Origin: an uncultured Bacillales bacterium
GTDB taxonomy: Bacteria; Bacillota_I; Bacilli_A; RFN20; CAG-449
Direction: 5' to 3'
Assembly (NCBI GenBank): GCA_945873815.1
Contig: CAMCEE010000002.1
Coordinates: 103,781 to 167,780 of the forward strand
DNA length: 64,000 bases
In this document: positions 1 through 64,000 of the stretch, piece after piece
Numbering within the stretch: the stretch's first letter is position 1
Layout of the letters: each line of letters starts with the position of its first letter
Made by a program: the position numbers and the translations under genes
The notes under the pieces: generated by a model
What the model was told of the DNA's origin: nothing
Database searches by the model: none
The model's input: only the letters and a program-made list of their open reading frames with translations

Positions 1-2
1 TT

Positions 3-1436
3 GCTTTACAAGATCTCAAGAAAGGTGACGTTCAATTAGGCGTCACCATTTTAGAAGATATACCTTGTGGTCATAAGTTTTCACTTACGGATATCAAAGA
101 AAATGAAAATATTATTAAATATGGTTATCCAATTGGACACGCATTAACTGATATTAAAGCGGGTGAACATATTCACGTTAAGAATTTAAAGACAAATTTG
201 GGGGATGAACTTGAATATACATTTAAGCCAAATTATCGTGATGTTCCAAAATTTGATAAAGAAGTTAAAATTAATGTGTTTAAAAGAAAAGATGGTAGAG
301 TAGGAATTAGAAATTATCTCTATATTGTTCCTCTAGTTGGTTGCGTCAATTCACAAGCAGCTTCTATTAAGAAACAAGTTTTAGGTCGAGTAGACTCATC
401 AAAATTTGATGGCATTATCGTTTGTTCTCATCCATATGGTTGTTCACAAATGGGAGGGGATCATATTAATACCGTTAAAGAATTGCAAGCTATTGTGAAA
501 AATCCAAATGCAGGAGGAGTATTAGTACTTGCTTTAGGATGCGAAAATAACCAATTAGAACCATTTAAGGAATCTCTTGGTGAATATGATGAAGAGAGAG
601 TTAAATTCTTAAAAGCACAAGATGTTGAGGATGAAATTGAAGTCGGTACAGAAATGTGTATTGAACTATATAATAATCTTATTAAAGATAAGAGAGTACC
701 AGGATCTCTTTCTGATATTACAATCGGCTTAAAATGTGGTGGATCAGATGGATTCTCTGGAATATCTGCTAACCCATTAGTTGGTAGATTATCTGACTAT
801 ATTGTAGATAATGGTGGTTCGACAATTTTAACTGAAGTACCAGAAATGTTTGGCGCAGAACTCATTTTAATGGAAAGAGCAAAAGATGAAGCAACATTTA
901 ATAAAATTATTAAGTTAATTAATAATTTTAAAGGATACTATTCTTCACATAATCAAGTATGTTATGAGAACCCATCTCCAGGAAATAAAGCTGGAGGAAT
1001 TTCAACGCTTGAAGATAAAGCATTAGGTTGTACTCAAAAATCTGGCTTAGGAAAAGTAATGGATGTTTTATATTGTGGTGAACAAGTTAAGATTAAAGGT
1101 TTGAATTTACTAAATGGACCAGGAAATGATATGGTAGCTTGCACAAATCTTGCCGCATCTGGATGTCATTTAATTCTCTTTACTACTGGTAGAGGAACTC
1201 CATTTGGAACAATTGTCCCAACAATTAAAGTCGGAACAAATTCTAGAGTTTCAAAAACAAAAGCGAATTGGATTGATTTCAATGCGGGAAGAATTGTAGA
1301 TGGAGAAAACTATGATGAAGTTTTTTCTTCATTTATCGATTATATTGTTTCTGTTATTAATGGAGAAACAAAGACAAAGAATGAGATTAATGAATTCCAA
1401 GAGATTGCAATCTTTAAAGATGGCGTTACTTTATAG
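3..1436 (+). CDS. uxaA: Altronate dehydratase, UxaA-family hydro-lyase. It is 5'-partial: the N-terminal SAF domain starts upstream of the window.
   Basis: Frame 3 is open from base 3 and continues into the 198..1436 ORF. The N-terminal segment (ALQDLKKGDVQLGVTILEDIPCGHKF...GEHIHVKNL) looks like the SAF domain of UxaA/GarD dehydratases. The C-terminal domain is typical of altronate/galactarate dehydratases. The product fits the surrounding hexuronate pathway genes. Confidence 0.75.
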   Translation, partial: ALQDLKKGDVQLGVTILEDIPCGHKFSLTDIKENENIIKYGYPIGHALTDIKAGEHIHVKNLKTNLGDELEYTFKPNYRDVPKFDKEVKINVFKRKDGRVGIRNYLYIVPLVGCVNSQAASIKKQVLGRVDSSKFDGIIVCSHPYGCSQMGGDHINTVKELQAIVKNPNAGGVLVLALGCENNQLEPFKESLGEYDEERVKFLKAQDVEDEIEVGTEMCIELYNNLIKDKRVPGSLSDITIGLKCGGSDGFSGISANPLVGRLSDYIVDNGGSTILTEVPEMFGAELILMERAKDEATFNKIIKLINNFKGYYSSHNQVCYENPSPGNKAGGISTLEDKALGCTQKSGLGKVMDVLYCGEQVKIKGLNLLNGPGNDMVACTNLAASGCHLILFTTGRGTPFGTIVPTIKVGTNSRVSKTKANWIDFNAGRIVDGENYDEVFSSFIDYIVSVINGETKTKNEINEFQEIAIFKDGVTL

Positions 1437-1444
1437 GTAATTAT

Positions 1445-2290
1445 ATGAAAATTGGCATTAGAGCACATGATTTAGGTAAGGATACTGTAGAAAATCTTTT
1501 AGATAAAGCAGTTAGTAATGGATTTGAATATCTTCAATTAGTATTTAAAAAGGGTCTAATTGATGGAGAAGGAAATCCGATTCCATTCAATGAAGAGAAT
1601 GCTTTATTGGTTAAGAAAGAACTTGATAAAAGAAATATAAAAGTTGCAATGCTAGGCGCTTATTTTAATCCAGTTCATTCAAATAAGGAATTAGTAAAGA
1701 AAAACACTGAATATTTTGAAGAACATTTGAAGTATGCTAAATTATTAAAATGTGATTGTGTTGGGACAGAAACTGGATCTTACAATGATGATAAGTGGAC
1801 ATATAATCCGCGTAATCAAACTGAAGAAGGTTATCAAGATACGATGACTACATTTCGCCATTTAAGAGATGTTGCGGAAAAATATGAAACAACATTACTA
1901 ATGGAACCTGCTTGGGGACATGTTATCTATTCTGTTGACCAACTAAAAAGAGCAGTTGATGAACTTAATTCTCCATATGTAAAAGTAACAATCGATATTT
2001 TTAACCTAGTATACATTGGAAATTATGAAAACTACAAAGAAATATTCTTACATGCTTTAGAAACATTTAAGAATGATGTAAAGATTATTCACTTAAAAGA
2101 TTTCTATGTTGAAGATGGAAAAATAGTTCAATGTGGTTTAGGAAAGGGAATAATTGACTTTGAATATTTAATAAATGTAGTATACAAGTATGCTCCGGAT
2201 GCTACTTTAGTGTTCGAAGGGGTGACTGGTGAAGATATAAAACCTAGTCATGGATTAATAACAAAAATAGTGAAAATGTATAATAATTAA
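1445..2290 (+). CDS. Sugar phosphate isomerase/epimerase-like TIM-barrel protein (xylose isomerase-like fold)
   Basis: It is 281 aa, with an RBS-spaced start 8 nt after the uxaA stop. The N-terminus (MKIGIRAHDLG...) is typical of the AP-endonuclease 2 / xylose isomerase-like TIM barrel family. It sits in a hexuronate operon. Confidence 0.5.
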   Translation: MKIGIRAHDLGKDTVENLLDKAVSNGFEYLQLVFKKGLIDGEGNPIPFNEENALLVKKELDKRNIKVAMLGAYFNPVHSNKELVKKNTEYFEEHLKYAKLLKCDCVGTETGSYNDDKWTYNPRNQTEEGYQDTMTTFRHLRDVAEKYETTLLMEPAWGHVIYSVDQLKRAVDELNSPYVKVTIDIFNLVYIGNYENYKEIFLHALETFKNDVKIIHLKDFYVEDGKIVQCGLGKGIIDFEYLINVVYKYAPDATLVFEGVTGEDIKPSHGLITKIVKMYNN

Positions 2291-2293
2291 GAA

Positions 2294-2330
2294 TTCGCGC
2301 CATAGTGTGCGAGTTTTTATTTTTTATGAA
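2294..2330 (+). terminator. Rho-independent terminator after the uxaA operon
   Basis: Hairpin TCGCGC-cata-GTGCGA (6-bp stem with one G-U pair) followed by GTTTTTATTTTTT. Confidence 0.5.
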
Positions 2331-2358
2331 TGAATATGAATTAATAAAAAAACTAAAT

Positions 2359-2403
2359 GTTGTATACAACGTTGTTGACATCGCTTATTCTCTAGGTTAA
2401 AAT
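2359..2403 (+). promoter_or_regulatory. Perfect palindrome GTTGTATACAAC (2359..2370) directly upstream of the -35 element of a sigma-A-like promoter. The promoter is TTGACA at 2375..2380, a 17-nt spacer, then TAAAAT at 2398..2403. This is a putative GntR/FadR-type operator.
   Basis: Read directly from the sequence. The same 12-mer recurs at 16739..16750 in the eda-kdgK-kduI-kduD promoter. It resembles FadR/GntR-subfamily operators such as the B. subtilis GntR box CTTGTATACAAG. Confidence 0.45.
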
Positions 2404-2427
2404 ATTAATGATGTAAGAGGTTTCACG

Positions 2428-3213
2428 ATGACATTAAAAAGATATAGAACCATCGATATTATTATCTTCGGAATTATTGCAATTGTATTCGAACTAGTTA
2501 ATTATCTTGCTTCAACTTCATTTAAAGATTTTAAATTGGTATTTATGTCTTACACAATTGTTCTCACTATCATTGCGATGTATAGATGGGGGCTAAGGGG
2601 AATTGTTGTTTCTGCATTAGGCGCCTTAAGTTCATGCTTAATTGCTAAGGCTACGTGGAATCAATATCTTGCATACATCTTCGGAAATGTATTAGGAGTA
2701 TTCGTCGGATATATAATATTTCAATACAAAATCGGAAGAAATAAGCTTAAAGAAAAGAAGATACTCTTGATAGCATATCTACTTGTAGATTTTTCTCTTG
2801 TAATTCTTTTTAGAAGTTTAATCATTTCAATTGGAAGTGAAAATGGATTTCTAAATGAATTTATTACTTCTTTAAAAGGATTAATAATACAAGAATCAAT
2901 GAGTATTCTCATTTCATCAGTGATTCTATTAATTGCTTCAATTAAGAAATCTCAATTGATGGTTGAGATGATTGGATACATTAAAGATGTTCAAGATGAT
3001 AAGAAATTGGGTGGATTAAGAGAATTAAAGAGGAGCGAATTCTACAATCAAGATAAGCCGTTCACAGAACCAAGCGAATTTGATGAAAGTAATATTCTTG
3101 AAGGAGGAACGTTATCTCAAGAAGATTTAGATGAACTAGATGAAATGATGAAAAGAGAATTAGAGACTGGTGAAGATGGTCGAACCGAGGAGGAAAAAGA
3201 TGGAACAAATTAG
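2428..3213 (+). CDS. Polytopic membrane protein with acidic C-terminal tail (function unknown)
   Basis: 261 aa with several hydrophobic helices and an RBS-like GAGG upstream. It has a D/E-rich C-terminus and no recognisable motif. Confidence 0.4.
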   Translation: MTLKRYRTIDIIIFGIIAIVFELVNYLASTSFKDFKLVFMSYTIVLTIIAMYRWGLRGIVVSALGALSSCLIAKATWNQYLAYIFGNVLGVFVGYIIFQYKIGRNKLKEKKILLIAYLLVDFSLVILFRSLIISIGSENGFLNEFITSLKGLIIQESMSILISSVILLIASIKKSQLMVEMIGYIKDVQDDKKLGGLRELKRSEFYNQDKPFTEPSEFDESNILEGGTLSQEDLDELDEMMKRELETGEDGRTEEEKDGTN

Positions 3214-4219
3214 CGAAAAAGAAAAAGTCCAAGCGTATTATGAAAAATACCATTGGAAGATTACCTTTAAAAGAATGCTAAAGGATTGGCGTGTCTATTT
3301 AATGCTTATACCATTAATTTTCGTATTTGCATTATGGCGTTATCTACCAATGTATGGACTAACAATTGCTTTTAAACAATATGATACCGGTTTAGGTATA
3401 TTGGGTAGTAACTTTATCGGTTTAGCTGCTTTCAATGAATTAGTAAATGATGTATTGTTCTGGAAAGCATTTAGAAATACATTTATGCTTTCGTTCTATG
3501 GACTTATGTTTGGATTCCCTATGCCTATTATTCTTGCTTTATTATTTAGTGAAGTAAAGAATCAAACGTATAGAAGTATTTTACAAATCTGTTCTTATTT
3601 ACCAAAGTTTGTATCGTTAGTTGTCGTTACATCATTAGTTTCATTATTGTGTAGTGAAAGATTAGTCGATTTAGATGGTACAGTTGCTTATAATGGCGGT
3701 ATTATTACTAGAGTATTAACATCATTAAACATCATTGGACAAGATGCAAAATTAATGAAAGATCCACAATATTTTAGAGCAGTATATCAAGTTTCAGGTA
3801 TTTGGGAAGCTGCTGGTTATGGTTCTATTGTATATTTTGCGGCAATTCTTTCTATTTCACCAACGAATTATGAAGCTGCAAAAATGGATGGAGCAAATAA
3901 ATGGGCACAAATTAGATACGTTACATTCCCAGGTATTGCTTCGACATTAACAATTATGTTGATTCTTGAAATTGGTAAATTATTTACTGTAGGTTATGAG
4001 AAAGTATACTTACTTTACAATAAGACAAACTGGGAAACTTCAGATATCGTTGCAACTTACGTTATGAGAGCTGCTGGTATGGCTGCAGATGGAACTGAAT
4101 CAATCTTATCTAAAGCAATTGCATCCAGTGCTGACTTATTTAATGCACTTATTGCTATGTTACTCGTTATTGGATCAAATATGATTGCAAGAAGAGTATC
4201 TGATACATCGTTATATTAG
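3200..4219 (+). CDS. ABC transporter permease, LplB/MalF-type (polysaccharide/oligosaccharide uptake)
   Basis: EAA-loop signature EAAKMDGANKWAQIRYVTFPGI and 6 predicted TM helices. The start is moved to the ATG at 3200, which follows an AGGAGG RBS. The track start at 3170 overlaps the upstream gene. Confidence 0.8.
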   Translation: MEQISEKEKVQAYYEKYHWKITFKRMLKDWRVYLMLIPLIFVFALWRYLPMYGLTIAFKQYDTGLGILGSNFIGLAAFNELVNDVLFWKAFRNTFMLSFYGLMFGFPMPIILALLFSEVKNQTYRSILQICSYLPKFVSLVVVTSLVSLLCSERLVDLDGTVAYNGGIITRVLTSLNIIGQDAKLMKDPQYFRAVYQVSGIWEAAGYGSIVYFAAILSISPTNYEAAKMDGANKWAQIRYVTFPGIASTLTIMLILEIGKLFTVGYEKVYLLYNKTNWETSDIVATYVMRAAGMAADGTESILSKAIASSADLFNALIAMLLVIGSNMIARRVSDTSLY

Positions 4220-4229
4220 GAGGTAATTT

Positions 4230-5117
4230 ATGGTAAAGAGATTAGATGTTTCTGAATTGATTTTCAAAATTATCGCTTATACATTATTAACGATATTTGC
4301 GATTTTCTGTTTATACCCATTTGTATATGCGGTATCAAGTGCTATTTCTGGAGAAGAAGCAGTTGCAGCTGGTACAATTGTACTTTGGCCAATAGATCCG
4401 CAATTTAAAGCATTCGTTGAAGTATTCAAGTCTTCAACATTCTGGCTTTGTTACTCAAACACATTGTTCTTAACTGTTATTGGTACAATCTTTTCAATGT
4501 TTGTTTCTATATTTGGTGGATACGCATTGAGCAAAAGAAGAATTCCATTTAATAGAGCGTTGAACTTCTTATTAGTTTTTACAATGTGGTTTAGCGCAGG
4601 TTTATTTGCAACAAGATTTTTCTATGATAAATCAAATGAAGTATTTAAAGCTTTAGGTATCATTGACGAGAAATGGTTAGTCGTTATTGCAATGGGTATC
4701 AACGCTTATAATATCATCTTATTGAGAAATGGGTTCTCAGGTGTACCAAAGGAAATAGAAGAAGCAGCACTTGTTGATGGAGCTAATGAATTCCAAATTG
4801 CAACAAAGGTATATATTCCCATTTCTAAAGCAACAATTGCAACAGTTGCATTATTCTATGGTATATCAAGATGGAATGGTTACTTCTGGGCTTCTCAAGT
4901 AATTACGGATTATAACCAAAAACCATTACAAGTTTATATAAGAGATTTCTTGAATACGATTATGGCTCAAGATTCTAGACCGGTATATGATGGATTTGCT
5001 CAAGAATCATTATTCTATTGCATGATTGTTTCTGCAATTATCCCAATTATTATCATATATCCATTTATTCAAAAATACTTCGCAGCAGGTGTTAACCTTG
5101 GCGGAGTAAAAGAGTAA
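4230..5117 (+). CDS. ABC transporter permease, LplC/MalG-type
   Basis: EAA-loop EEAALVDGANEFQIATKVYIPISKATIATV and a polytopic membrane profile. It is adjacent to the partner permease. Confidence 0.8.
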   Translation: MVKRLDVSELIFKIIAYTLLTIFAIFCLYPFVYAVSSAISGEEAVAAGTIVLWPIDPQFKAFVEVFKSSTFWLCYSNTLFLTVIGTIFSMFVSIFGGYALSKRRIPFNRALNFLLVFTMWFSAGLFATRFFYDKSNEVFKALGIIDEKWLVVIAMGINAYNIILLRNGFSGVPKEIEEAALVDGANEFQIATKVYIPISKATIATVALFYGISRWNGYFWASQVITDYNQKPLQVYIRDFLNTIMAQDSRPVYDGFAQESLFYCMIVSAIIPIIIIYPFIQKYFAAGVNLGGVKE

Positions 5118-5193
5118 TCAATTATTAAGGTATTAATTGCCCTAGGCAAAAAATATAAAAAAAGAAATTTTTTAAGGAGGAGAAAAGATTAAT

Positions 5194-7362
5194 ATGAATA
5201 AAAAAATTCTTTTAAGCTCATTGTTATGTGTTGGTGTCCTCGCAAGTTGTGCTCCAACAACATCTGAAGGAACTACTTCAGAAAAACCTTCTTCTGCAAT
5301 TCAACATGCAGAATTATCTATCGCATTAAACTACGATGGAAACAACAATAGAATTACATATCAAGGTGATAAAACTTACACTACACCTAGTGGAAAAGAA
5401 ATTAAAAAGGGTGACTATAAACCAGTTTGGAGTGAAGTGCAAAAACTTATGGATGTTACTTTAACAGAAGTTGAAAAAGCATGTACTGGAAAAGCAGTAG
5501 AGTATTTCAAGAATAACTGGAAACAAAACCAATATGCTGATTTAGCTGCAGCAAACGTTACTGATATCAACACATTCTCAGTTGATGGAAACAAAGAAAC
5601 AATTCTTGACTTATCAAAATATTTTAATAAACTTCCAAACTTCAAAGCATTCTTAGATGCAAACCCAGCTGTTAAGATGTCAATTACATCTGCAAAACAT
5701 GGAGATGCAACAAAAGGTGCAATCTACTATTTCCCATATTTTGATGGAAATGATGATCTTGAAAAAATGACATTGGTTAGAGCAGACTATGTTAGAAAAT
5801 TATTTGCAACAGGTACTGAATTAGATACAAATGCTTCAATTCTTGGAACAAATGTTAAATATACTCCAACAGAAGCAGATACATCAGGAAATGCAAAAGC
5901 ATATAGCGTTGTTGTTCCAACTGCTTTAGGTAGTAAAACAACAAAGAAAATTACAAAGACTGCAACAAAAAATATTATCACAAGACAAAATGAATTAATT
6001 GCAGCAGGTACAGCTACATCAGCAGCATTAGTTGCACAATTCAAACAATATGTTACTGAAAGATATGGCACACAATTCGCTAAAGTTGAAGATTTATTCT
6101 TAGGTGTTGACTCATGCTATGATGCAGATGAAATGGTTGCGTTAATGAGAATTGTTAAAGCTTCACCAAAAGCATTAACTGGTGATGCAAATAAGAAAAT
6201 GGTTGCATTTGTTCCTCGTGAATATAACAACTCACGTATTGCAGATCTCTATAGATGGGCTGGTCAATTATGGGGCGTAAGAGGTGTTGAATCTCGTTCA
6301 GGATATTTATACATCAACTCACAAAATAAACTCGTTGATACTCGTGGATCAAACGAAATTGTCGAATTATTAGAAAACTTAAATAAGTTATATAGCGAAG
6401 GTTTAATCTTAGAGAATTTCCAAAACGAAAAATCAGTAGGTGTAAGTAATGGTAAATTCGCAGCAAGCTTAATTGTTGGTACAGGTAATGATTCTTACGC
6501 TGGATTTATGGAATATGACTATTCTCAAACTCAAGGTGTTTGGAATGATGATGCTGCTTCAAAAGCAGTTGAAGGATATGACTTTAGACCAATTCTTGGT
6601 AGTGTTGCAGATTGGGATGATGGGGATAATTCAACTTCATACTATCATTTCACAGAATCTTGGAGATCAGTAAAAACTCAAGGATTTATTATTAATGCAG
6701 CTCTTGAAAGTGATCCAGTAAAATTAGACGCAGCATTAAGATTATGCGATTACTTCTATTCTGCAGCTGGACAACAATTGAATTCATATGGTCCTGAAGC
6801 AGATGGATATACAAAAGGAACAATTGATTATCAAGGAAGAAAAGTAGCTAAATTTACAACTGAAGCATTAGCACAATTAAATGATAAAAATATTGGTAAA
6901 GGTAGCTATACAGGATATTTAAGAACATACGTTGGTGCAACATTACCAGTTGGTTATGTCAAAGAACAAGGTATGGAATACCAATGTACAAGTGCAAAAG
7001 CTATTGCTGGTTTAGATATTATTAATACAGCAATCTCAGCAGGAACATATAAACACATTACAGCTGCAGAAGTTACAAATCCATTTATGAAGGTGGTTCC
7101 TTCTACTTTCTTCTTAACACAAGGTCAAGCAACAATTGTTAAAGAAGCAGAAGCTGCTAATAAACTTGGATTAATTAACTCACAATCAAGTAAAGAAAAG
7201 TATAATATCTGGGATGACTTTGTAATGTATGGCTTTGGTAGCACAGTTACAGGTAAAGAAACAGATACAAAAGAAGCATACTTGAATAAGATTAATGTCG
7301 AATTTGGCTTAACTAATGTTGTAAAACAATATCAAGATGCTTACGATTTCATGAATGAATAA
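5194..7362 (+). CDS. Extracellular solute-binding lipoprotein of the ABC transporter (LplA-like, unusually large at 722 aa)
   Basis: Lipoprotein signal MNKKILLSSLLCVGVLASC with the Cys at the lipobox, and a strong RBS AAGGAGGAG upstream. Its position after two sugar permeases fits a family-1 SBP. Confidence 0.75.
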   Translation: MNKKILLSSLLCVGVLASCAPTTSEGTTSEKPSSAIQHAELSIALNYDGNNNRITYQGDKTYTTPSGKEIKKGDYKPVWSEVQKLMDVTLTEVEKACTGKAVEYFKNNWKQNQYADLAAANVTDINTFSVDGNKETILDLSKYFNKLPNFKAFLDANPAVKMSITSAKHGDATKGAIYYFPYFDGNDDLEKMTLVRADYVRKLFATGTELDTNASILGTNVKYTPTEADTSGNAKAYSVVVPTALGSKTTKKITKTATKNIITRQNELIAAGTATSAALVAQFKQYVTERYGTQFAKVEDLFLGVDSCYDADEMVALMRIVKASPKALTGDANKKMVAFVPREYNNSRIADLYRWAGQLWGVRGVESRSGYLYINSQNKLVDTRGSNEIVELLENLNKLYSEGLILENFQNEKSVGVSNGKFAASLIVGTGNDSYAGFMEYDYSQTQGVWNDDAASKAVEGYDFRPILGSVADWDDGDNSTSYYHFTESWRSVKTQGFIINAALESDPVKLDAALRLCDYFYSAAGQQLNSYGPEADGYTKGTIDYQGRKVAKFTTEALAQLNDKNIGKGSYTGYLRTYVGATLPVGYVKEQGMEYQCTSAKAIAGLDIINTAISAGTYKHITAAEVTNPFMKVVPSTFFLTQGQATIVKEAEAANKLGLINSQSSKEKYNIWDDFVMYGFGSTVTGKETDTKEAYLNKINVEFGLTNVVKQYQDAYDFMNE

Positions 7363-7386
7363 TTCAAACAATAACTAAATATTTAG

Positions 7387-7425
7387 ATTGTCATGGGGAT
7401 AACCTCATGACAATCTATCCTTAAT
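7387..7425 (+). terminator. Hairpin (possible terminator or attenuator) after the SBP gene
   Basis: ATTGTCATG-gggataacct-CATGACAAT (9-bp stem) followed by a T-rich tract. The T-run is weak. Confidence 0.35.
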
Positions 7426-7440
7426 TTTAGGAGGAAAATT

Positions 7441-8184
7441 ATGCATAAAGGTTTAAAACAAATTAATGTCGGGAGAATAATGCAAATTACTCAAAAGGTT
7501 GCGATTTTGACTTTATTCTTTTCTATGATATTTATGATTCTATATTCATTAATATTTATGACACCTTTTTATAATATTTATAAGTTAGATCAACCATTCT
7601 TATTTAAGAATATGACTCAATTTGGTGATTTAGCTGATAGATATAAAGAAACATATAAGGATGTCACTGAAGCATTTACGTTTAATTCTGTTACTGGAAA
7701 TATGAATGGTATAAGTCTTAAATATTTCACAGACTATACGAGAAAAGATGGTATTCAAGTTTATAACCACTGGTTATTCAATTTTGGTATTATCGGTTTA
7801 CTTGTATCGATTCTTCCTTTTGTTTTCTTTTCTCAAAAAAGAAAGAGATATTATGTTTCAAACTATATCGTAATTGGTATTTCATCAGTTTTTAATCTTT
7901 ATGTGGGACTTTCCATATTATTAAATGGATCAGTTTGGAGACAATATGTAGCAGGTCAAAACTTTGAAATAATTAATGCTTATACTTCGTATCTTAATGA
8001 ACAAACTTCAATTATTGAATACTATTCAATAGATAAGTTGACTTGGATCTTTGATTTAGGGGTTGTAGTTGGTGTTGTTATTATTGTTTCTGCAATATTT
8101 ACTGTTGCAATGGCAGTTTGCAAATTCTTATATCAAAGAAAAATGCCTAAAATTGATTTTAGTGAGGTGAAGATTAATGAATAA
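7441..8184 (+). CDS. Membrane protein, possibly YesL/DUF624-like, encoded inside the sugar ABC operon
   Basis: 247 aa with multiple TM helices and an RBS AGGAGG upstream. There is no catalytic motif. DUF624 membrane proteins commonly accompany lplABC-type transporters in Bacillus. Confidence 0.4.
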   Translation: MHKGLKQINVGRIMQITQKVAILTLFFSMIFMILYSLIFMTPFYNIYKLDQPFLFKNMTQFGDLADRYKETYKDVTEAFTFNSVTGNMNGISLKYFTDYTRKDGIQVYNHWLFNFGIIGLLVSILPFVFFSQKRKRYYVSNYIVIGISSVFNLYVGLSILLNGSVWRQYVAGQNFEIINAYTSYLNEQTSIIEYYSIDKLTWIFDLGVVVGVVIIVSAIFTVAMAVCKFLYQRKMPKIDFSEVKINE

Positions 8185-8662
8185 TTTTGAAAACGTCGAA
8201 AAGAAAGAAATCGAAACTGATATCATGAGATATAAGAATAATTCATTATCATTCTTATTATGCGTTATTGCAATCGTCTGTAATGTTGCAATGTTCCTCT
8301 CGTTATATAGTAATACAGCTTGTACTCCTAATTTTCAATTAGGTATTGATTTATTAGTTAATGTAATATTCTTATTATCATGCTTTTTAGCAGCTGAAAA
8401 ACTTAAGACATATAATGTTTCATGGTCGTATGTAGCGTTTGCAATTGCTGGAATTGAGATTTTAAGAATCTTTTGGATTCCAACTATGTATTTAAAGAGC
8501 GGTTTAGAAGATCCATTAAAAGGATTAAATGCAGGTCAATTTACATTCATTGTTATTATGATGGTAATTGCAGCAGTTTCCTTAGTTGGAGCTGGAATTA
8601 TTACATTGATTAAAGCAAAGAGATTAAATGCTCACTTAAAAAGAATAGAAGAAGGAAAGTAG
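8177..8662 (+). CDS. Small polytopic membrane protein (unknown)
   Basis: 161 aa with 4 predicted TM helices. It overlaps the upstream stop by 8 nt, which indicates translational coupling. Confidence 0.4.
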   Translation: MNNFENVEKKEIETDIMRYKNNSLSFLLCVIAIVCNVAMFLSLYSNTACTPNFQLGIDLLVNVIFLLSCFLAAEKLKTYNVSWSYVAFAIAGIEILRIFWIPTMYLKSGLEDPLKGLNAGQFTFIVIMMVIAAVSLVGAGIITLIKAKRLNAHLKRIEEGK

Positions 8663-8672
8663 GTGAAGAGTT

Positions 8673-9743
8673 ATGGCTACTTTAAAACTAGATCACGTTA
8701 AAAAAATTTATGATGGCGGAGTTGTTGCAGTCCATGACTTTGACATCGATATTAAAGATGGAGAATTCATTGTAATTGTTGGACCTTCTGGATGTGGCAA
8801 ATCAACTACTTTACGTATGATTGCAGGACTTGAAGAGATTACAGAAGGACATGCATATGTTGATGAAAAAGAAGTAACAAATCTTGCATCTAAAGATAGA
8901 GATATGGCAATGGTTTTCCAAAACTATGCCTTATATGCTCATATGACAATTTATCAAAATATGGCATTTTCATTAACTTTAAGAAAAACTGATAAGATTG
9001 AAATTCATAAAAAGGTTATGGCTGCGGCTGAAATCTTAAATTTGAAAGATCAATTAAATAAGAAGCCTAAACAATTATCTGGTGGACAAAGACAAAGAGT
9101 TGCCTTAGGAAGAGCTATTGTACGTACTCCAAAGATTTTCTTATTTGATGAACCATTATCTAATCTTGACGCTAAATTAAGAGTAACGATGAGAAGAGAA
9201 ATCAAATTATTACATCAAAGATTAAATGCAACTATGATTTATGTTACACACGATCAAATTGAAGCTCTAACATTAGCAGATCGAATTGTCGTTATGTCAA
9301 TGGGACATGTTCAACAAATTGGTTCGCCACTTGAAATCTATTCTGACCCAAATAACAAATTTGTTGCTTCATTCATTGGTAATCCTCCAATGAACTTTAT
9401 TGATGGGAAAATTATAAGCGATGGAAAGAAATTCGAATGTGATGATTTCTCATTTGAATTAGATGAAAAACGTAAAGCATTATTAAAGGATTACGTTGGA
9501 AAGAATGTTATTTTGGGCGTAAGACCAGAACATTTCCAAGAGGGTGGAGATATTGATGCTGTTGTTACAATGAGTGAACATATGGGAGCAAGTACATTAT
9601 TCCATTGCGATGTTCAAAATACTCATTTAAATGTCAAATTCGAAGGATGGATTGATCATGCAGATAATGAGATAATCAAACTATCACTTAAACAAGATTT
9701 AATATGTTTCTTTGATTCAGAAACAGAAAATAGAATTCGATAG
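8673..9743 (+). CDS. msmX: ABC transporter ATP-binding protein, MsmX/MalK/UgpC family
   Basis: Walker A GPSGCGKST, ABC signature LSGGQRQRVALGRA, Walker B IFLFDEPLSNLD and the H-loop VTHD. A C-terminal MalK-like regulatory domain is present. Confidence 0.85.
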   Translation: MATLKLDHVKKIYDGGVVAVHDFDIDIKDGEFIVIVGPSGCGKSTTLRMIAGLEEITEGHAYVDEKEVTNLASKDRDMAMVFQNYALYAHMTIYQNMAFSLTLRKTDKIEIHKKVMAAAEILNLKDQLNKKPKQLSGGQRQRVALGRAIVRTPKIFLFDEPLSNLDAKLRVTMRREIKLLHQRLNATMIYVTHDQIEALTLADRIVVMSMGHVQQIGSPLEIYSDPNNKFVASFIGNPPMNFIDGKIISDGKKFECDDFSFELDEKRKALLKDYVGKNVILGVRPEHFQEGGDIDAVVTMSEHMGASTLFHCDVQNTHLNVKFEGWIDHADNEIIKLSLKQDLICFFDSETENRIR

Positions 9744-9759
9744 GAGGAAAATTTAGGAT

Positions 9760-10329
9760 ATGACATTAAAAGATAAATTCCTATTTGGATTAAGAAAAAT
9801 TGCAATTTCAATTAAAAGAAATTATTATGTTATCCCATTGATCTTAGTTGTTGTTTGTGCTATCCAAATCATGTGTAGTTTATATATAATTTCTACCGCA
9901 TTAACCCGTGTTGATAGTGAAAAAATGGCCTCATTATTGGCTTTTGTAGTATGTTTGTTTACTACTTTATCTTGCGTAGCTTATTTAAATTACGCAATGG
10001 TAAAATATGGTCAAAAAAGACCAATTCATATGTTGATTATTTATTATGTATTAACTGCTATTTCTCTGACAGTATGTATATTAATATTCATATTTAACTA
10101 TAATCAATTATTAAGTGAAATTGCATCATTGAACGCGTCAACTCCTGGAACTGCAGAATACAGCAAATATTTAGAATTCGTTACTTCTGAACAAAAAACA
10201 CATGGGATATTCTTGACTCAAATTATTTTGGAAGTAATTTCTCTTATTGTAGTTTCTACTGCTCCTATTGTACAAAATAGATTGAAAAAAATTAAGTTCA
10301 AGAAAGTTGATATTAATGATGAAAAATAA
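9760..10329 (+). CDS. Membrane protein (unknown)
   Basis: 189 aa with 4 TM helices. It is tightly packed after msmX. Confidence 0.4.
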   Translation: MTLKDKFLFGLRKIAISIKRNYYVIPLILVVVCAIQIMCSLYIISTALTRVDSEKMASLLAFVVCLFTTLSCVAYLNYAMVKYGQKRPIHMLIIYYVLTAISLTVCILIFIFNYNQLLSEIASLNASTPGTAEYSKYLEFVTSEQKTHGIFLTQIILEVISLIVVSTAPIVQNRLKKIKFKKVDINDEK

Positions 10330-10855
10330 GAGAAAAAAGTCAGAAGAAGAGAAAATAATTGAACAAGAAGCTGATTCTTACCAAAAGAATGGCTTTTTGT
10401 CGAAAGTACCATTCTGTATTAAAGCTATTATTCTTAAATATTGGTTTTTCGGAGCAATCTGTTTCTTTGTATTTATAGGAACTGGAATGTTTGTAGGTAG
10501 TAATTTTGATTTATTACTTATCGGTGGGTTAATTTCTGGAGCTATATTTGATATTGCTTGTCATAATGTTTTAAACATAATCGATAAAGATGATCAAGCA
10601 AAATATTATATGTTTTTTAGAAAAGAAAAATGTTGGTATTCAATATTTATTAATGTGGCTTATCACATTATCTTATTTCTTGCTTTTGGCTATACCATTA
10701 GCGCATTTAAAGCGATAACTGGTACTGAAGAAAATTGGTTCTTAAGAGAACCATTCTCTCAAGCTTTACTATTATCAATTTATGATGCATTATTTATGTT
10801 AATTAAGAATTTCGTAGTTGATTTTATTAAAAGAATTATGAGTAAAAAGGAGTAG
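10307..10855 (+). CDS. Membrane protein (unknown)
   Basis: 182 aa with a K-rich N-terminus and 3-4 TM helices. Confidence 0.4.
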   Translation: MILMMKNKRKKSEEEKIIEQEADSYQKNGFLSKVPFCIKAIILKYWFFGAICFFVFIGTGMFVGSNFDLLLIGGLISGAIFDIACHNVLNIIDKDDQAKYYMFFRKEKCWYSIFINVAYHIILFLAFGYTISAFKAITGTEENWFLREPFSQALLLSIYDALFMLIKNFVVDFIKRIMSKKE

Positions 10856-10866
10856 ATTTAATTTAT

Positions 10867-12393
10867 ATGAAAATATTATTTGTATCCCCTGTTAGTGTTA
10901 CTATTGAACTTGATAATGAAGATATATATTATTCTTCTAAAGTTTATGATGTTTTTGTTAACGATACAGTATATCTAAAAGGAATGAATACAAATGTTTT
11001 TTCATTGTATGATTTAGAACCTGATACAGTTTATAAGATTACTGCGTTAGATAAAACAATTTTTGTTAAGACTGATCCTTGCAATAGAATCATTAGAGAT
11101 TTCACGATTTGTAAAGATGCATCTATCGATGTAACTAAACAAATTCAATATTTAATTGATTCAGCAAAACCTGGAGATATGGTTGTTATTGAAGAAGGAA
11201 GATATTTAATTACTTCTTTAATGCTAAAAAGTGATATCACTTTATATTTGAAATCAGGCGCAAAATTAATCGCTTCAATTAATGAAAACGATTATGAGGA
11301 ATTTGATGGTGAAATACCAACTAATGATGGAGATGTTTCTCAATTAGGTACATGGGAAGGTTCACCTTGTAAAATGAAGAAATCAATCATTAATGGTATC
11401 GAAGTTCATAATGTTAAGATTGTTGGTGAAGGAATGATAAATGGTAGAGCAGACGAATCTACATGGTGGATCAATCATCGTGAAAAACCATATGCTAGAC
11501 CTCATATTGTTTTCCTTGTTAGATGCCGTGATGTTGTACTTCAAGGTATAAAATTAAAGAACTCTCCTCAATGGACTGTTCATCCTTATTTTTCTAGTAG
11601 AATAGGATTTTATAATATCACCATTGAGAATCCAAAGATATCTCCTAATACTGATGGAATTAATCCTCAATGTTGTAATAATGTTAATATTATTGGCGTA
11701 CATTTTTCAGTTGGAGATGATTGTATCGCATTAAAATCAGGAAAGATTTATATTGGAAAAAAATATCGTACTCCTAGTCAAAATATTACGATTAGAAATT
11801 GCCTCATGCAATATGGTCATGGCGCAGTAGTTCTTGGCTCAGAAATGAGCGGAGGAATCAAGGATATCACTGTTGAAAGATGCGTTTTTGATTCAACAGA
11901 TCGTGGACTAAGAATTAAGACTCGTCGTGGTAGAGGTGATACTTGCATTGTTGATGGAGTAACATTCTCAAATATTATTATGAAAAACGTTTTAACTCCA
12001 TTAGTTATCAATATGTTTTATTTCTGTGATCCTGATGGTAAAACAGAATATGTATGGTCAAAAGAAAAACTACCGGTTGATGATAGAACTCCATATATGG
12101 GAAAATTTACGTTTAAAAATATTACTGCAGTTGATAGTGAATATGCTGCAGGATACTTTTATGGCTTACCAGAGATGCCTATTGGGGAAATAAATATTGA
12201 AAATGTTGATATTTCTTTTAAGAAGGATGCAGGTAAAGGTACTCCTGCAATGATGAGTTATGCAGAAGAATGCTCAAGAAGAGGATTTGTATTTAAAAAT
12301 GTTAGATCGGTTCATATGAGAAATGTTAATGTTGAAAATCAAATAGGACCAGTTTATGATAGTGAAGGTTGTGATGAGATAGTATATGAATAG
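10867..12393 (+). CDS. Glycoside hydrolase family 28 (polygalacturonase / exo-poly-alpha-galacturonosidase)
   Basis: Canonical GH28 motifs are present: NTDGINP, GDDCIALKSG, GHGAVVLGSEMSGG and RGLRIKT. There is no signal peptide, so it is probably cytoplasmic and acts on imported oligogalacturonides. Confidence 0.8.
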   Translation: MKILFVSPVSVTIELDNEDIYYSSKVYDVFVNDTVYLKGMNTNVFSLYDLEPDTVYKITALDKTIFVKTDPCNRIIRDFTICKDASIDVTKQIQYLIDSAKPGDMVVIEEGRYLITSLMLKSDITLYLKSGAKLIASINENDYEEFDGEIPTNDGDVSQLGTWEGSPCKMKKSIINGIEVHNVKIVGEGMINGRADESTWWINHREKPYARPHIVFLVRCRDVVLQGIKLKNSPQWTVHPYFSSRIGFYNITIENPKISPNTDGINPQCCNNVNIIGVHFSVGDDCIALKSGKIYIGKKYRTPSQNITIRNCLMQYGHGAVVLGSEMSGGIKDITVERCVFDSTDRGLRIKTRRGRGDTCIVDGVTFSNIIMKNVLTPLVINMFYFCDPDGKTEYVWSKEKLPVDDRTPYMGKFTFKNITAVDSEYAAGYFYGLPEMPIGEINIENVDISFKKDAGKGTPAMMSYAEECSRRGFVFKNVRSVHMRNVNVENQIGPVYDSEGCDEIVYE

Positions 12394-12949
12394 TATTATG
12401 AGAAGTTACCTTTTGATAGATAATTCGGATAATATTCAAATTCTTGAAAAAATGCTTCGTCTTATCTCTCATGAACAAATTGAATTAGTTAAAGAAGAAA
12501 ATGCTATTAAGATTTCTGAAGTAAGCATGAATGGATTCACTAGAATCGCTTCGTCTTTAGAAACATTAGCTTCTGATTTAGAATTAAATGAAATCGCTTT
12601 AGTAGTTGTTCCTTTTTACGATTCGAAATTAATAAATAGTATAAATATTCATAAAAATGGTGTATTCTTTTTATACGATTTATTATTAGAACAATATTCG
12701 AAAAATGAATTGGATATTCAAGGAGTTACATCGATATTAGATAATGTCCCTAAAGAAATATTATTGACTGTAAAAAATTATATTCGATTAAATCAATCTT
12801 TAGTGCAAACTGGTGAACTGATGTTTGCACATAGAAATACGATTAATTATCGAATTAATAAATTTATAAACGTAACTTCTATTAATGTTAGAGAAATGCA
12901 AAATGCTGTCTTAGTATATTTTATAATTACACTAATGGATATTAATTAG
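12386..12949 (+). CDS. Hypothetical protein with a C-terminal PucR/CdaR-like HTH
   Basis: The C-terminal segment LMFAHRNTINYRINKFINVT resembles the PucR C-terminal HTH. It overlaps the GH28 stop by 8 nt. Confidence 0.35.
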   Translation: MNSIMRSYLLIDNSDNIQILEKMLRLISHEQIELVKEENAIKISEVSMNGFTRIASSLETLASDLELNEIALVVVPFYDSKLINSINIHKNGVFFLYDLLLEQYSKNELDIQGVTSILDNVPKEILLTVKNYIRLNQSLVQTGELMFAHRNTINYRINKFINVTSINVREMQNAVLVYFIITLMDIN

Positions 12950-12969
12950 TAGATTTAGGAGAATGAATT

Positions 12970-13638
12970 ATGGGAAGAAGTGTAGAATCAATTTATGAAG
13001 AATTGAAAAGCAATATTATTAATCTTGATTTAGTTCCTGGAACGAAAATCAGAGAAGAGGATCTAGCAACTAGATTTAATATTTCAAGAACTCCTATTAG
13101 AACTGTTATTGCTCGTTTAGAAAAGGATGATTTATTAAGTGTTGCTCCTCAAAAAGGAACGTATGTCAGTAAGATTAACATTTCTAATATTTCTGATTTT
13201 ATTTATGTTCGTAAAGCTGTTGAAACTAGTGTTCTTGAAGTTGTTGAAAAAACAATTAATCTCTCACAAATTAAAGAATTAGAGAAAATACTAGATAGAC
13301 AACACGAAATCATTTTAATGGAACCTTCAATTGAAAAATCAAAATTATTTTTCCATAATGATAATTTATTCCATGCAACTTTATTTAAATTTGCAAATTT
13401 GGATGGAGTATGGAAAGTAATTCATACTAATGCTACAACCTTAAATAGAGTTAGAATTATGGCAAATTTACGTTCTACTACTCAGGTTGAAAGAATATAT
13501 GATCAACATCGTCAAATCGTTGAGTGTTTGAAAAACCATGATATTGATCAAGCTAAAAAGATTTTTGCAAGCCATATGGATGGTGGATTTGAAGGAATTA
13601 ATGCAATTATTGATAAATATAAAGATTACTTTATGTAA
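12970..13638 (+). CDS. GntR-family transcriptional regulator (FadR subfamily with FCD ligand-binding domain)
   Basis: N-terminal winged HTH: IYEELKSNIINLDLVPGTKIREEDLATRFNISRTPIRTVIARL. The C-terminal half is all-helical. It is a candidate repressor of this uronate locus. Confidence 0.8.
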   Translation: MGRSVESIYEELKSNIINLDLVPGTKIREEDLATRFNISRTPIRTVIARLEKDDLLSVAPQKGTYVSKINISNISDFIYVRKAVETSVLEVVEKTINLSQIKELEKILDRQHEIILMEPSIEKSKLFFHNDNLFHATLFKFANLDGVWKVIHTNATTLNRVRIMANLRSTTQVERIYDQHRQIVECLKNHDIDQAKKIFASHMDGGFEGINAIIDKYKDYFM

Positions 13639-13659
13639 TAAAGAAAGAAGAGGGGTTAT

Positions 13660-15072
13660 ATGAAAGAATTTTTAAATGATGATTTTTTATTAGATTCGGA
13701 AACGGCAAGAATTTTATATCATCAATACGCAAAGAAAATGCCAATATATGATTATCATTGTCATTTACCTATCAAGGAGATTTATGAAGATCGTAAATTT
13801 GATTCGATTACCGATTTATGGCTAGTTGAAGGACATTTTGGTGATCATTACAAATGGAGAGCAATGAGAAATAATGGCGTTTCTGAGGAATTTATCACTG
13901 GTAATGCATCAAAGAAAGATAAATTCTTAAAATGGGCAGATACTATTCCTTATGTAGTTGGTAATCCTTTATATCACTGGACGCATTTAGAATTAAGACG
14001 CTATTTCGGAATTAATGAAATCTTTTCTCCTAAAAATGCAGAAAAATGTTATGAAATAATGAACGAAAAATTGAAGAATATGTCTGCAAGACAAATTATT
14101 TCTATGAGCAATGTTGATACGTTATGTACTACAGATGATCCTGTTGATGATTTACATTATCATCAAGCTTTGAAAAAAGATAAATCATTTAAAGTCCATG
14201 TTTATCCAGCTTTTAGACCTGATAAAGCTATCAATATTGATTGGAGTTCATTTGTTCCTTACATAAAACAACTTTCTAAGGTAGTAGGCTATGAGATTAA
14301 TGACTTAGATTCTTTAGAAAAAGCATTAAAAGAGAGAATTGAATATTTCCACTGTAACGATTGCCGCGTATCAGATCATGCTCTTGATGTAGTTATGTAT
14401 GAAGATGCAACAAGAGAAGAAGTTGATGAGATTGTTAAAAAGGCATTAAGAGGTGAAACTCTAACTCATAGTGAAATCGCAAAATATCGTGGGTATATTA
14501 TCGTTATGTTAGGAAAAGAATATGCTTATCGCGGTTGGGTTCAACAATATCACATTAAAGCTTTGAGAAATAATTCTTCAAGAATGATGAGAACAATTGG
14601 CCCAGATACTGGATTTGATTCAATTAATGATGGCTCAATCGCTCAACCATTATCTCGTATTTTAGATAAATTAGATGAGAATAATGAATTACCAAAAACA
14701 ATTCTTTATTCATTGAACCCTAGTGATAATGAACTTCTTGCAACACTTGCTTTCTGCTTTAGAGAAGAAGGTGTTCCAGGTAAGATGCAATTAGGCTCTG
14801 CTTGGTGGTTCCTCGATCAAAAAGATGGAATGGAAAAACAACTAACTGCATTATCGAATCTTGGATTATTATCAAGATTTATTGGTATGCTAACTGATTC
14901 ACGTTCATTCTTAAGCTATACTCGTCATGAATATTTCAGACGTATTTTATGTAATAAATTAGGCAATTTAGTTGAAAATGGAGAATATCCAAACGATATT
15001 GAATTTTTAGGAAAAGTTGTTGAGGATATATGCTTCAATAACGCTAAAAAATACTTTGATTCATCAAGATAA
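13660..15072 (+). CDS. uxaC: Glucuronate (uronate) isomerase
   Basis: N-terminal signature FLNDDFLLDSETARILYHQYAKKMPIYDYHCHL. The length of 470 aa is typical of UxaC. Confidence 0.9.
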   Translation: MKEFLNDDFLLDSETARILYHQYAKKMPIYDYHCHLPIKEIYEDRKFDSITDLWLVEGHFGDHYKWRAMRNNGVSEEFITGNASKKDKFLKWADTIPYVVGNPLYHWTHLELRRYFGINEIFSPKNAEKCYEIMNEKLKNMSARQIISMSNVDTLCTTDDPVDDLHYHQALKKDKSFKVHVYPAFRPDKAINIDWSSFVPYIKQLSKVVGYEINDLDSLEKALKERIEYFHCNDCRVSDHALDVVMYEDATREEVDEIVKKALRGETLTHSEIAKYRGYIIVMLGKEYAYRGWVQQYHIKALRNNSSRMMRTIGPDTGFDSINDGSIAQPLSRILDKLDENNELPKTILYSLNPSDNELLATLAFCFREEGVPGKMQLGSAWWFLDQKDGMEKQLTALSNLGLLSRFIGMLTDSRSFLSYTRHEYFRRILCNKLGNLVENGEYPNDIEFLGKVVEDICFNNAKKYFDSSR

Positions 15073-15074
15073 TT

Positions 15075-15752
15075 ATGGATAAGAAGAAAATATATTTGAT
15101 TGGAGACTCTACTTGTCATACGAATAATTCAGATACATATCCGCAAACTGGTTGGGGACAAGTGTTTGGAGATTATATTAATAATGATTTTGAAGTAGTT
15201 AATCTTGCACAAAATGGACGTTCTAGCAAATCTTTTAAAGATGAGGGATGGTTTGAAGTAGTGGAAAGAAATATTGGTAAGGGAGATTATCTATTCATTC
15301 AATTTGGACATAATGATGAAAAAGATGATGAATTAAGACATACAGATCCATATTCTACCTATCAAGAAAATCTATTATATTACATTAATATTGCTAGAAA
15401 TAAAGGGGCTACTCCTATTCTTCTTTCATCAATATACCGTCGTCATTTTGATAATAATGGCAAAATTGAAGAATTTTGTCATAAGGAATATCCAAATGCG
15501 ATGAAAGAACTTTCGCTTAGAGAAAATGTTGTGTATTTAGATATTTGTGAAAAAACGAAGCAAATGCTTATTGAATTAGGTGATGAGAATTCGAAAGAAT
15601 TGTTTATGAATTTTGATAAGGGAATGTATAAGAATTATCCTGATGGGAAGAATGATGATACACATTTACGTGAAAAAGGTGCTAGAAAAGTAGTATTACT
15701 AATCATTGAAGAAATAAAAAAGATTCCTCAACTTAGAGAAATCTTAAGGTAA
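15075..15752 (+). CDS. SGNH/GDSL hydrolase, rhamnogalacturonan acetylesterase-like (CE12)
   Basis: N-terminal GDSL block IYLIGDSTC, block III GHNDE, and a D..H catalytic pair near the C-terminus. It has pectin-degradation neighbours. Confidence 0.7.
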   Translation: MDKKKIYLIGDSTCHTNNSDTYPQTGWGQVFGDYINNDFEVVNLAQNGRSSKSFKDEGWFEVVERNIGKGDYLFIQFGHNDEKDDELRHTDPYSTYQENLLYYINIARNKGATPILLSSIYRRHFDNNGKIEEFCHKEYPNAMKELSLRENVVYLDICEKTKQMLIELGDENSKELFMNFDKGMYKNYPDGKNDDTHLREKGARKVVLLIIEEIKKIPQLREILR

Positions 15753-15754
15753 TT

Positions 15755-15781
15755 GATCCGTTTATTCGGATCTTTTATTTT
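15755..15781. terminator. Bidirectional intrinsic terminator between convergent genes
   Basis: GATCCG-tttatt-CGGATC hairpin followed by TTTTATTTT. It is preceded by an A-rich tract that serves the minus strand. Confidence 0.55.
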
Positions 15782-16659
15782 ATGTGGCTCCAGGAGATTC
15801 TTGTTTCATTACTTTTTCCTGGACCATATGAATTGGATTCATAAAAGCGGCAATTTAGGTGTCTATCAGTGCCAGCCCAAATAGAGAATCCTTCCTTTTT
15901 TATGTGTGAATCTAGATAGCAATTCTCAAAATGTACCATGCCATATTCTCTCCATGGACGTGCTAAATATACCGAATTGTCTCTAGTATCTTTATGTTTG
16001 ATGATTCTACAATTTCTAAATATCATTCCATGATTGTTCTCCTTATCGTGATCTGGAGCACATATATATGTATCCGTCTCACAAGGTAGTGATTCAATCG
16101 TGCAATTAGTAAATAATGCGCTTGCTCCACCAAAGATAAAATCTACTGTTCCTGCAATATAGCAAGAGGTGAAATATTGATGAAATTCTCCTTTATGAAT
16201 TCTTTCATCTTCTGGTAGTAAATCTACGTATCTTTCGATTAAATCTGGAGAAAAAGGGCCACAAAATAGGGTATCTTGATGTGCAATAAGAGAACAATTT
16301 ATACAGCGAATATCATCATTATAGAGATGTAATGCAACTGCTTGTTCAACATCTTTTCCTTCACCTGCATCATTGATTATCGTTAGATTCTTTATTGTCA
16401 CATGAGGTGCTTTGATAAGCATAGTATATGTTCTAAATGTTACGTATGGTCGACCATCTTTATGTATGACATTTGCAGAATCATTAAATATTATTGTTGC
16501 TTTATTTTGCCCATCAATTGTGACATATGGTTTATCGATTACAACTTTTTCACGATATTCTTCATCCATAAGGATGATTGTAGTTTCTTCATTAATTAGA
16601 TTAATTGCTTCATTTATGCTTTTTATTTGTTCGTTTTTTCCAACTTTTATTGTATACAT
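15775..16659 (-). CDS. Pectinesterase (pectin methylesterase, CE8)
   Basis: CE8 motifs are present: QDTLF (IAHQDTLFCG), DFIFG (GTVDFIFGG) and LARPW. The start is trimmed to MYTIKVGKNEQ, which follows GGTG. The track start at 16707 would add a hydrophobic 16-aa leader. Confidence 0.75.
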   Translation of the reverse strand: MYTIKVGKNEQIKSINEAINLINEETTIILMDEEYREKVVIDKPYVTIDGQNKATIIFNDSANVIHKDGRPYVTFRTYTMLIKAPHVTIKNLTIINDAGEGKDVEQAVALHLYNDDIRCINCSLIAHQDTLFCGPFSPDLIERYVDLLPEDERIHKGEFHQYFTSCYIAGTVDFIFGGASALFTNCTIESLPCETDTYICAPDHDKENNHGMIFRNCRIIKHKDTRDNSVYLARPWREYGMVHFENCYLDSHIKKEGFSIWAGTDRHLNCRFYESNSYGPGKSNETRISWSHIK

Positions 16660-16738
16660 TATTATCACCAAATTCATTATATTATACTTAACAAATAATA
16701 AAAACATTTTTTTATACTATGTATAATATATAAATTTT

Positions 16739-16771
16739 GTTGTATACAACAATGAAATAATGGTGTATAAT
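16739..16771 (+). promoter_or_regulatory. Second copy of the GTTGTATACAAC palindrome (16739..16750), overlapping the -35 region of the eda operon promoter. The -10 element TGTATAAT is at 16764..16771.
   Basis: Identical 12-bp perfect palindrome as at 2359..2370. It lies 45 nt upstream of the eda RBS. Confidence 0.45.
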
Positions 16772-16816
16772 GAAATTGTAAATAATAACCAATAGTATTT
16801 AGGAGGAAAAAAATCT

Positions 16817-17428
16817 ATGGATGTATTATCAAAAGTTCACGAAATTGGTGTTGTTCCAGTAGTTGTACTTAATAAGGTTGAGGATACTGTTTCTGTAATT
16901 AAAGCGTTACATGATGGAGATGTTCCAGTTGCAGAAATTTGTTTCCGTACTCCTTGTGCAGCTGAATGCATTAAATTAGCAGTTAAGGAATTCCCAAATG
17001 ATTTAATCGGTGCAGGAACAGTTATTAATGCTAAACAATGTGAAGAAGCAATTGCTTGTGGAGCAAAATTTATTGTCTCTCCTGGTTTATCAAAGAGTGT
17101 TGCAGAAGTTTGTAAAAAACATAATGTTCCATATTTACCTGGCGTAGTTACTCCAACTGAGATAATGGAAGCAATTGAATTAGGACTAACAACATTAAAA
17201 TTCTTCCCAGCTGGTGTATTTGGTGGACTTAAGGCAATTAACGCATTAGGCGCAGCATTCCCACAAGTTAAATTCATGCCAACTGGTGGAGTTGATAATT
17301 CAAATCTAAAAGAATTTATTTCATGTAATAAAATTATCGCTTGCGGTGGATCTTGGATGTGTAAAGGAACTCCAGAAGAAATCACTGCAAAATGCTTAGA
17401 AGCAAGAAGAATTATTAAAGGAGAATAG
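16817..17428 (+). CDS. eda: 2-dehydro-3-deoxyphosphogluconate (KDPG) aldolase
   Basis: 203 aa KDPG/KHG aldolase TIM barrel with a strong RBS AGGAGGAAAAA. It is followed by kdgK. Confidence 0.8.
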   Translation: MDVLSKVHEIGVVPVVVLNKVEDTVSVIKALHDGDVPVAEICFRTPCAAECIKLAVKEFPNDLIGAGTVINAKQCEEAIACGAKFIVSPGLSKSVAEVCKKHNVPYLPGVVTPTEIMEAIELGLTTLKFFPAGVFGGLKAINALGAAFPQVKFMPTGGVDNSNLKEFISCNKIIACGGSWMCKGTPEEITAKCLEARRIIKGE

Positions 17429-17433
17429 GATAA

Positions 17434-18459
17434 ATGGCAAAAGTAGTTACAATGGGAGAAATCATGTTAAGACTTTCTTCCGCGGGAAATTCAAGATTCG
17501 TTCAATGTCAAGCCTTTGATGCTTGTTATGGTGGAGGAGAAGCAAACGTAGCAGTTTCTCTTGCGAATTATGGCCACGATGCATATTTTGTATCAAAAGT
17601 ACCTGCACACGAAATTGGACAATGTGCAGTTAACGCATTAAGAAGATATGGAGTTAATACAAAGTTCGTTGCACGTGGTGGAGATAGATTAGGTATCTAT
17701 TATCTTGAAACAGGTGCTTCAATGAGAGCTTCAAAAGTTATTTATGACCGTGCACATTCATCTGTTGCTGAAGCAGATCCAAGCGATTATGATTTCGATG
17801 CAATTTTCGAAGGAGCAAAATGGTTCCACTGGTCAGGTATTACTCCTGCAATTAGTGATAAATCAGCAGAATGCTTAAGATTAGCTTTAATCGCTGCTAA
17901 AAAACATGGTGTTACAGTTTCAGTCGACTTAAACTTCCGTAAGAAATTATGGACTAGTGAAAAAGCAATTTCAGTTATGAAACCATTAATGCAATACGTC
18001 GATGTATGTATTGGTAATGAAGAAGATGCAGCGTTATGTTTAGGATTTAAACCAGATGCTGATGTCGAAGGTGGAAAAACTGATGCTTCAGGATATTATG
18101 CTATTTTTAAACAAATGGCTAAAGAATTTGGATTTAAATATGTTGTTTCAACATTAAGAGAATCATATAGCGCAACTCATAATGGATGGAAAGCATTAAT
18201 TTATAACGGAAAAGATTTCTATGAATCAAAACATTATGACATCAACCCAATTATCGACCGTGTTGGTGGTGGAGATTCATTCTCAGGCGGCTTAATTCAT
18301 GGATTATTAACTTGGCCAGAAGATCAAGGAAAAGCACTTGAATTCGCAGTTGCAGCTTCTGCATTGAAACATACAATTCCAGGAGACTTCAACCTTGTTT
18401 CTGAAAGTGAAGTTTCTGCACTTGCAGGCGGAGATGCATCAGGTAGAGTACAAAGATAG
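17434..18459 (+). CDS. kdgK: 2-dehydro-3-deoxygluconokinase (PfkB family)
   Basis: PfkB carbohydrate kinase with the C-terminal motif DRVGGGDSFSGG. Its operon position between eda and kduI fits. Confidence 0.8.
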   Translation: MAKVVTMGEIMLRLSSAGNSRFVQCQAFDACYGGGEANVAVSLANYGHDAYFVSKVPAHEIGQCAVNALRRYGVNTKFVARGGDRLGIYYLETGASMRASKVIYDRAHSSVAEADPSDYDFDAIFEGAKWFHWSGITPAISDKSAECLRLALIAAKKHGVTVSVDLNFRKKLWTSEKAISVMKPLMQYVDVCIGNEEDAALCLGFKPDADVEGGKTDASGYYAIFKQMAKEFGFKYVVSTLRESYSATHNGWKALIYNGKDFYESKHYDINPIIDRVGGGDSFSGGLIHGLLTWPEDQGKALEFAVAASALKHTIPGDFNLVSESEVSALAGGDASGRVQR

Positions 18460-18468
18460 GAGAATAAA

Positions 18469-19308
18469 ATGAGAGAATTAGACATTAGATATGCAAATCA
18501 TCCAGAAGATTCAAAACACTATACTACTGAGCAATTAAGAAAACATTACTTAATTGAAGAAGTTTTTGTGGAAGATGATATAGCATTAACATATTCTCAC
18601 CAAGATAGAATTATTGCTGGTGGTGCATATCCAGTACATAAATCGCTTAAACTTGAAGCTGGTGATGCTTTAAGAGCAGATTACTTCTTACAAAGAAGAG
18701 AATTAGGTATTTTCAATCTTGGTGGAGATGGAAAAGTTATTCTTGATGGAAAAGAATATGTCATGCATAGAACAGATGCATTATATGTTGGAATGGGAAC
18801 AAAAGATGTAGTATTCGAATCTCTCGACTCATCTAATCCTGCAAAATTCTATATGAATAGCTGTCCAGCTCATAAAACATGCCCAACAGTATATTTACCA
18901 ATTGAAAAAGCAAAAAAAGTTCCTTGTGGAGATCAAGCACACATCAATAAAAGAGTTATTAATCAATTCATTCACTCTGATGTACTTGAGACTTGCCAAT
19001 TATCAATGGGATTAACTCATATTGAAGAAGGAAGTGCATGGAATACAATGCCATGCCATACTCACGAAAGAAGAATGGAAGTATATTTCTATTTCGATCT
19101 TGGTGAAGATGACGTTGTCTTCCATCTTATGGGACAACCTCAAGAATTAAGAACTCTTGTAATGAAAAATGAACAAGCAGTAATCTCACCTTCTTGGTCA
19201 ATCCATTCCGGATTTGCAACAAAGAATTATACATTTATTTGGGGTATGTGTGGTGAAAACAAAACATACAACGATATGGATGTAATTAAAGCTACAGACT
19301 TAAAATAA
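18469..19308 (+). CDS. kduI: 4-deoxy-L-threo-5-hexosulose-uronate ketol-isomerase
   Basis: The N-terminus MRELDIRYANHPEDSKHYTTEQLRKHYL is characteristic of KduI. It is a 279-aa cupin. Confidence 0.85.
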   Translation: MRELDIRYANHPEDSKHYTTEQLRKHYLIEEVFVEDDIALTYSHQDRIIAGGAYPVHKSLKLEAGDALRADYFLQRRELGIFNLGGDGKVILDGKEYVMHRTDALYVGMGTKDVVFESLDSSNPAKFYMNSCPAHKTCPTVYLPIEKAKKVPCGDQAHINKRVINQFIHSDVLETCQLSMGLTHIEEGSAWNTMPCHTHERRMEVYFYFDLGEDDVVFHLMGQPQELRTLVMKNEQAVISPSWSIHSGFATKNYTFIWGMCGENKTYNDMDVIKATDLK

Positions 19309-19329
19309 TTTCGAAAGGGGAACATAATC

Positions 19330-20124
19330 ATGAATCAATTTTCATTAGAAGGTAAAATCGCACTCATTACAGGTGCTTCATATGGTATCGGATTTGGTAT
19401 TGCTCAAGCATATCATAATGCGGGTGCAAAAATCGTATTTAACGATATAAGTGAAGAAGCAGTTGCTAGAGGACTTGAAAATTACAAAGCTGCTGGCATT
19501 CCAGTACATGGATATGTATGCGATGTTACAAACGAAGAACAAGTTCAAGCAATGGTAAAACAAATTGAAGAAGAAGTCGGTATAATTGATATTCTTGTTA
19601 ATAATGCTGGTATTATTAAAAGAATTCCAATGACTGAATTATCTGCTTCAGATTGGAGAAAAGTGATTGATATTGACTTAACTGGACCATTTATTTGTTC
19701 AAAAGCAGTTCTCCCATCAATGATTAAAAAAGGACATGGTAAAATTATTAATATTTGTTCCATGATGTCAGAACTTGGTAGAGAAACAGTTTCTGCATAT
19801 GCTGCTGCAAAAGGTGGCTTAAAGATGTTAACAAGAAATATCTGTGCTGAATATGGTGAATACAATATTCAATGTAATGGTATTGGACCTGGTTACATTG
19901 CTACTCCACAAACTGCTCCATTAAGAGAAACTCAACCTGATGGAAGTAAACATCCATTTGACCAATTCATTTGTTCAAGAACTCCTGCAGGACGTTGGTT
20001 GAATCCAGATGAATTAGGTGGACCTGCAGTATTTTTAGCTTCAGATGCATCAAATGCTGTCAACGGACACATACTATACGTTGATGGTGGTATCTTAGCT
20101 TATATTGGAAAACAACCTAAGTAA
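19330..20124 (+). CDS. kduD: 2-dehydro-3-deoxy-D-gluconate 5-dehydrogenase (SDR)
   Basis: SDR Rossmann motif TGASYGIGFGIA and the catalytic YxxxK (YAAAK). It is paired with kduI. Confidence 0.8.
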   Translation: MNQFSLEGKIALITGASYGIGFGIAQAYHNAGAKIVFNDISEEAVARGLENYKAAGIPVHGYVCDVTNEEQVQAMVKQIEEEVGIIDILVNNAGIIKRIPMTELSASDWRKVIDIDLTGPFICSKAVLPSMIKKGHGKIINICSMMSELGRETVSAYAAAKGGLKMLTRNICAEYGEYNIQCNGIGPGYIATPQTAPLRETQPDGSKHPFDQFICSRTPAGRWLNPDELGGPAVFLASDASNAVNGHILYVDGGILAYIGKQPK

Positions 20125-20163
20125 GAATATAGGTAATAACCGCTATCATTATCTATTTTGACA

Positions 20164-20193
20164 AAGTACGCATCCTCCGCGTACTTTTTTTTA
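20164..20193 (+). terminator. Rho-independent terminator after kduD
   Basis: GTACGC-atcctcc-GCGTAC hairpin followed by a T9 run. Confidence 0.7.
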
Positions 20194-20287
20194 CATTTTG
20201 GAATTATATCGACAATATAAAAAAATTATATCTAGATTTTTTTATTTGATATCTATATAATCAAGTCATGGGGGGATACTATTTATT

Positions 20288-22447
20288 ATGGAAGAGAATA
20301 TCATAAATTTAAATGGTAAAAATATTGAAGTCATCAACAATTCATTAATTCGTGTCTATAAGGAGAAAAATAGTAGTAAATTAGTAAAACTCTCATTAGA
20401 ACATTCTGATTTAGATCTGAAAATTAATGATGAAGAAATAAGATTTAATGACTATTTATTAAAAATAGGTGACAATCAACGTTTATCTGTATACAAAAAT
20501 GATGAATTATTATTCAATGAGATTAGTAATAATAATTTTGTTCGTTATGATGATGAAGGTGAAGTTAAAACAAGAATTAAGTTTGAAATCACCGATAAAG
20601 CGTACATTTACGGACTTGGAGATAAAGCAGCTTTTTTAAATAGAAAAGGATATCAATATGTTTCATGGAACACTGATGATCCTACTGCACATAATGAAAC
20701 ATATCGTTCTTTATATAAGTCAATCAACTTTATGATTATTAATGATAGAGATAAATATGTCGGTATTTTCTATCCAAGTTCATATAAAACATTATTTGAT
20801 TTAGGTAAAACTTTTCCTAATGAAATAAATATTATTTCTCAAAAAGGAAGTGACGATTATTTCCTAATTTTAGGCGATAATCCTTTAGATATAATTAGAA
20901 CTTATTCTTTACTTGTTGGACGCACATTCTTGCCAAGATTAAAGATGCTAGGTAATCAACAATCCCGTTGGTCATATGCAAAAGAAGAAGATTTTAGATA
21001 TGTAGTAAATGGATATAAATCAAATAAATTGCCTCTTGATTATATTCACCTAGATATCGATTATATGGTTAGATTCAGCAATTTTACTGTTGATAAGGAA
21101 AAGTATCCAAATCTCAAATCGTTGTCCGACGAAATGAAGGAACAAGGAATCGATATTGTTGCAATATACGATGCAGGAGTTAAAGTTGAAAAAGGATATT
21201 TTTTCTATGATAATCTTTTAAAAATGGATTATTTGCTAACGCTTGATAATAAACCATACGTTAATGTAGTTTGGCCTGGTGATTCAGTTTTTCCAAATTA
21301 TTTTGATTCTAAATGTCGTGAATATGTAACTAATGAAGCAATTAATTTTGAAGAAAAATACGGTATTGCAGGTATTTGGTGTGATATGAATGAACCTGCT
21401 TCATTTAATGGACCTCTTCCTTTGAATGTTGAAGCAAGAAAGGCAAATGGAGAAGTTTTCTACCATGATGAATTCCATAATATGTATGGTGAATACATGA
21501 CTAGAAGCATAGCAAAATCATTTACAAGACGTAATCTTCGTCCATTTGTTATCACTCGTGCTTGCTTTGCGACAACATCAAAGTATTCACTTGTTTGGAA
21601 TGGCGATAATCAATCATTGTGGCATCATTTAGAAGCTTCTTTACCTCAAGTAGCTACTATGAATATTTGTAATTTCCCACTAGATGGAGTTGATGTCGGC
21701 GGATTCAATTGTGACGTAACTAAAGAATTACTAATTAGATGGATTGAAGCAAATATTTTTAATCCATTCTTAAGAAATCATTCGTCTGCAGGTACTAGAG
21801 GACAAGAACCTTGGGCATTTGATGAAGAAACATTAAATGTATATCGTGATATGTTAAGTATCCGTTATGAATTAATCCCATATTTATACGATTTATCTGT
21901 AAAGGCACATCTAAAAGGTGAGCCAATCATTAGACCATTATTTGTGAATTTCCCATTTGATGAAAAAGTTAAAGAGATAAATGATCAAGTAATGATAGGT
22001 GAGAGTTTAATGATTTGTCCTATTGTTCATCAAGGTAAAAAAGATCGAGTAGTGTATTTACCTGAAGGAAATTGGTATGACTATTTCACTCATCAAAAAT
22101 ATGAAGGAAACAAAAAGATGCTTGTTGAAATCCCATTAGATAAAACATGTATTTTTGTTAAAGAGGGTGCAATACTTCCAAAATATCGTAACTTATTAAG
22201 TATTAATAAAAATGAGATTGATGAAATCATCTTTGATGCATCATATGGTGAAGGAACATATATTAATTATGAAGATGATGGAGAAACATTAGATTATCTT
22301 CAAGGTGAGTCTAATGAATATTGCATTACAAATCATAAAGGAAAAGTAAGTGTTGAATATAAATATAAAGGTTATGTTTCACCATATAAACATATATATG
22401 TATATGATGGAAAAGAATATAAAGATGTAATTGATGAATTAAAGTAA
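20288..22447 (+). CDS. Glycoside hydrolase family 31 (alpha-glucosidase/alpha-xylosidase-like)
   Basis: GH31 catalytic-nucleophile region GIWCDMNEP. The length of 719 aa and the N-terminal beta-sandwich arrangement are typical of GH31. Confidence 0.8.
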   Translation: MEENIINLNGKNIEVINNSLIRVYKEKNSSKLVKLSLEHSDLDLKINDEEIRFNDYLLKIGDNQRLSVYKNDELLFNEISNNNFVRYDDEGEVKTRIKFEITDKAYIYGLGDKAAFLNRKGYQYVSWNTDDPTAHNETYRSLYKSINFMIINDRDKYVGIFYPSSYKTLFDLGKTFPNEINIISQKGSDDYFLILGDNPLDIIRTYSLLVGRTFLPRLKMLGNQQSRWSYAKEEDFRYVVNGYKSNKLPLDYIHLDIDYMVRFSNFTVDKEKYPNLKSLSDEMKEQGIDIVAIYDAGVKVEKGYFFYDNLLKMDYLLTLDNKPYVNVVWPGDSVFPNYFDSKCREYVTNEAINFEEKYGIAGIWCDMNEPASFNGPLPLNVEARKANGEVFYHDEFHNMYGEYMTRSIAKSFTRRNLRPFVITRACFATTSKYSLVWNGDNQSLWHHLEASLPQVATMNICNFPLDGVDVGGFNCDVTKELLIRWIEANIFNPFLRNHSSAGTRGQEPWAFDEETLNVYRDMLSIRYELIPYLYDLSVKAHLKGEPIIRPLFVNFPFDEKVKEINDQVMIGESLMICPIVHQGKKDRVVYLPEGNWYDYFTHQKYEGNKKMLVEIPLDKTCIFVKEGAILPKYRNLLSINKNEIDEIIFDASYGEGTYINYEDDGETLDYLQGESNEYCITNHKGKVSVEYKYKGYVSPYKHIYVYDGKEYKDVIDELK

Positions 22448-22480
22448 AAGAGAATGCCGGAGCATTCTCTTTATTTTATT
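22448..22480. terminator. Bidirectional terminator between the convergent GH31 and giant lipoprotein genes
   Basis: AGAGAATGC-cgga-GCATTCTCT, a 9-bp perfect stem, followed by TTATTTTATT. Confidence 0.7.
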
Positions 22481-25400
22481 CTGCATTTGACCAAATTCTA
22501 GAAGCATATTCAGGGAAATCAATAAATGGATTTCTATTTCCTTGTAATGCGTATACAGCATTGTTTCGATTGATTTCTAATTCATCAACTGGATCAAGTT
22601 CATTCCATTTTACTAATAGTTTATAGACAGAATCTTCAGTTCCTTCCTTTGTATAAACATTATTCGATAATGGATATGATGAAATGTATTCTTTATATCT
22701 TACTAACATATATAATAATACTCTTGCAACATCGCCTTTAACATTATCTAAAGGTTCAAAGACACCATTTCCAGTACCCATTGTTGTATCACCATTTAAG
22801 TATCCATATGGTGTGTCTAAATATGTTTTTAAATATTTATCTCTATTTGTTAATTCACCATATTGTGAATTATTTCTCGAGGAATTAATTGATTTATATA
22901 ATGGTCTTAATTGATGTAAATCAGTACCTGCATTTACCGATTTGTTATCGATCTCACCATACCAAGCTTTAGATTGGCACCATACATGTTCACGGTTCCA
23001 TGTATTACCATTGTCCCAAGTTCCATCTAAAGATAAGTGAGAATAGAAATCGATAATGTATCCAGGCTTTGATGGATCAGCATCGGTTAAATATGCTAAT
23101 AAGGAACAATCCTTATAAGATGTTTGATATGTGTGAGTATCAGTAGTTAATGTATTTAATGCTGACCATAGTGTTTCACCAGTATATGTATTTTCAATTG
23201 ATGCATAGTAATCTTGTCTAATAATATCTTTTGCTTTAGTTGTTAGATTTAAACTAATCGAAGATACACCTACTTGGTTTTCGTTACTAGATAAATCAAC
23301 TACTACTCTAGATACATTATTTGGGATTGATGTTGAATTAATGACTAAAACTCCATTGGTAAATGTAGAAGAGGAACCACAGGAAATTAATTCACTTCCG
23401 TTATAGTATTTGAGTGTAACACTTTTTGATTTTGAACTATATTGCTTTAAGGTGACTTGAATACTATTAATTGTACTGTTTGGTGTATTAATTGTTACGG
23501 TACCATTTTTTACTACTGGACAATCCATTGTAGCAACATCTTGTAATGAAGCGGATGAATAATTCATTGTAACGAGTGGAGTATTTTGAATAAACATACC
23601 TGAAGTAAGAATTCTTGCAGCGTATGAAGTACTCCATTGATATGAATAGTTATCACGTTTCGACGAATTATCAAATGTATAGCTTTCAGTTACACTTGCA
23701 TTTGATTCTTGTTCATATTCTGTGATTAATGAATTTGCAAGTTCTACATTGCTTAATGATGGTAAATCGCTATACTCTCCATAATTGTCGTAGTATGTTT
23801 TTGCATCTGATACAGCTTCATCATATAAACTCTTAATTTGTATATATTGAGCGGCGGTTAATGAAGATGTAGAATTTAATTCTTCAGTAGTAATGAAACT
23901 ATCGAGATTACCAATTGAGGTAGTTGCAGTAGTTTTTGAACTATTCTTTTCACTATTAAATGAATTTATTAGTGTTTTTGTTTGGGAATATAAGCTGTAA
24001 TTAGAAATGTCTGAAGTTTGTCCGCCTTTATTAACATAAGCAGTTATATAACCTTCTATTGTAGTTAGTAGGGTACTTACTTCATTAGCATTTGCTTTTG
24101 TAATTGATGAATAAGCAGACAATTCATTAATATATGTTTCGGCAGAAGTTTTATTTACGTCTTCCGTTTCACTTACATCTGGAACAATGTAAACTTTTAC
24201 GCTTTGAATAGATATTTGTCCATTCGTTGCTGTACCAGTGTTTCCTACAGTGAATGTTAGTGATGAATTGTTAATTGCTATTTCATCATTAGAATTATAT
24301 TCTGTTTCGTTATATACAAGGATTCCTGTATTAGAAATTTTATATGTGAATACTATCTTACTAATTTTCCCAATTGATGATGTAATTGTAACGGCACCAG
24401 AATCGGATTGATAGATTTTCCATGCCTCATCTTTTTCATTATATGTACCTGTATATTTTCCTGTTTTAGTAACTTTCATTTCTATTCCATTTTCAATAAT
24501 GATTGAATCAGAGTCATATTTTGTTGAATTAGTCCATCCTTTAGCATCAGCATAATCTTTTATTGATAAAATGAATTCTTGTTCACTTGTTGCATTTACC
24601 CACTTAGCGTAGAGAGTTACATTAGCAGTTAATACACTATTTGGAGTAGCTTCTTCACCCCAATCATCATCCGTTCCATCTTTTGTGTACCATCCTTCGA
24701 ATCTATATCCTGTTGCAGATAAAATTGGTAATACACTTGGAAGTTTTGTTTGATCTACTAAATTTGTAGGTTGAGCACCATGTCCATTAATATCGTATGT
24801 AACAGAATATTTTGCTCCATAATTCCAGGTGATTTCAGTTGTTTCATCTTCAAATTCGCCATTTAGAGAATGAGCGACTACTTTGAATGTATATGTTCCA
24901 TTTTCTAATGTATCATCAAAATTATATGATTTATCTGGAATGTTACTTTGAACTAAAGTATAGTCACCATCTCCAGTTTTATAATATAAATCAAATGATG
25001 AGCCAACCGCATTCCACATAATTGTAGATTCTTCAAAAATAATATCTTTTGGTTTAGAAACAGTATCTAAGAGCTTACTAAATGAAGCAGAACTACTAGT
25101 AGTATAATATCCATATACTTTTACTTTATCTCCTTCACCTAATCCTAATTTTTTGATTTGTGTGGATAGAGTACTATTAAGAGTTACATAAGAAGTGTTT
25201 TCATAGATTCTAATAGTAGAATATGATGTATCTCCAATAGTTCCAACGAAAATATAGTATTTATTTGAAGCAGTATCTGATGCACATACTTCTGCGATAG
25301 ATGATGTAGTCATCTTTTTAAATGATGCAGATATTAAGGAATCGCCGCTAATTGGTAGATTATAAACGATTGTTTTATTGCTATTAGATACTGGCTCTAA

Positions 25401-28400
25401 TTTACTTAAATCTACTTCAACACTGTTAATCAATACTTTATCGAGAGTATATTGATCAATTGCAGTAAATGTTACTTTTACTGTACTTCCGTTTCTTACT
25501 GAATCACTTTCAATCGTAATTGAACCATTATCGATTTCACTATCAATTGTGACATCACAATATACATCCGTTTCAATAGTTAAAGTGGAATTCTTACCTT
25601 CTGGCATTTCGAATTTGAGTTCGCCAGTGGCTTCATTATATTTCTCTATAATAGAATCACCATTTAATAAAATGTCTTTAATAAAGAACCCTTCTTTTGC
25701 AGTGATATTTCCACCAACAATAATTGTTTCATTGTATTTATCACTAAAGCCTGTTACTTCTGCAGCTTTATTGTTATATGAAATTGCTAAATCTCTAATT
25801 GCAGTTTCTTGGAAGAATACGACCTCAATTTCTCCACCATATGAACCATTAAATGTTGCAGTATAAGTTCCATCTTCATTTTTAATTGCTTCAAGAACAT
25901 TATCTCCAACCTTAACGCTTGTTACCATCTTTCCTTCTTCCGGAGTCATAGTAATAGTGATTGTATCAGGGAAGTATAAATTTTCTAATGAACCTGAAGA
26001 TGAAGTTGCTTCAACACTTCCACCAGTATATGATTCTTTTAGTGTAACAGTCTTTGCTTCTGGAGTTGATACTTTATATAGTGAAGGTACAAAGTAAGTG
26101 TTACCTCCAATATTTGTTGTGCCGTAGAAACCAAATGCTTTAGTGCTACTACTATATCGCATCAATAATGCTCGTTCACCATTTGCAAAATATAGAAGAT
26201 TTGGGTTATTTTCAGATTGCTTTAATGTCCATAAGTATTCTGTATCTGCTAATTTGAGGGAAGTATCTGATGATGAACTAGCAGATAAATACTTATCGCC
26301 TATTTTAATTACATACGTTTTTGCTTCAGCATCTTTGACTTCGATTGTCCATATATCTGAGGATGGAATAGTATATGAGGACATATCAGTAGTAGAATTA
26401 CATGTATCTATTTTAATAGTCGAAGTTTTACTGATATTTGTTGTAACAAAGAAGATTTCTCCATTACTATTTTGTGCACCAAGGGCATATGTTCCAGATA
26501 CTACTGAATCTAGTGAAGTAATTTTTTCAACTGTTGTAGGAACTATGATTTTTAAAGTAGTAGATAAAGTTTCTGCAAAAGAGTAGTTTGCGATATCTTT
26601 TCCGGAAAGTTGAAGCGTAAATGTATGAGTGCCAATTGCTTTTTTACCTTCTTCTATAAAAGATCCTGTAACTACATCATCATTAACTAATCCTTCGATT
26701 TTAAATGAAGGAAGATGAGCTTTACCATCATAAGCAACAGCTTTATTATCCCAAGTAATTGTTAAAGCTTTTTTACTTACTGTGATAGATTTTGCTTCAT
26801 AAATCTTAATGGTTTCTTTTGTCGCAGAATTATTATATATGACTACATAATAATATTTACCTGCGTTTATAGTATCATCCATAGAAATTATGTTTGTACA
26901 TGCTTCATCACTATAATATCTGATTTGAAGAGTTGTTCCAGTTAAATGATGAGGAATTAATTGTGAATTTAATTCGTCATTTGTTCCATCATAAGTATAG
27001 GCGATGTCATTATATGCAATGTCTAAGAATGGGTTAGTGATAGAATAATTGATATTTCCAGTAAATTCCGCATCACTCCATTCATAATTTTTTGTATCCT
27101 TTAATGTTATATTTGCAGTGTAATTGCCTACATTAATTTCAGAGCCAAAATTGACTGTATATAGTGAATTAGGATTAATTGCAACAACAGGACCTCCTGT
27201 ATAGTATAAGCATTCATTTAAAGTAGGTACTGCTACTTTAGCTTTAGAAATTACTAATGTAATAGTTAAATTACTATTATCTACATAATAGTTATCTTTA
27301 TCTGCACCTAATAATGAAACAGAGAAATCATAACTTCCAACATTAATTGCTTCACTTCCAGTGAGGGAAACAGAAACTTCTGTTCCATCTATTATTCCTG
27401 AAGAAATAGAGCATGAAGGCTTTTGACTTTCACCGGTGTATTGTACATTAGTGGATGTGAAAGCTAAATTTAATTTAGCCTTATTGATAGTTAATTCAGC
27501 TGTTAAAACATCGTATTCATTTTGATTTGGTGTTGCAACAGCGTAATATTTTCCAGCGTTAATAGGTGTAACTTCTTTAGTATGTGCGCTATCACTATAG
27601 TATTTGATTTCATATTCCACATCTAAATTTTCAATGCCATAAATATCAAGTGATTGAACAGTGTTATTAAAAGTGACTTCTTTATTAGTCATACCAATTC
27701 CTTGAGGTGCTGCGATAAAGTATTCTATTTTTCCATCGAATGAGCTATTAGACCATTCATAGTTGTTTGTATCTTTTAGAGTTACTGTTGCAATTGTTGC
27801 TCCAACATTTATTGAAGAACCGTTTTCAACATTGTATAGATCACTTGGATTAACACCTACTACAGGTGAGCCAGTATAAACTAAATCAGTATTTGCACTT
27901 GGAACATCAACTTTTTGTTTATTGATTGTTAAAACTTGTTTTCTTACTAATACTTGATTTTCTAAACCAGTGCCTGAAAAGGATATAAGAGCATAATATT
28001 TTCCAGCGTTTGTTGGAGCAGTGATTTCATTTTTGCAATCTTCGTCGCTATAATACTTGATTGCTGCTTCAACATTTTCAGGAAGATTAGAAACCGAAAC
28101 TTCTTTAGGTGTTCCATTATATGTATTTACTAATCCAGTATATTGAACTTCACTTAATGGATCAGTAATGGAGAAAGGAACTTTACCATTAAAACTACTA
28201 TCTTTCCAGCAATAGTTTTTAGTATCAGTCAATACCACTGTTGCTTCATAGTTACCTACGTTAGTTGCTGAACCATTAACGACTGTATATTCATTTGTAG
28301 ATTCTATAGCTGTGATTTCATTTCCTGTATAGAAGTAATTACTATTTAATTTTGGAACATCAACTTCTGCTTTAGCAATTGTTAATTTACAAGTCATAGG

Positions 28401-29021
28401 AGCGATAGGATTATGATTGTTATCGCGTGAAGTAAATGTTGCTTTTGCATAGTATGTACCAGCGTTGATACAAGCGCTAATTTCTTTAGTACATGCTTCA
28501 TCTGTGTAATATTTTATTTGATATGTAATGCCAGTTGGTAATGTGCCTCCAAGAGAAACAAATTGAGCTTCTTTATTATATTTTGTTTCTACGTCTATAA
28601 ATGTAATTCCAGAAACATCTTCATTTGCCTTTTGGATAGTTAATTTTCCTGTTATTTCTTTTGGATTGTATCCATCTTTTGATATTCTTGCTCTAATTTC
28701 ATATTCACCAGCATCAATAAATTTATAGGTGGATAAATATTCAATGTTTAATCCAGTGGAATTATGGATTTGTAATTGATGCTCATTGCCATCATAAGTA
28801 ACTGTTGCATCAATGAAATCAATCGATGCATCAAAATCTTTTAAAGTGGATGAAGTTGAACTATTACTAGATGATTGAGTGGAAGATGATTCTTCTGATG
28901 AAGTAGTAACACTACTAGAAGTATCTGCTTTTATCTTACATCCAGATAGCATTAAAAGAGCAGATAAGCATGTTAGACTTAAACCTGCAATTATTTTCTT
29001 TTGCGTTTTCTTGTTGTTCAT
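22476..29021 (-). CDS. Giant (2181 aa) cell-surface lipoprotein with a Ser-rich linker, multiple MBG/YGX-type and Flg_new (Listeria-Bacteroides) repeats, and a C-terminal Endonuclease-I family extracellular nuclease domain
   Basis: Lipoprotein signal MNNKKTQKKIIAGLSLTCLSALLMLSGC. Repeated modules of about 90 aa (…NAGKYYA…, …YTGSPV…) are present, as is the Flg_new-like repeat GYRFEGWYTKDG…VTLYAKW. The C-terminus carries the Endonuclease_1 signature NREHVWCQSKAWYG…DLHQLRPLYKSINSSRNNSQYGEL. Confidence 0.75.
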   Translation of the reverse strand: MNNKKTQKKIIAGLSLTCLSALLMLSGCKIKADTSSSVTTSSEESSSTQSSSNSSTSSTLKDFDASIDFIDATVTYDGNEHQLQIHNSTGLNIEYLSTYKFIDAGEYEIRARISKDGYNPKEITGKLTIQKANEDVSGITFIDVETKYNKEAQFVSLGGTLPTGITYQIKYYTDEACTKEISACINAGTYYAKATFTSRDNNHNPIAPMTCKLTIAKAEVDVPKLNSNYFYTGNEITAIESTNEYTVVNGSATNVGNYEATVVLTDTKNYCWKDSSFNGKVPFSITDPLSEVQYTGLVNTYNGTPKEVSVSNLPENVEAAIKYYSDEDCKNEITAPTNAGKYYALISFSGTGLENQVLVRKQVLTINKQKVDVPSANTDLVYTGSPVVGVNPSDLYNVENGSSINVGATIATVTLKDTNNYEWSNSSFDGKIEYFIAAPQGIGMTNKEVTFNNTVQSLDIYGIENLDVEYEIKYYSDSAHTKEVTPINAGKYYAVATPNQNEYDVLTAELTINKAKLNLAFTSTNVQYTGESQKPSCSISSGIIDGTEVSVSLTGSEAINVGSYDFSVSLLGADKDNYYVDNSNLTITLVISKAKVAVPTLNECLYYTGGPVVAINPNSLYTVNFGSEINVGNYTANITLKDTKNYEWSDAEFTGNINYSITNPFLDIAYNDIAYTYDGTNDELNSQLIPHHLTGTTLQIRYYSDEACTNIISMDDTINAGKYYYVVIYNNSATKETIKIYEAKSITVSKKALTITWDNKAVAYDGKAHLPSFKIEGLVNDDVVTGSFIEEGKKAIGTHTFTLQLSGKDIANYSFAETLSTTLKIIVPTTVEKITSLDSVVSGTYALGAQNSNGEIFFVTTNISKTSTIKIDTCNSTTDMSSYTIPSSDIWTIEVKDAEAKTYVIKIGDKYLSASSSSDTSLKLADTEYLWTLKQSENNPNLLYFANGERALLMRYSSSTKAFGFYGTTNIGGNTYFVPSLYKVSTPEAKTVTLKESYTGGSVEATSSSGSLENLYFPDTITITMTPEEGKMVTSVKVGDNVLEAIKNEDGTYTATFNGSYGGEIEVVFFQETAIRDLAISYNNKAAEVTGFSDKYNETIIVGGNITAKEGFFIKDILLNGDSIIEKYNEATGELKFEMPEGKNSTLTIETDVYCDVTIDSEIDNGSITIESDSVRNGSTVKVTFTAIDQYTLDKVLINSVEVDLSKLEPVSNSNKTIVYNLPISGDSLISASFKKMTTSSIAEVCASDTASNKYYIFVGTIGDTSYSTIRIYENTSYVTLNSTLSTQIKKLGLGEGDKVKVYGYYTTSSSASFSKLLDTVSKPKDIIFEESTIMWNAVGSSFDLYYKTGDGDYTLVQSNIPDKSYNFDDTLENGTYTFKVVAHSLNGEFEDETTEITWNYGAKYSVTYDINGHGAQPTNLVDQTKLPSVLPILSATGYRFEGWYTKDGTDDDWGEEATPNSVLTANVTLYAKWVNATSEQEFILSIKDYADAKGWTNSTKYDSDSIIIENGIEMKVTKTGKYTGTYNEKDEAWKIYQSDSGAVTITSSIGKISKIVFTYKISNTGILVYNETEYNSNDEIAINNSSLTFTVGNTGTATNGQISIQSVKVYIVPDVSETEDVNKTSAETYINELSAYSSITKANANEVSTLLTTIEGYITAYVNKGGQTSDISNYSLYSQTKTLINSFNSEKNSSKTTATTSIGNLDSFITTEELNSTSSLTAAQYIQIKSLYDEAVSDAKTYYDNYGEYSDLPSLSNVELANSLITEYEQESNASVTESYTFDNSSKRDNYSYQWSTSYAARILTSGMFIQNTPLVTMNYSSASLQDVATMDCPVVKNGTVTINTPNSTINSIQVTLKQYSSKSKSVTLKYYNGSELISCGSSSTFTNGVLVINSTSIPNNVSRVVVDLSSNENQVGVSSISLNLTTKAKDIIRQDYYASIENTYTGETLWSALNTLTTDTHTYQTSYKDCSLLAYLTDADPSKPGYIIDFYSHLSLDGTWDNGNTWNREHVWCQSKAWYGEIDNKSVNAGTDLHQLRPLYKSINSSRNNSQYGELTNRDKYLKTYLDTPYGYLNGDTTMGTGNGVFEPLDNVKGDVARVLLYMLVRYKEYISSYPLSNNVYTKEGTEDSVYKLLVKWNELDPVDELEINRNNAVYALQGNRNPFIDFPEYASRIWSNAE

Positions 29022-29278
29022 TATTATTATCTCCTTAAAACATTATTGAAAAATATGCCTTATATTTACATTATAATGTAAAAGAAAAAATAATTAAAGT
29101 TAGAAATACCATTTTGAAATGAGATAAATAATCTTAAAATGCAAATAAAAACAATTATAAAAATTTACAGTATAAGAAAAAAATACTATAAAATTGATAC
29201 AAAATAAATTGTTTAATATTTCTTTTTGTCTTCATAATAATACTATCTTGTTATATAATATTTGAGGGAGAAAACAGT

Positions 29279-29797
29279 ATGATTAACATTATTTTATATC
29301 AACCAGAAATACCTCAAAACACAGGTAATATCATTAGAACTGCTATGGCAGTTGGCGCAAGACTTCATCTTATTAAACCTTTAGGATTTTCATTGGATGA
29401 AAAGTCTCTTAAGCGTGCAGGAATGGATTATATTGATGAAGTAGATATTTTTGAATATGATGATATGGAAGATTTCTATATGCAAAATGGTGATGTTGAG
29501 ATATTTTATGTTACTAGATACGCTAAAAAAGAATACTCTTCATTCGATTTTAAAGATGTTACAAAAGATTATTTCTTTATGTTTGGTAAAGAATCATCAG
29601 GCATTCCTCATGACATATTAAGAAATCATGATGATCATTTATTAAGAATTCCTATGGTAATTAATGCGAGAAGTCTTAATCTGTCAAATTCAGTAGCGAT
29701 AGTTGTTTATGAAGCGATGAGACAACAATCATTCTATGGATTATCAACTATTGAAGCAATTAAGGGTGAAGATTTTTTAGATGAAGAGGTAAAATAA
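29279..29797 (+). CDS. trmL: tRNA (cytidine/uridine-2'-O-)-methyltransferase, SpoU/TrmL family
   Basis: MINIILYQPEIPQNTGNIIRTAMAVGARLHLIKPLGF is the SPOUT N-terminal signature. The size is 172 aa. Confidence 0.8.
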   Translation: MINIILYQPEIPQNTGNIIRTAMAVGARLHLIKPLGFSLDEKSLKRAGMDYIDEVDIFEYDDMEDFYMQNGDVEIFYVTRYAKKEYSSFDFKDVTKDYFFMFGKESSGIPHDILRNHDDHLLRIPMVINARSLNLSNSVAIVVYEAMRQQSFYGLSTIEAIKGEDFLDEEVK

Positions 29798-30312
29798 TGA
29801 ATAAGAAGGGACTACTTTTCTTTTTAACTTTTACTTTATTTGCTTCTTCTTGTAATTTTACGATAGATTATGGAGAAGATGTTTCAAATAATTATGAAAA
29901 TCTTGTTCCATATATAAACGTAGAAAAAATTGAAGAAAACAAATATTTTGATATTAATGTCGATGAATACGCATTAAAAATGGATGCGAGTGATACTTTT
30001 ATTTGCTTGTTTTATACTGCGAATTGCTCCGCTTGTAAGGCAGCAAAAGAGAAATATATAATTCCATATATTGAAGAAACTAAAAACAAAGTATACGCAA
30101 TAGATGTTTATAGTGATGTTAATTTAAATAATTTAGAGAAACTTCAATCATATCAACCTGAAGATTCTTCGTATGTTCGGAAGAATGAAGAAGGAGTCAT
30201 GGTTGTTTCTAGACCTCTAATTCAAATAATTTATGAAGGGCAAGTAATTGCTTATGAAAAAGGCCTAACAAAAAATATCCGTTATATTTTAGACGGATAT
30301 TGTCTTGTTTAA
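29797..30312 (+). CDS. Thioredoxin-fold lipoprotein with a CxxC motif
   Basis: Lipobox FASSC. The CSAC motif lies within FICLFYTANCSACKAAKEKY. Its start overlaps the trmL stop (ATGA). Confidence 0.4.
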   Translation: MNKKGLLFFLTFTLFASSCNFTIDYGEDVSNNYENLVPYINVEKIEENKYFDINVDEYALKMDASDTFICLFYTANCSACKAAKEKYIIPYIEETKNKVYAIDVYSDVNLNNLEKLQSYQPEDSSYVRKNEEGVMVVSRPLIQIIYEGQVIAYEKGLTKNIRYILDGYCLV

Positions 30313-30313
30313 T

Positions 30314-31900
30314 TTATTTAGTAGTAGCAAATATTTCTTTTGATGAATCTCTAATGGAATTTAATGTGATGGTTTCAAACTTGTTTATTGTAACTTTTCC
30401 TAATTTTCCAGGGATTTTTTTAACATCTTTTTTATCTGCTAGATAGATTTCACCTTGAGAAAGAGATGCATAAAATAAAGCTATTTCACTTGCAAAAAGA
30501 ATTGTTTCCTTACTTGGATTATTTGAAAAGATAATGACGTGTGGTCCAGGATGATCTTTGACATGAAGGAAATAATCATCTTTTCTTGCAAGAGTAAAAG
30601 TTAAATAATCATTTTGAAATGATGAAATACCAAATTGAATTTTTGTTCCATCTTTAGAATAGATAGTTCTTGGAGTGTACACTTTAGGGACTATTTTTTT
30701 CTTTTTATTGCTTTTATATGATATTTTTTCTTTTGGTAGATATGAATCGTTCTTTAATTCTTGAATGATATCTTCCATATCTTGAGGATTAGCATATTTC
30801 ATTGCAACTTCTTGCTTTTCAAAATATTCAATCTTTTCTTTAGTTAGTTCTTGTTGAATTCGAATTTGTTCTAGTGCAGTTTTGCTTTTTTGATATTGCT
30901 TAAAGTAATATGAAGCATTTTCGCTTAAATTTAAAGTAGGATTCAATTTTATTTTTATTCCTTCAACTTCAATTTCTTCCATTCCTTTAACGTATTTATC
31001 TTGGCACATATAGAGAAGATTACCGATTTCAACATAATTTTTCTTTTCTTCTGCTTTTTTCATATCTTGTTCAAGGTTGACCATTTTTTTCCTTAAACCT
31101 TTTAGTTTATGAGACACGACATGATAAACTACATCATAATGATTCTTTTTGTATTTTTCTTCCTCTTTTTGTATGAACAAACTTGGAATATCCTTATAGG
31201 ATATTGCTTTTGAATCAGGGATTGATTTTAATTTTAAAGAAACGATATCGTGTTTATATACATAAAAATATTCTTCGTTTCTAATTTCGTTTAATATATC
31301 TTTTACAGATTCACCATTTTCAATACGATATGCAAATTCGTTGTACACAGTTTTTATTGTCTTTTTCTTAATATCTTCTAGAGTATCATTTTCACATATT
31401 GGATTATCGACATTTTTAGAAAAGGAATAATGCATATTTGGATATATTGGATAAGGATCATCTAGCGATGTTTTTCTTTGAGCGTCAATGATTATGTTGT
31501 TTTCATCAAGAATCAAAGCATTAGTTTGTCTTGGAATGAGATTTATAACTAATTTATTTGTAATAATTTGATAACTTTGAGTCATTTTTTTAATTGTAAA
31601 AATCAAAATTTTATCATTTGGAAGCTTTTCGAAATTAACGATAGTTCCTCCTTCAAAGTACTTCTTTAATGAGGCAACAAAATTCTTCGATTCTGATATC
31701 ATTGGGAAATATGAAGAAGAGATTAAAACAAGAGGATTGATAGGATCAAGAGAGATTATTAATCCTTCTTGTGATTTAGAATATAAAAAAAACAAATAAT
31801 CTTGATTAGAAATCATTACTATTTTTGATATTTTTGCATTTGTAACATCTTGCTTTAATAGATTTGCAATTCTAGATAATGTGTAGTTTGATATTGCCAT
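30314..31900 (-). CDS. rqcH: Rqc2 homolog RqcH / fibronectin-binding protein A family (NFACT domains), ribosome quality control
   Basis: N-terminal NFACT-N region. The C-terminal NFACT-R/DUF814 block is YFLHVKDHPGPHVIIFSNNPSKETILFASEIALFYAS. The central part is coiled-coil. Confidence 0.75.
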   Translation of the reverse strand: MAISNYTLSRIANLLKQDVTNAKISKIVMISNQDYLFFLYSKSQEGLIISLDPINPLVLISSSYFPMISESKNFVASLKKYFEGGTIVNFEKLPNDKILIFTIKKMTQSYQIITNKLVINLIPRQTNALILDENNIIIDAQRKTSLDDPYPIYPNMHYSFSKNVDNPICENDTLEDIKKKTIKTVYNEFAYRIENGESVKDILNEIRNEEYFYVYKHDIVSLKLKSIPDSKAISYKDIPSLFIQKEEEKYKKNHYDVVYHVVSHKLKGLRKKMVNLEQDMKKAEEKKNYVEIGNLLYMCQDKYVKGMEEIEVEGIKIKLNPTLNLSENASYYFKQYQKSKTALEQIRIQQELTKEKIEYFEKQEVAMKYANPQDMEDIIQELKNDSYLPKEKISYKSNKKKKIVPKVYTPRTIYSKDGTKIQFGISSFQNDYLTFTLARKDDYFLHVKDHPGPHVIIFSNNPSKETILFASEIALFYASLSQGEIYLADKKDVKKIPGKLGKVTINKFETITLNSIRDSSKEIFATTK

Positions 31901-32004
31901 AAAATCACCTACATTATTTTACCATAATTGCAATAGTTTGTTGTATTTAAAATGTTTTTTGAGTTATTATATTTAATAAGATAGAGATGAGAGGTTAATT
32001 TTTT

Positions 32005-32592
32005 ATGAAAAAAGGCTTATTAATTGTTTTATCTGGACCTAGTGGAGTTGGTAAAGGGACAGTAAGAAAATTAGTATTTGAAGATGAGTCACTTAACTTA
32101 GCGTATTCAATTTCGATGACTACTAGAAGCCCAAGAAATGGGGAAGAAGATGGAAAGGATTATTTCTTTGTTTCGAAAGAATACTTTGAAAAAGCAATTG
32201 AAAACAATGAGTTATTGGAACATGCTAGATTCGTAGGCAACTATTATGGAACTCCAAAAGCTTATGTTGAAAAATTAAGAGAAGAAGGAAAGAATGTTTT
32301 TCTTGAAATTGAAGTTGAAGGTGCAAAACAAGTTTTATCTCAATATGAGGAAGATGACGGTGTCTTATCAATCTTCTTATTACCTCCATCATTAGAAGAA
32401 TTAGAAAAAAGAATTAGGGGACGTAGAAGCGAGCCTGAAGATATTATTCAAGAGCGTCTTGGTAAGGCAAAAAGAGAAATGGGATTAAAAGATAATTATC
32501 AATATAATCTTGTAAATGATAGTATTGAATCTGCGTCAGAAAAAATTAAAAATATAATTAGAAGTAAAATTTTTGCTCGTAAAGATAGTTAA
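32005..32592 (+). CDS. gmk: Guanylate kinase
   Basis: P-loop [15 protein letters not shown]. The size is 195 aa. Confidence 0.9.
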
Positions 32593-32611
32593 TTATTAAA
32601 GGAGGGTTTGA

Positions 32612-34816
32612 ATGCTAGTAGTAGGTGTAATTATAGAATATGCCGCGAATAGTTTAAACCGTCCTTTTTCTTATGCTTATTTTGGAAATGAAAGTATAGT
32701 TCCAGGAATAAGAGTATTAGTTCCTTTTGGTCGAAATAAAATTGTCGGATACGTTGTTTCAGTCACTGAAACAAATGATACTATTGAGGAATGGGAGAAA
32801 AACACAGGTTTTAAAATGAAGGAAATTATCAGCATAATAGATTTAAAACCAATATTGAATGAGGAATTAGTTGAATTAGCTAAGGATGTTTCCTCCTATT
32901 ATTTAGCTCCATTAATTAGCGTATATCAAACGATGCTTCCTCCATCATTAAAACCAAAAAAATCATCACTTAGTAAACCAAAAATTGCATATGATCAATA
33001 CGTGCAAGTCATTACTGAGGATGAAGATGGATTAACTCCAAAACAATTAGAGTTATTTAGAAGATTAAAATGTGAGGATTTAGTTCTTAAGAGTTCCTTA
33101 AAAACTACGCTCATTCCTTCATTACTTGAAAAGAATAAAATAAGAATTGTTTTAAAAGAAAAGAATAGATTGGAACAAGAAGAAGTTGCGCTAGTTAAAG
33201 ATAACGAATTAAATATAGAACAACAAAAAGCATTAGATTCGATATTATATGAAAATCATTCAGTATATCTTCTTGAAGGAGTTACGGGTTCAGGTAAAAC
33301 TGAAGTATATCTTCAAGCTTCTAAAAAGATGATAGAGAATGGGAAAAGTGTTTTAATGCTTGTTCCAGAAATAAGTTTAACTGTTCAAATGGTTAGACGT
33401 TTTAAATCGCGATTTAGTAATATTGCAATTCTTCATAGCGATTTGACTCCATCAGAAAAATATGATGAATATAGACGAATTGCTCGAGGAGAAGTAAAAA
33501 TTGTCGTTGGGGCAAGAAGCGCGATTTTTGCACCTTTATCAAATATTGGATTAATCATTATTGATGAAGAGCACGTCGAAAGCTATAAACAAGAAACTAC
33601 TCCATATTATCATGCATTAAAAGTGGCTACATTTAGGGCAAAATATAACGAAGGAATGAAGATTGTACTAGGTAGTGCAACTCCTTCTTTAGAAACGAAA
33701 AGTAGAGCACTAAAAGGTGTATATCATCAATTATATTTAACTAAGAGATTCAATGATTCTTGCCTACCAAAAGTTGAAATAATTGACATGTTAGATTATA
33801 AGAATATCGATACGGATTCCGTATTATTTTCTCGTAGATTAAGAGAAGAAATAAACGATAGGTTAAGTAAGAAAGAGCAAATTCTTCTATTACTAAATAG
33901 GAGAGGTTTTGCACCAAATGTCACTTGTAGAAAGTGTGCTTTTACATTTAAATGCCCGTCTTGTGGAATTCCTTTAACATATCATAAATCTGATCGTTTA
34001 TTGAAGTGCCACCATTGCGGATATGTTGCAAAAATGGTTGATAAATGCCCAAAATGTGGTGGAGAATCAAAGTTTTTATCAATGACTGGAATAGGAACAG
34101 AAAAGATAGAAAAAGAGATTGAGAGGTTATTTCCTAATGCTAAGACATTGCGCCTTGATTCTGATATTGCAACAGTTAGAACTTCCGTACCTCGCATCAT
34201 TTCTGCTTTTGAAAAAGAAGAAGCTGACATTCTAATTGGAACACAAATGATTGCAAAAGGTCATGATTTTAAAAATGTTACATTAGTAGGAATAGTCTTA
34301 GCTGATATTGGACTAAACATCCCTTCATTTAGAGCAGGCGAAAGAACTTTTAATCTTCTTACTCAAGCAATAGGAAGAGCAGGACGACATGAAAAAGAAG
34401 GTACTGCAATCATTCAAACATATCTTCCAAACAATTACATCATTCGAAATGCTGCTTCTCAAGATTACAATAAGTTCTTTAATGAAGAAATGCATATTAG
34501 AAAAGAAGGACAATATCCTCCATACACATATTGCACATTATTGAAACTTAGCTCTAAAAATGAAAAAGAAGTTATTGAAGCTGCTTTGAAGTTTAAACAA
34601 CTATTCATTGCAAAATTTGCAAATCTTCAAGTAGATGTTATAGGACCTAGTGAACCATTCATCGTAAGGCAGGACGGAAAATATCGTCGTATAATTATGT
34701 TGAAATATAAAAAGATGGAAGACGTATATAATGTTCTACAAGAAGTTGTATCATTGGTTAATGAGAATAATAAAATCGATATTAAAATCAATGTGGATCC
34801 ATACGAAGATTATTAG
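32612..34816 (+). CDS. priA: Primosomal protein N' (replication restart helicase PriA)
   Basis: Helicase motifs GVTGSGKTEVY and DEEH. The Cys4-Cys4 zinc-binding region is CRKCAFTFKCPSCG…CHHCGY…CPKCGG. Confidence 0.9.
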   Translation: MLVVGVIIEYAANSLNRPFSYAYFGNESIVPGIRVLVPFGRNKIVGYVVSVTETNDTIEEWEKNTGFKMKEIISIIDLKPILNEELVELAKDVSSYYLAPLISVYQTMLPPSLKPKKSSLSKPKIAYDQYVQVITEDEDGLTPKQLELFRRLKCEDLVLKSSLKTTLIPSLLEKNKIRIVLKEKNRLEQEEVALVKDNELNIEQQKALDSILYENHSVYLLEGVTGSGKTEVYLQASKKMIENGKSVLMLVPEISLTVQMVRRFKSRFSNIAILHSDLTPSEKYDEYRRIARGEVKIVVGARSAIFAPLSNIGLIIIDEEHVESYKQETTPYYHALKVATFRAKYNEGMKIVLGSATPSLETKSRALKGVYHQLYLTKRFNDSCLPKVEIIDMLDYKNIDTDSVLFSRRLREEINDRLSKKEQILLLLNRRGFAPNVTCRKCAFTFKCPSCGIPLTYHKSDRLLKCHHCGYVAKMVDKCPKCGGESKFLSMTGIGTEKIEKEIERLFPNAKTLRLDSDIATVRTSVPRIISAFEKEEADILIGTQMIAKGHDFKNVTLVGIVLADIGLNIPSFRAGERTFNLLTQAIGRAGRHEKEGTAIIQTYLPNNYIIRNAASQDYNKFFNEEMHIRKEGQYPPYTYCTLLKLSSKNEKEVIEAALKFKQLFIAKFANLQVDVIGPSEPFIVRQDGKYRRIIMLKYKKMEDVYNVLQEVVSLVNENNKIDIKINVDPYEDY

Positions 34817-34821
34817 ACCAA

Positions 34822-34860
34822 ACAAAAAAAGCCTCGAGAATTCGAGACTTTTTATTTTAT
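34822..34860. terminator. Putative bidirectional terminator between priA and the convergent metalloprotease gene
   Basis: CTCGA-gaat-TCGAG hairpin flanked by an A7 tract on the 5' side and TTTTTATTTTAT on the 3' side. The stem is short. Confidence 0.4.
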
Positions 34861-37205
34861 TTGTTCGGAGTAATTTTGATTGTGATTTCTGTGTCATTAA
34901 CAGATAAAACTTCAATGATATAAGGAATCTTCTTTCCGTTATTATCTACGATATTTGAAGTTGTTTTATCACCTGAAGTATAGATGACTTTATTTCCGTT
35001 TTCAACAAATTCAATTAGGTTGTCCTTGCTTCCGTTTTCTTCAGATTCATCAGTGTTACTATTAACTAATCTATAGTAGTCATCATATTCTTCATCTTCA
35101 ACTATTGATGCATCTACGTGATAGATTACTAATCCATTATCGGAGAATAAACCAAAGTGTTCATTATCACTTCCAACATTTAATCCGTCATTTGAATAAT
35201 ATTGTAATAACCAATATTCTTGGAAAATACCTTTTGCATCATTATAGAAATTAGAAATGATGTATGTTTCTCCTGTTTCAGTGAATTTCTTTAATGTAAG
35301 TGTTGTTTCTTTTGCTGCAGTAATTAATTTAGAACTTGTTATCCAACCATATTCCATTTTTGTGAATGCATTATGATCTGCGATTGCACTGTCCATAATA
35401 TCTTTCCCATCTAATGGATTAACTCCACCACTAGCATAATTGTAATAATCTTCTGCACCTAAAACGTGTGAGAATTCATGGATGAATGTGTAGGTATTAG
35501 TTAATTCGCTGTGAGTATAGCTACCATCTAATCCTAATCCTTCATGTAAGAATTGATAAGAAGCCCATAAGTAGTCGTTTGCGTAGACTGAATCATTTGC
35601 ATAATAGTAACAATCGTTGTCTTTTGAAGATGTATCTGCAAGTACGTTCCAGTATCTATAAGCCCATCTTAAGTCTTTATTTGAATCAATAGGTGCGGAA
35701 TTAATTAAGACAATACTATCAATTGTTCCATTGTTATCACTATCGTAATCTGATAAATCGTAACCTTTTGCTTCTAATTTTGTTAATAATTCATGCATTA
35801 ATAATTGATCACCAGAAGCGTATGAATTTTTTCCTGTTTGACCCCAGAAATCTGTACCAGTTGTAGATTCATAGTATGTAAATGGCTTGTCTGCTCTTAA
35901 CCATTCTGTGCAAACATCGAAATCAAGATTTAATTTGCCATTAGATGAAGTATAGAAATAATCATGAAGTGATTGGTAACTAGTTTGTCCAGTAGTACCA
36001 TTAAATGCTTTTTCAAGTTTTTCGATAGTGTAGCCTTTTGAAGATGCAGTATAATCAGAGAAATCAACTGGGATAACTAATACTTTAACATCTCCAGTTG
36101 TAGGCATACCATCTTTGTAATCACCTAATTTTGTAAGGTTATTGATTGTTTGAGTAGTGAATGAAATATCTTTTGTTGCAGCGACTTCTATAGTTTCGCC
36201 ACCAGTTTCACCACCGGACTCACCACCACTTTCGCCACCACTTCCTGTGCCTTGAGCAAATGTGATGTTTCCGATATACATTGCATTAGTGTTTTCATTT
36301 GCTAATCTTATATATGCGAATTCAGAAGAGAAAGTATATTCAACAGTGTGTTTGAAAATATTATTACTTTTATTAATTTTTCCAGTATCTACCGAAGATA
36401 TGACTATTGAATTAGCTTTGTTTGTTGTTTTTTCATTCTCTCCTATTGCACTATTTGACCCATAAACAGTGAATAATTTTAAACTACTTGAATCATCTGT
36501 AGAATATATTTCTACTACTACTTTGTTTGTTGCATTTGGTAATGCAGTTGTATTTCTTATTGATTGAGCGGTGCTGTTTTCAAATTTCTTTATTTGAATT
36601 GTACTAAAATCTTTATATCCTGCTGCTGTTGCAGTTTTCATAATGTTACCAGTAGTAGCATATGTAACATTGTTAACTGTTTTTGTTTGGGTAGATTTTG
36701 GATAACTTCCTGAAGGTAAACCTAAGGAATTGGCATTAATTGTAATACCACTAACATTTACTTCTTCGTCTCCACTTGATGAATCTACTGAGCTAGATAC
36801 CTCGCTAGAAACGCTAGATGAAATGTCTTCTGAACTACTGACTATAGATGAATTTTCACTAGTAGTGTTAGAAGATGAACTCACATTGGTAGAACTAGAT
36901 GAAATACTTTCTGAACTACTGACTACAGATGAATCTTCACTAGTAGTGTTAGAAGATGAACTCACATTGGTAGAACTAGATGAAATACTTTCTGAACTAC
37001 TGACTATAGATGAATTTTCACTAGTAAGGTTAGAAGATGAACTTCCATCGGTAGAACTAGAGGAAATATTTTCAACACTACTTACATTTGAAGTTTTTTC
37101 AGATGTTGCTGTTGATGTGGATTGTGACGAGTTGTTGTTTTTACTACATCCTGCAAGGAGTAGGCCTGTAGTAAGAACTAATAATAATAAATTCTTTTTT
37201 TTCAT
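34857..37205 (-). CDS. Secreted/lipoprotein zinc metalloprotease-like protein (M6/immune-inhibitor-A-like HExxH) with N-terminal Ser-rich tandem repeats
   Basis: Lipoprotein signal MKKKNLLLLVLTTGLLLAGC. It has three 27-aa S-rich repeats and a G-rich linker GSGGESGGESGGETGGE. The HExxH motif FIHEFSHVLGAEDYY is present. Confidence 0.55.
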   Translation of the reverse strand: MKKKNLLLLVLTTGLLLAGCSKNNNSSQSTSTATSEKTSNVSSVENISSSSTDGSSSSNLTSENSSIVSSSESISSSSTNVSSSSNTTSEDSSVVSSSESISSSSTNVSSSSNTTSENSSIVSSSEDISSSVSSEVSSSVDSSSGDEEVNVSGITINANSLGLPSGSYPKSTQTKTVNNVTYATTGNIMKTATAAGYKDFSTIQIKKFENSTAQSIRNTTALPNATNKVVVEIYSTDDSSSLKLFTVYGSNSAIGENEKTTNKANSIVISSVDTGKINKSNNIFKHTVEYTFSSEFAYIRLANENTNAMYIGNITFAQGTGSGGESGGESGGETGGETIEVAATKDISFTTQTINNLTKLGDYKDGMPTTGDVKVLVIPVDFSDYTASSKGYTIEKLEKAFNGTTGQTSYQSLHDYFYTSSNGKLNLDFDVCTEWLRADKPFTYYESTTGTDFWGQTGKNSYASGDQLLMHELLTKLEAKGYDLSDYDSDNNGTIDSIVLINSAPIDSNKDLRWAYRYWNVLADTSSKDNDCYYYANDSVYANDYLWASYQFLHEGLGLDGSYTHSELTNTYTFIHEFSHVLGAEDYYNYASGGVNPLDGKDIMDSAIADHNAFTKMEYGWITSSKLITAAKETTLTLKKFTETGETYIISNFYNDAKGIFQEYWLLQYYSNDGLNVGSDNEHFGLFSDNGLVIYHVDASIVEDEEYDDYYRLVNSNTDESEENGSKDNLIEFVENGNKVIYTSGDKTTSNIVDNNGKKIPYIIEVLSVNDTEITIKITPNK
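36814..37075. repeat. Tandem repeat, about 3.2 copies of an 81-bp unit, inside the metalloprotease gene
   Basis: Unit starts at 36814, 36895 and 36976 give an 81-bp period. The copies are near-identical and encode SSSESISSSSTNVSSSSNTTSE(D/N)SS(V/I)V on the minus strand. Confidence 0.85.
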
Positions 37206-37379
37206 GTTTCTTCTCCATATTTTTTTTTACTAATGAATGATATATTAAAAAGAACTTTTTGTCAAATAATGACGGTTATAAAAAGATACTTATTATATAT
37301 AAATATAATATTTTATTATTTTTTTCGAGAAATATATGTTATACTTTTTTTAGAAAATACAAATTAGGAGATTAATCGT

Positions 37380-37886
37380 ATGATAATTATTCATTTTTAT
37401 GGATTAGATATGTTCCTTGTTGGGGAATTAAATGAAAAAATTCATTCAAAAGTTGCAAAAGTGTTTAATGTTGCAGAAGAAGATGTGATTTTCTCTGCTT
37501 CTGATTCTTTTGTTTTTTATAAAGGACACGAACAAACATCCTTTAATTTATTTATAAAAGTTGAATGTCCAGTAAGAGATAAACAATATGAAAAGGAAGT
37601 TGCAGATTTACTTCTTGGTGAGACAAAGGATTATTCTGTTCATACTAGAATCCTATTCTCGTATTATCAAGAGAACAATTATTATGAGAGAATAAATGAA
37701 GAATATCCTGAATATATCGTCGGTGGAAACGATGTTGAGGATACAGAATATGATGAAACAAAAGAATATGGAGAGGATGATATTTATTTAGGAAATGTTT
37801 TTGATGGTCAAAATCTTGATGTTGAGGAAAGGGAAGATGATCAACCAATTAAACCATTTAACTTAAATGACTTCTTCAAAAAATAA
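37380..37886 (+). CDS. Hypothetical cytoplasmic protein with an acidic C-terminus
   Basis: 168-aa ORF with an AGGAG RBS. No motif was recognised. Confidence 0.35.
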   Translation: MIIIHFYGLDMFLVGELNEKIHSKVAKVFNVAEEDVIFSASDSFVFYKGHEQTSFNLFIKVECPVRDKQYEKEVADLLLGETKDYSVHTRILFSYYQENNYYERINEEYPEYIVGGNDVEDTEYDETKEYGEDDIYLGNVFDGQNLDVEEREDDQPIKPFNLNDFFKK

Positions 37887-37913
37887 ACTTACGATTACTA
37901 AGGAGATGGTATT

Positions 37914-39179
37914 ATGACAATTTTAGAAAACGTGCATCAAATATTCAGTGAAGTGAAAGAAAAACAATATTCATTTTCATATGCTGTAAACAAAAAGGTT
38001 AGTTCTTTGGGATTAAGCGAAACTGATTTGGTAATTGCAAAAGATACACTGAAAAGTGTGATAAACAGATATTATTTTTTAAGAAGTGAAATCACGGATT
38101 TGGTTGATGATATTGAATCGAAAGAAGCAGATGTTTTAGTGCTTGCTCTTGCGATGGCTCGTTATGCTAGAAATGTTGTTGTGAATGACGTAATCAACTT
38201 TCTTAGATTAACAAAAGAAGGGAATAATTATTCATTCGATATTGATAAAATAGAAGCTAAATTCAATGAGATTGCAAAAAATCCTACACCTATTCCAGAA
38301 AAATATGAGAACAATTTTGTAAAAAAAGTTAGTTTATTATTCTCTTATCCTGAATGGATTGTTGGAATGATGAAAAAACATTTTGGATCAAAAAATACAT
38401 TTAAAACAATTTCTTCTTCAAGGAAGAGTTCACCGATAAATATTTGTATTAATCCAATGAAGGCAGAATCTCTCCCGGAAACTGAATTTGTAAAAACCGA
38501 TATTGCTTCAACTAGTTACGAATATATTTCAAAGAACGTTTTAGTTGATAATCCATTATTTAAACATAAGAAAATTTTTGTTATGGATCAAATGGAACAA
38601 CTTCTCGCGGATATTTTAGAAGTTAATCAAGGGGATGATGTGCTCATTGCAGGAGGAATACATAATCATCTTGCAAATCTACTTTCTTTAAAAGTGGACA
38701 ATTTTGTAAATATTGACTATGCTTGCCCTTCTGAAACTGTATACCTTGCTTGTAAGAAAATGTCTGAGCAATTCGATATTAGATCAGTCAAAGCATTTGA
38801 AAGTGATATGGATTTATTAAAAACTTTTGTTGAATATGGAAAATATGATAAGGTTTTACTCACTCCATTGAATAGCGAACTTGGCTTGATTAGACAAAAA
38901 CCTGAAATTCTTATCACATTTAAACAAAATGAATTGGATGGATTGATTTTAGGACAAAAAAATGCGATTAGAGAAGCTAGCCATTTTGTTAAAGAAGGGG
39001 GAACCTTTATCTATAGCGTTCCTACTCTCAATAATAAGGAAAGTTTTAATATTGTTAATGAATTTATTGCAGAAGATGATTCATTTGAATTGTTGGAAGA
39101 AAAATTAATTTTTCCTTATGTTCATAAAACAAGTGGTTTATACTACGCAAAGATGAAAAAGAAAATAACTGAGGAATAA
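37914..39179 (+). CDS. Divergent RsmB/Sun-like protein (NusB-like N-terminus plus methyltransferase-like fold). The canonical catalytic Cys motifs are not evident.
   Basis: It occupies the position of rsmB in the conserved priA-(def-fmt)-rsmB-rlmN-stp-pknB-rsgA-rpe cluster. The expected TCS catalytic-Cys motif reads VPT (FIYSVPTLNNKESFNIV). The DAPCSG motif is not conserved. Confidence 0.4.
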   Translation: MTILENVHQIFSEVKEKQYSFSYAVNKKVSSLGLSETDLVIAKDTLKSVINRYYFLRSEITDLVDDIESKEADVLVLALAMARYARNVVVNDVINFLRLTKEGNNYSFDIDKIEAKFNEIAKNPTPIPEKYENNFVKKVSLLFSYPEWIVGMMKKHFGSKNTFKTISSSRKSSPINICINPMKAESLPETEFVKTDIASTSYEYISKNVLVDNPLFKHKKIFVMDQMEQLLADILEVNQGDDVLIAGGIHNHLANLLSLKVDNFVNIDYACPSETVYLACKKMSEQFDIRSVKAFESDMDLLKTFVEYGKYDKVLLTPLNSELGLIRQKPEILITFKQNELDGLILGQKNAIREASHFVKEGGTFIYSVPTLNNKESFNIVNEFIAEDDSFELLEEKLIFPYVHKTSGLYYAKMKKKITEE

Positions 39180-39186
39180 ACTTGTT

Positions 39187-40224
39187 ATGATTAATTTATA
39201 TGGACTAACTCTTACTAAACTAGAGACTATGATGCTAGAAGAAAAACAATCGAAATTTAGAGCGAAACAACTTTTTGGTTGGATTTATGAAAAGAATGTT
39301 GTCGATTTTGATGAAATGAGCGATATTTCAAAGTCTTTTAGGGAAGTATTAAAAGAAAAATACTGCTTAGAAAAACCAACAATTTTTACAAAACAAGAAG
39401 CAAAAGATGGAACGATTAAACTCCTACTTGAAATGAAAGATGGAGCAAAAGTTGAAACGGTTCTTATGAAATATAATTATGGAAACGTTATTTGTGTTTC
39501 TTCTCAAGTTGGATGCAATATGGGTTGTTCTTTTTGTGCTTCTGGATTATTAAAAAAACAAAGAAATCTCGAAACAAGTGAAATGGTTGGAGAGATTTTG
39601 GTCATGAATGATTTGCTTCGAGAAACAAACGAAAGAGTAACGCATGTTGTAGTTATGGGAACAGGAGAACCTTTTGATAACTATGATAATGTATTAGATT
39701 TTATTAGAATTATTAATGATCAAAAGGCTTTTGCAATAGGTGCAAGACATATAACAGTTTCAACTTGCGGTATTCCGGATAAGATTAGACAATATGGAAA
39801 AGAAGGACTGCAAGTTAATCTTGCGATTTCATTACATGCTCCAAATAATGAATTAAGATCAAAACTTATGAGAATTAATCGTGCGTATCCTTTAGAAGAA
39901 TTGATTCCTGCAGTAAAGGATTATATAGATAATGCGGGAAGAAGAGTTACATATGAATACATTATGTTAAAAGGAGTCAATGATTCTTTAGAACATGCAA
40001 AAGAATTATGTAATTTGATTAAACCGACTTACGCATATATTAATTTGATTCCATATAATGATGTATTAGAAAATGGATATCATAGAGCGGATTATGATAC
40101 GGTTCATGCTTTTATGGATTATTGTTTAAAACATGGAGTTCAAACTACGGTTAGAAAAGAATTTGGAACGGATATCGATGCTGCTTGCGGTCAATTAAGA
40201 GCAAAACAAGAAGGGAAACTCTAA
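39187..40224 (+). CDS. rlmN: 23S rRNA m2A2503 / tRNA m2A37 methyltransferase, radical SAM (RlmN)
   Basis: Radical-SAM Cys cluster CNMGCSFCASG plus the typical RlmN N-terminal segment. Confidence 0.9.
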   Translation: MINLYGLTLTKLETMMLEEKQSKFRAKQLFGWIYEKNVVDFDEMSDISKSFREVLKEKYCLEKPTIFTKQEAKDGTIKLLLEMKDGAKVETVLMKYNYGNVICVSSQVGCNMGCSFCASGLLKKQRNLETSEMVGEILVMNDLLRETNERVTHVVVMGTGEPFDNYDNVLDFIRIINDQKAFAIGARHITVSTCGIPDKIRQYGKEGLQVNLAISLHAPNNELRSKLMRINRAYPLEELIPAVKDYIDNAGRRVTYEYIMLKGVNDSLEHAKELCNLIKPTYAYINLIPYNDVLENGYHRADYDTVHAFMDYCLKHGVQTTVRKEFGTDIDAACGQLRAKQEGKL

Positions 40225-40955
40225 TGGGAACATATAGTTTTAGAACTGATTGTGGAATGGTTCGCCCAATAAATGAAGATAATGTATCAATCGTCGAAAA
40301 TAAAGAAAGTGGCGATATTTTGATGATGGTTCTTGATGGTATGGGTGGACATAGTAAGGGCGAAAAAGCTTCTTCTTTAGCATTAAATATCATTACAGAA
40401 CGTTTTATTAAAATGAAGAAATATCGCTCTATTAGAAGAATTAAAGCATATATAATTAAAGCGATAAAAAAAGCTAACCGAGAGATAAATATTCTCGGAA
40501 CGAATAATATGGAATATCATGAGATGGGAACAACATTAATTCTTGTCATATTGCATGGAAATAAGGTACTCATGTGCAATGTAGGAGATTCGAGGCTTTA
40601 TACAACAATAGGTAATAATATCTATCAATTGAGTGAAGATCAAACGTATGTTCAATTCTTATATCGTGTAGGCAAGATTAAGAAAGAAGATATGGCAATA
40701 CATCCTAAAAGACATGTACTAATGAACGCACTTGGAACATATCCAAGCGTTTCTATCGTTACAAAGGTTTTTAAAAAACCAATGGAAAAAATTCTATTAT
40801 GTTCAGATGGATTATATAATATGTTGAGCGATAATGATATTAATATCGTTTTACAAATGAAATTAACAACAGAAGAGAAAGTTAGGATTTTAGTTAGAAG
40901 AGCAAACGACAATGGTGGTATGGACAATATCGCAATTGCACTATGGGAGGCATAA
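40224..40955 (+). CDS. stp: PP2C-family Ser/Thr protein phosphatase
   Basis: The N-terminus MGTYSFRTDCGMVRPINEDN plus VLDGMGGH are PPM motifs. The ATG overlaps the rlmN stop (TAATG). The track start at 40185 lies inside rlmN. Confidence 0.85.
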   Translation: MGTYSFRTDCGMVRPINEDNVSIVENKESGDILMMVLDGMGGHSKGEKASSLALNIITERFIKMKKYRSIRRIKAYIIKAIKKANREINILGTNNMEYHEMGTTLILVILHGNKVLMCNVGDSRLYTTIGNNIYQLSEDQTYVQFLYRVGKIKKEDMAIHPKRHVLMNALGTYPSVSIVTKVFKKPMEKILLCSDGLYNMLSDNDINIVLQMKLTTEEKVRILVRRANDNGGMDNIAIALWEA

Positions 40956-40957
40956 AG

Positions 40958-41854
40958 ATGAAATTAGGTGAAATAATTGATGAGAGATATAAAATTAAAT
41001 CTATCCTTGGTGAAGGTGGTATGGCCATTGTTTATCAAGCGGAAGATTTGATTGCCAAAAAAGATGTTGCAATAAAAATCATTAAAGAAGATACGATGAA
41101 AAATCCAGTTAACTTAACTAGATTTGAAAGAGAAGCAAGAGCAGCTGCTTCATTAAATCATCAAAATATCGTTAAAGTAATTAATTTGGGGACTGCAGAA
41201 GGTAGACCATATATGGTTACTGAACTTATTAAAGGTCAAACGTTAAGGGAAGTATTAAATGTAAGAGGAAAATTCTCTGTCCTTGAAGCATGCGATATTA
41301 TGTATCAACTCTGTTCTGCGGTTTTAAATGCACATCAACACAGTGTTATTCATAGAGATATTAAACCTCAAAATGTATATATGACATCAGATTCTACTGT
41401 TAAATTAGGTGATTTTGGTATTGCAACATTTCAAAATGCAAGTAGAGTTACTAGAAGTGAGGTAGTTGTCGGATCAGTTCATTATCTAGCTCCAGAAATC
41501 TCACAAGGTAATCCTGCGACTCCTCAATCGGATATTTATGCCTTAGGAATTACTTTCTATGAATTATTAACTGGAAAAGTACCTTTTGATGATGAATCAC
41601 CAGTTACTGTCGCTTTAATGCATATAAAAGATAGAATGCCTTCTGTTAGAAAGATAAATCCTAAAGTGCCTTTGATAGTTGAAAAAATTGTGAATAAAGC
41701 AACTGAGAAAAATCCTGCGAATAGATATAAATCATGTTTTGATATGAGAAAAGATATTGATAGAATTTTACGTGATCCAAGTTTAGTCAAAAAACAATCG
41801 TTCTTTGAAAAGGTTTTTGGCGTCTTTAAGAAAGATAAAGCAAAAAATGACTAA
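40958..41854 (+). CDS. Ser/Thr protein kinase, Hanks-type kinase domain only (no TM segment or PASTA repeats)
   Basis: Kinase motifs GEGGMAIVY, VAIK, HRDIKPQN, DFG and APE. It ends after about 300 aa. An RBS GGGAGG is 7 nt upstream of the ATG at 40958. Confidence 0.85.
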   Translation: MKLGEIIDERYKIKSILGEGGMAIVYQAEDLIAKKDVAIKIIKEDTMKNPVNLTRFEREARAAASLNHQNIVKVINLGTAEGRPYMVTELIKGQTLREVLNVRGKFSVLEACDIMYQLCSAVLNAHQHSVIHRDIKPQNVYMTSDSTVKLGDFGIATFQNASRVTRSEVVVGSVHYLAPEISQGNPATPQSDIYALGITFYELLTGKVPFDDESPVTVALMHIKDRMPSVRKINPKVPLIVEKIVNKATEKNPANRYKSCFDMRKDIDRILRDPSLVKKQSFFEKVFGVFKKDKAKND

Positions 41855-42713
41855 AGGGAAGATACTATCAACCGTTGGAGGTAAATATCGCGTATTTCTA
41901 GGGGATAAAACGTTGGAGGTAAAACCATACGGTGTTTTTCGCTATAAAAAGATTAAACCACTCGTTGGAGATATTGTAGAAATTGATGTCGATAAAGAAG
42001 TAATGATTTCAATTGATGAACGAATGAATTCTCTTATTCGTCCGCGTATTGCGAATCTTGATAGAGGAGTAATCGTTCAAAGTTTAGTTAAACCAGATTT
42101 TTCATCCTATTTATTAGATAAATTCTTATCCTTATTAAATTATAGTAACGTCAAACCGATGATAGTATTAACCAAATTGGATTTAATGGAAGATAAAGAA
42201 AGACTTAAGAATATTATTTCGTCCTATAATAATCTTGGAATAGATGTTTATCCATATTCAAAAAGAACAGGCGAAGGATTAGAAGAGATTAAAAGAGCAA
42301 TAAGAGGAAAAACAATTGCTTTTATGGGTCAAACTGGAGCAGGAAAATCTTCACTAATTAATTTGATTAATCCATCTTTTGATCGAGAGATTGGTAAATA
42401 TAATGAAAATGTTAATCGTGGAACGCATCAAACAAAGGAAGTTATTTTCCTTCCATATGAAGATGGATTTATCGCGGATACACCAGGATTCTCTAGTTTA
42501 GAACTTCCAATGTATAAGGAAGAATTATCTGAAGTATTTCCAGGATATAATAGATTTATTGGAAAATGCAAGTTTAATGATTGCTTACATATCACTGAAG
42601 GTGGATGCAAGATTAAAGAAGCGGTTGAACAAGGAGTATTATCAAAAGAGAATTATGATAATTATGTAGAGATTAGTAAAGAAATTATTAGTAGAAAGGA
42701 TCGTATATTTTAA
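41847..42713 (+). CDS. rsgA: Ribosome small-subunit-dependent GTPase A
   Basis: N-terminal OB-fold (MTKGKILSTVGGKYRV). G motifs VLTKLDL and GQTGAGKSSLIN. C-terminal zinc finger CKFNDCLHITEGGC. I chose the ATG at 41847 over the TTG at 41805. Confidence 0.8.
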   Translation: MTKGKILSTVGGKYRVFLGDKTLEVKPYGVFRYKKIKPLVGDIVEIDVDKEVMISIDERMNSLIRPRIANLDRGVIVQSLVKPDFSSYLLDKFLSLLNYSNVKPMIVLTKLDLMEDKERLKNIISSYNNLGIDVYPYSKRTGEGLEEIKRAIRGKTIAFMGQTGAGKSSLINLINPSFDREIGKYNENVNRGTHQTKEVIFLPYEDGFIADTPGFSSLELPMYKEELSEVFPGYNRFIGKCKFNDCLHITEGGCKIKEAVEQGVLSKENYDNYVEISKEIISRKDRIF

Positions 42714-42714
42714 G

Positions 42715-43383
42715 ATGAAAAAGATAGTAGTTGCTCCTTCAATATTAGGAGTTCCTTATGAAAATGCACCAAAAATAATTAATGAATTGATAAAATGTAA
42801 TGCGGATATTATTCATTTTGATGTTATGGATGGGAAATTTGTTCCTAATTCTTCCTTTCCAATTGAAGAATATAAATATATTAAAAGAAATGTTGATTCT
42901 TCGATTATTTTTGATGTTCACTTAATGGTTGAAAATGTTTTAGAATATGTTTTACTCTATATTGAGAATAAAGCAGATATCATTACATTTCATTATGAAG
43001 CGGTAAATAAAAAAGAGATTAAAGGATTAATTGAAAAGATACATAATGCTAAGATAAAGGCTGGTATATCAATTAAACCTGATACAGATATTACCGTTTT
43101 AGATGAATTTCTTGATGAGTTAGATTTAGTCTTAATAATGAGCGTTGAACCAGGAGCTGGAGGACAAAAATTCAATGAAACAATGCTTGATAAAGTAGAA
43201 TATTTAAATCAAAAGAGAATAGATAACAAATATCATTATGTAATTGAAATTGATGGAGGTATCAATAAGGATACTGGTAAACAAAGCGTTAATAGAGGAG
43301 TCGATTATCTTGTCGCTGGATCATATATTCTTAAATCTAATGATATGAAAACTGCGATTAAATCGTTAAAAGACTATGAATAA
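42715..43383 (+). CDS. rpe: Ribulose-phosphate 3-epimerase
   Basis: Rpe motifs APSILG, HFDVMDG, DVHLMV and EIDGGI. Confidence 0.85.
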   Translation: MKKIVVAPSILGVPYENAPKIINELIKCNADIIHFDVMDGKFVPNSSFPIEEYKYIKRNVDSSIIFDVHLMVENVLEYVLLYIENKADIITFHYEAVNKKEIKGLIEKIHNAKIKAGISIKPDTDITVLDEFLDELDLVLIMSVEPGAGGQKFNETMLDKVEYLNQKRIDNKYHYVIEIDGGINKDTGKQSVNRGVDYLVAGSYILKSNDMKTAIKSLKDYE

Positions 43384-44029
43384 GATTAATTTATTGATTA
43401 TTTTATTATCTTCTTTTATTATTGCGTTGATTATTGGATTATTATCTTATTTTCAAGATAAAAAGAAAATGTATTCCTTTCTAGGAATGTTCCCTTTTGA
43501 ACTAAAGAGTAATAATAATCCATTACTTAATCTGATATTTAGAATTGTATTAGCTTTATCAATAAGCGCAATGTCAATCGATGCAATATATTTGCTTATT
43601 AATAATATCAGTAGCGTATTTTTAACAAAAACATTAGGATATTTATTAATCGTTTCTTCTATTATCTTGATTACGATGTTCATTATAGATTTTAAGAGCT
43701 TAAACACTCATATTTTAGGAAGTAGTATATTCGTTACATTCGTATTCATTGATTATTTATTTTTTGGATATATTGCTTTAATCAATTTAAACGATAATTT
43801 CTTCTTATATCAAGGTATTATTGCAATTGTTATTTCTGTTATTCTTCTATTAATAATCGTATATCCATCATTGAGTTCGTGGTATAAGATGAAGAAAACT
43901 AGAAATGAAAAAACAAAGGAAGAGAAATATGAAAGGAAGAGAGTAAATATTTTAGCTCTATTAGAATGGATCAGCATATTTTTATTTGTTGGATTATTTG
44001 TATTAATATCATTATCTAATATTATATAG
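43376..44029 (+). CDS. Membrane protein (unknown)
   Basis: 217 aa with 5-6 TM helices. The position normally occupied by thiamine pyrophosphokinase after rpe is taken by this protein. Confidence 0.4.
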   Translation: MNKINLLIILLSSFIIALIIGLLSYFQDKKKMYSFLGMFPFELKSNNNPLLNLIFRIVLALSISAMSIDAIYLLINNISSVFLTKTLGYLLIVSSIILITMFIIDFKSLNTHILGSSIFVTFVFIDYLFFGYIALINLNDNFFLYQGIIAIVISVILLLIIVYPSLSSWYKMKKTRNEKTKEEKYERKRVNILALLEWISIFLFVGLFVLISLSNII

Positions 44030-44032
44030 CAT

Positions 44033-44063
44033 AAAAAAAACTCGTTCATCGCGAGTTTTTTTA
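44033..44063. terminator. Bidirectional intrinsic terminator between the membrane-protein gene and rpmB
   Basis: A8-AACTCG-ttcatcg-CGAGTT-T7. The A-run and T-run can serve both strands. Confidence 0.7.
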
Positions 44064-44067
44064 TAAA

Positions 44068-44283
44068 CTATTCTGCTGCGTTTGAAGCTGCTTTTTTATT
44101 TGTTTTTCTTAATGTCTTAATAGCGCGTGCAGACAATCTCATTGTTACAACGCGTCCGTTGAGATTAACTTTAACAGGTTGTAAATTGACATTCCATCTT
44201 CTACGTGTAGCTATTAAGGAGTGGGAACGTGCATTACCACTGATTGGTGCTTTTCCTGTAATAGGACATACTCTTGCTGCCAT
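44068..44283 (-). CDS. rpmB: 50S ribosomal protein L28
   Basis: MAARVCPITGKAPISGNARSHSLIATRRRWNVNLQ is the canonical bL28 sequence. Confidence 0.9.
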   Translation of the reverse strand: MAARVCPITGKAPISGNARSHSLIATRRRWNVNLQPVKVNLNGRVVTMRLSARAIKTLRKTNKKAASNAAE

Positions 44284-44346
44284 AGTTAACTATCCTCCTT
44301 AATCAAAGCGATTTTATCGCTGACTATGATATAATATCAAAGCTTT

Positions 44347-44477
44347 ATTGATATTGCAAATATTTTTTATTAATAATTCTAAATTTCTAAGCATTTTACT
44401 AATGAATTTATCATTTATCTTCTTAGTCCTTTAGGATATCTATTATTTAGTTTGCCTTTTGTTGCCTTTGCGAATCC
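44347..44477. repeat. 131-bp direct repeat, left copy (target-site duplication of the IS1634-family element)
   Basis: Identical by eye over 131 bp to 46432..46562. It contains a duplicated copy of the last 63 bp of the 46500..47825 gene. Confidence 0.85.
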
Positions 44478-46431
44478 GGGAATTTGACAGAATCTTCAAC
44501 TAAAAATACTTAATCCAGTGACTCTTATACTTAAGTATAATTTTCTCTTTTTTTATGTCAAATTTCTTATTTTTTATGTTGTATGAATTCGTATGATATG
44601 TTATAATATATTTGGTGATATATTTATGCGAGTTTCTTTAATGAAATGTGGTAATGACGATAAGCTCGTCTATATTGTTGACTCTACTCGTGTCGATAAT
44701 AAAATTAAAACTATTGTTGTTGAAAAATTAGGTAGACTTTCTGATTTAAAAAAGAATTATTTTGATCCTATTGCTTTTGCTAAAAAGAGAGCTCTTCAAC
44801 TCACAAACGAAAAAAAGGCTAATGAAGATAACTTTGATGTCAAATTTTTTACTCAACGTATTCTTTCTTCATCACAAACTTCTTTCAATGCAGGCTATCT
44901 GTTCTTGCAAAAGATCTATTACGGATTATCTTTAGATAAAATTTGTTTAGAAATTCAAGAAGATTCTAAAACTAAATATGATTTAAACAACATCTTAAAA
45001 GATTTAATCTTTTCTAGAATTCTTTATCCTTCTAGTAAACTTTCTACTTTTGATCTCGCTCATAATTTCTTAGAATCTCCTTCTTATGAATTACATGATG
45101 TTTATCGTGCTTTAGATTTATTATCTAATAACATTGACCTTATTCAAAAAGAAGTTTACTCAAGTTCTTTGAAGATTTGCAAACGGAATACTAATATACT
45201 TTATTATGACTGTACTAACTTCTTCTTTGAAATTGAACAACAAGATGGCTTTAGAAATTATGGTTTTTCTAAAGAACATCGCCCTAATCCTATTGTTCAA
45301 ATGGGTTTATTTATGGACGGAAATGGAATGCCTTTAGCTTTTAATATTAATCCTGGTAATACTAATGAACAAATTACTCCTAGACCAACTGAAGAAATGA
45401 TTGAAAAAGAATTCGGCTTATCTAAGTTTATCTATTGTTCTGATGCTGGTTTAGGATCATATAACAACAAATGGTTTAATCAATTAAAAGATCGCTCATT
45501 TATTGTTACTCAATCCTTAAAAAAGATTAAATCTTATCTTCTTAATTGGGTATTAGATGATAATAATTGGAATATACCTAAAGATAAATGCGAATTCAAT
45601 CAAATTATTTTTAAATCTCGCCCAATCAATGAAAAAGGAACTATCATTATTGATGACTTAAATTCTCAAACTGAAATTAATCAAAGATTAATTGTCTCTT
45701 TTTCTCCAAGGTATGCAAAATATCAAAAAGAAATTAGGGATGCCCAAATTGATAGAGCCAAAAAACTAATTGCTCATCCAAGTAAATTTGATAAATACTC
45801 ATCCCAAGACTGCAAAAGATTCATTAAAAATATTGCTTTTGATTCTAAAACAGCTGAAGTAATCGCTAGAGATTTATCTTTGGATTTAGACGCGATTAAC
45901 GAAGAAGCTATGTTTGATGGTTATTATGCTTTAGTAACTAATTTAGATGGTTCAGATGAGGAAATCATTAAGATTAATCACAATCGTTGGGAAATTGAAG
46001 AATCATTTAGAATCATGAAAACAGATTTTAAATCTAGACCAGTTTATTTACAGAATGAAAATAGAATTCGTTCTCATTTCTTAACTTGTTATCTTGCTTT
46101 ACTTATCTATCGTATTCTTGAACAAAAGATTAATGATGATTCACATCATTACACTACTACTCAAATTATTTCTTCATTAAAGGAAATGAACTTATTCAAA
46201 TTAAATGATGTTGGTTTTGCTTCTAATTATCAAGCCTCAGAATTATTAGATTCTCTTTGTAAATCTTTTGATTTAGATCTTAATAAACAAGCATATAGAT
46301 CAAATAAAATAAAAAAATTAATTAAATTAAGTAAAAAACCATACAACATTTTCTAAGCACTAAAAAATGGTAAAATTCCCGATTTATCGGAGTTTCTACC
46401 ATTTTTATTTACTTTAATTGTCAAAGATGAG
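44478..46431 (+). mobile_element. IS1634-family insertion sequence (about 1.95 kb) with a single transposase ORF
   Basis: It is bounded by the 131-bp direct repeats. Ends GGGAATTTGACAG… and …CTTTGACAATT(rc) form imperfect terminal inverted repeats. Long, variable TSDs are the hallmark of IS1634-family elements. Confidence 0.75.
44593..46356 (+). CDS. IS1634-family (IS4-superfamily DDE) transposase
   Basis: 587 aa. The N-terminal region …MKCGNDDKLVYIVDSTRV… and the overall length match IS1634/ISMac-type transposases. Confidence 0.75.
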   Translation: MICYNIFGDIFMRVSLMKCGNDDKLVYIVDSTRVDNKIKTIVVEKLGRLSDLKKNYFDPIAFAKKRALQLTNEKKANEDNFDVKFFTQRILSSSQTSFNAGYLFLQKIYYGLSLDKICLEIQEDSKTKYDLNNILKDLIFSRILYPSSKLSTFDLAHNFLESPSYELHDVYRALDLLSNNIDLIQKEVYSSSLKICKRNTNILYYDCTNFFFEIEQQDGFRNYGFSKEHRPNPIVQMGLFMDGNGMPLAFNINPGNTNEQITPRPTEEMIEKEFGLSKFIYCSDAGLGSYNNKWFNQLKDRSFIVTQSLKKIKSYLLNWVLDDNNWNIPKDKCEFNQIIFKSRPINEKGTIIIDDLNSQTEINQRLIVSFSPRYAKYQKEIRDAQIDRAKKLIAHPSKFDKYSSQDCKRFIKNIAFDSKTAEVIARDLSLDLDAINEEAMFDGYYALVTNLDGSDEEIIKINHNRWEIEESFRIMKTDFKSRPVYLQNENRIRSHFLTCYLALLIYRILEQKINDDSHHYTTTQIISSLKEMNLFKLNDVGFASNYQASELLDSLCKSFDLDLNKQAYRSNKIKKLIKLSKKPYNIF

Positions 46432-46562
46432 ATTGATATTGCAAATATTTTTTATTAATAATTCTAAATTTCTAAGCATTTTACTAATGAATTTATCATT
46501 TATCTTCTTAGTCCTTTAGGATATCTATTATTTAGTTTGCCTTTTGTTGCCTTTGCGAATCC
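46432..46562. repeat. 131-bp direct repeat, right copy, contiguous with the intact 3' end of the methyltransferase gene
   Basis: See the left copy. Confidence 0.85.
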
Positions 46563-47825
46563 AACGCCGATATTGTTGTATGTTAGTAAATAGATTCCGT
46601 CTTTAATTCCAATTGATAATTGTTCACCTTTTAGATATTTATGTAGGTTATCTTCATCTATCTCGCATATTAGTGGAAATGATTTTGAAGCATGAGATAG
46701 AGCATGATCGAAATTAAATCCGTATTTTTCTAACGTTCCTAGTTTTATTCCTCCACGAATTATATGAAGACCTTTTATATCGAAAGAATAAGGCATCTGA
46801 TAAAAGGTACCATTGTTTTCATAGATATATCCTGTTTGATCGTTTATTAGCGAATGAATATTCTTATTTCTATCTTGGATAAACTTATTATCATTTAATG
46901 ATAATTCACCAGGCTTTTTTATAAGCGCTAGATAATGTCCTTCTCCATCAAATAGATAAGGGAAAAGATGAATTCCTATGTTATCTTTACTTTTATAGAA
47001 ACAATCTAAATCTGGTAGAGGAACAAGTGTGGCATCTGTATTTGATAAAAGGTGCTTAATCACTTCTTCGTCTTCTTCGTAAGAGAAGGAACAAGTAGAG
47101 TAGACTAATGTCCCACCTGGGCGAAGAAGCGTATATGCTTTTAGTATGAGTTCTTTTTGAAGGGAACTTAATGAGAGAACTTTATTATATGTCCAATCTT
47201 CTTTCATGGATTCTTGTTTTCTAAACATTCCAGACCCTGAACATGGTGCATCTAAAATGATTTTAGAGAATACTCCTTCGTATTTAGGAATAAAGGCATC
47301 TAGATCGTTATTTGTAACTATCGTATTTCTTCTTCCCATACGTTCAATGTTACTAGAAAGAATATGACTTCTAGAAGTTTGTATCTCATTAGATATTAAT
47401 ATTCCTTCATTATTCATTAATAATGAAGCGTGGATACTTTTTCCTCCTGGAGCAGCAGCAATATCAAGCACGATATCATTGCGGTTTGGAGACAAATAAT
47501 GCGACACTAAGGATGAACAAGGCTCAAATAGATAATACACTCCTAAATCGTGATAATACATCTTTCCAAATGGATATTCTTCGATATTATATAAAAAGAC
47601 ATTTGGGACGATAGGATGAGGTTTTACGTTTGGAAATAGATTGATAAATTCTTCTTTTGTCATCTTTTCTTCATTTAATAAAAGAGCATGCTTTACCTCA
47701 TTTTCGTTTAGTGAAGCAATTAGTTTTTCTATTTCAAAATCTGAAAGATATTTTTTTAAGTGTTCTTTGAATTCCATATTTTGATTATAGAAAAATATCA
47801 TTATGTTTCCAATAATAATCTTCAC
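46500..47825 (-). CDS. RsmB/RsmF-family (NOL1/NOP2/Sun) rRNA cytosine-C5 methyltransferase with a C-terminal PUA-like extension
   Basis: Motif IV ILDAPCSGSGMFRK and motif VI GGTLVYSTCSFSYEEDEEV, with both catalytic Cys present. The true start may be an internal Met (MIFFYN or MEFKEH). Confidence 0.8.
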   Translation of the reverse strand: MKIIIGNIMIFFYNQNMEFKEHLKKYLSDFEIEKLIASLNENEVKHALLLNEEKMTKEEFINLFPNVKPHPIVPNVFLYNIEEYPFGKMYYHDLGVYYLFEPCSSLVSHYLSPNRNDIVLDIAAAPGGKSIHASLLMNNEGILISNEIQTSRSHILSSNIERMGRRNTIVTNNDLDAFIPKYEGVFSKIILDAPCSGSGMFRKQESMKEDWTYNKVLSLSSLQKELILKAYTLLRPGGTLVYSTCSFSYEEDEEVIKHLLSNTDATLVPLPDLDCFYKSKDNIGIHLFPYLFDGEGHYLALIKKPGELSLNDNKFIQDRNKNIHSLINDQTGYIYENNGTFYQMPYSFDIKGLHIIRGGIKLGTLEKYGFNFDHALSHASKSFPLICEIDEDNLHKYLKGEQLSIGIKDGIYLLTYNNIGVGFAKATKGKLNNRYPKGLRR

Positions 47826-48034
47826 AATTTATATATAATTTCCTTTCTTTTATAATTAGAATATTCAAATGTCTAATTAAGAAAATATCTTACTAAAAGA
47901 GGTAAGATTCTTTAAACTCATAATCTAATACATGATATTAACAACTTTGTTTGGACATATATTAAGTAACAATATGATATATATTATTTGAATTTGAATA
48001 TAACAAAGAATTCTTGGAAAGAGAGGAATAAATT

Positions 48035-48241
48035 ATGAAAAATAATAACAAGATTAAAGTTAAAACTTTAGATGAAAATGAAAGAATGGTAATTACAAAT
48101 CCGGAAAAGATTGCTTTAATTGAAAGTTTACTTGATCAAATGGATGAGATGGAAGTAAGTTCTGAGAAAAGTAAAGAAATATTTGAATATATTAAAAATG
48201 GTGGTTATTATATAACTGCTGATGAATGGGATGAATTATGA
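48035..48241 (+). CDS. Small acidic hypothetical protein (68 aa)
   Basis: RBS GAGAGGAATAAATT precedes the ATG. There is no recognisable motif. Confidence 0.3.
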   Translation: MKNNNKIKVKTLDENERMVITNPEKIALIESLLDQMDEMEVSSEKSKEIFEYIKNGGYYITADEWDEL

Positions 48242-48426
48242 TAATTGCTTAGACAAATTGTTCTATTTTAAACACCTGATGTAGCTCCTTCAATAAGTGA
48301 TTAATCGAATAAAGCAATTTCTAATAAAAAAAATAGCCAATATTTAGGAATTATTGAAAATGTCATCTATCTTTATTTTTATTCTTATACTATAATAGAT
48401 TAGTCGAAAGAGAGGATGTATTACTT

Positions 48427-49728
48427 ATGAGAATGGTAGACATTATATTGAAAAAAAGAGAAGGAAAGGAATTGAATAATGAAGAAATAAGATTTTTCGT
48501 TAAAGGTTTCACGGAAGGATCAATTCCTGATTATCAAGCTTCTGCTTTAGCAATGGCAATTGTTTTTAAAGGAATGAATAAAAAAGAGATTGGAATATTA
48601 ACCGATGCAATGATGCATAGTGGTGATATTATAGATTTATCTTCAATTCCTGGAGTTAAAGTTGATAAACATTCAACTGGAGGAGTAGGAGATAAAACAA
48701 GTTTAGCAGTAGGACCAATCGTTGCAGCTTGTGGAGTCAAGGTAGCAAAAATGTCAGGAAGAGGACTTGGCCATACTGGTGGTACATTAGATAAACTTGA
48801 ATCGATTCCTGGAGTAAGTATCTCAATAGAAGGAGAAGACTTTATTAAGCAAGTCAAAGATATCGGTATTGCGATAATTGGACAAACAGGAACCTTAGTT
48901 CCTTGCGATAAGAAATTATATGCTTTAAGAGATGTAACTGGAACCGTAGAATCAATTCCATTAATCGCTTCGAGTATAATGTCTAAGAAGTTAGCTTCTG
49001 GCTCAGATGCTATTTTGCTCGATGTTAAATTTGGTTCAGGAGCATTTATGAAAACGTTGGATGATGCGAGAAATTTAGCTCGTACAATGGTTGATATTGG
49101 TGATGAATTACATCGTGATACAAGAGCATGTATTACAGATATGTCACAACCTTTAGGTTTAGCTATTGGTAATAATCTAGAAGTAATTGAGGCTATCAAT
49201 ACATTAAATGGAAAAGGACCTGCAGATTTTGTTGAATTATGTCTCGATGGAGCAGCAATTATGTTGATGCAAGCAGGAATTGTAAAAACAAAAGAAGAGG
49301 GTGAAGCTCTTGCAAAAGAAAAGATCGATAATGGTGAAGCTTTAGAAAAACTATGTCAAATGGTCAAGGCTCAAGGTGGGGATGATTCATATATTAGACA
49401 TCCTGAAAAATTTGAAGTGTCAAAAAATATTATCGAAGTTAAGGCAACAAATAAAGGATATATTAAAGAGATTAATGCACTTGAGATTGGTGAAGCTGCG
49501 ATGAGATTAGGAGCAGGTAGAGCAACTATTGAAGATGTAATTGATCCTAAAGCAGGTATTATATTGAATAAAAAGGTCAGTGATTATGTGAATATTGGTG
49601 ACACTTTATGCGTTGTTCATACAGATATTGATGATTACGATGATATTCTTGAAGATATCAAGAAGGCATATAAATTGAGTGATGTGGAAGTAAAGAAAAA
49701 TCCAATCATTTACGAAATCATACAATAA
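48427..49728 (+). CDS. pdp: Pyrimidine-nucleoside (thymidine) phosphorylase
   Basis: The N-terminus MRMVDIILKKREGKELNNEEIRFFVKGFTEGSIPDYQASALAMAI and the phosphate-binding KHSTGGVGDK motif are diagnostic. Confidence 0.9.
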   Translation: MRMVDIILKKREGKELNNEEIRFFVKGFTEGSIPDYQASALAMAIVFKGMNKKEIGILTDAMMHSGDIIDLSSIPGVKVDKHSTGGVGDKTSLAVGPIVAACGVKVAKMSGRGLGHTGGTLDKLESIPGVSISIEGEDFIKQVKDIGIAIIGQTGTLVPCDKKLYALRDVTGTVESIPLIASSIMSKKLASGSDAILLDVKFGSGAFMKTLDDARNLARTMVDIGDELHRDTRACITDMSQPLGLAIGNNLEVIEAINTLNGKGPADFVELCLDGAAIMLMQAGIVKTKEEGEALAKEKIDNGEALEKLCQMVKAQGGDDSYIRHPEKFEVSKNIIEVKATNKGYIKEINALEIGEAAMRLGAGRATIEDVIDPKAGIILNKKVSDYVNIGDTLCVVHTDIDDYDDILEDIKKAYKLSDVEVKKNPIIYEIIQ

Positions 49729-50459
49729 TGAATAAAATAGAAGAAATAAGAAATAAGATAAAAGAAGCAAAAAATATCGTCTTTTTTGGTGGAGCTGGAG
49801 TCTCTACAGAATCAGGAATTAAAGATTTTCGAAGTAAAGATGGTTTATACAATATTATGAGCAAATATGGAGTTCCATACGAAGTAATGCTTTCACATTC
49901 ATTCTTTATTAAGAATGTTGAATTATTTTATGATTTCTATAAAAGTACAATGGTGACAAGTAGCGCTAAACCTAATGCGGCCCATTACGCTTTAGTGGAA
50001 TATGAAAAAAAACATCATAATTTGACAATCATTACGCAAAATATCGATTCGCTTCATGAGATATGCGGGTCGAAGAATGTGATAGAATTACATGGTTCTA
50101 TATCTCGAAATTATTGTATGGATTGTCATGAATTTTATGGAATTGATGAGATAATGAGACAAAATGGTGTCCCTCATTGTTTGAAGTGTAATGGAATTAT
50201 TAAACCAGATGTAGTTCTATACGAAGAGGCTTTAAATGAAGAAGATATGTATAATGCATATATTGCTTGTCTCAATGCGGATGTAATGATTGTAGGAGGT
50301 ACATCTTTAAATGTTTATCCTGCAGCAAATTATGTTAAAAATTATAATGGAGACTGCTTAATTATCATCAATAAAGAAAAGACCCCTTTTGATGAAAAAG
50401 CTAATTATGTTTTATATGGAAATATATGTGACATATTACCAAAAATTTTAGATGAATAG
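49728..50459 (+). CDS. cobB: NAD-dependent protein deacylase (sirtuin, CobB/SrtN type)
   Basis: GAGVSTESGIKDFRS, TQNIDSLHE and the Zn ribbon CMDCHEF…CLKCNG. The ATGA overlaps the pdp stop. Confidence 0.85.
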   Translation: MNKIEEIRNKIKEAKNIVFFGGAGVSTESGIKDFRSKDGLYNIMSKYGVPYEVMLSHSFFIKNVELFYDFYKSTMVTSSAKPNAAHYALVEYEKKHHNLTIITQNIDSLHEICGSKNVIELHGSISRNYCMDCHEFYGIDEIMRQNGVPHCLKCNGIIKPDVVLYEEALNEEDMYNAYIACLNADVMIVGGTSLNVYPAANYVKNYNGDCLIIINKEKTPFDEKANYVLYGNICDILPKILDE

Positions 50460-50558
50460 ATAGTTTGATTTTTTAATAAATATTAATTTGTTTCTTTTTC
50501 TTATGTCATAAATGTGGTACAATTTTTTTGTTGTGAAACAGATGTAGAGAATTGAAAT

Positions 50559-52835
50559 ATGGAGAATTTAACAAAAAAAGAAAAAATATCAACCTTTGTA
50601 AATTATGGAATAATTTTCATAATGATAATAACGTTCTTTTTCGGATTATTTGGATTAAATGATGTCAGTAAGAAAAAAAGTAAAGATGAACTGATATCAT
50701 TAAATGAGAATTGGAGCATTAATGGTGATATTGTTGATATATCAGATTATAAAGTTTTATTAGGTAAAGATGAAAAAATAACTCTATCTTATGTGACAGA
50801 TGAAACGTTATATCGAAATAATAATTTACTTTTTTATTGCGATATGATGGGAATAGATGTTTTTGTTAATGATAAAAAGATTTATACGGTTAATCGAAGT
50901 GAAATAAGCGGTTGCGTATTAGTTAGATCGATGGTTGTAGTTGATCTAATCAATGTGTGTATTGGTGATACTGTATCTATTGATATTTATAATATTAGGG
51001 GAGATTCTCTTGAATATGAATTACCTACAATTAAGGCAGGAACTGAGAATTCAATTAAGAATAGTATATTTTTGGAAGAAAGTATAACGATTTTTTCTTT
51101 TATTCTTTCTATCGCTGTATTAATAACTTTTATTACATATATTTTCTATGCCTCGAAAACAAGGAAAACGATGGAGAAAAGATTTGTCTCTTTTGGTTTA
51201 TTCATATTAGTTTCAACGATATGGTTATTTTTTGATTCGAATCTAGCTAATACACTTCCTTTAAATATTGAAACTACATCTCTTATATCATTATATTTAT
51301 TTAAACTTCTTCCTCTTGGATTGTTATTTTTTGTGTTACGTTCATTCAAGAGCGATCGTGTCATTCTAATTAGAATAATGATTATCTTATGTTACATCAA
51401 TATTGCAACTGGTACGTTATTATCCTTTTTAAGAGTGATTCCACTTAATAATCTAGTTTTCATTGATCAAACATTATTTGGATTATCGGTTATGGCAACA
51501 TTGTTTTATGTAAATGTTTACGCGAGAAAATATAGAAATGAGCCACAACAAAAAATCACATTTATTGCTTTCTTTGTTTTATTAGCATTCTATATTTCAT
51601 CCTTAGTATGTTATTACATTTATGAATCGAAGATATATCACGATATAATGTCTATTGCAATCGTCATATTCTACGTATTTATCTTCTTGATTGTCATTTA
51701 TTTTTCTAGAGTGGATTCTAAGTTAAAGAAGAAAGTTGCAGAAGAAAGAGAATATTATCGTTTAATGTCATATAAAGATGAATTAACTGGGCTTAATAAT
51801 ATTCGTGCATACGAAGAAGATTTGAAATCCTTTGAGACCCAAAAGACAGAAAATACTATATTAGTGGTGATCGATATTAATGATGTTAAACGAATAAATG
51901 ATACATATGGACATGGAGCAGGTAATGTACTTATCACTCAATGTGCACAATGCATTACAAAAACATTTAGTAAATATGGAAGGTGCTACCGCATACGAGG
52001 AAATGAATTTGCCTTAATTATTGATTATCCTTCCTTCGATATTGAAAAGAGATTATCGTATTTTAATGAATTAATAAAGGCTTCAAACGGAGATAGAATA
52101 TATAAACTATCAGTTGCAGTAGGCTATGCAAAATATAAAGATAATGAAGGAAAGATGCTTGAGGATCTTCGTTTCCAAGCTGATCTAGATATGTATAAAG
52201 ATAAGAATAGAAAGAGATTAGTTGAGATCAAATCTAAAAATGAAATATGGCAAAAGATGATTGATACTATCATTTCTATATTTGAAGTTAAGGACCCATA
52301 TACGGCTCAACATTCAAATAGAGTAAGTTACCTTTCTAAATTTATTGCTGAATCAATGGGGTTTACCGAATTAGCAATACAAGATATTTTCCTTGCAGGA
52401 AAGCTTCATGATATTGGGAAGATTGGAATTTCGGATAAGATTCTAACAAAGAAAGCAAGATTGAATGATGAGGAATTTGAAGAGATTAAGAAGCACACTA
52501 TTATTGGAGAAAAGATTATTAAATCGTCTGGTGGCATGGACAAAATTGCAAATATTATTCGTCACCATCACGAAAAATATAATGGTACTGGATACCCAGA
52601 CAGAATATCAAAGGATGATATTCCAATTGAATCTAGAATACTTGCAATTGCAGATTCAATCGATGCAATGACTTCCGATCGTTGCTACAGAAAAGCATTA
52701 ACTTACGATGAATGTAAGGAAGAGATTACAAGAAATTTAGGTGTTCAATACGATCCAATTGTTGGAAAATATACTCTTGAAAATTGGGATGAATTAGTCT
52801 CAATTCATAAAGAATTAAGAAATCAATTAGATTGA
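50559..52835 (+). CDS. Membrane sensor: 7TMR-DISM-like extracellular and 7TM N-terminus, degenerate GGDEF domain (RGNEF), and HD-GYP c-di-GMP phosphodiesterase domain
   Basis: N-terminal signal/TM, a periplasmic domain, then 7 TM helices. The GGDEF-fold region carries RIRGNEFALII instead of GG(D/E)EF. The HD-GYP motifs are HDIGK and HHEKYNGTGYPD. Confidence 0.75.
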   Translation: MENLTKKEKISTFVNYGIIFIMIITFFFGLFGLNDVSKKKSKDELISLNENWSINGDIVDISDYKVLLGKDEKITLSYVTDETLYRNNNLLFYCDMMGIDVFVNDKKIYTVNRSEISGCVLVRSMVVVDLINVCIGDTVSIDIYNIRGDSLEYELPTIKAGTENSIKNSIFLEESITIFSFILSIAVLITFITYIFYASKTRKTMEKRFVSFGLFILVSTIWLFFDSNLANTLPLNIETTSLISLYLFKLLPLGLLFFVLRSFKSDRVILIRIMIILCYINIATGTLLSFLRVIPLNNLVFIDQTLFGLSVMATLFYVNVYARKYRNEPQQKITFIAFFVLLAFYISSLVCYYIYESKIYHDIMSIAIVIFYVFIFLIVIYFSRVDSKLKKKVAEEREYYRLMSYKDELTGLNNIRAYEEDLKSFETQKTENTILVVIDINDVKRINDTYGHGAGNVLITQCAQCITKTFSKYGRCYRIRGNEFALIIDYPSFDIEKRLSYFNELIKASNGDRIYKLSVAVGYAKYKDNEGKMLEDLRFQADLDMYKDKNRKRLVEIKSKNEIWQKMIDTIISIFEVKDPYTAQHSNRVSYLSKFIAESMGFTELAIQDIFLAGKLHDIGKIGISDKILTKKARLNDEEFEEIKKHTIIGEKIIKSSGGMDKIANIIRHHHEKYNGTGYPDRISKDDIPIESRILAIADSIDAMTSDRCYRKALTYDECKEEITRNLGVQYDPIVGKYTLENWDELVSIHKELRNQLD

Positions 52836-52984
52836 TCTTATAATAAAATAATGACGAAAAAATACAAATGTATTAATTTTTTATGCAAAAACTCTAATGT
52901 TTTTTAATAAAGAATAAAAAAATCTTTAAAAATCAAAATTTTTTTCAAAACCTCTTGCAATATAAAAAAAACCGCATTATTATG

Positions 52985-53075
52985 TATTTGTATTTGGGGG
53001 CAAAATTGTAGCAATACAATGACGCAAAACTAGAGGGTCCTACAGGGATAGCCAGTTGCAATATGTAACTATTTA
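52985..53075 (+). ncRNA. Candidate c-di-GMP-I (GEMM) riboswitch
   Basis: GGGGGCAAAA, then the hairpin ATTGTA-GCAA-TACAAT (GNRA tetraloop), then GACGCAAAAC, then TAGAGGGTCC, then GGGATAGCCAGTTGC. This parallels the GEMM-I core GGCAAACC / GNRA-capped P1b / GACGCAAAGC / GGGUC. It lies in the 5' leader of the 53251 operon. Confidence 0.5.
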
Positions 53076-53113
53076 TTAGAACGTATGTTGCGATTGGATT
53101 AGAAAATTGAAAC

Positions 53114-53150
53114 AAACCGCTCTAATAAAAGATGAGCGGTTTTTATTTTC
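53114..53150 (+). terminator. Intrinsic terminator (probable riboswitch expression platform)
   Basis: CCGCTC-taataaaagatga-GAGCGG followed by TTTTTATTTT. It lies about 40 nt after the aptamer and 100 nt before the first CDS. Confidence 0.6.
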
Positions 53151-53250
53151 TAAAATAGTTACTCACCTTGAATGGTAAAATCTTACTTATCAGTGTAGAA
53201 AGGAAGAAGTTGGAGAAAAAGAAAACTAATGTTATGAGGAGGGGGAAAAT

Positions 53251-53988
53251 ATGAAGTCATCTGTAGTTCGTAAATATCACCGCCTCGCACTTAGCAAGAA
53301 ATTCACCACTAGGGCATTAGCAATTCTTGGTACTCTCATTCTTCTTATCGCAGCACTAACAATCTATGGCTCACAAACTGGAAACTTCGTCGTATCGGTA
53401 AAAAATATTAACCGCAATGAAAGTATTGCTCTATCGATAGAAGAAGATAAAAGTAATGAAGTCTCTAGATTGATTGCAAATCCATTAAAGGATTGCATAG
53501 ATGGGTGTTACGATGACATTCCTGAAGACATTGATGAAGGATTAGGCTCCAAAAACGACAAATCCGGAAGGTATTTGGCAATGTCATTCTATTTAATTAA
53601 TAATGGAATGACGACAAGAAACGTCGCTATGGATTTCAGAATTACTCAAGTTACGAAAAGGATCGATACAATACTTCGAGTAATGATTATCCAAGATGGT
53701 GAAAAAACATTCTTCTCAAAAGCCAGAGAGGATGTAGATAACGGAGACGGGTTAGGGGAACCAATATGGGGCTTTGATTACTCCGGACGGTATGTTATTA
53801 CAAATGCAAATGCATTCGATGATGAATACATCGTTCACAAGAAAATCAATGATTTCGAAAAAGGCTCTTCAATAAAATTCACGATAGTGATGTGGCTTGA
53901 TGGTTTAGATGATCAAAACCCAGATGGAAATAGAGATATGTTGGGTGGAGCACTAAAAACCGAATTGAATTTTAGCATTATAGGCTAA
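53251..53988 (+). CDS. Hypothetical N-terminally membrane-anchored or secreted protein (TapA-like position)
   Basis: RBS GAGGAGGGGG. The N-terminal hydrophobic segment is ALAILGTLILLIAALTIYGS. It is the first gene downstream of the riboswitch candidate. Confidence 0.4.
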   Translation: MKSSVVRKYHRLALSKKFTTRALAILGTLILLIAALTIYGSQTGNFVVSVKNINRNESIALSIEEDKSNEVSRLIANPLKDCIDGCYDDIPEDIDEGLGSKNDKSGRYLAMSFYLINNGMTTRNVAMDFRITQVTKRIDTILRVMIIQDGEKTFFSKAREDVDNGDGLGEPIWGFDYSGRYVITNANAFDDEYIVHKKINDFEKGSSIKFTIVMWLDGLDDQNPDGNRDMLGGALKTELNFSIIG

Positions 53989-54015
53989 TTAACATGAAAG
54001 GAAAGAGGAAAAAAT

Positions 54016-54846
54016 ATGAAAAAGACAAGTTCAAAATTATTCTTAGCTGCAGCAGCATTAGGTTTAGCAGCAGCATCAACAGTAGGATCAACATACGCAT
54101 GGTTCACTGTTAATGGATCAGCACAAGCTTCAGGATTATCAATGGAAGTTGCAAGTGGATCAGGTATTATGATAAAAAAACATGCTGATTCAACTTATTT
54201 AGCAGATATGAATATTTCAACTGATTTTGCGGGAAAGAAATGGGAACCATGTACACCAACTGCTCCAAATGATTTATCTAGCTTTAAGAAGCTTAATATT
54301 CAAGATACAATCAGTAGTAACGGATATACATATGATAATGCAGTAAACACTGATAATAAACTTTATTTCTATACACTTGATTTAGATGTTAGAGTGTCTG
54401 CAGGCTTTAATTTTAAAGTATATGTTTCTGATATTAGTGATACTTCTAGTCAAGATGCTGATTGTAAAGCTGCAAATGTTGTAAGAGTAGGTTTTAGAAA
54501 ATATGATAAAACTGGAAACAACATTACTGAAACAACTGTTCATACTATTCAAACAAGAAATTATGGTTCTGAAAGTAATTATGCTTTAACTAAATTTAAG
54601 AGTGTATTTGGTATCAACGATCCTGCATTTACAGCAGAAACTTCTAATATAACTGATTGTATCAATGGTGAAGGTTTGAATTGTAAAACTGTAACTATAG
54701 CTGAAGGCGCAGAAGCTCTTAATGGATATGTTACACAAAGAGTTGAAATCGTTGTATGGTATGAAGGAAATGACTATCAATGTGCAGATGATATTTTATC
54801 AAAAAAAGTAACATTCAAATTGAACTTCGTACCAGTAGATGCATAA
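54016..54846 (+). CDS. Secreted TasA/camelysin-family-like protein with a SipW-cognate-class signal peptide
   Basis: Signal MKKTSSKLFLAAAALGLAAASTVGSTYAWFTVNG. The …G(S/T)(Y/F)A(W/Y)F… ending is characteristic of SipW substrates such as TasA and CalY. A SipW gene follows immediately. Confidence 0.5.
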   Translation: MKKTSSKLFLAAAALGLAAASTVGSTYAWFTVNGSAQASGLSMEVASGSGIMIKKHADSTYLADMNISTDFAGKKWEPCTPTAPNDLSSFKKLNIQDTISSNGYTYDNAVNTDNKLYFYTLDLDVRVSAGFNFKVYVSDISDTSSQDADCKAANVVRVGFRKYDKTGNNITETTVHTIQTRNYGSESNYALTKFKSVFGINDPAFTAETSNITDCINGEGLNCKTVTIAEGAEALNGYVTQRVEIVVWYEGNDYQCADDILSKKVTFKLNFVPVDA

Positions 54847-54978
54847 TTTATATATTTATTAGCAAAAACTATATATTTCATTTAATAAAATGGGTTAGTG
54901 GTGTTGCCACTTCCCTATTTTATTATTATAATAAACTTGGTATATTATAAATATTTATAATATCAAGCGAGGTACTTT

Positions 54979-55824
54979 ATGAAAAATAATGTTTTAAAGA
55001 AAGTGTTAAAGATTTCAGGTAACGTTCTTTTTGGAATCTTTTTAGTCTTTATTTTGTTTATTGCAATAACAAATATTAGAGCTAAATCAACCGATAATGT
55101 TCCAAATATTTTTGGATATGGGTACTTAAATGTATTATCCGATTCTATGGATGGAGATAAAGAGGACTCATTTAAAATTGGTGATTTGATTTTTGTTAAA
55201 CTAGTTAATAAAGAAGAAGCAGAAAATTTAAAAGTAGGAGATATCATTACCTATAGAACTATTATTGATGGTAAGGATATGACTATTTCCCATAGAATTA
55301 TTAGAATTGAACCTGACAATCCTTATAAATATGTTACGCAAGGTGATCATCCTTCTTCTAGTATGGCGGCAACTGATGCTGTTAAAGTAAATCAAGTTAT
55401 CGCAGTATATCAAGGTAAATGGGCTGGTGCTGGTTCAGTATTTGCTTGGTTCTCGAGTGGATTTGGATTTTTTCTTATTGTATGTGTACCTTGTATTTTA
55501 TTCTTGATTTTTGAAATCATTAATTTCGTAAAAGTATATATGGAATATAAAAACGAAAAACAACAAGTTGCTATGGCAGGTGGACCTGATAGCATTCAAA
55601 ATAAGATTAGAATGAGAAAGGCAGCATATGATGATCTTGTTAAAGAGGGTACTTTAACTAAAGAGCAAGCAGAGGCTGCACTTAATGAATATATTAAGAG
55701 TGTATCTGTAATAGAAAATGATACTACTTTAGAAGAAAAGCCTGTAGGTGCTAATGAATCATTAGAAGTATCTACTGAAGAAGCAAAGGAAAAAACTTCA
55801 GCAGTTGAAGAAAAAAATGAATAA
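54979..55824 (+). CDS. sipW: Signal peptidase I, archaeal-type SipW family (S26), with a C-terminal extension
   Basis: N-terminal TM. The catalytic block is NVLSDSMDGD…IGDLIFV…VGDIITY…ISHRIIRIE…TQGDH, matching SipW VLSxSME…VGDIITF…THRVVEI…TKGDNN. A second TM and a K/E-rich tail follow. Confidence 0.75.
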   Translation: MKNNVLKKVLKISGNVLFGIFLVFILFIAITNIRAKSTDNVPNIFGYGYLNVLSDSMDGDKEDSFKIGDLIFVKLVNKEEAENLKVGDIITYRTIIDGKDMTISHRIIRIEPDNPYKYVTQGDHPSSSMAATDAVKVNQVIAVYQGKWAGAGSVFAWFSSGFGFFLIVCVPCILFLIFEIINFVKVYMEYKNEKQQVAMAGGPDSIQNKIRMRKAAYDDLVKEGTLTKEQAEAALNEYIKSVSVIENDTTLEEKPVGANESLEVSTEEAKEKTSAVEEKNE

Positions 55825-55935
55825 ACTTTAGTTAATGAGGAAACACCAGTTGTTGAAGAAAAAAAGAAAACTACAACTACTAGTAAATCAGTAGAATAAT
55901 CATTTTTATTCTATGCCTATTAAAAAGGGGGGATT

Positions 55936-57579
55936 TTGATGAACGAATTTGCTCAATATTATTTAGAATTCATGCGTCAAGTTTGGGAACAAATTTGTAA
56001 TTTCTTTGTTGGATTATATAATTGTTTCGCTGATATTCTTGTATTAAATCATATTGACAACATTAAATTGATTGGAAAATATGCAAATAGTTTTAATGTA
56101 TTATCTTGGATTTTATTTGTAATAATTGATGGTATTACATTAGCTTTTATTGTTTTATTATTTGTTAAGGCATTCCAATTATTGAGAAGATGGTTGAAAT
56201 TTAGAAAGAAAGAAGTTGAAAAAGAAGACTTACTATTTGAAATTGCTCAATTGAAAGAGGAAGTTAAACGTACAATTAAGGATAAAGAGAGAATTCTTAA
56301 TTTACAACTAGGTGAAGTAAGAGAACAAGGTTTATTAGTTCCTTCAAAAGGTATGATTACGCAAGAAGATGCAACGGGAGGCTACTATCCTAGTGATGAA
56401 TTAGTTAGCGTTTCTCCTCAAAGCTTTTTACCTAGTGATATGAAAAGTGAAAAAGAAGTCACTTCTTCTAGTGCAACAGAAGAAAAAGGAAGATTCTCAA
56501 AACTTGCGCTTGTTGATCAAAAATATGCGGAATCAGGTATTTACCATATTACAATGACAGAAGATGATTTAGTTGGATTACCTGAAATTATTAATAGATT
56601 CGTTAATTATGCGGCTAGTCAACATCATTTGTATTATACAAAACGTACAATTTCTAAATTTGTCGCAGGTTTAGCTACTTCAAAGATTATTATTCTTGAA
56701 GGTATATCTGGTACTGGTAAAACATCATTGCCATATGCTTTTTCAAGATTTATGAAGAACCAAGCTCAAATCGTTTCTGTACAACCTTCTTGGAGAGATA
56801 GAACAGAAATTCTAGGTTATTTAAATGAATTTACAAAGAAATTTAATGAAACTGACTTCTTAAAGGCATTATATGAAGTTTCTTATCGTGAAGATGTTAA
56901 CTTAATCGTCCTTGATGAGTTGAACTTAGCTCGTATTGAATATTATTTTGCTGAATTCTTATCTATTATGGAAATGCCTGATAAGAGTGAATGGAAAATT
57001 GACCTTGTTCCAACACAAGAGCCTAATGATCCACATCATTTAACTGAAGGAAAATTATTGATTCCACAAAACTTATGGTATATTGGAACAGCAAACAAGG
57101 ATGACTCAACTTTTACTATTACTGATAAGGTTTACGATAGAGCTGTTACTCTTTATTTAAATGAAAGAGCAAAATATTTTGATGCTCCATTTACTGAATC
57201 TATCAATTTATCATATGATTATTTACAAAAACTCTTTGATGAAGCTAGTGAATTACATACGATTTCATTAAAGAATTTAGATAATATCGAAAAATTAGAT
57301 GAATTTGTCCAAGAAAATTTCAAGATTGCTTTTGGTAACCGTATTATGAAACAAATTAAGACATTCGTTCCTGTATACGTTGCTTGTGGTAATTCTGAAT
57401 TAGATGGATTGGATTACATGATTTGTACAAAGATATTTAAGAAATTTGAGGCATTAAACTTGCCTTTCTTGAAGAAGGAATTAGAGGGTTTAATCGCATT
57501 AATTCAAAAATTATACGGAAAAGAATCGTTTAAAGAATCAATTGCATATTTACGTGATTTATTAAAGATGGCTTCGTAG
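55936..57579 (+). CDS. Membrane-anchored McrB-like AAA+ (AAA_5) NTPase with an N-terminal TM helix and coiled coil
   Basis: TM helix SWILFVIIDGITLAFIVLLFV. Walker A LEGISGTGKTSL. The Walker B and sensor region is LIVLDELNLARIEYYFAEFLSIME. The motif WYIGTANKDDSTFTITDKVYDRA matches McrB blocks DEINRA…GEL.YLLEYR and IGTMNTADRS…RR. Confidence 0.6.
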   Translation: MMNEFAQYYLEFMRQVWEQICNFFVGLYNCFADILVLNHIDNIKLIGKYANSFNVLSWILFVIIDGITLAFIVLLFVKAFQLLRRWLKFRKKEVEKEDLLFEIAQLKEEVKRTIKDKERILNLQLGEVREQGLLVPSKGMITQEDATGGYYPSDELVSVSPQSFLPSDMKSEKEVTSSSATEEKGRFSKLALVDQKYAESGIYHITMTEDDLVGLPEIINRFVNYAASQHHLYYTKRTISKFVAGLATSKIIILEGISGTGKTSLPYAFSRFMKNQAQIVSVQPSWRDRTEILGYLNEFTKKFNETDFLKALYEVSYREDVNLIVLDELNLARIEYYFAEFLSIMEMPDKSEWKIDLVPTQEPNDPHHLTEGKLLIPQNLWYIGTANKDDSTFTITDKVYDRAVTLYLNERAKYFDAPFTESINLSYDYLQKLFDEASELHTISLKNLDNIEKLDEFVQENFKIAFGNRIMKQIKTFVPVYVACGNSELDGLDYMICTKIFKKFEALNLPFLKKELEGLIALIQKLYGKESFKESIAYLRDLLKMAS

Positions 57580-57599
57580 TTTATTGTAGGTGATTTAGT

Positions 57600-59333
57600 A
57601 TGGCAGATATAAATTTTGAAAAAAAATACTATTCATCAATACTAGGATCTATCAATAGAAATGATAGTCACAACTTTTATAATGAAATGCTCAATGCAAT
57701 TAAAGGCGGCAATATGGAAGTATTCCTTACTCGTAGCCGTCAACAATTGTCATTTGATTCGACATGGATTCATCAAATTAGTGACTATTTAAGATACGTA
57801 GAGAATATCGTTAGAAATCCTCGTATCTACATGTTAGCAGTTGAAGAAGTTACTCCAATTCAAAGAGCAAAGAAGATTAATGCTAGATCAATTCAACATT
57901 TATCTTCTCACGTTCAAAATGTTCAAGAACTTAGAAAAGATGGAACTATTGTTCCTTCAAAAGTATTATCGACAACTTTTGAAGATACTTTTGCAATATA
58001 TGAAAACAGATTTGTTATGACATTAATTAACAAATTAGCTGCTTTCGTTGAAGTTAGATATGATTCCATTTTAGAAAGTATTAAATCATATCAAATGGAT
58101 AAGATTGTTGCAAAATCATCTTTTGTTTGGCGAAATTATTCAATCGATGCAAAGATTGAATTAAATGTTAAAGAAGAAATTTTAGATGAAGTAAGTAAGA
58201 AAAATAAGGAATTATTGGATGATATTATCGTTATTAGAAATTATGTTAGAGGATTTATGACTTCAAGTTTCTATCAAACAATGAAAGAGAGAACTCGTCC
58301 TGTTACTCCTCCTATTTTAAGAACTAATATCATTACAAAATCTGTTGATTATAACTCATGTTTGAAATTGTGGCTATTCTTAGATTCTTACCGTCAACTA
58401 GGTGTTGATTTAGAAGTTATGGATAAAGAATTACCATTTGATGATAAGTTCATTGATGAAGTTAGCGATATGCTATTTATGAACTATTCTTTGTTTGTAT
58501 CTAACCAAGAGGATAGAAAAGAGAATTATGAACTTCTTCCATTTAAAAAGAGAAAAGAAAAGAAACCTAAAGTTAATAAATTATTAGTAGCACATGATGA
58601 AGAAGAGGGATTGAAGGATGATAACATTAATGAACCTACAATTTCAGAATACTTCTATCAAAGAGTAAAGAAAAACTATAAGACAGAATTTACAGAACAA
58701 ATAAATTCAGGTATTTCTTATAATAAAGCCTTCTTAAGCGTATATAAGAAAATGCTTAAAATTGAAAATGGTATTCAAGATGAAATAGTTGAAAGTATGC
58801 AAAAGCGTATTCCTGTCACTAATTCTATTAAAGAAAAAAGAAGAGCAAAACATAAGCAATATAAAAAAATGAAGGGGATGTATGAAAACCTAATCGCAGC
58901 TAAAGAATTGGATTTAGAAAAGGCTCGACAAAAACTAGAGAAATTGAATGAAACTCTTGAAAAATATGCTAAAGAAGAAAAGGAATATCAATTAGAACTT
59001 CGTAGACAAAAAAGAAAGCAACAAAAAGAGGAACTCGAGCTTCAAAATAAAAACGATGAAGAAAAGAAGAAGGAAGAAAAATTAAAGAAGAAAAAAGAAT
59101 CCATTAAAAAGATTCCACTTCCAGTAAGCGACAAACCACTTGAAATTGATCTTCCTGAAAAAGAAGATGCTCCAGTAGTTGCTGAACCAAATGATGAAGA
59201 AATCAAACCTTCTGTTGGAATAAATTCTCGTACTGCTCGTCTTCTAGAATATCTTCAAAAGGCTCGTCAAGCATCAAGAAGTAAAGAAGTTAAGGTCGAA
59301 AGCAGAAATATAGACCACAATGAGGAAAAGTAA
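57600..59333 (+). CDS. Large hypothetical protein (577 aa). The N-terminal globular domain is a possible McrC-like partner. The C-terminus is an extremely K/E-rich coiled coil.
   Basis: It starts 21 nt after the ATPase gene. The C-terminal 250 aa are low-complexity and basic (…KKKEEKLKKKKESIKK…). No PD-(D/E)xK motif could be recognised confidently. Confidence 0.4.
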   Translation: MADINFEKKYYSSILGSINRNDSHNFYNEMLNAIKGGNMEVFLTRSRQQLSFDSTWIHQISDYLRYVENIVRNPRIYMLAVEEVTPIQRAKKINARSIQHLSSHVQNVQELRKDGTIVPSKVLSTTFEDTFAIYENRFVMTLINKLAAFVEVRYDSILESIKSYQMDKIVAKSSFVWRNYSIDAKIELNVKEEILDEVSKKNKELLDDIIVIRNYVRGFMTSSFYQTMKERTRPVTPPILRTNIITKSVDYNSCLKLWLFLDSYRQLGVDLEVMDKELPFDDKFIDEVSDMLFMNYSLFVSNQEDRKENYELLPFKKRKEKKPKVNKLLVAHDEEEGLKDDNINEPTISEYFYQRVKKNYKTEFTEQINSGISYNKAFLSVYKKMLKIENGIQDEIVESMQKRIPVTNSIKEKRRAKHKQYKKMKGMYENLIAAKELDLEKARQKLEKLNETLEKYAKEEKEYQLELRRQKRKQQKEELELQNKNDEEKKKEEKLKKKKESIKKIPLPVSDKPLEIDLPEKEDAPVVAEPNDEEIKPSVGINSRTARLLEYLQKARQASRSKEVKVESRNIDHNEEK

Positions 59334-59334
59334 T

Positions 59335-59961
59335 ATGAAATCGAAGATTAATTGGAAAAAGATTCTAAAGATTTCAGGCAATGTATTATTAGGTATATTA
59401 ATTGCATTCATTCTCTATCTTGTCGTTGAGATTGTTATTGCATTTATTATAAAAAAACCACCATGCATCTTCAATCATTACATATTCGTAGTACTAACTA
59501 ATTCAATGGAAGATACGATTATGGTGGGAGAAGTAGTATTTGTCAAAAGAGCAGCATTCTCAAATGTAAATATTGGCGATATCATATCTTTTATTGATAT
59601 TAATCCATCGGATGCGGTTTATGGACAATATATTACTCATAGAGTAGTTGGAATTACTCAAAATGGTTTACTTATCACACAAGGTGATAATAATATCGTA
59701 CAAGATTCTTACCGTGTTAGTGAGAATAATTTTATCGGAATTATGGATTATCATTCCAAGTTCCTAGGTAGTATTGTTACATTTTTTAGTAACAATTCCA
59801 ATATCGTATTTATTATAGTTTCTATCGTTCTAATAACAGTTATCTGCCTTGAAGCTAAAAACTTTCTTATTTTAAAGGAAAAAGCTAAACAAGAGGATGA
59901 AAAGGAAAAACTAAAAGAACAAATCATGCAAGAGATTAATAAAGGAGAGAAAGAAGAATAG
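59335..59961 (+). CDS. Second SipW-family signal peptidase I paralog
   Basis: MKSKINWKKILKISGNVLLGILIAF is near-identical in pattern to the N-terminus of the 54979 protein. The catalytic block is VVLTNSMEDTIMVGEVVFV…IGDIISF…ITHRVVGIT…TQGDNN. An RBS GAGGAAAAG is 5 nt upstream. The ATG at 59335 is preferred over 59320. Confidence 0.7.
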   Translation: MKSKINWKKILKISGNVLLGILIAFILYLVVEIVIAFIIKKPPCIFNHYIFVVLTNSMEDTIMVGEVVFVKRAAFSNVNIGDIISFIDINPSDAVYGQYITHRVVGITQNGLLITQGDNNIVQDSYRVSENNFIGIMDYHSKFLGSIVTFFSNNSNIVFIIVSIVLITVICLEAKNFLILKEKAKQEDEKEKLKEQIMQEINKGEKEE

Positions 59962-62586
59962 ATGAAAAGAGTAAATATCCTTATTTACACAATTATATCT
60001 TTTGTTATAGTGGGCGTCCTTTCTGTCGCTTATGTTTTCTACTTGCAAACTTTAGTATTAAGCAAAACTAAATCAAATATTTCAGTTAATGTGACTGAGA
60101 CTTCATCTTATATTGATAGCTATGCGGAAACTCATTTTAAGATATTTGAAAAAGAAGTTAGTGATAATAATATAGGTAATAAGGAATTCATAAATGGATT
60201 TTTAAGAAAATATGGATCTTATGGCTTTGATAAGGTGGGTTATTATAATGATAATACTAATGTCTATTATTATGATTCACTTGTTTCTAAAAAAGAAGGA
60301 AAGTTCGAATTTAAAACATTAAGTAAAGATAAAACATTAAATCAAACGATTTCTCTTATTGAAGAAAGATTTCTTTTTGATAATAATTCTAGAACTGTAA
60401 TGCTCCTATATTGCGTTAATGATGAGGGAAGAAACTTCTTTGCTTTACAAAAATTCTCTTCTTTTATCGATATGCTTGTCAATCCTTATACTAATAATAG
60501 TAATAGTGATACTGTTAAATATTTTGTTTCTACAAGTGATGGATTAATTACTTCTTCTAATTCAGAAGAAAAGAATTTATTAACTATGAATCATTTTTTT
60601 AAGGAAATGACTACAAGGGAAGAATTCAATAATAATATGATTAAGGAGAATTCTATCGTATATGAATTCGACGATTATTCATCTTCATATGTTTCGGGTC
60701 ATAGTATTCTTTCAAAATACAATTCTAATGATTTGTATCTCTATGGCTTGATTCCAACCACATACGTTAATAGCATTAGTAATACCGTGATTATTTCAAC
60801 CTCAATTCTTTTAGCTACTTTAGCATTAATTTTTATCGGATTTGGTATTTATTTGTATGCTTCATATACAATGGCAAGAAAAAAATATATGGTTGAAGGA
60901 ACATTAATTAGAGATGATAGCCACTATTCCATCCTTCTTAATAAACAAGGTAAAATCGTATCTAATAATGCAAAATTTGCTTCATTAGGATTGAAAAAAC
61001 GTGGAATATTTTCATCTTGCATTGATGTTTTAGAATTAAATGGTGGAGATGAAGAATTCATTGATTTATTAGAAAATAGAGGAGATTTTACAATAAAAAT
61101 CAATGATTTAGAGCAAAAAGATAGAACGATTAAATTTATCGTTGTTAAAAAGAAATATGGATATCAATTATTAGGATATGATATTTCCGATGCAGTAATT
61201 GTCCCTTATCATTCTGAAAGAAAAGAAGAAAAGAAAAATGCATTTATACCAAATATCGATGAACTTCATACTTCGATTGATTTGAATTCATTATATAAAG
61301 ATGATTTATTCGACGCTTTGAATAAGAAAGCATTATACATTAGAATTGAAAAAATAATTGAAGAGAAAGCAAGGAATAATCAAAACACCTATTTATTCTA
61401 TTTTGGTCTATCAAATGAAGAGGAAATTGTTCGTACTTATGGTAACGCTATTGAAGAATTAGTAAATGCAAGTATGTTAGATGCGATTACAAAAGAATTT
61501 AATGGAATCGAAGTATACAATATTGATGACCATCATTTCGCTTTCTTTTATGAATTACATGATACTTTCCATTCATTGACTAAGATGATGGAAGATATTG
61601 GTACACGTTTAAAGAAACCAGCAAAGATTTTATCTAACGAAATTGAAATTGAAATTGATTTCGGTATTTATCATTTCGCTTCATTTAATCTTGAAGGAGT
61701 ATCTCCAAAGAAATTGCTTGAAAGAGCTGCTCTTGCGTTTAGACAAGCAATAACTCTTTCGAATAAAACATATAAGATTTACGATAGTAACCTTGAAATT
61801 GCATTCGAACTTGATGATATTATTGCACGTGATATTAGAAATGGTCTTGATAATAATGAATTCGTCACTTATTTCCAACCAAACTATTCTTTAAAAGATG
61901 ATAGAGTATCTGGATTTGAGTGTTTACTTAGATGGAATAATGATAAATATCGTTATGACTCACCATTTAAATATATTCAAGTCGCAGAAAAAGTTGGTCT
62001 TATTAATGAGATTGGTTATTTTACATTAACGGAATCTTTCAAACTTATCAAAGAATTAAATGATCCATACTTGCATATATCTGTTAACGTTTCTCCGGCA
62101 CAATTCTTACAAACTGGTTTCATTTCAAAATTAGTTAGTATGTATACTGAATATGATGTTCCTTATTCATCGATTTGTATAGAAATCACAGAAACTTTCT
62201 TAATTCAATCTATGAATGAAGTAATTGAAAAACTTAAATACTTGCGTTCATTTGGAATTAAAGTTTATCTTGATGATTTTGGTACAGGATATTCTTCACT
62301 ACTATATCTTGCAGAACTTCCAGTTGATGTTATTAAGATTGATAAAGCATTCATCACTCCGCTTAAAACGAGTAAGAGCTCAAGAACTATTGTTTCAGAA
62401 CTTATTCAAATTGCAACTGAATTGAATATGGAGGTAGTTGCAGAAGGTGTTGAAGATGATTATCAAGTCAATTTCCTCGAAAAGAAAAAGTGTATGAATA
62501 TTCAAGGATATTATTTCTCAAAACCTGTTCCTAAAGAACAAGTAAAAGATACTTTAGATATTAAGAGAAAGAAGAAGAAAGAATAG
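59962..62586 (+). CDS. Membrane protein with a large extracytoplasmic domain, a degenerate GGDEF-like region and an intact EAL c-di-GMP phosphodiesterase domain
   Basis: Two TM helices bracket a roughly 250-aa outside domain. EAL motifs present: YFQPNY, ECLLRW, NVSP, DDFGTGYSSL, KIDKAF and EGVEDDYQ. The start codon abuts the SipW2 stop. Confidence 0.75.
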   Translation: MKRVNILIYTIISFVIVGVLSVAYVFYLQTLVLSKTKSNISVNVTETSSYIDSYAETHFKIFEKEVSDNNIGNKEFINGFLRKYGSYGFDKVGYYNDNTNVYYYDSLVSKKEGKFEFKTLSKDKTLNQTISLIEERFLFDNNSRTVMLLYCVNDEGRNFFALQKFSSFIDMLVNPYTNNSNSDTVKYFVSTSDGLITSSNSEEKNLLTMNHFFKEMTTREEFNNNMIKENSIVYEFDDYSSSYVSGHSILSKYNSNDLYLYGLIPTTYVNSISNTVIISTSILLATLALIFIGFGIYLYASYTMARKKYMVEGTLIRDDSHYSILLNKQGKIVSNNAKFASLGLKKRGIFSSCIDVLELNGGDEEFIDLLENRGDFTIKINDLEQKDRTIKFIVVKKKYGYQLLGYDISDAVIVPYHSERKEEKKNAFIPNIDELHTSIDLNSLYKDDLFDALNKKALYIRIEKIIEEKARNNQNTYLFYFGLSNEEEIVRTYGNAIEELVNASMLDAITKEFNGIEVYNIDDHHFAFFYELHDTFHSLTKMMEDIGTRLKKPAKILSNEIEIEIDFGIYHFASFNLEGVSPKKLLERAALAFRQAITLSNKTYKIYDSNLEIAFELDDIIARDIRNGLDNNEFVTYFQPNYSLKDDRVSGFECLLRWNNDKYRYDSPFKYIQVAEKVGLINEIGYFTLTESFKLIKELNDPYLHISVNVSPAQFLQTGFISKLVSMYTEYDVPYSSICIEITETFLIQSMNEVIEKLKYLRSFGIKVYLDDFGTGYSSLLYLAELPVDVIKIDKAFITPLKTSKSSRTIVSELIQIATELNMEVVAEGVEDDYQVNFLEKKKCMNIQGYYFSKPVPKEQVKDTLDIKRKKKKE

Positions 62587-62597
62587 GAGGTAAAGAT

Positions 62598-64000
62598 ATG
62601 TTTATAATGTTAGAAAATCAAACTAGTAATAACGCAGGTAATATTGTTTTTACAGTTCTTATCGTTTTAGTTATTCTTGCATTATCAGGATTACTCGTAT
62701 GGTCCATTATTAGAGAAAGAAAAAGAGTGCAAGAAGAGAAAAATGCTCAAAAGATTAATCTTGGACTAATGACAAGAAGAGAAGCAACTCAACATTTAAA
62801 TGATTTCATTAAAACTTATCGTTTATCAAATGAAGCTACTTGCTTTATTTTCGAACTTAGTAACGTAACAGAATTAATCGATTCATTCGGAAAGAAAAAC
62901 GAGATTTTATTAAGGGAAACTATGATGCAAAATGTTGTTAATTCACTGCCTAAAAATACCATTTTAGCAGAATATAAACCTGAAAATGATTCATATATGA
63001 TTATTCTAAGAGGAATGATTCCTCGTGAACGTATTTTGTCCTTTGCAGATACACTTGCCGATGCGATTGAAAAACCTATTGCAGTTCCTCATTCAGATAT
63101 AGAAACTTCTTATAGTTGTTTTATGGGTATCTCCTTTTATCCTAACCAAGCTATTACTTCTAATGATTTAATTTCCAAAGCAGATATTGCTTTATATATG
63201 AATCACAAGAATCAAGATAAGAGATTTGTTACCTATTCTCCTCAATACAGTCAAGTGGAAGCAGAGAATGTTGCTTATTATAATGAAATCAAGAATGCAA
63301 TTAAGAATAAGGAATTTGCTTTGTATTATCAACCTATTATCGATCATAAAACTAATGAATTAGTTGGTATGGAATCGTTAATTAGATGGGAACATCCTAC
63401 ATTAGGAATATTACCTCCTAAAAAATTCTTAACTATATTAGAAAATTCTGGTGATATCCTTTGGGTTGGTAGTTGGGGAATTAGTACTATTGCATCATTT
63501 TATCATGAACAACGCGAATTATTTAAGAATGATTTTTTCTTTTCAATCAACTTATCAATTAAACAATTATTGAATAATAATATCGTCAGTGAAATGTGTG
63601 AAACATTAAAAAAATATTCAGTTCCAACAACTGCAATATGTATTGAAATTGAAGAATATGCATTATATGAGAAATATGCATCGATTAAAGAAACACTTCA
63701 AGAATTCCAAAAGAAAGGATTTAAAGTTGCGGTTGATCAATTTGGATTAGATTCAAATAATATCATTAAATTAGAAAAGCAAGATTTCTTTATGCTAAAG
63801 ATTTCAAGTCAAGAATACCTTGAAGAAAAAGAATCATTTATCCATCAAAAAATGGCAGAAATGCTTTCGGAAACTTGTGTCGCGAAAGGAACAAAAATTT
63901 GCGCATTAAAAGTTGAAAATAGAGGTGATATGGATTATCTGGAAAGCAAAGGTATTTCTTGGGTTCAAGGGTATTGCATTTCAGAACCAATGGATAAAGA
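62598..64000 (+). CDS. TM-anchored GGDEF-like/EAL-like protein with degenerate catalytic motifs. It is 3'-partial and continues beyond the window.
   Basis: The ORF opens at the ATG at 62598 after the RBS AGGAGG. There is no stop before the window end, so it is absent from the ORF track. The EAL-fold motifs are ALYYQPII, ESLIRWEH and VAVDQFGLDSNN, where DQFGLDSNN replaces DDFGTGYSS. This suggests a non-catalytic receptor. Confidence 0.55.
   Translation, partial: MFIMLENQTSNNAGNIVFTVLIVLVILALSGLLVWSIIRERKRVQEEKNAQKINLGLMTRREATQHLNDFIKTYRLSNEATCFIFELSNVTELIDSFGKKNEILLRETMMQNVVNSLPKNTILAEYKPENDSYMIILRGMIPRERILSFADTLADAIEKPIAVPHSDIETSYSCFMGISFYPNQAITSNDLISKADIALYMNHKNQDKRFVTYSPQYSQVEAENVAYYNEIKNAIKNKEFALYYQPIIDHKTNELVGMESLIRWEHPTLGILPPKKFLTILENSGDILWVGSWGISTIASFYHEQRELFKNDFFFSINLSIKQLLNNNIVSEMCETLKKYSVPTTAICIEIEEYALYEKYASIKETLQEFQKKGFKVAVDQFGLDSNNIIKLEKQDFFMLKISSQEYLEEKESFIHQKMAEMLSETCVAKGTKICALKVENRGDMDYLESKGISWVQGYCISEPMDK

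Follow-up and report, generated by a model that had tools for sequence, protein, structure and literature searches.

The giant lipoprotein gene analysed here probably encodes (we put the probability at roughly 60%) a non-specific nuclease tethered to the cell surface, a scaffold–nuclease fusion in which the enzyme is mounted on a stalk and degrades extracellular nucleic acids. The 2181-aa protein is a rare combination of familiar domains, not a new kind of system. That it is lipidated, exposed at the surface and enzymatically active is our inference, as are its substrate and its physiological role. The gene lies at 22476..29021 on the minus strand of the window (the whole stretch of 64,000 nucleotides analysed) and is a single intact ORF with an ATG start and an AAGGAG ribosome-binding site about 8 nt 5' of it. 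Its parts and flanking signals are as follows.

29022..29278, minus strand: 5' intergenic region with the AAGGAG site and a conserved TTTACnTTATAAT block, from reading of the sequence
28938..29021, minus strand: signal peptide and lipobox, aa 1-28 (L25-S26-G27-C28), from the translation; the only hydrophobic segment, invariant in the ortholog
28842..28937, minus strand: flexible Ser/Thr-rich linker, aa 29-60
26538..28841, minus strand: ten MBG-like repeats, aa 61-828, from a motif scan, an internal profile search and Pfam on segments
26064..26537, minus strand: beta-rich domain X, aa 829-986, kept in the scaffold family
25308..26063, minus strand: about three putative Ig-like beta-sandwich domains, aa 987-1238, with sub-threshold Pfam matches only (CooC_C, Invasin_D3, Filamin, Big_7)
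24816..25307, minus strand: small beta domain, aa 1239-1322, then an FN3-like domain, aa 1323-1402 (weak fn3 matches, E = 0.01-0.02)
24594..24815, minus strand: Listeria-Bacteroides repeat Flg_new, aa 1403-1476 (PF09479, E = 4.2e-12)
24180..24593, minus strand: CBM-like beta-sandwich, domain A, aa 1477-1614, where the nuclease-less scaffold homologs stop
23691..24179, minus strand: alpha-helical segment of five helices, aa 1615-1777 (AF2 pLDDT mostly 82-97), the start of the fusion-specific C-terminal module
23244..23690, minus strand: beta-rich domain B, aa 1778-1926, directly N-terminal of the nuclease (AF2 pLDDT 32-68, low confidence)
22479..23243, minus strand: Endonuclease I (His-Me finger) domain, aa 1927-2181, from Pfam, AF2 and Foldseek, with catalytic E2011-H2012 and N2046
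22447..22472, both strands: bidirectional intrinsic-terminator hairpin with an 11-bp stem, common to the convergent GH31 gene

The earlier note had allowed that frameshifts in other assemblies might break this ORF. An identical, intact copy of the protein is present on a 195-kb NCBI/Logan/ENA contig from an independent assembly, a 99%-identical version (P0001, ENA) and a 2180-aa member (P0220, Logan) are intact, and so is the ORF of the syntenic ortholog P0002, at 71% identity. The objection therefore fails. The 5' leader is 80% conserved with that of the ortholog, and an Rfam scan of it gave no significant match and no riboswitch. At the other end, the terminator comes right after the stop codon, with the convergent GH31 gene beyond it.

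The C-terminal Endonuclease_1 core (PF04231) that had been read from the sequence is borne out by Pfam, which places it at aa 1944-2171 (E = 3.9e-38, 132 bits, cut-off 25). The motifs NREHVW, DLHQLRP and INSSRNN are present, and the residues R-E-H, D, P and N do not vary among 33 homologs. E2011-H2012 fit the Glu-His motif of the Endonuclease I family. N2046 is aligned to the Asn in the EVNGDR segment of Vvn, which we take to be N127 on the assumption that Vvn numbering is the chain index plus 18. Vvn relies on Glu79 for contact with the metal, on His80 as general base and on Asn127 for contact with the scissile phosphate (PMC5758888). The catalytic His and Asn, whose absence from an alignment with Vvn would have told against a nuclease, are thus both in place. 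The AF2 model of the domain (pLDDT 89.3) places the His at the end of a strand and the Asn on a helix, and its fold matches Vvn (1oup) in Foldseek against the PDB with a probability of 1.00 and a target-normalised TM-score of 0.65. The top seven PDB matches were all Vvn or Vibrio EndoI, each with a probability of 1.00.

The nuclease domain is under strong purifying selection. Compared with P0002 it is 93% identical with a dN/dS of 0.056, the most constrained part of a gene whose overall dN/dS is 0.19; the stalk is about 68% identical, with domain values of 0.07-0.42 (most 0.14-0.25), including 0.073 for the FN3-like part and 0.136 for domain B, which is 81% identical. We predict that the nuclease domain is catalytically competent.

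The 2181-aa layout resembles that of polymorphic toxins, which are very long, repeat-rich exported proteins with a C-terminal nuclease, and on this interpretation the nuclease would be delivered on contact into competitors, as by WapA, CdiA or Rhs. We find this scarcely credible. The C-terminal domain is the best conserved part of the protein, the opposite of hypervariable toxin tips, and its nearest relatives are stand-alone lipoproteins. Downstream there is no immunity-gene candidate, only the terminator and GH31, and the Endonuclease_1 family consists of secreted nucleases of a housekeeping type (PMC5714182).

The enzymes of this family that are best suited to comparison are Vvn, E. coli EndoI (EndA) and Vibrio Dns (PF04231; 1oup, 2g7f, 2pu3), which share the Pfam family and the His-Me-finger fold with the surface nuclease proposed here, at about 20% identity. 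They have in common the Glu-His pair, the metal- and phosphate-contacting Asn and the motifs DLHxL, KGD-AR and GN-NPF. They are, however, periplasmic or extracellular enzymes of Gram-negative bacteria that consist of a single domain, roughly 210 aa in all, and are stabilised by four disulfides, whereas the lipoprotein carries its EndoI at the C-terminus. The four Vvn disulfides are absent from it, the only cysteines of the domain being C1972 and C2015, and regulation and folding therefore differ from those of the characterised enzymes. Nor is Arg99 of Vvn, the residue that stabilises the scissile phosphate, matched by a positionally conserved equivalent; R2010 and R2039 are candidates only. 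One member of the Endonuclease I family, Bsn, is an RNase, and the substrate may accordingly be RNA and not DNA.

The N-terminus reads MNNKKTQKK-IIAGLSLTCLSALLM-LSG-C28, confirming the lipobox signal proposed earlier, and we predict from this sequence cleavage by signal peptidase II followed by lipidation of Cys28. There is no LPXTG at the C-terminus, and the N-terminal signal is the only hydrophobic segment. The Ser-rich linker is likewise present, with Ser/Thr at 21/32 positions of aa 29-60, and linkers of the same kind occur in the small lipoprotein nucleases P0099, P0101 and P0109. The earlier note placed the nuclease distal to the cell wall: the distal end of the stalk stands, but the wall itself may be moot, as a PrkC-like kinase in the window lacks PASTA domains, a weak hint that the organism has no wall.

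S. pyogenes SpnA, S. suis SsnA and B. subtilis YhcR are also surface-tethered multi-domain nucleases that act on extracellular DNA, but they are sortase-anchored through a C-terminal LPXTG, belong to other catalytic families and carry the nuclease near the free N-terminal part. In the 2181-aa protein LPXTG is absent and the orientation is reversed, with the nuclease at the free C-terminal tip. The characterised NET-degrading enzymes also belong to a catalytic family other than Endonuclease I. A likeness to these enzymes had been drawn from the sequence, and would make the protein an immune-evasion nuclease that degrades NETs, like SpnA, SsnA, EndA and MnuA. Streptococci and mycoplasmas do have surface-tethered, non-specific nucleases that break down NETs (PMC12115388; PMC10906519), and the catalytic domain here appears competent in sequence and model. 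However, the gene lies between plant-pectin catabolism and housekeeping genes, and the window holds no pathogen signs. The named relatives are only uncultured 'Bacilli bacterium' MAGs, the closest to PriA in the window being 57% identical, and orthologs of the protein come from metagenome assemblies only. We found no evidence for NET degradation and consider it very unlikely.

The stalk comprises about 20 tandem domains and roughly 2000 residues. It begins with ten MBG-like repeats, where at least eight had been claimed, each with a NAGKYY motif; the repeats hold up but the motif does not, occurring exactly only three times. Five repeats are of type A (xAGxYY; [ND]AG[KTE]Y; aa 64-131, 135-217, 288-368, 440-514 and 664-750), four of type B (NVGxY; aa 218-287, 369-438, 516-592 and 594-663) and one is an MBG_2/YDG-type unit (aa 751-826). 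Pfam reported no MBG model in the full-length protein and reached them solely when segments were scanned alone, and then marginally (MBG_3 25.4 bits, MBG_2 27.8 bits, cut-off 25). The homologs carry PF18887/PF18676.

The Flg_new repeat is clear (aa 1405-1473, 46.4 bits, cut-off 27). Domain X is present in P0002, P0003, P0004, P0005, P0007, P0018 and P0026; by sequence it has no match in the PDB and only weak Pfam hints (DUF4623, E = 0.002; a CCL2 lectin-like family, E = 0.017). The helical segment (about 160 aa) was found only in P0002 and P0391, and domain B only in P0002, P0391 and P0448. A comparison of domains A and B by hhalign gave a probability of 20%. The helical segment had been overlooked in the first reading of the sequence.

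Domain A is CBM-like by fold similarity, and it bears on another interpretation, that the protein is a plant-particle adhesin. The MBG stalk and a CBM77-like domain A would hold the cell to pectin-rich material in the gut or rumen, the nuclease would be auxiliary, digesting released plant or microbial nucleic acids, and the gene would functionally be part of a pectin locus. CBM77 binds homogalacturonan (bioRxiv 10.1101/2022.07.25.501355), the domain A profile finds its best PDB sequence match in 2wz8, from a clostridial cellulosome (E = 0.0055), and the true neighbour of the gene is a 22-kb pectin/hexuronate utilisation locus, convergent with it and sharing its terminator. Yet identity to CBMs is just 7-11%, with no match to CBM77 by sequence, and of 647 representative clusters with a match, the majority are hit via domain A, which they carry in many unrelated architectures. 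The scaffold homologs P0003 and P0004 adjoin enolase and not pectin genes. The pectin island also differs from the gene in synonymous divergence (dS 0.03-0.10 against about 1.0), so the two were not inherited as one unit. A pectin adhesin is a possible but rather doubtful reading.

The earlier suggestion that the gene was acquired horizontally is not supported. Its GC content is 31.1% against 30.3% for the window, and a related genome has it at the same site with the same neighbours. Its dS of 1.01 is level with the values for the core flanking genes (PriA 0.98, RqcH 1.14, SpoU 1.00, GH31 0.97). The syntenic context and this equality show that the giant lipoprotein gene has been inherited vertically at a conserved locus; it is the adjacent pectin island that looks recently exchanged. 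Nor does the gene lie next to a biofilm-type locus, as had been supposed. The GGDEF/HD-GYP, TasA-like-signal, SipW-like and EAL genes are at 50.5-62.6 kb in the window, at least 21 kb away, with about 17 housekeeping genes and an IS in between.

It is highly improbable that the protein is a barrier or processing nuclease that limits transformation or phage DNA entry, or processes competence DNA. The Endonuclease_1 family has been tied to lower transformation by foreign DNA (PMC5714182), but the tip of such a long stalk is a poor position for action at the membrane, and competence or defence genes are absent next to the gene. Roles of this kind have been proposed for periplasmic EndoI, Vvn and Dns.

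The homologs indicate how the stalked nuclease arose. The nuclease-less MBG scaffold lipoproteins P0003, P0004 and P0007 (1434-1535 aa) cover about 60% of the query at about 30% identity. P0003 and P0004 (1434-1438 aa) are collinear with aa 1-1610 and end there, P0003 with lipobox, MBG array, domain X, Ig-like, FN3, Flg_new and domain A; unlike our protein, these scaffolds lack the roughly 570-aa module of helical segment, domain B and EndoI. No nuclease gene was found near the P0003 and P0004 loci, which differ in genomic setting. As these scaffolds also bear domain A, it is uninformative about the nuclease specifically. The nearest nuclease relatives (43-53% identity) are small EndoI proteins of 200-450 aa from uncultured Bacilli and Acholeplasmataceae (P0099, P0101, P0109 and the 'ribonuclease' P0154), in which the nuclease comes right after the linker, without the MBG/Ig/CBM-like stalk, helical segment or domain B. 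The closest domains (about 50% identity) are in proteins in which EndoI simply follows a lipobox and a Ser-rich linker, as in P0099, P0101 and P0109; P0154 (239 aa, 43% identity) has no lipobox or linker signal in its sequence. The helical segment, domain B and EndoI also form a single collinear module in P0391 (46% identity). Since scaffold homologs lack the nuclease and the nearest nuclease domains are in small lipoproteins, the gene is, on these sequence comparisons, the product of joining two units that existed beforehand: an adhesin-type scaffold, also found on its own, and a lipoprotein-type Endonuclease I. The searches yielded the full combination in no more than two 90%-identity clusters and one fragment, and the fusion was seen in only about three lineages.

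The lipoprotein nucleases of mycoplasmas, some of which are of the exo-endo-phosphatase type, are much smaller (276-646 aa) and have no adhesin stalk. As lipid-anchored, non-specific surface nucleases for nucleotide acquisition, MnuA, MAG_5040 and MGA_0676 are analogues; those with an assigned catalytic fold are SNase/TNASE_3-type (PMC12115388), and none is Endonuclease I. Such membrane lipoproteins supply nucleotide precursors (PMC12115388). Unlike some mycoplasma nuclease operons, the present locus has no co-located transporter or nucleotidase, and nucleotide salvage in the window is represented by one gene only, a pyrimidine-nucleoside phosphorylase. It is known that Endonuclease_1 domains can share a protein with surface Ig-like, FN3, LTD and Big_2 domains, and proteins in the His-Me finger survey that combine PF04231 with fn3, LTD or Big_2 share the general design of EndoI with surface Ig-like modules (PMC5714182). 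The partners in the 2181-aa protein are instead an MBG array, Flg_new, a CBM-like domain and an N-terminal lipid anchor.

The architecture supports the earlier idea of a nuclease on a long stalk, and extracellular DNA scavenging or degradation is a reasonable role. The protein would be exported by Sec and then lipidated at Cys28, with the linker and the tandem domains forming the stalk. This would put a Mg2+-dependent, sugar- and sequence-non-specific His-Me-finger nuclease at the membrane-distal tip, where it would cut extracellular DNA and/or RNA near the cell, while the stalk may simultaneously bind plant or host polymers. Cleavage would provide oligonucleotides, nucleotides and phosphate for uptake and may loosen a nucleic-acid-containing matrix.

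The 2181-aa product of the gene at 22476..29021 is best read as a lipid-anchored stalk with a non-specific nuclease, predicted to be active, that would cleave extracellular DNA or RNA; we give this reading a probability of about 0.6. The lipid anchor and stalk would present the nuclease far from the membrane, where it may degrade extracellular DNA or RNA, and this degradation would serve both nucleotide and phosphate scavenging and matrix clearing. The gene, its flanks and the parts of its product are as follows.

Features of the nuclease gene and its product
22476..29021, minus strand: single open reading frame, ATG start, 2181 codons
about 8 nt upstream of the gene start: ribosome-binding site AAGGAG
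22447-22472, both strands: GC-rich hairpin that scores as a terminator, between the nuclease gene and the convergent GH31 gene
1-22.4 kb: pectin/hexuronate utilisation locus, one flank of the nuclease gene
aa 1-28: lipoprotein signal read from the sequence, KKTQKK / IIAGLSLTCLSALLM / LSG-C28, kept in the ortholog
aa 29-60: Ser/Thr-rich linker (Ser/Thr 21 of 32)
aa 61-828: MBG-like array, ten repeats of two alternating subtypes, from an internal profile search and motif positions
aa 829-986: domain X, conserved and beta-rich, with only weak Pfam matches (DUF4623, CCL2-lectin)
aa 987-1238: about three Ig-like domains
aa 1239-1402: small domain, then an FN3-like domain
aa 1405-1473: Flg_new (PF09479, Listeria-Bacteroides repeat), 46.4 bits against a cut-off of 27
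aa 1477-1614: domain A, beta-sandwich, confident AF2 model
aa 1615-1777: helical segment, five helices, confident model
aa 1778-1926: domain B, beta-rich, low-confidence AF2 model
last 255 residues: Endonuclease_1 (PF04231, His-Me finger group 9), 132 bits against a cut-off of 25, E = 3.9e-38

An open reading frame of this length cannot have arisen by chance in DNA of 30% GC. The identical protein, on a 195-kb contig, is present in NCBI, Logan and ENA. The gene is also intact in an ENA copy that is 99% identical (P0001), in a Logan copy of 2180 aa (P0220) and, in a second genome, in an ortholog of 2180 aa and 71% identity (P0002). A check of these independent assemblies found no frameshift, and the reading frame proposed in the earlier note is real. 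In the contig that carries the ENA copy the GH31 neighbour (6675-8834) is split into 583-aa and 109-aa parts by a frameshift or an assembly error, which leaves the nuclease gene unaffected. No riboswitch was found in the 5' leader of the nuclease gene.

The signal has the charged n-region, hydrophobic h-region and lipobox ([LVI][ASTVI][GAS]C) of a lipoprotein, predicted to be acylated through the Lgt/Lsp pathway; neither lgt nor lsp lies within the 64-kb window. Outside this h-region the protein has no hydrophobic stretch. Both the lipobox signal and the Ser-rich linker described in the earlier note are thus present. Sortase anchoring was considered and rejected: the C-terminus (...RIWSNAE) has neither an LPXTG motif nor a hydrophobic segment.

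The stalk was said to hold at least eight MBG-like repeats, each with NAGKYY. The repeats stand, ten being resolved, while the motif is exact in only three. Five type A repeats carry [ND]AG[KTE]Y, four type B repeats carry NVGxY, and the last repeat of the array matches MBG_2 and YDG. A Pfam scan of the full-length protein reported no MBG family; isolated segments reached 25.4 bits for MBG_3 and 27.8 bits for MBG_2, marginally over the curated cut-off of 25, and homologs with the same array carry PF18676 (MBG_2) and PF18887 (MBG_3). A PDB sequence search with domain X gave no match. The Flg_new repeat seen earlier is confirmed by its PF09479 match above the cut-off.

The nuclease match spans profile positions 19-235 of 235. 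We aligned the domain with 32 homologs and used the same 33 sequences as AlphaFold input. R2010-E2011-H2012, D2034, P2040 and N2046 are invariant across this alignment, as are the KGD-AR, W-D-V-E-RN and N-D motifs. In phmmer and profile alignments to Vvn (Vibrio Endonuclease I, PDB 1oup), N2046 falls on the Asn of the Vvn EVNGDR segment, and the DLHxL, KGDvAR and GNrNPF blocks also align. We take this Asn to be N127, assuming that Vvn numbering is the chain index plus 18; the E and H of the Vvn WEH motif, at chain positions 61 and 62, would then be residues 79 and 80. The E2011-H2012 pair matches this WEH motif, and the Vvn positions agree with the published numbering (PMC5758888). In Vvn, Glu79 is in direct contact with the metal and His80 acts as the general base, while the scissile phosphate is contacted by Asn127 and stabilised by Arg99 (PMC5758888).

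The AF2 model of the nuclease has a mean pLDDT of 89.3 and shows the beta-beta-alpha-metal fold with the helical domain known from Vvn: one strand ends at the His, another strand follows, and the Asn sits on a helix. A Foldseek search of the PDB ranked Vvn and Vibrio EndoI structures in the first seven places (probability 1.00, TMt 0.53-0.65), and the eighth match has E = 0.75. The PF04231 scan, the predicted fold and the Glu-His and Asn residues therefore all agree with the C-terminal Endonuclease_1 core recognised in the earlier note.

The domain differs from the enzymes characterised so far in two notable respects. Its Omega-loop is shorter, with no positional equivalent of Vvn Arg99; R2010 and R2039, invariant or nearly so in the 33-sequence alignment, are candidate substitutes. 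Vvn and EndoI have four disulfides, whereas the only cysteines here are C1972 and C2015. The four disulfides are a feature of a gamma-proteobacterial subgroup, not of the whole PF04231 family, and deltaproteobacterial EndoI members likewise lack the disulfide cysteines (PMC3593177). Their absence fits an anaerobic habitat. As RNase Bsn belongs to the Endonuclease_1 family (PMC5714182) and one close nuclease homolog carries the name 'ribonuclease', RNA is as plausible a substrate as DNA.

Codon-by-codon comparison of the gene with its ortholog shows how unevenly the protein has evolved. For the nuclease domain identity is 93% and dN/dS 0.056, compared with a dN/dS of 0.136 for domain B, 0.17 for the MBG array, 0.42 for domain A and 0.19 for the whole gene. 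That the tip is the most constrained part argues for a working enzyme, as predicted, and against a polymorphic toxin, whose C-terminal domain would be hypervariable, whereas here it is conserved best of all. We regard a polymorphic toxin as very improbable, and hold the same of NET evasion and of a barrier to DNA entry. The WapA/CdiA/Rhs-like class was also rejected on gene order: the stop codon is followed by a terminator and the convergent GH31 gene, with no immunity gene.

The architecture can be traced to separate parts. Two lipoproteins of 1434-1438 aa have the scaffold and no nuclease. One (P0003) aligns collinearly to aa 1-1610, with about 30% identity, and stops exactly where domain A is complete; the alignment of the other (P0004) spans the same 60% of the window protein. 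Their genes adjoin enolase, with no nuclease nearby. The nearest nuclease domains, at 43-53% identity, lie within proteins of 200-450 aa, the best of which consist of a lipobox, a long Ser-rich linker and EndoI. A third, more divergent fragment (P0391) joins the helical segment, domain B and EndoI in the same order, collinear at 46% identity. Nuclease-less scaffolds, small EndoI lipoproteins and this fragment together indicate that the protein is a scaffold joined to a three-part nuclease module. The helical segment, which the earlier note had missed, belongs to that module. Apart from P0391, a search of 5.8 billion proteins found the full domain combination in no more than two clusters at 90% identity. 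A scan of 185,579 species-representative genomes with two peptide patterns, a method of limited sensitivity, found no full-length ortholog, only fragments with the EndoI or the MBG part.

We modelled aa 1477-1926 together. Domains A and B gave no BLASTP match to each other, and hhalign returned a probability of 20%. Domain A matches no Pfam family, and the best PDB match of its 23-sequence profile is 2wz8 (E = 0.0055). Its fold may resemble CBM77 and pectate-lyase carbohydrate-binding structures, and homogalacturonan is the ligand of CBM77 (bioRxiv 10.1101/2022.07.25.501355). That domain A is CBM-like, possibly binding pectin or a polyanion, is a lead, not a finding. It bears on the idea that the protein is an adhesin for pectin or plant particles in which the nuclease is auxiliary, an idea that would refine the anchored-nuclease reading rather than replace it. 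Against this idea, identity to the CBM77 and pectate-lyase structures is just 7-11% and the domain A profile misses 5fu5, 8x8h and 8wc1; we think it unlikely. It is a still more doubtful proposal that uncultured gut Bacilli, possibly wall-less ones, use the scaffold as a modular display platform for binding plant pectin, and that in this lineage it captured the helical/domain B/EndoI module to give a long-reach nuclease on plant-particle surfaces.

The aa 1477-1926 query matches 647 representative clusters, the majority by way of domain A. In all but three of the 150 best-scoring proteins the match is to domain A, which frequently lies at the very C-terminal end of surface proteins that are otherwise unrelated. 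The domain A family (24180-24593 in the window; P0390-P0537) is large and carries no Pfam or NCBIfam annotation. Its consensus reads ...GKYYtsG.nWR.YQ...TY...GvL...VGNTGTATNGQ..IT.IEV., and it also occurs in tandem, with five copies in P0390. In another member, the pilin-like P0421, domain A comes after a type IV pilin N-methylation motif and a nucleic-acid-binding OB-fold domain. Domain A might be a new, widespread, un-annotated CBM-like family with pectate or nucleic acid as its ligand, and a family so large and un-annotated merits description.

The earlier note had suggested that the gene was acquired horizontally. On one side lies the pectin locus, with genes for altronate dehydratase, an ABC sugar transporter, GH28, UxaC, a GDSL esterase, pectinesterase, KDPG aldolase, KdgK, KduI, KduD and GH31. 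On the other are the genes of a housekeeping block, for SpoU, a 171-aa lipoprotein, RqcH, Gmk, PriA, RsmB, RlmN, PP2C, a kinase, RsgA and Rpe. The nuclease gene has 31.1% GC, against 30.3% for the window, and the ortholog sits at the same location with the same neighbours. Its dS to that ortholog is 1.01, like those of PriA (0.98), RqcH (1.14), SpoU (1.00) and GH31 (0.97); from GH31 to PriA all values are near 1.0 except that of Gmk (0.40). The gene has thus diverged along with the core genome, and recent horizontal acquisition is not supported.

It is the catabolic pectin island, not the nuclease gene, that bears the signature of recent exchange. The pectin genes at 12970-20124 are almost identical to those at 16704-23856 in the ortholog's contig, with dS of 0.03-0.10 for GntR, UxaC, the GDSL esterase, pectinesterase and Eda and 0.34-0.49 for KdgK, KduI and KduD. 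This steep step in dS suggests that the island was recently recombined or transferred between the two lineages.

The gene was also described as lying next to a biofilm-type locus. The locus meant is probably the plus-strand cluster at 50559-62586 (50.5-62.6 kb), separated from the nuclease gene by 21 kb or more. This cluster encodes a GGDEF and HD-GYP protein, an EAL-domain protein, two small proteins with TasA/camelysin-like signals (...AWFT...), a Pfam-confirmed S26 signal peptidase (59320-59961) and two large proteins with no significant Pfam match, one with sub-threshold AAA hints. Another open reading frame, at 54979-55824, is Pfam-negative and SipW/S26-like by its N-terminus only.

Other features of the window deserve mention. 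Near the nuclease gene and divergent from it, the 171-aa lipoprotein (29797-30312, plus strand; lipobox FASSC, no Pfam match) is translationally coupled to the SpoU methylase and is kept in the ortholog locus at 77% identity and a dN/dS of 0.12; that it inhibits the surface nuclease is pure speculation. A 782-aa lipoprotein (34857-37205, minus strand; lipobox LLAGC) matches no Pfam family; its Ser-rich linker, judged from fragments, seems longer than 100 aa, and comparison of the protein with the neighbours of P0003 found no relation. A DDE_Tnp_1 transposase of an IS element (44593-46356, plus strand) separates the housekeeping block from an RsmF-like gene, and GC skew is locally reversed at 44-48 kb.

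The window gives some hints about the host. The nearest named relatives of its PriA are 'Bacilli bacterium' MAGs, at 57% identity. The PrkC-like Ser/Thr kinase (40943-41854, plus strand; 303 aa), in the usual PP2C-kinase-RsgA-Rpe order, has no PASTA or other extracellular domain. Several of the encoded proteins are lipoproteins, two of them with Ser-rich linkers (the nuclease gene product and the 782-aa protein), and one nuclease homolog comes from Acholeplasmataceae. Taken together, these observations are a weak hint that the host belongs to the Bacilli and is wall-less and Mollicutes-like. The genetic code is code 11, as Trp is encoded by TGG. Among the 49 open reading frames of at least 100 aa that we took as genes, 32 end in TAA, 16 in TAG and one in TGA (the GGDEF/HD-GYP gene, at 52835), so TGA is strongly avoided as a stop although it is a common trinucleotide in the window.

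Surface-tethered nucleases are already well known, the combination of Endonuclease_1 with surface Ig-like modules has been described (PMC5714182), and our findings do not overturn current understanding. What is particular to this protein is that the nuclease has an MBG array, Flg_new and a CBM-like domain as partners, that the lipid anchor is N-terminal, that the adaptor module is conserved and that the combination is rare. A giant and otherwise nameless metagenomic protein now has a well-founded annotation. It is a clean case of modular evolution, in which a stand-alone adhesin scaffold was fused to a lipoprotein-type EndoI through a conserved helical and beta-domain adaptor, and the enzyme at the tip is far more constrained than the fast-evolving stalk. 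Mycoplasma membrane nucleases, which are lipid-anchored and used for nucleotide acquisition (PMC12115388), would be analogues in role, and the protein differs from them in its Endonuclease I build. If the predicted activity is true, the protein would be a disulfide-free EndoI, possibly useful as an enzyme, and the mycoplasma membrane nucleases would have in it their first Endonuclease I counterpart from uncultured gut or rumen relatives of the mycoplasmas.

Follow-up and report, generated by a model that had tools for sequence, protein, structure and literature searches.

Since the late 1990s, long target-site duplications of variable length have been recognised as a hallmark of the insertion sequences (ISs) IS1634 and IS1549. 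The founding case is reportedly IS1634 of Mycoplasma mycoides subsp. mycoides SC, which Vilei, Nicolet and Frey are said to have described in 1999 as flanked by long direct repeats (DRs) of variable length; ISMbov3 is its near-twin. IS1549 of Mycobacterium smegmatis likewise produces long, variable duplications, and DRs of IS1634 and IS1549 together range from 8 to 514 bp, for which no mechanism was proposed (PMC2266710). Typical members of the IS1634 family instead produce AT-rich duplications of 5-6 bp. ISGka5 of Geobacillus kaustophilus, whose transposition was demonstrated by experiment, produces ordinary duplications of 6 bp (PMC8024623), and long duplications are thus not universal in the family. 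According to De Palmenaer et al. (2008; PMC2266710), family members are 1500-2000 bp in size with the terminal consensus C-----YT, and their transposases carry a DDE triad whose second D and E are unusually far apart, along with an incomplete YREK motif. The transposases of the family also bind the beta sliding clamp, through a motif near their C-terminus (Gomez et al. 2015; PMC4549789).

We analyzed a 64-kb stretch of DNA, here called the window, from an uncultured gut organism that is Bacillota-like and AT-rich (30% G+C). An intact, active IS of the IS1634 family has very probably transposed there into the 3' end of an RsmF-like gene and the spacer before rpmB. Like IS1634, the element belongs to the family by transposase HMM, has one DDE transposase gene in ~1.9 kb, and resides in an AT-rich, low-GC host, which in the case of IS1634 is a Mycoplasma. 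IS1549 comes from the Actinobacteria, whose plasmid-borne homologues share only ~23-24% identity with the window transposase. The closest annotated relative found is on a Carnobacterium maltaromaticum LMA28 megaplasmid (NZ_LN846931.1, WP_010051926.1; 46% amino acid identity), and it has the same termini as the window element (CGGGCGTTTGACAC...GTGTCAAAGACAGG).

Self-comparison of the window gave two long repeats of high identity, one of them an unrelated tandem array with an 81-bp period. The other is the perfect repeat pointed out in the earlier note, in which the 131 bp at 44347-44477 recur without a mismatch at 46432-46562, and which cannot have arisen by chance. The bases beyond the two copies differ (T at 44346 versus G at 46431, and G at 44478 versus A at 46563), so the extent of the identity is unambiguous. 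All 131 bp had been taken as duplicated target and the 1954 bp between them as the element. Both the target origin and the intactness of the IS hold up, with each length shifted by a single base. When compared with ~40 related elements, the C at 44477 is the invariant first base of the IS, which therefore occupies 44477-46431 (+ strand, 1955 bp), and the true duplication consists of 130 bp at 44347-44476 (left copy) and 46432-46561 (right copy). The 131st identical base is a coincidence. Assigning the conserved C before GGG to the target was rejected, as a C follows the right duplication copy in only 2/5 cases. A conserved A past the right end was rejected as an IS base because it also starts all five left duplication copies; it is replaced by G or T in two relatives.

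The window holds one copy of the IS. In a 98%-identical copy elsewhere (L015) and in ten copies of an 80% relative, homology spans 1-1954 and stops exactly at the IS ends. The left terminal inverted repeat, CGGGAATTTGACAG (44477..44490, + strand), is kept as CGG(G/A)NNTTTGACA(G/C) in all relatives, and the right one, TTGTCAAAGATGAG (46418..46431, + strand), has the reverse complement CTCATCTTTGACAA. The left end begins CGGGAATT... and the right end, as its reverse complement, CTCATCTT..., so that the inverted repeats are imperfect around the common core TTTGACA. Both termini match the family consensus, and the size of 1955 bp with a single open reading frame (ORF) of 576-587 aa is also that of the family.

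The only long ORF between the repeats extends from 44593 to 46356 on the + strand and amounts to 587 aa when called mechanically, which was the length first given for the transposase. It is indeed a single ORF, but every homologue aligns from the ATG/Met at 44626, which gives a gene at 44626..46356 (+ strand) and a protein that is probably 576 aa long, not 587. In the nearest homologue (P0001) the start was called at the position of 44641, giving 571 aa. Exact-sequence look-ups with the mechanical ORFs of the transposase (587 aa) and of the neighboring methyltransferase (441 aa) returned no match, probably because gene starts are called differently. The protein matches PF01609 and, over residues 39-539, the NCBIfam model NF033559 "IS1634 family transposase" (E = 5.1e-109; 365.5 bits, cut-off 100), which bears out the family assignment made from the sequence earlier; the IS4 and IS701 models score far under their own cut-offs. 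Homologues on finished plasmids carry the RefSeq annotation "IS1634 family transposase". Residues D195, D273, and E458 are invariant among 9 sequences down to 40% identity. The spacer from D273 to E458 is 185 aa, and the motif N451-x2-R454-x3-E458-x6-K465 has an invariant N in place of Y (an altered YREK), so that the transposase shows both the long D-E spacer and the incomplete YREK of the family. Its C-terminus is poorly conserved.

The empty target site is known from ten metagenomic contigs of strains that are 97-99% identical, located through the exact L28 protein sequence. In each of them the 131 bp occurs once, the IS is absent, and the methyltransferase gene adjoins rpmB, which is what the earlier note had expected of related strains, along with its claim that the element parts rpmB from a former neighbor. 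Three of the ten are collinear without gaps at 98.8-99.3% identity. When the window is aligned to an empty site, the blocks stop at 44477 and resume at 46432, reusing locus positions 5807-5937. Even strains with 99.1-99.3% identity across the site lack the IS, and the two duplication copies in the window show 0 differences in 130 bp, in agreement with the very recent transposition that had been proposed. The insertion appears to be younger than the split from strains ~99% identical at the locus and, as ten close relatives lack it, provides a useful marker of the strain. A scan of a genome collection found only four loci, all at ≤66% identity and none from the source species, and a scan of JGI metagenomes with the 22-nt left end of the IS gave no match.

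Long duplications are also evident in relatives of the element. A relative of ~80% nucleotide identity (L020) has a 138-bp duplication (137/138 identical) that abuts its termini, a perfect 68-bp duplication lies at the termini in three assemblies of one locus (L036-L038), one of which is a 134-kb NCBI MAG contig, and a perfect 27-bp duplication abuts those of L026. In the Carnobacterium megaplasmid element, a duplication of ~308 bp abuts the termini and copies the 5' end of the adjoining DeoR gene, leaving an orphan "hypothetical protein". This duplication is longer and older than that in the window (a later gain or loss of 125 bp has altered one of its copies), and it involves the 5' end of a gene, whereas the window duplication involves a 3' end. 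An element on an Aliarcobacter plasmid with 12-bp perfect inverted repeats has a duplication of 682 bp (681/682 identical). The duplications of 130, 27, 68, 138, ~308, and 682 bp all differ in sequence. The window element thus departs from the typical 5-6 bp AT-rich duplication, having 130 bp instead, and shows what is seen in IS1634 and IS1549, namely repeats of tens to hundreds of base pairs, variable in length and sequence and abutting the termini. The earlier note was right about this behavior, documented at 8-514 bp (PMC2266710). The 130-bp duplication is a known exception within the IS1634 family and no ground for exclusion from it.

Neither a long nor a short flanking repeat was found in ~20 related contigs with adequate flanks. 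Several such repeat-less contigs have one flank in common and the other not, which suggests assembly chimeras or IS-mediated rearrangement. In a 48% relative (P0112), a flanking repeat was absent from ten contigs, which were judged uninterpretable; four of them have a common right flank and different left flanks. Elements on Ligilactobacillus, Lactobacillus, Cereibacter, and Rhodococcus plasmids, whose ends are undefined, had no flanking repeat within 1.2-1.5 kb. By inspection, the lengths of 27, 68, 130, 138, 308, and 682 bp show no obvious 10.5-bp periodicity, and the cases are too few. The orientation of the elements relative to the GC skew of the flanks was negative at 17/21 loci, which are non-independent, and opposite in the window; no conclusion is drawn from this.

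The two ends of the element are joined to different kinds of target. In the window, the right IS end joins the target at ATTGAT, 63 bp upstream of where rpmB begins to be translated. This ATTGAT starts the right duplication copy and is near the ATTATA favored at right junctions in this clade. The left IS end joins the target 130 bp away, within codon 421 of the methyltransferase gene, and the intervening 130 bp is now present on both sides. Across the related elements, ATTATA is matched at ≥5/6 positions in 41% of right flanks, compared with 2.8% of left flanks and a background of 2.3%. These counts led us to reject one shared symmetric motif (AAT/ATT) for both ends. Such a product would be expected if two strand transfers struck opposite strands of the target with a 5' stagger of 130 nt, as opposed to the usual 5-6 nt, where the right end picks an ATTATA-like site and the left end attacks a loosely specified site at a variable distance. 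Host replication or repair would then fill the two long single-stranded gaps, giving the duplication. This stagger-and-fill mechanism is inferred from the product only.

Other origins of the repeat can be weighed against these data. That the 131 bp are long terminal direct repeats of a mobile element, and not duplicated target, would account for nothing more than the presence of a repeat at both ends, and the probability we give it is negligible. It is refuted by the empty sites, since each of the ten related strains has a single copy of the sequence, which runs on into both flanks and forms the 3' end of the methyltransferase gene and the spacer. The earlier note had named the occurrence of the repeat at unrelated loci as a sign that it belonged to the element, but a 58-mer of it is found in empty-site loci only and never next to other IS copies, the repeat was absent from all 29 IS-bearing loci searched, and the flanks of L015, as those of all the relatives, are different. 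The repeat is missing beside every other IS copy and is thus target DNA. An assembly artefact, in which mixed reads of empty and occupied sites or a mis-resolved repeat graph produced a false DR-IS-DR path, is also very improbable, if slightly less so. An exact 130-bp repeat around a multi-copy 2-kb element is difficult for short-read assemblers, and many of the related metagenome contigs appear chimeric. Both junctions between the IS and its flanks are nevertheless specific and oriented as an insertion predicts, and the same architecture is present on two finished isolate plasmids and in the three independent assemblies of the L036-L038 locus. Read otherwise, the graph could only mean an empty site accompanied by a free circle that joins the IS to 130 bp of target, which is biologically less plausible.

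The most serious competitor, though it too is improbable, is an origin in two steps, in which two insertions with short duplications ~130 bp apart in sister chromosomes were followed by unequal crossover within the IS. By sequence, the outcome could not be told apart from a long target duplication. Moreover, these ISs occur in multiple copies and clearly rearrange genomes, as seen from the flanks that L017/L023, L019/L022, and L042-L047 have in common in varying combinations. Short duplications, however, predict the same motif at both flanks, and the ATTATA-like sequence is confined to the right, the left being at background. No short duplication of 4-10 bp was found in register in >20 related contigs, with the exception of one 4-bp match. 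Furthermore, six elements from three phyla would each have had to go through the two steps independently.

The insertion left both neighboring genes intact. To the left, rpmB (44068..44283, − strand) encodes the 71-aa ribosomal protein L28 (PF00830, E = 2.9e-20; TIGR00009, 74.5 bits, cut-off 48.3), and an identical L28 protein is encoded on 97 blocks of metagenome contigs. Its complete native upstream region of 131 bp (44284..44414, − strand), which alignment with the empty sites L002, L004, and L007 identifies as the entire RsmF-rpmB intergenic spacer, is preserved because 68 bp of it is inside the left duplication copy. To the right, the gene at 46500..47825 (− strand) encodes a protein with the Pfam domains RsmB-F (E = 1e-43), RsmF_N, and PUA. 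It scored 209.8 and 199.3 bits with the NCBIfam RsmF equivalogs, below their cut-offs of 588 and 690, and is best called an RsmB/RsmF-family m5C RNA methyltransferase. RsmF itself is the 16S rRNA m5C1407 methyltransferase. The gene and its C-terminus are the same as in the empty-site contigs. The 131-bp repeat covers its final 63 nt, equal to 20 sense codons (GFAKATKGKLNNRYPKGLRR) and the stop, and 62 nt of these are within the 130-bp right duplication copy. Their counterpart beside rpmB is the orphan 3' fragment already recognised in the earlier note, which had counted 21 codons and the stop. It consists of 62 nt (44415..44476, − strand), or 20 codons and the stop when the C at 44477 is included. 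The fragment is without a start codon and has an in-frame stop six codons upstream, within the IS. This untranslatable 62-nt piece of a gene is the sole debris of the insertion.

A polar or promoter effect on the methyltransferase gene, as suggested previously, is unlikely because the gene, transcribed towards the IS, still has its entire coding sequence followed by 68 bp of native DNA. Any polar effect could instead fall on rpmB, which is downstream. As both neighbors are intact with native flanks, the insertion is probably close to neutral and matters little for the genome. Promoter-like sites upstream of rpmB (44340..44311 and 44359..44331, − strand) are consensus matches only. An outward promoter-like site, TTGACA-16-TATACT (44534..44561, − strand; 11/12 matches), is predicted to point from the IS left end towards rpmB. 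Promoter-like sites in this region are no commoner than in shuffled sequence, which makes the outward site a candidate only. A bidirectional terminator-like hairpin lies right after the transposase stop (46363..46406), preceded by an A-run and followed by a T-run. It is predicted at -16.2 kcal/mol on the + strand (z = -4.9) and at -22.4 kcal/mol on the − strand (z = -6.2), where it is followed by U6. Relatives have hairpins with following T-runs at the same position. The predicted hairpin probably stops both read-out from the transposase gene and read-through from the methyltransferase gene, in which case rpmB would rely on its own retained promoter or on the outward promoter that the IS left end may contain. 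A search of 43000-48500 against Rfam found no RNA family at E ≤1.

For the family, these data extend a behavior known from Mycoplasma and Mycobacterium elements to uncultured gut Bacillota, a Carnobacterium plasmid, and an Aliarcobacter plasmid, where the 682 bp exceeds the published maximum of 514 bp. Duplications of this kind yield orphan gene fragments that are annotated as "hypothetical proteins" or truncated paralogues, can let an IS insert in a gene without inactivating it, and give recombination enough homology to excise the element precisely. The literature found offers no explanation of the mechanism, and the asymmetry of the junctions described here is a concrete, testable clue. It is conceivable, though on balance we doubt it, that in this branch of the IS1634 family long duplications regularly result from asymmetric two-site target capture and are not an occasional oddity of two elements. 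In such a capture, the right end would take an ATTATA-like site and the left end would hit the opposite strand ~27 to ~680 bp off, with the gaps filled by host replication, possibly via the beta clamp that family transposases bind. If this were true, the long duplication would buffer the insertion, as genes hit at one junction would be restored by the copy, and precise excision of the IS by RecA, through the repeats, could follow later. With elements so abundant in gut bacteria and on plasmids, the unsolved mechanism would then become experimentally tractable.

The segments at 44347-44477 and 46432-46562 are identical throughout their 131 bp, and mismatches just outside the copies leave no doubt about where the identity stops. 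The 64-kb window holds no other long high-identity repeat besides an unrelated tandem array with an 81-bp period (36814-37085; three overlapping 110-nt copies, 87-95% identical). The 1954 bp between the copies hold a single long ORF (44593-46356, plus strand). The left neighbor is rpmB, encoding L28 (44068-44283, minus strand), and the right neighbor is a methyltransferase gene (46500-47825, minus strand) with the Pfam domains RsmF_N, RsmB-F, and PUA. The final 63 nt of the methyltransferase gene fall within the repeat. The 3′ end was thus copied, as the earlier note had it, but translation gives 20 codons plus the stop (GFAKATKGKLNNRYPKGLRR*) rather than 21. The left-hand fragment has an in-frame stop ahead of it, within the IS, and lacks a start codon, in keeping with its description as an orphan gene fragment.

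Many metagenome contigs carry the exact L28 protein. In the ten longest places retrieved (L001-L010), the methyltransferase gene directly adjoins rpmB across a 124-131 bp spacer with no transposase, confirming that the IS parts rpmB from its former neighbor. A reconstructed empty site, consisting of the left flank, one repeat copy, and the right flank, aligned end to end with 10/10 contigs at 96.8-99.3% identity, without gaps in L002, L007, and L010, and L002, L004, and L007 match the window over the entire 131 bp. Against these contigs, one aligned block of the occupied window ends at 44477 and the next begins at 46432, with locus positions 5807-5937 used twice. In textbook terms, a locus segment used twice around an insertion marks a target duplication. 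A 58-mer from the repeat was confined to the empty-site loci; no IS-bearing locus contained it. Together, these comparisons indicate that the 131-bp repeat is a target duplication and not part of the element, and the reading in the earlier note withstood the refuting conditions that it had set for itself. Two strain-level differences were also evident. A 7-bp tandem indel (ATTTATC, 46493-46499, duplicated at 44408-44414), directly downstream of the methyltransferase stop and within the duplicated segment, is present in the window, L002, L004, L005, L007, and L010 and absent from L001, L003, L006, L008, and L009. Only L002 and L003 lack a segment of ~277 bp (~47975-48251, with a 68-aa ORF at 48035-48241) that adjoins the methyltransferase promoter region.

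The transposase matched the NCBIfam model for the IS1634 family (NF033559) with 365 bits (E = 5e-109) relative to a cut-off of 100, while its scores with the IS4 and IS701 models were far under their own cut-offs. Its Pfam domain is DDE_Tnp_1. Homologues on finished plasmids, the closest being from Carnobacterium maltaromaticum (46% identical), are labeled "IS1634 family transposase" in RefSeq, which upholds the original assignment. Nine aligned homologues, with identities as low as 40%, show invariant D195, D273, and E458, a spacer of 185 aa from the second D to E, and the motif N-x2-R-x3-E-x6-K, which has asparagine in place of the family-IS4 tyrosine. The element fits the published description of the IS1634 family, with a long spacer, incomplete YREK, a length of 1500-2000 bp, and termini C-----YT (PMC2266710). 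Since all homologues align from the Met at 44626, the transposase is probably 576 aa long and not 587 aa as first read.

The exact ends were set by comparison with related elements. Alignments of a copy 98.2% identical to the window's element on another metagenome contig (L015), and of a relative ~80% identical on ten contigs (L016-L025), span element positions 1-1954 and then stop, with unrelated flanks. The termini of ~40 related elements follow the pattern CGG(G/A)NNTTTGACA(G/C) ... TGTCAAA(GATGAG/CTCGAG/GACAGG). The C ahead of GGG at the left terminus is invariant, while the base after the right-hand duplication copy is C in only two of five elements (G, T, and T in the other three), so this C is part of the IS. 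The IS therefore occupies 44477-46431 (1955 bp), with both ends agreeing with C-----YT. This leaves 130 bp of truly duplicated target (44347-44476 = 46432-46561), and the match at the 131st base is coincidental. The long duplication first described thus stands, with both lengths, 131 and 1954 bp, shifted by one. The first base past the right end is A in 30/32 unique flanks. It was ruled out as an IS base and is a target preference, because it also opens every left duplication copy and is replaced by G or T in two relatives.

Flanking repeats abutting the termini, different in sequence at each locus, were found at several relatives. These measure 138 bp (137/138 identical) in the ~80% nucleotide relative at L020, 68 bp (perfect) in a 61% amino acid relative in three assemblies, including a 134-kb NCBI MAG contig (L036-L038), and 27 bp (perfect) in a 55% amino acid relative (L026). 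On a Carnobacterium megaplasmid (L050; 46% amino acid identity), the duplication measures ~308 bp, its two copies differing only by a 125-bp indel. It has reproduced the 5′ end of a DeoR gene, leaving an orphan that RefSeq calls a hypothetical protein. The extra ~125 bp lies in the left copy and not the right (1107-1221, NZ_LN846931.1, C. maltaromaticum), has palindromic ends (CCTAGTTATG...CATAACTAGG), and is bounded by the 10-bp repeat GTTCGATTCA; the difference reflects either a small MITE-like insertion or a deletion postdating the arrival of the IS. On an Aliarcobacter cryaerophilus plasmid (L052, NZ_CP099557.1; 26% amino acid identity), a 1735-bp element with 12-bp perfect inverted repeats (CTGAGTTTCTCA) is flanked by 682-bp copies (681/682 identical; 354-1035 and 2771-3452) that span most of a Crp/Fnr gene, so that a "Crp/Fnr family transcriptional regulator" is annotated twice, once as a truncated gene. 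Duplications of 8-514 bp have been described for IS1634 and IS1549, with no mechanistic model proposed (PMC2266710), and the 682 bp at L052 exceeds that maximum. Other family members, such as ISGka5, make ordinary 5-6 bp duplications (PMC8024623), in contrast to the 130 bp here. The comparisons across loci argue that a duplication of such length is a property of the element.

At ~20 further related contigs, no flanking repeat, long or short, was found. Several of these have one flank in common and the other not, suggesting chimeric assembly or rearrangement mediated by the IS. Two copies of a 48% relative lie ~4.2 kb apart in the same orientation on one contig (L045 and L046, ERZ1308171 NODE_241), enclosing a 303-aa gene and a truncated MutL in a composite-transposon-like layout; in other samples, the right flank found here adjoins different left flanks. 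On a 37-kb pig-gut plasmid of Ligilactobacillus salivarius (L051, 464-3345, NZ_CP089852.1), where a search for a flanking repeat found none, the IS1634-family transposase gene directly adjoins erm(C) and its leader peptide. GC skew of the flanks was negative on the transposase-coding strand at 17/21 non-independent loci whose flanks extend for 1.5 kb or more (L011-L050 and the window), meaning that the transposase is mostly antiparallel to its neighbors; the window's wider surroundings are opposite.

In the window, the right IS end is joined at ATTGAT, 63 bp upstream of the rpmB start, and the left end 130 bp away within the methyltransferase coding sequence, with the interval between the joints duplicated. 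Standard DDE chemistry would account for this product if the two 3′-OH ends struck opposite strands of the target, 130 nt apart with a 5′ stagger, and both gaps were then filled by the host. The beta sliding clamp is a binding partner of IS1634-family transposases (PMC4549789), which would offer a plausible route to extensive gap filling. In the main rival scenario, two ordinary insertions with short duplications precede an unequal crossover within the IS, and both flanks would then carry the same motif. Instead, ATTATA is matched at 5 or more of 6 positions in 41% of 32 unique right flanks but in only 2.8% of 36 left flanks (2.3% background), and no in-register short duplication was seen. The two junctions thus differ in target sequence preference, a new and testable clue to the mechanism, and this asymmetry counts against the crossover route.

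The two duplication copies show 0 differences in 130 bp, while related strains diverge from the window by 0.7-3% at the locus, with up to several differences inside the 131 bp. Perfect identity, on which the earlier note had based a very recent transposition, is by itself weaker evidence of age, as 130 bp of homology could also allow gene conversion or precise excision. Recency is better supported by the absence of the IS from all ten related strains, including those 99.1-99.3% identical, which indicates an insertion younger than the splits from those strains.

The duplication has left the methyltransferase gene intact, with 68 bp of native downstream sequence, and rpmB with its full 131-bp native upstream spacer, promoter-like sites included. 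The methyltransferase gene is transcribed towards the IS, making the polar or promoter effect once proposed for it unlikely; rpmB is the gene that might lose any read-through transcription. A strong hairpin at 46363-46406 between A- and T-runs (-16.2 kcal/mol, z = -4.9 on the plus strand; -22.4 kcal/mol, z = -6.2 on the minus strand) is predicted to act as a terminator in both directions. The top promoter-like match of the region (44534-44561, minus strand; TTGACA-16-TATACT, 11/12) lies in the IS left end facing outward towards rpmB and overlaps a perfect palindrome, TTATACTTAAGTATAA, with TATACT conserved at the same position in relatives. This site is only a lead, since promoter-like sites are no more frequent in the region than in shuffled sequence. 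No Rfam families were found in the region.

The empty sites and the like-behaving relatives support, in essence, the interpretation reached at first reading: an intact IS1634-family element inserted here and duplicated 130 bp of its target. Long duplication by such an element is a known phenomenon, not a new one, and the wider value of the finding is modest. The behavior occurs in several phyla, with duplications as long as 682 bp at least. The orphan gene fragments it leaves behind are taken for genes in annotation. The junction-specific target preference offers a testable clue to a mechanism still unexplained in the literature found.

Follow-up and report, generated by a model that had tools for sequence, protein, structure and literature searches.

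A conserved c-di-GMP-I riboswitch, probably a transcriptional ON switch, precedes a TasA-like and SipW gene cluster in an uncultured Bacillales bacterium

The leader of a gene cluster encoding TasA-like secreted proteins and SipW-type signal peptidases carries a c-di-GMP-I aptamer followed by an alternative hairpin and an intrinsic terminator, all of them conserved in related genomes, and we assign a probability of about 0.72 to the reading that this leader is a canonical class I c-di-GMP riboswitch acting as a transcriptional ON switch. The leader lies within the 64 kb stretch of DNA that was analysed as a whole (hereafter, the window), where it occupies the 415 nt between genes at 52836-53250, upstream of 53251, as originally described. 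Control of termination is very probably the output of the element. The direction of the switch is probably ON, as had been proposed, and the predicted alternative structures found here and in relatives favour that direction.

A search of the whole window against all 4227 Rfam families placed RF01051 (c-di-GMP-I) on the forward strand at 52989-53063, covering the full model (positions 1-87) with 51.4 bits against a gathering score of 35 (E = 3.9e-7), and no other family attained its gathering score within the 64 kb. The original prediction had named the lack of an Rfam match above gathering as one result that would count against it, and the match stands well above that threshold. The element is almost certainly a genuine c-di-GMP-I aptamer, and it can be called canonical class I because the equivalents of G20, A47 and C92 of the Vc2 aptamer are all found. 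The GGC variant family RF03167 was rejected, with 45.9 bits against a gathering score of 59 and with A, not G, at the A47 position after GACGC. Weak Rfam matches by E-value in the terminator region (trpB motif, sRNAs) fell far under their gathering scores and reflect only a generic hairpin with a U-tract. The parts of the aptamer are as follows.

52989..53063, + strand: c-di-GMP-I (GEMM-I) aptamer, full Rfam model RF01051
52990..52994, + strand: candidate 5' strand of P1 (GUAUU), read from the sequence, which would pair with AAUAU at 53060-53064
52999, + strand: G equivalent to Vc2 G20, in contact with one ligand guanine (Rfam alignment, our mapping)
53000..53025, + strand: first hairpin, P2 in crystal numbering (Rfam alignment, folding, covariation)
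53023, + strand: C equivalent to Vc2 C44, within GACGC (Rfam alignment)
53026, + strand: A equivalent to Vc2 A47, stacked between the two bases of the ligand (Rfam alignment)
53028..53057, + strand: short second hairpin, P3 (Rfam alignment, distal model positions deleted)
53051, + strand: G equivalent to Vc2 G83, within UAGCC (Rfam alignment)
53059, + strand: C equivalent to Vc2 C92, Watson-Crick partner of the other ligand guanine (Rfam alignment)

The motifs on which the element had first been recognised are in place: GGGGGCAAAA at 52996-53005, a perfect 6-bp hairpin with a GNRA-type loop (AUUGUA-GCAA-UACAAU) at 53005-53020, GACGCAAAAC at 53021-53030, GGGUCC at 53035-53040 and AGCCAG at 53050-53055. 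P2 is built from the pairs G53000-C53025 and C53001-G53024 and from the stem 53005-53010/53015-53020, closed by the GCAA tetraloop at 53011-53014, and P3 from the pairings AACU/AGUU, GG/CC and GUC(C)/(G)GAU. The junction blocks GGCAAAA (52999-53005) and GACGCAAAA (53021-53029) contain the GGCAAA and GACGCAAA sequences that mark GEMM-I RNAs, and both bases of the interhelical C-G pair (Vc2 C44-G83) are present as C53023 and G53051, between which the tertiary pair is predicted. The tetraloop receptor claimed together with the loop is absent, the distal half of the second hairpin being deleted in the Rfam alignment; the receptor characterizes the type 1 subclass only, and we take the element to fit the GEMM subclass that lacks it, with its membership of the family unaffected. 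P1 would consist of four A-U pairs and one G-U pair, a weak helix without covariation, and in the alignment to RF03167, a model that includes P1, non-standard pairs are marked there in that model's own register. The placement of C53059 as the C92 equivalent is our mapping from the Vc2 sequence. In Vc2, G20, A47 and C92 are ligand-contacting nucleotides (PMC4744006, PMC6140456), and the aptamer described here presumably binds c-di-GMP.

Thirty-one further aptamers that pass the gathering score were found on the same strand upstream of homologous clusters, mostly in metagenome-assembled genomes (MAGs) of Izemoplasmatales and uncultured Bacilli. Clostridia had been expected to supply the relatives; these instead come from MAGs of Bacilli, Izemoplasmatales and Mycoplasmatota. 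Covariation, put forward at the outset as a check, is evident among 25 aligned aptamers: both partners have changed in 10 of 19 pairs, and 99.5% of cells hold paired bases, a level reached by none of 500 shuffles, with slid registers only 14-49% paired. Compensatory changes occur in all six stem pairs of the first hairpin and in four pairs of P3, whose pairs are held in all relatives, and the C92 equivalent, C53023 and G53051 are each invariant (25/25). Among the relatives, a GAAA loop co-occurs with a receptor-like P3 (CCUUCG/GAUGG), and GCAA, GCGA and GUGA loops co-occur with a plain short P3. Contigs of the same species have leaders that are 99% identical, with an identical expression platform and therefore no covariation; more distant species were used to compare the expression platform for this reason.

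Downstream of the aptamer, the leader contains the elements expected of a termination-type switch, and a possible promoter lies upstream of the aptamer.

52955..52983, + strand: promoter-like sequence TTGCAA-17 nt-TATTAT, found by scanning, which predicts a start near G52990
53052..53097, + strand: alternative hairpin (anti-antiterminator), from the minimum-free-energy fold and kept in relatives
53072..53129, + strand: candidate antiterminator, predicted from the nascent-chain fold with the aptamer locked
53114..53149, + strand: intrinsic terminator with a 9-bp stem (5 G-C), an 11-nt loop and a U-tract
53153..53162, + strand: long-range helix partner AAAUAGUUAC, exact complement of GUAACUAUUU at 53065-53074

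The promoter scan as a whole was not enriched (6 sites found against 5.0 expected from shuffles), and the -35 and -10 elements keep the same spacing to the aptamer in the related loci L045 and L048. In the terminator, the strands AAACCGCUC (53114-53122) and GAGCGGUUU (53134-53142) form the stem, followed by UUUUUAUUUU up to 53149; this G+C-rich stem runs directly into the U-tract, as in Rho-independent terminators, and folds alone at -13.2 kcal/mol. The terminator had been predicted 40 nt after the aptamer; it exists, at a distance of about 50 nt. A consensus terminator scan restricted to loops of 3-8 nt made no call because the loop, at 11 nt, exceeds the limit of 8.

The alternative hairpin joins CCAGUUGCAAUAUG (53052-53065) to UAUGUUGCGAUUGG (53084-53097) in 14 bp and uses up the 3' strand of P3, the C92 equivalent and the 3' strand of P1. 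It recurs in three diverged species, with 8 bp in L045 and L057 and 10 bp in L048; in this comparison one G-C pair is replaced by A-U, a compensatory change, and one G-U pair by A-U. Together with the terminator, it is part of the ligand-free minimum-free-energy fold (z-score -4.96). The candidate antiterminator (-12.9 kcal/mol with the aptamer locked) would pair 53072-53080 with 53121-53129, 53082-53083 with 53118-53119, 53086-53089 with 53111-53114 and 53091-53095 with 53105-53109, covering five of the nine bases of the terminator 5' stem; its stability does not exceed that of the terminator (-13.2 kcal/mol), and the duplex which the linker forms with the 5' half of the terminator in the window only slightly outperforms shuffled sequences, 57 of 500 being as good. 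Analogous predicted antiterminators in L045, L048, L001 and L016 cover 6-8 of 9-12 bases of the terminator 5' stem.

From these structures, the following mechanism can be proposed. Transcription would start near 52990 and, in the absence of ligand, the 3' third of the aptamer (53052-53065) would pair with 53084-53097, so that the 14-bp hairpin sequesters the 5' half of the antiterminator, the terminator at 53114-53149 forms and transcripts stop ahead of gene 1. With c-di-GMP bound, 53052-53064 would be held in P3, the C92 equivalent and P1, and the freed linker (53072-53095) could pair with the terminator's 5' stem and its loop while the polymerase crosses the U-tract. Transcription would then read through into gene 1 and gene 2, which encode paralogous TasA-like secreted proteins, and possibly onward through the genes behind them, those for SipW, the AAA+ protein, the second SipW and the EAL protein. 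In L031 and the leaders of Izemoplasmatales, the 5' strand of the terminator itself contains the 3' tail of the aptamer, including the C92 equivalent; ligand binding and the terminator are therefore mutually exclusive there, which amounts to the same ON logic. An equilibrium fold of 52985-53160 computed under enforced aptamer pairing retained the terminator (states of -35.0 and -30.2 kcal/mol), and the proposed switch therefore rests on a kinetic, co-transcriptional argument. Equilibrium folding alone cannot show a switch, and its logic was assessed by nascent-chain folds.

Among the alternatives to an ON switch, the leader might bind c-di-GMP and yet act otherwise than by simple termination, through RNA stability or processing, through dual control or with no net regulation, which we consider unlikely. 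What it would explain is the long-range helix between 53065-53074 and 53153-53162 (-11.7 kcal/mol, equalled or bettered by 1 of 1000 shuffles), which can form in read-through transcripts only, has no role in the termination model and is conserved, the same arrangement recurring with different sequence in L045, L057 and L048. About 100 nt of leader lie 3' of the terminator, and there are precedents in Bc1, a validated class I element that binds its ligand without regulating (PMC11218506), and in the class I elements of Vibrio cholerae, which act otherwise than by termination (PMC6366702). Against this, a U-tract terminator follows the aptamer in every relative examined, the alternative pairings are laid out as in termination-type switches, and the fold of the full leader shows no pairing between any aptamer segment and the ribosome-binding site, which lies about 180 nt downstream.

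A real aptamer could also work as an OFF switch, with c-di-GMP favouring the terminator. The tested class I elements of Clostridioides difficile are all OFF, and the direction of class I elements cannot be extrapolated between species (PMC6366702). The equilibrium fold with the terminator alongside a folded aptamer also speaks for an OFF switch, but the terminator is already part of the ligand-free minimum-free-energy fold, and the leaders that build their terminator stem from the aptamer 3' tail are incompatible with OFF logic. Moreover, an OFF design needs an aptamer segment complementary to the 5' stem of the terminator; none was found in the window, and thus no ligand-free antiterminator can be drawn. 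We regard the OFF direction as quite improbable.

The ligand could be another cyclic dinucleotide, such as 3',3'-cGAMP, a possibility raised by the A that stands at the G20 position in most of the related aptamers (those of Izemoplasmatales and L001), given that Vc2 G20A and GEMM-Ib elements, which have this change, bind cGAMP or are bispecific (PMC6140456). For the element in the window this is very improbable: it has G at that position, its A47 and C92 equivalents are canonical, and it is flanked by three genes of c-di-GMP turnover. That the aptamer is a chance resemblance or a decayed relic without function, as its truncated second hairpin and weak P1 might suggest, is effectively refuted by a score 16 bits over gathering (E 3.9e-7) and, decisively, by its conservation, compensatory changes included, in front of the same cluster in different orders and by leaders 99% identical among strains whose gene 2 has diverged to 40%.

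The ON switch favoured here would govern the first two genes, and possibly the later ones, of the following cluster.

53251..53988, + strand: gene 1, 245 aa, carrying a hydrophobic anchor or signal at its N-terminus; paralogue of gene 2
54016..54846, + strand: gene 2, 276 aa, TasA-like candidate fibre subunit
54979..55824, + strand: SipW-type (archaeal-type) signal peptidase I (TIGR02228, 59.9 bits, cut-off 51.85)
55936..59333, + strand: McrB-like AAA+ protein (547 aa) and its 577-aa partner, conserved members of the cluster
59320..59961, + strand: second SipW-type signal peptidase I (TIGR02228, 74.3 bits, cut-off 51.85)

The downstream genes had been described as TapA/TasA/SipW-like, and this holds for gene context and, tentatively, for the predicted fold, but not for sequence-family membership. 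The likeness follows from the paralogy of gene 1 and gene 2 (hhalign probability 98.2%, E 3.5e-14 over 195 columns), just as TapA is structurally related to TasA, and from the two TIGR02228 peptidases. The predicted structure of gene 2 (pLDDT 83, from a 71-sequence alignment) is closest to the TasA fibre subunit; a first model from 20 sequences (pLDDT 51.8) was unusable. Neither gene 1 nor gene 2 was assigned to a family in Pfam (E up to 0.01) or NCBIfam, searches of PDB sequences by profile did not find TasA, and none of the 71 homologues matched the TasA/camelysin models, the curated one of which we take to be Pfam PF12389 (Peptidase_M73). The N-terminus of gene 2, MKKTSSKLFLAAAALGLAAASTVGSTYAWFT, is invariant in homologues, and its middle part is hypervariable between strains. 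A secreted protein with a SipW-cognate signal had been proposed beside SipW: the SipW genes are there, but the N-terminal 58 and 67 residues, compared with NCBIfam at E up to 10, reached no cut-off and listed no SipW-signal model, although such a model, presumably TIGR04088, would be expected in that library. To our eye, ..GSTYAWFT.. resembles ..GTWAAFND... The Bacillus SipW equivalog NF046067 stayed under its cut-off. The products of gene 1 and gene 2 may form fibres.

Upstream of the first sipW gene, a promoter-like site (54904-54932, 11 of 12 positions) and a weak hairpin (54897-54911) were detected, and the SipW gene at 54979 may have its own promoter; given these features, the regulated unit may stop at gene 2 or continue into sipW. 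The AAA+ protein and its partner share 47% and 28% identity, respectively, with proteins of Izemoplasma sp. B36 in the same gene order, and the region of this pair matched the PADLOC candidate family PDC-M26A (E 9.4e-39). Domain searches also bore out the three c-di-GMP genes said to flank the riboswitch: the protein at 50559 has GGDEF and HD-GYP domains, its GGDEF motif reading RGNEF in the translation, that at 59962 has an EAL domain, and that at 62598 has a weak GGDEF and an EAL domain.

The cluster is common to gut Bacilli and to wall-less or wall-poor Izemoplasmatales and Mycoplasmatota. A broader reading, which we offer only tentatively and consider rather doubtful as a whole, is that an undescribed system of six genes builds surface filaments and has the riboswitch as its conserved control element. 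These genes would encode an anchored minor and a hypervariable TasA-like major subunit, the pair of SipW peptidases, and a McrB-like AAA+ protein associated with the membrane, with its 577-aa partner. The AAA+ pair would then be an energy-dependent assembly or export module without counterpart in the Bacillus TasA pathway, and the many related aptamers with A at the G20 position may answer a different cyclic dinucleotide.

The RNA itself is an ordinary further member of the well-characterised c-di-GMP-I class, situated before an uncharacterised gene cluster. It is established that c-di-GMP riboswitches control adhesins and pili. A literature search, with most subscription journals outside its scope, found no link between c-di-GMP riboswitches and TasA/SipW, which is weak evidence. 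The riboswitch would place a cluster without family annotation (the TasA-like paralogues, the SipW pair and the AAA+ pair) in the sessile, adhesive c-di-GMP regulon, and would extend this link across uncultured gut Bacilli and Izemoplasmatales. More than 1000 homologous proteins thereby gain a hypothesis of function that can be tested, and the leaders provide compact, naturally diverse candidate ON-type class I platforms, of direct and relay design, for comparison.

In the tapA-sipW-tasA operon of Bacillus subtilis and the sipW-tasA-calY genes of Bacillus cereus, a dedicated SipW-type peptidase stands beside paralogous beta-sandwich secreted proteins, an arrangement that the window shares, the fold there being predicted. 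The cluster described here differs in its gene order, in its two SipW copies and in the lack of any Pfam or NCBIfam sequence-family match, and adds the conserved McrB-like AAA+ protein and 577-aa partner. SinR and AbrB control the Bacillus operons, which are not known to use a riboswitch. The archaeal filaments assembled by donor-strand exchange (the Sulfolobus Saci_0406 thread and Pyrobaculum bundling pili) resemble the predicted structure in fold class only, with identity below 10% and low TM-scores of 0.25-0.33.

Turning to the RNA, Vc2, the structural reference of GEMM-I from the V. cholerae tfoY leader, belongs to the same Rfam family, with G20, A47 and C92 and the GGCAAA and GACGCAAA blocks conserved. 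It has a GAAA tetraloop and a receptor in a long P3, whereas the window element has a GCAA loop and a P3 stub without receptor, and it acts without a terminator (PMC6366702), unlike what is proposed for the element described here. Cd1 and other C. difficile class I elements share both the aptamer family and the use of termination, but are OFF (PMC6366702), in contrast to the ON direction favoured here. Bc2 of Bacillus thuringiensis, which precedes the collagen adhesion protein gene cap, is likewise a class I aptamer in a Bacillota leader before a gene of surface adhesion, and high c-di-GMP leads to read-through (PMC6366702); its downstream gene family and expression-platform sequence are different, and for the leader in the window the ON direction is a prediction. 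Lastly, Cdi-2-4, upstream of pilA1 in C. difficile, is a class II element in which transcription terminates without ligand and reads through with it, reaching the major filament subunit and, partially, the assembly genes (PMC6366702). It belongs to another aptamer class (RF01786) and controls a type IV pilus, not a TasA-like protein, but its logic and biology are those proposed here.

The only match to any of 4227 Rfam families at gathering thresholds in the 64-kb window is to RF01051 (c-di-GMP-I), and it lies in the 415-nt leader between the end of the upstream ORF at 52835 and the start of the next ORF at 53251. The original prediction had placed a c-di-GMP-I riboswitch here and had made it depend on a match above the gathering threshold; the match scores 51.4 bits, above the RF01051 gathering score of 35 (E = 3.9e-7, model positions 1-87), and all the motifs listed in that prediction were found at the coordinates assigned to them. 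The GGC variant model RF03167 was also matched in a permissive scan restricted to the leader, with 45.9 against a gathering score of 59, and, given that the diagnostic position after GACGC carries A rather than G, the element belongs to the canonical class. The anatomy of the aptamer was read from the Rfam alignment and folds, and the promoter-like site comes from a sequence scan:

52955-52983, + strand: promoter-like TTGCAA-17-TATTAT, from which the RNA start would fall near G52990
52989-53063, + strand: c-di-GMP-I aptamer (RF01051)
52990-52994 with 53060-53064, + strand: weak candidate P1 that can be drawn, GUAUU with AAUAU
G53000-C53025 and C53001-G53024, + strand: outer pairs of the first hairpin
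53005-53010 with 53015-53020, + strand: perfect 6-bp stem of the first hairpin, capped by GCAA
53028-53031 with 53054-53057, + strand: second hairpin, AACU/AGUU
53035-53036 with 53052-53053, + strand: second hairpin, GG/CC
53037-53039 with 53047-53049, + strand: second hairpin, GUC/GAU

The weak P1 fits with the RNA start predicted from the promoter-like site, whose spacing to the aptamer is the same in two other species. Of the second hairpin, the window aptamer lacks the distal half found in the consensus, which holds the tetraloop receptor in members resembling Vc2 (the structural reference, from the V. cholerae tfoY leader). Of the proposed hallmark, a tetraloop with its receptor, only one half is therefore borne out: the GCAA tetraloop is present and the receptor absent. 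All other testable features of c-di-GMP-I membership were found, and the receptor is a mark of a subclass, not of the family. By alignment, the equivalents of Vc2 G20, A47 and C92 are all present, as G52999, A53026 and C53059, as are both equivalents of the interhelical pair, C53023 and G53051, where the mapping of C92 and C44/G83 from the Vc2 sequence is inferred. In Vc2 the ligand is contacted by G20, A47 and C92, and a C-G pair between the helices is conserved in all members (PMC4744006; PMC6140456).

Only 19 close homologues of the gene 2 protein, the second product downstream of the riboswitch, were detected among 5.8 billion sequences, all of them metagenomic, and searching 1.84 billion representatives with a profile retrieved 1139 relatives. 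Back-translated motifs located 40 loci in species-representative genomes, mostly from Izemoplasmatales, uncultured Bacilli and Mycoplasmatota MAGs. A c-di-GMP-I aptamer passing the Rfam gathering threshold (56.6-66.3 bits) was found in 24 of 35 scanned loci, in every case in the same orientation as the gene and about 1 kb ahead of it, with one gene between. Upstream sequence was too short in nine of the 11 negative loci; in the other two, from an Oscillospiraceae and a Lachnospiraceae genome, it is present and the aptamer is absent. Loci found through gene 1 homologues (46-68% identity) added seven aptamers, and two loci with a 40% identical gene 1 had none. Long upstream intergenic regions without an aptamer above threshold were observed at L055 and L056 (MAGs GCA_963623095.1 and GCA_963620285.1), L023 and L024. 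Given such clusters, the association of riboswitch and cluster is frequent, not universal.

Across an alignment of 25 aptamers, standard pairs occupy 99.5% of cells and both sides change at 10 of the 19 pairs, a level of covariation reached by none of 500 shuffles; slid registers were 14-49% paired, none of them close. The loop type covaries with the second hairpin: aptamers with a GAAA loop have a second hairpin with a CCUUCG/GAUGG receptor-like internal loop, and those with GCAA (including that of the window), GCGA or GUGA loops have a short plain helix. The G20 equivalent (column 15 of alignment A3) is G in the window and A in most related aptamers (L001-L037, e.g. L020 4978-5055), including the whole Izemoplasmatales group, L001 and L050. 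In Vc2 G20A and GEMM-Ib elements, A at this position confers cGAMP or bispecific binding (PMC6140456), so the ligand of these relatives may differ from c-di-GMP.

An unconstrained fold of 52985-53160 (z-score -4.96) comprises the first hairpin, an alternative hairpin (anti-antiterminator) and a terminator. Treating the aptamer as locked and folding the nascent chain up to the terminator loop yielded a candidate antiterminator:

53052-53065 with 53084-53097, + strand: alternative hairpin of 14 bp, CCAGUUGCAAUAUG with UAUGUUGCGAUUGG
53114-53149, + strand: terminator, AAACCGCUC/GAGCGGUUU then UUUUUAUUUU
53072-53080 with 53121-53129, + strand: candidate antiterminator, plus three shorter helices (-12.9 kcal/mol)

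The alternative hairpin and the ligand-binding fold are mutually exclusive, since the former uses up the 3' strands of the second hairpin and P1 together with the C92 equivalent. It is kept in three diverged species, as CCAGUUGC/GCAAUUGG in L045 and L057 and as CCAGUUACAA/UUGUGAUUGG in L048, where one G-C pair has become A-U, a compensatory change, and one G-U pair has become A-U. Without ligand, most of the 5' half of the antiterminator would be locked in this hairpin. The candidate antiterminator covers five of the nine 5' stem bases of the terminator and is not more stable than it; with the aptamer pairs enforced, the terminator still forms in equilibrium folding. In the window, the duplex of linker and terminator barely outperforms shuffled sequences (57 of 500 as good). 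An exact 10-nt complementarity between 53065-53074, just past the aptamer, and 53153-53162, just past the terminator U-tract, is preserved with other sequences in L045, L057 and L048; this helix could arise only in transcripts that have passed the terminator, and the termination model assigns it no part.

Relays of the same four-element design are predicted, with other sequences, in L045, L048, L001 and L016, most strongly in L016 (-19.3 kcal/mol, 8 of 12 stem bases covered in the predicted fold). A direct design is seen in the Izemoplasmatales leaders and L031, where the terminator 5' strand is the aptamer 3' tail GCCGUU..., C92 equivalent included. Relay and direct designs alike would terminate without ligand and read through with it. 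We estimate a probability of roughly 0.7 that the riboswitch works in the ON direction. Every tested class I element of C. difficile is an OFF switch, and extrapolating direction has been warned against (PMC6366702). In Izemoplasmatales leaders (e.g. L004 5030-5130, L005, L017, L020, L026), two terminator-like hairpins in a row can be closed by the aptamer 3' tail GCCGUUAUC: first a short hairpin with 6-7 U after it and, about 60-90 nt further, a long one that ends in GGUGAUGGC and again has 6-7 U after it, resembling the Bc1 dual terminator (PMC11218506).

The genes and the internal promoter-like site downstream are as follows:

53251-53988, + strand: gene 1, ORF of 245 aa
54016-54846, + strand: gene 2, ORF of 276 aa
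54897-54932, + strand: strong promoter-like TTGCCA-17-TATAAT (11 of 12 matches) in the 132 nt separating gene 2 from sipW; a weak hairpin, its tail rich in T, overlaps this site
55936-59333 (within), + strand: McrB-like AAA+ protein and 577-aa protein, between the two TIGR02228 genes

Genes 1 and 2 have no family in Pfam or NCBIfam. They are paralogues (hhalign probability 98.2%, E 3.5e-14) with a common C-terminal W-x-[DE]-G-x-D motif. The AlphaFold2 model of gene 2 from a 71-sequence alignment is confident (pLDDT 83, pTM 0.77), and its top Foldseek ranks are the Sulfolobus thread (7pnb) and TasA (8aur), with low TM-scores. No TasA membership was detected by Pfam, PDB profile searches or NCBIfam on the N-termini (E up to 10). 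The proposed TapA/TasA/SipW-like identity thus probably holds for fold class, holds for gene context and fails for sequence family; both proteins are probably TasA-like without being TasA family members. On both sides, same-species contigs (L041, L043, L044) match the window at 97-99% identity, and their leader is 99% identical; the centre of gene 2 (54192-54757) is replaced in them, giving proteins 40-87% identical that keep the signal peptide and C-terminus. Judged by sequence, this centre has the appearance of a hypervariable cassette for a surface subunit that undergoes recombination, comparable to those of flagellins and pilins.

Two genes reach the cut-off of TIGR02228, the archaeal-type signal peptidase (54979-55824 and 59320-59961). 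The AAA+ protein has hydrophobic segments at its N-terminus and matches the PADLOC candidate defence family PDC-M26A (E 9.4e-39); its partner, rich in lysine and glutamate, gave no match in family searches. The complete genome of Izemoplasma sp. B36 shares the order gene 1-gene 2-SipW-AAA+-gene 5-SipW, there too behind the riboswitch, with the AAA+ protein the most conserved member (47% identity). The AAA+/577-aa pair keeps its place between the SipW genes there; it may be part of the filament system or a defence-type module. Given the promoter-like site and weak hairpin before sipW, only genes 1 and 2 are confidently assigned to the riboswitch; transcription may be attenuated at this point, past the major subunit, with the processing genes expressed separately. 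An EAL and then a GGDEF-EAL protein are encoded 3' of the cluster, in the same orientation and separated by tiny gaps, and, if co-transcribed, would feed back negatively on c-di-GMP. The upstream 758-aa membrane protein (50559-52835) carries RGNEF as its GGDEF motif and an HD-GYP domain with intact HD and GYP motifs, and by its motifs resembles a phosphodiesterase more than a cyclase. This part of the window shows no diguanylate cyclase that is clearly intact.

The literature searched, whose coverage was incomplete, yielded no paper that connects c-di-GMP riboswitches with genes of the TasA/SipW type. The RNA is another c-di-GMP-I family member, and the interest lies in the uncharacterised, widely conserved gene cluster under its putative control rather than in the RNA itself. 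The two functionally closest systems are Bc2 of B. thuringiensis, which belongs to class I and switches an adhesin gene on, and the class II riboswitch of C. difficile pilA1.
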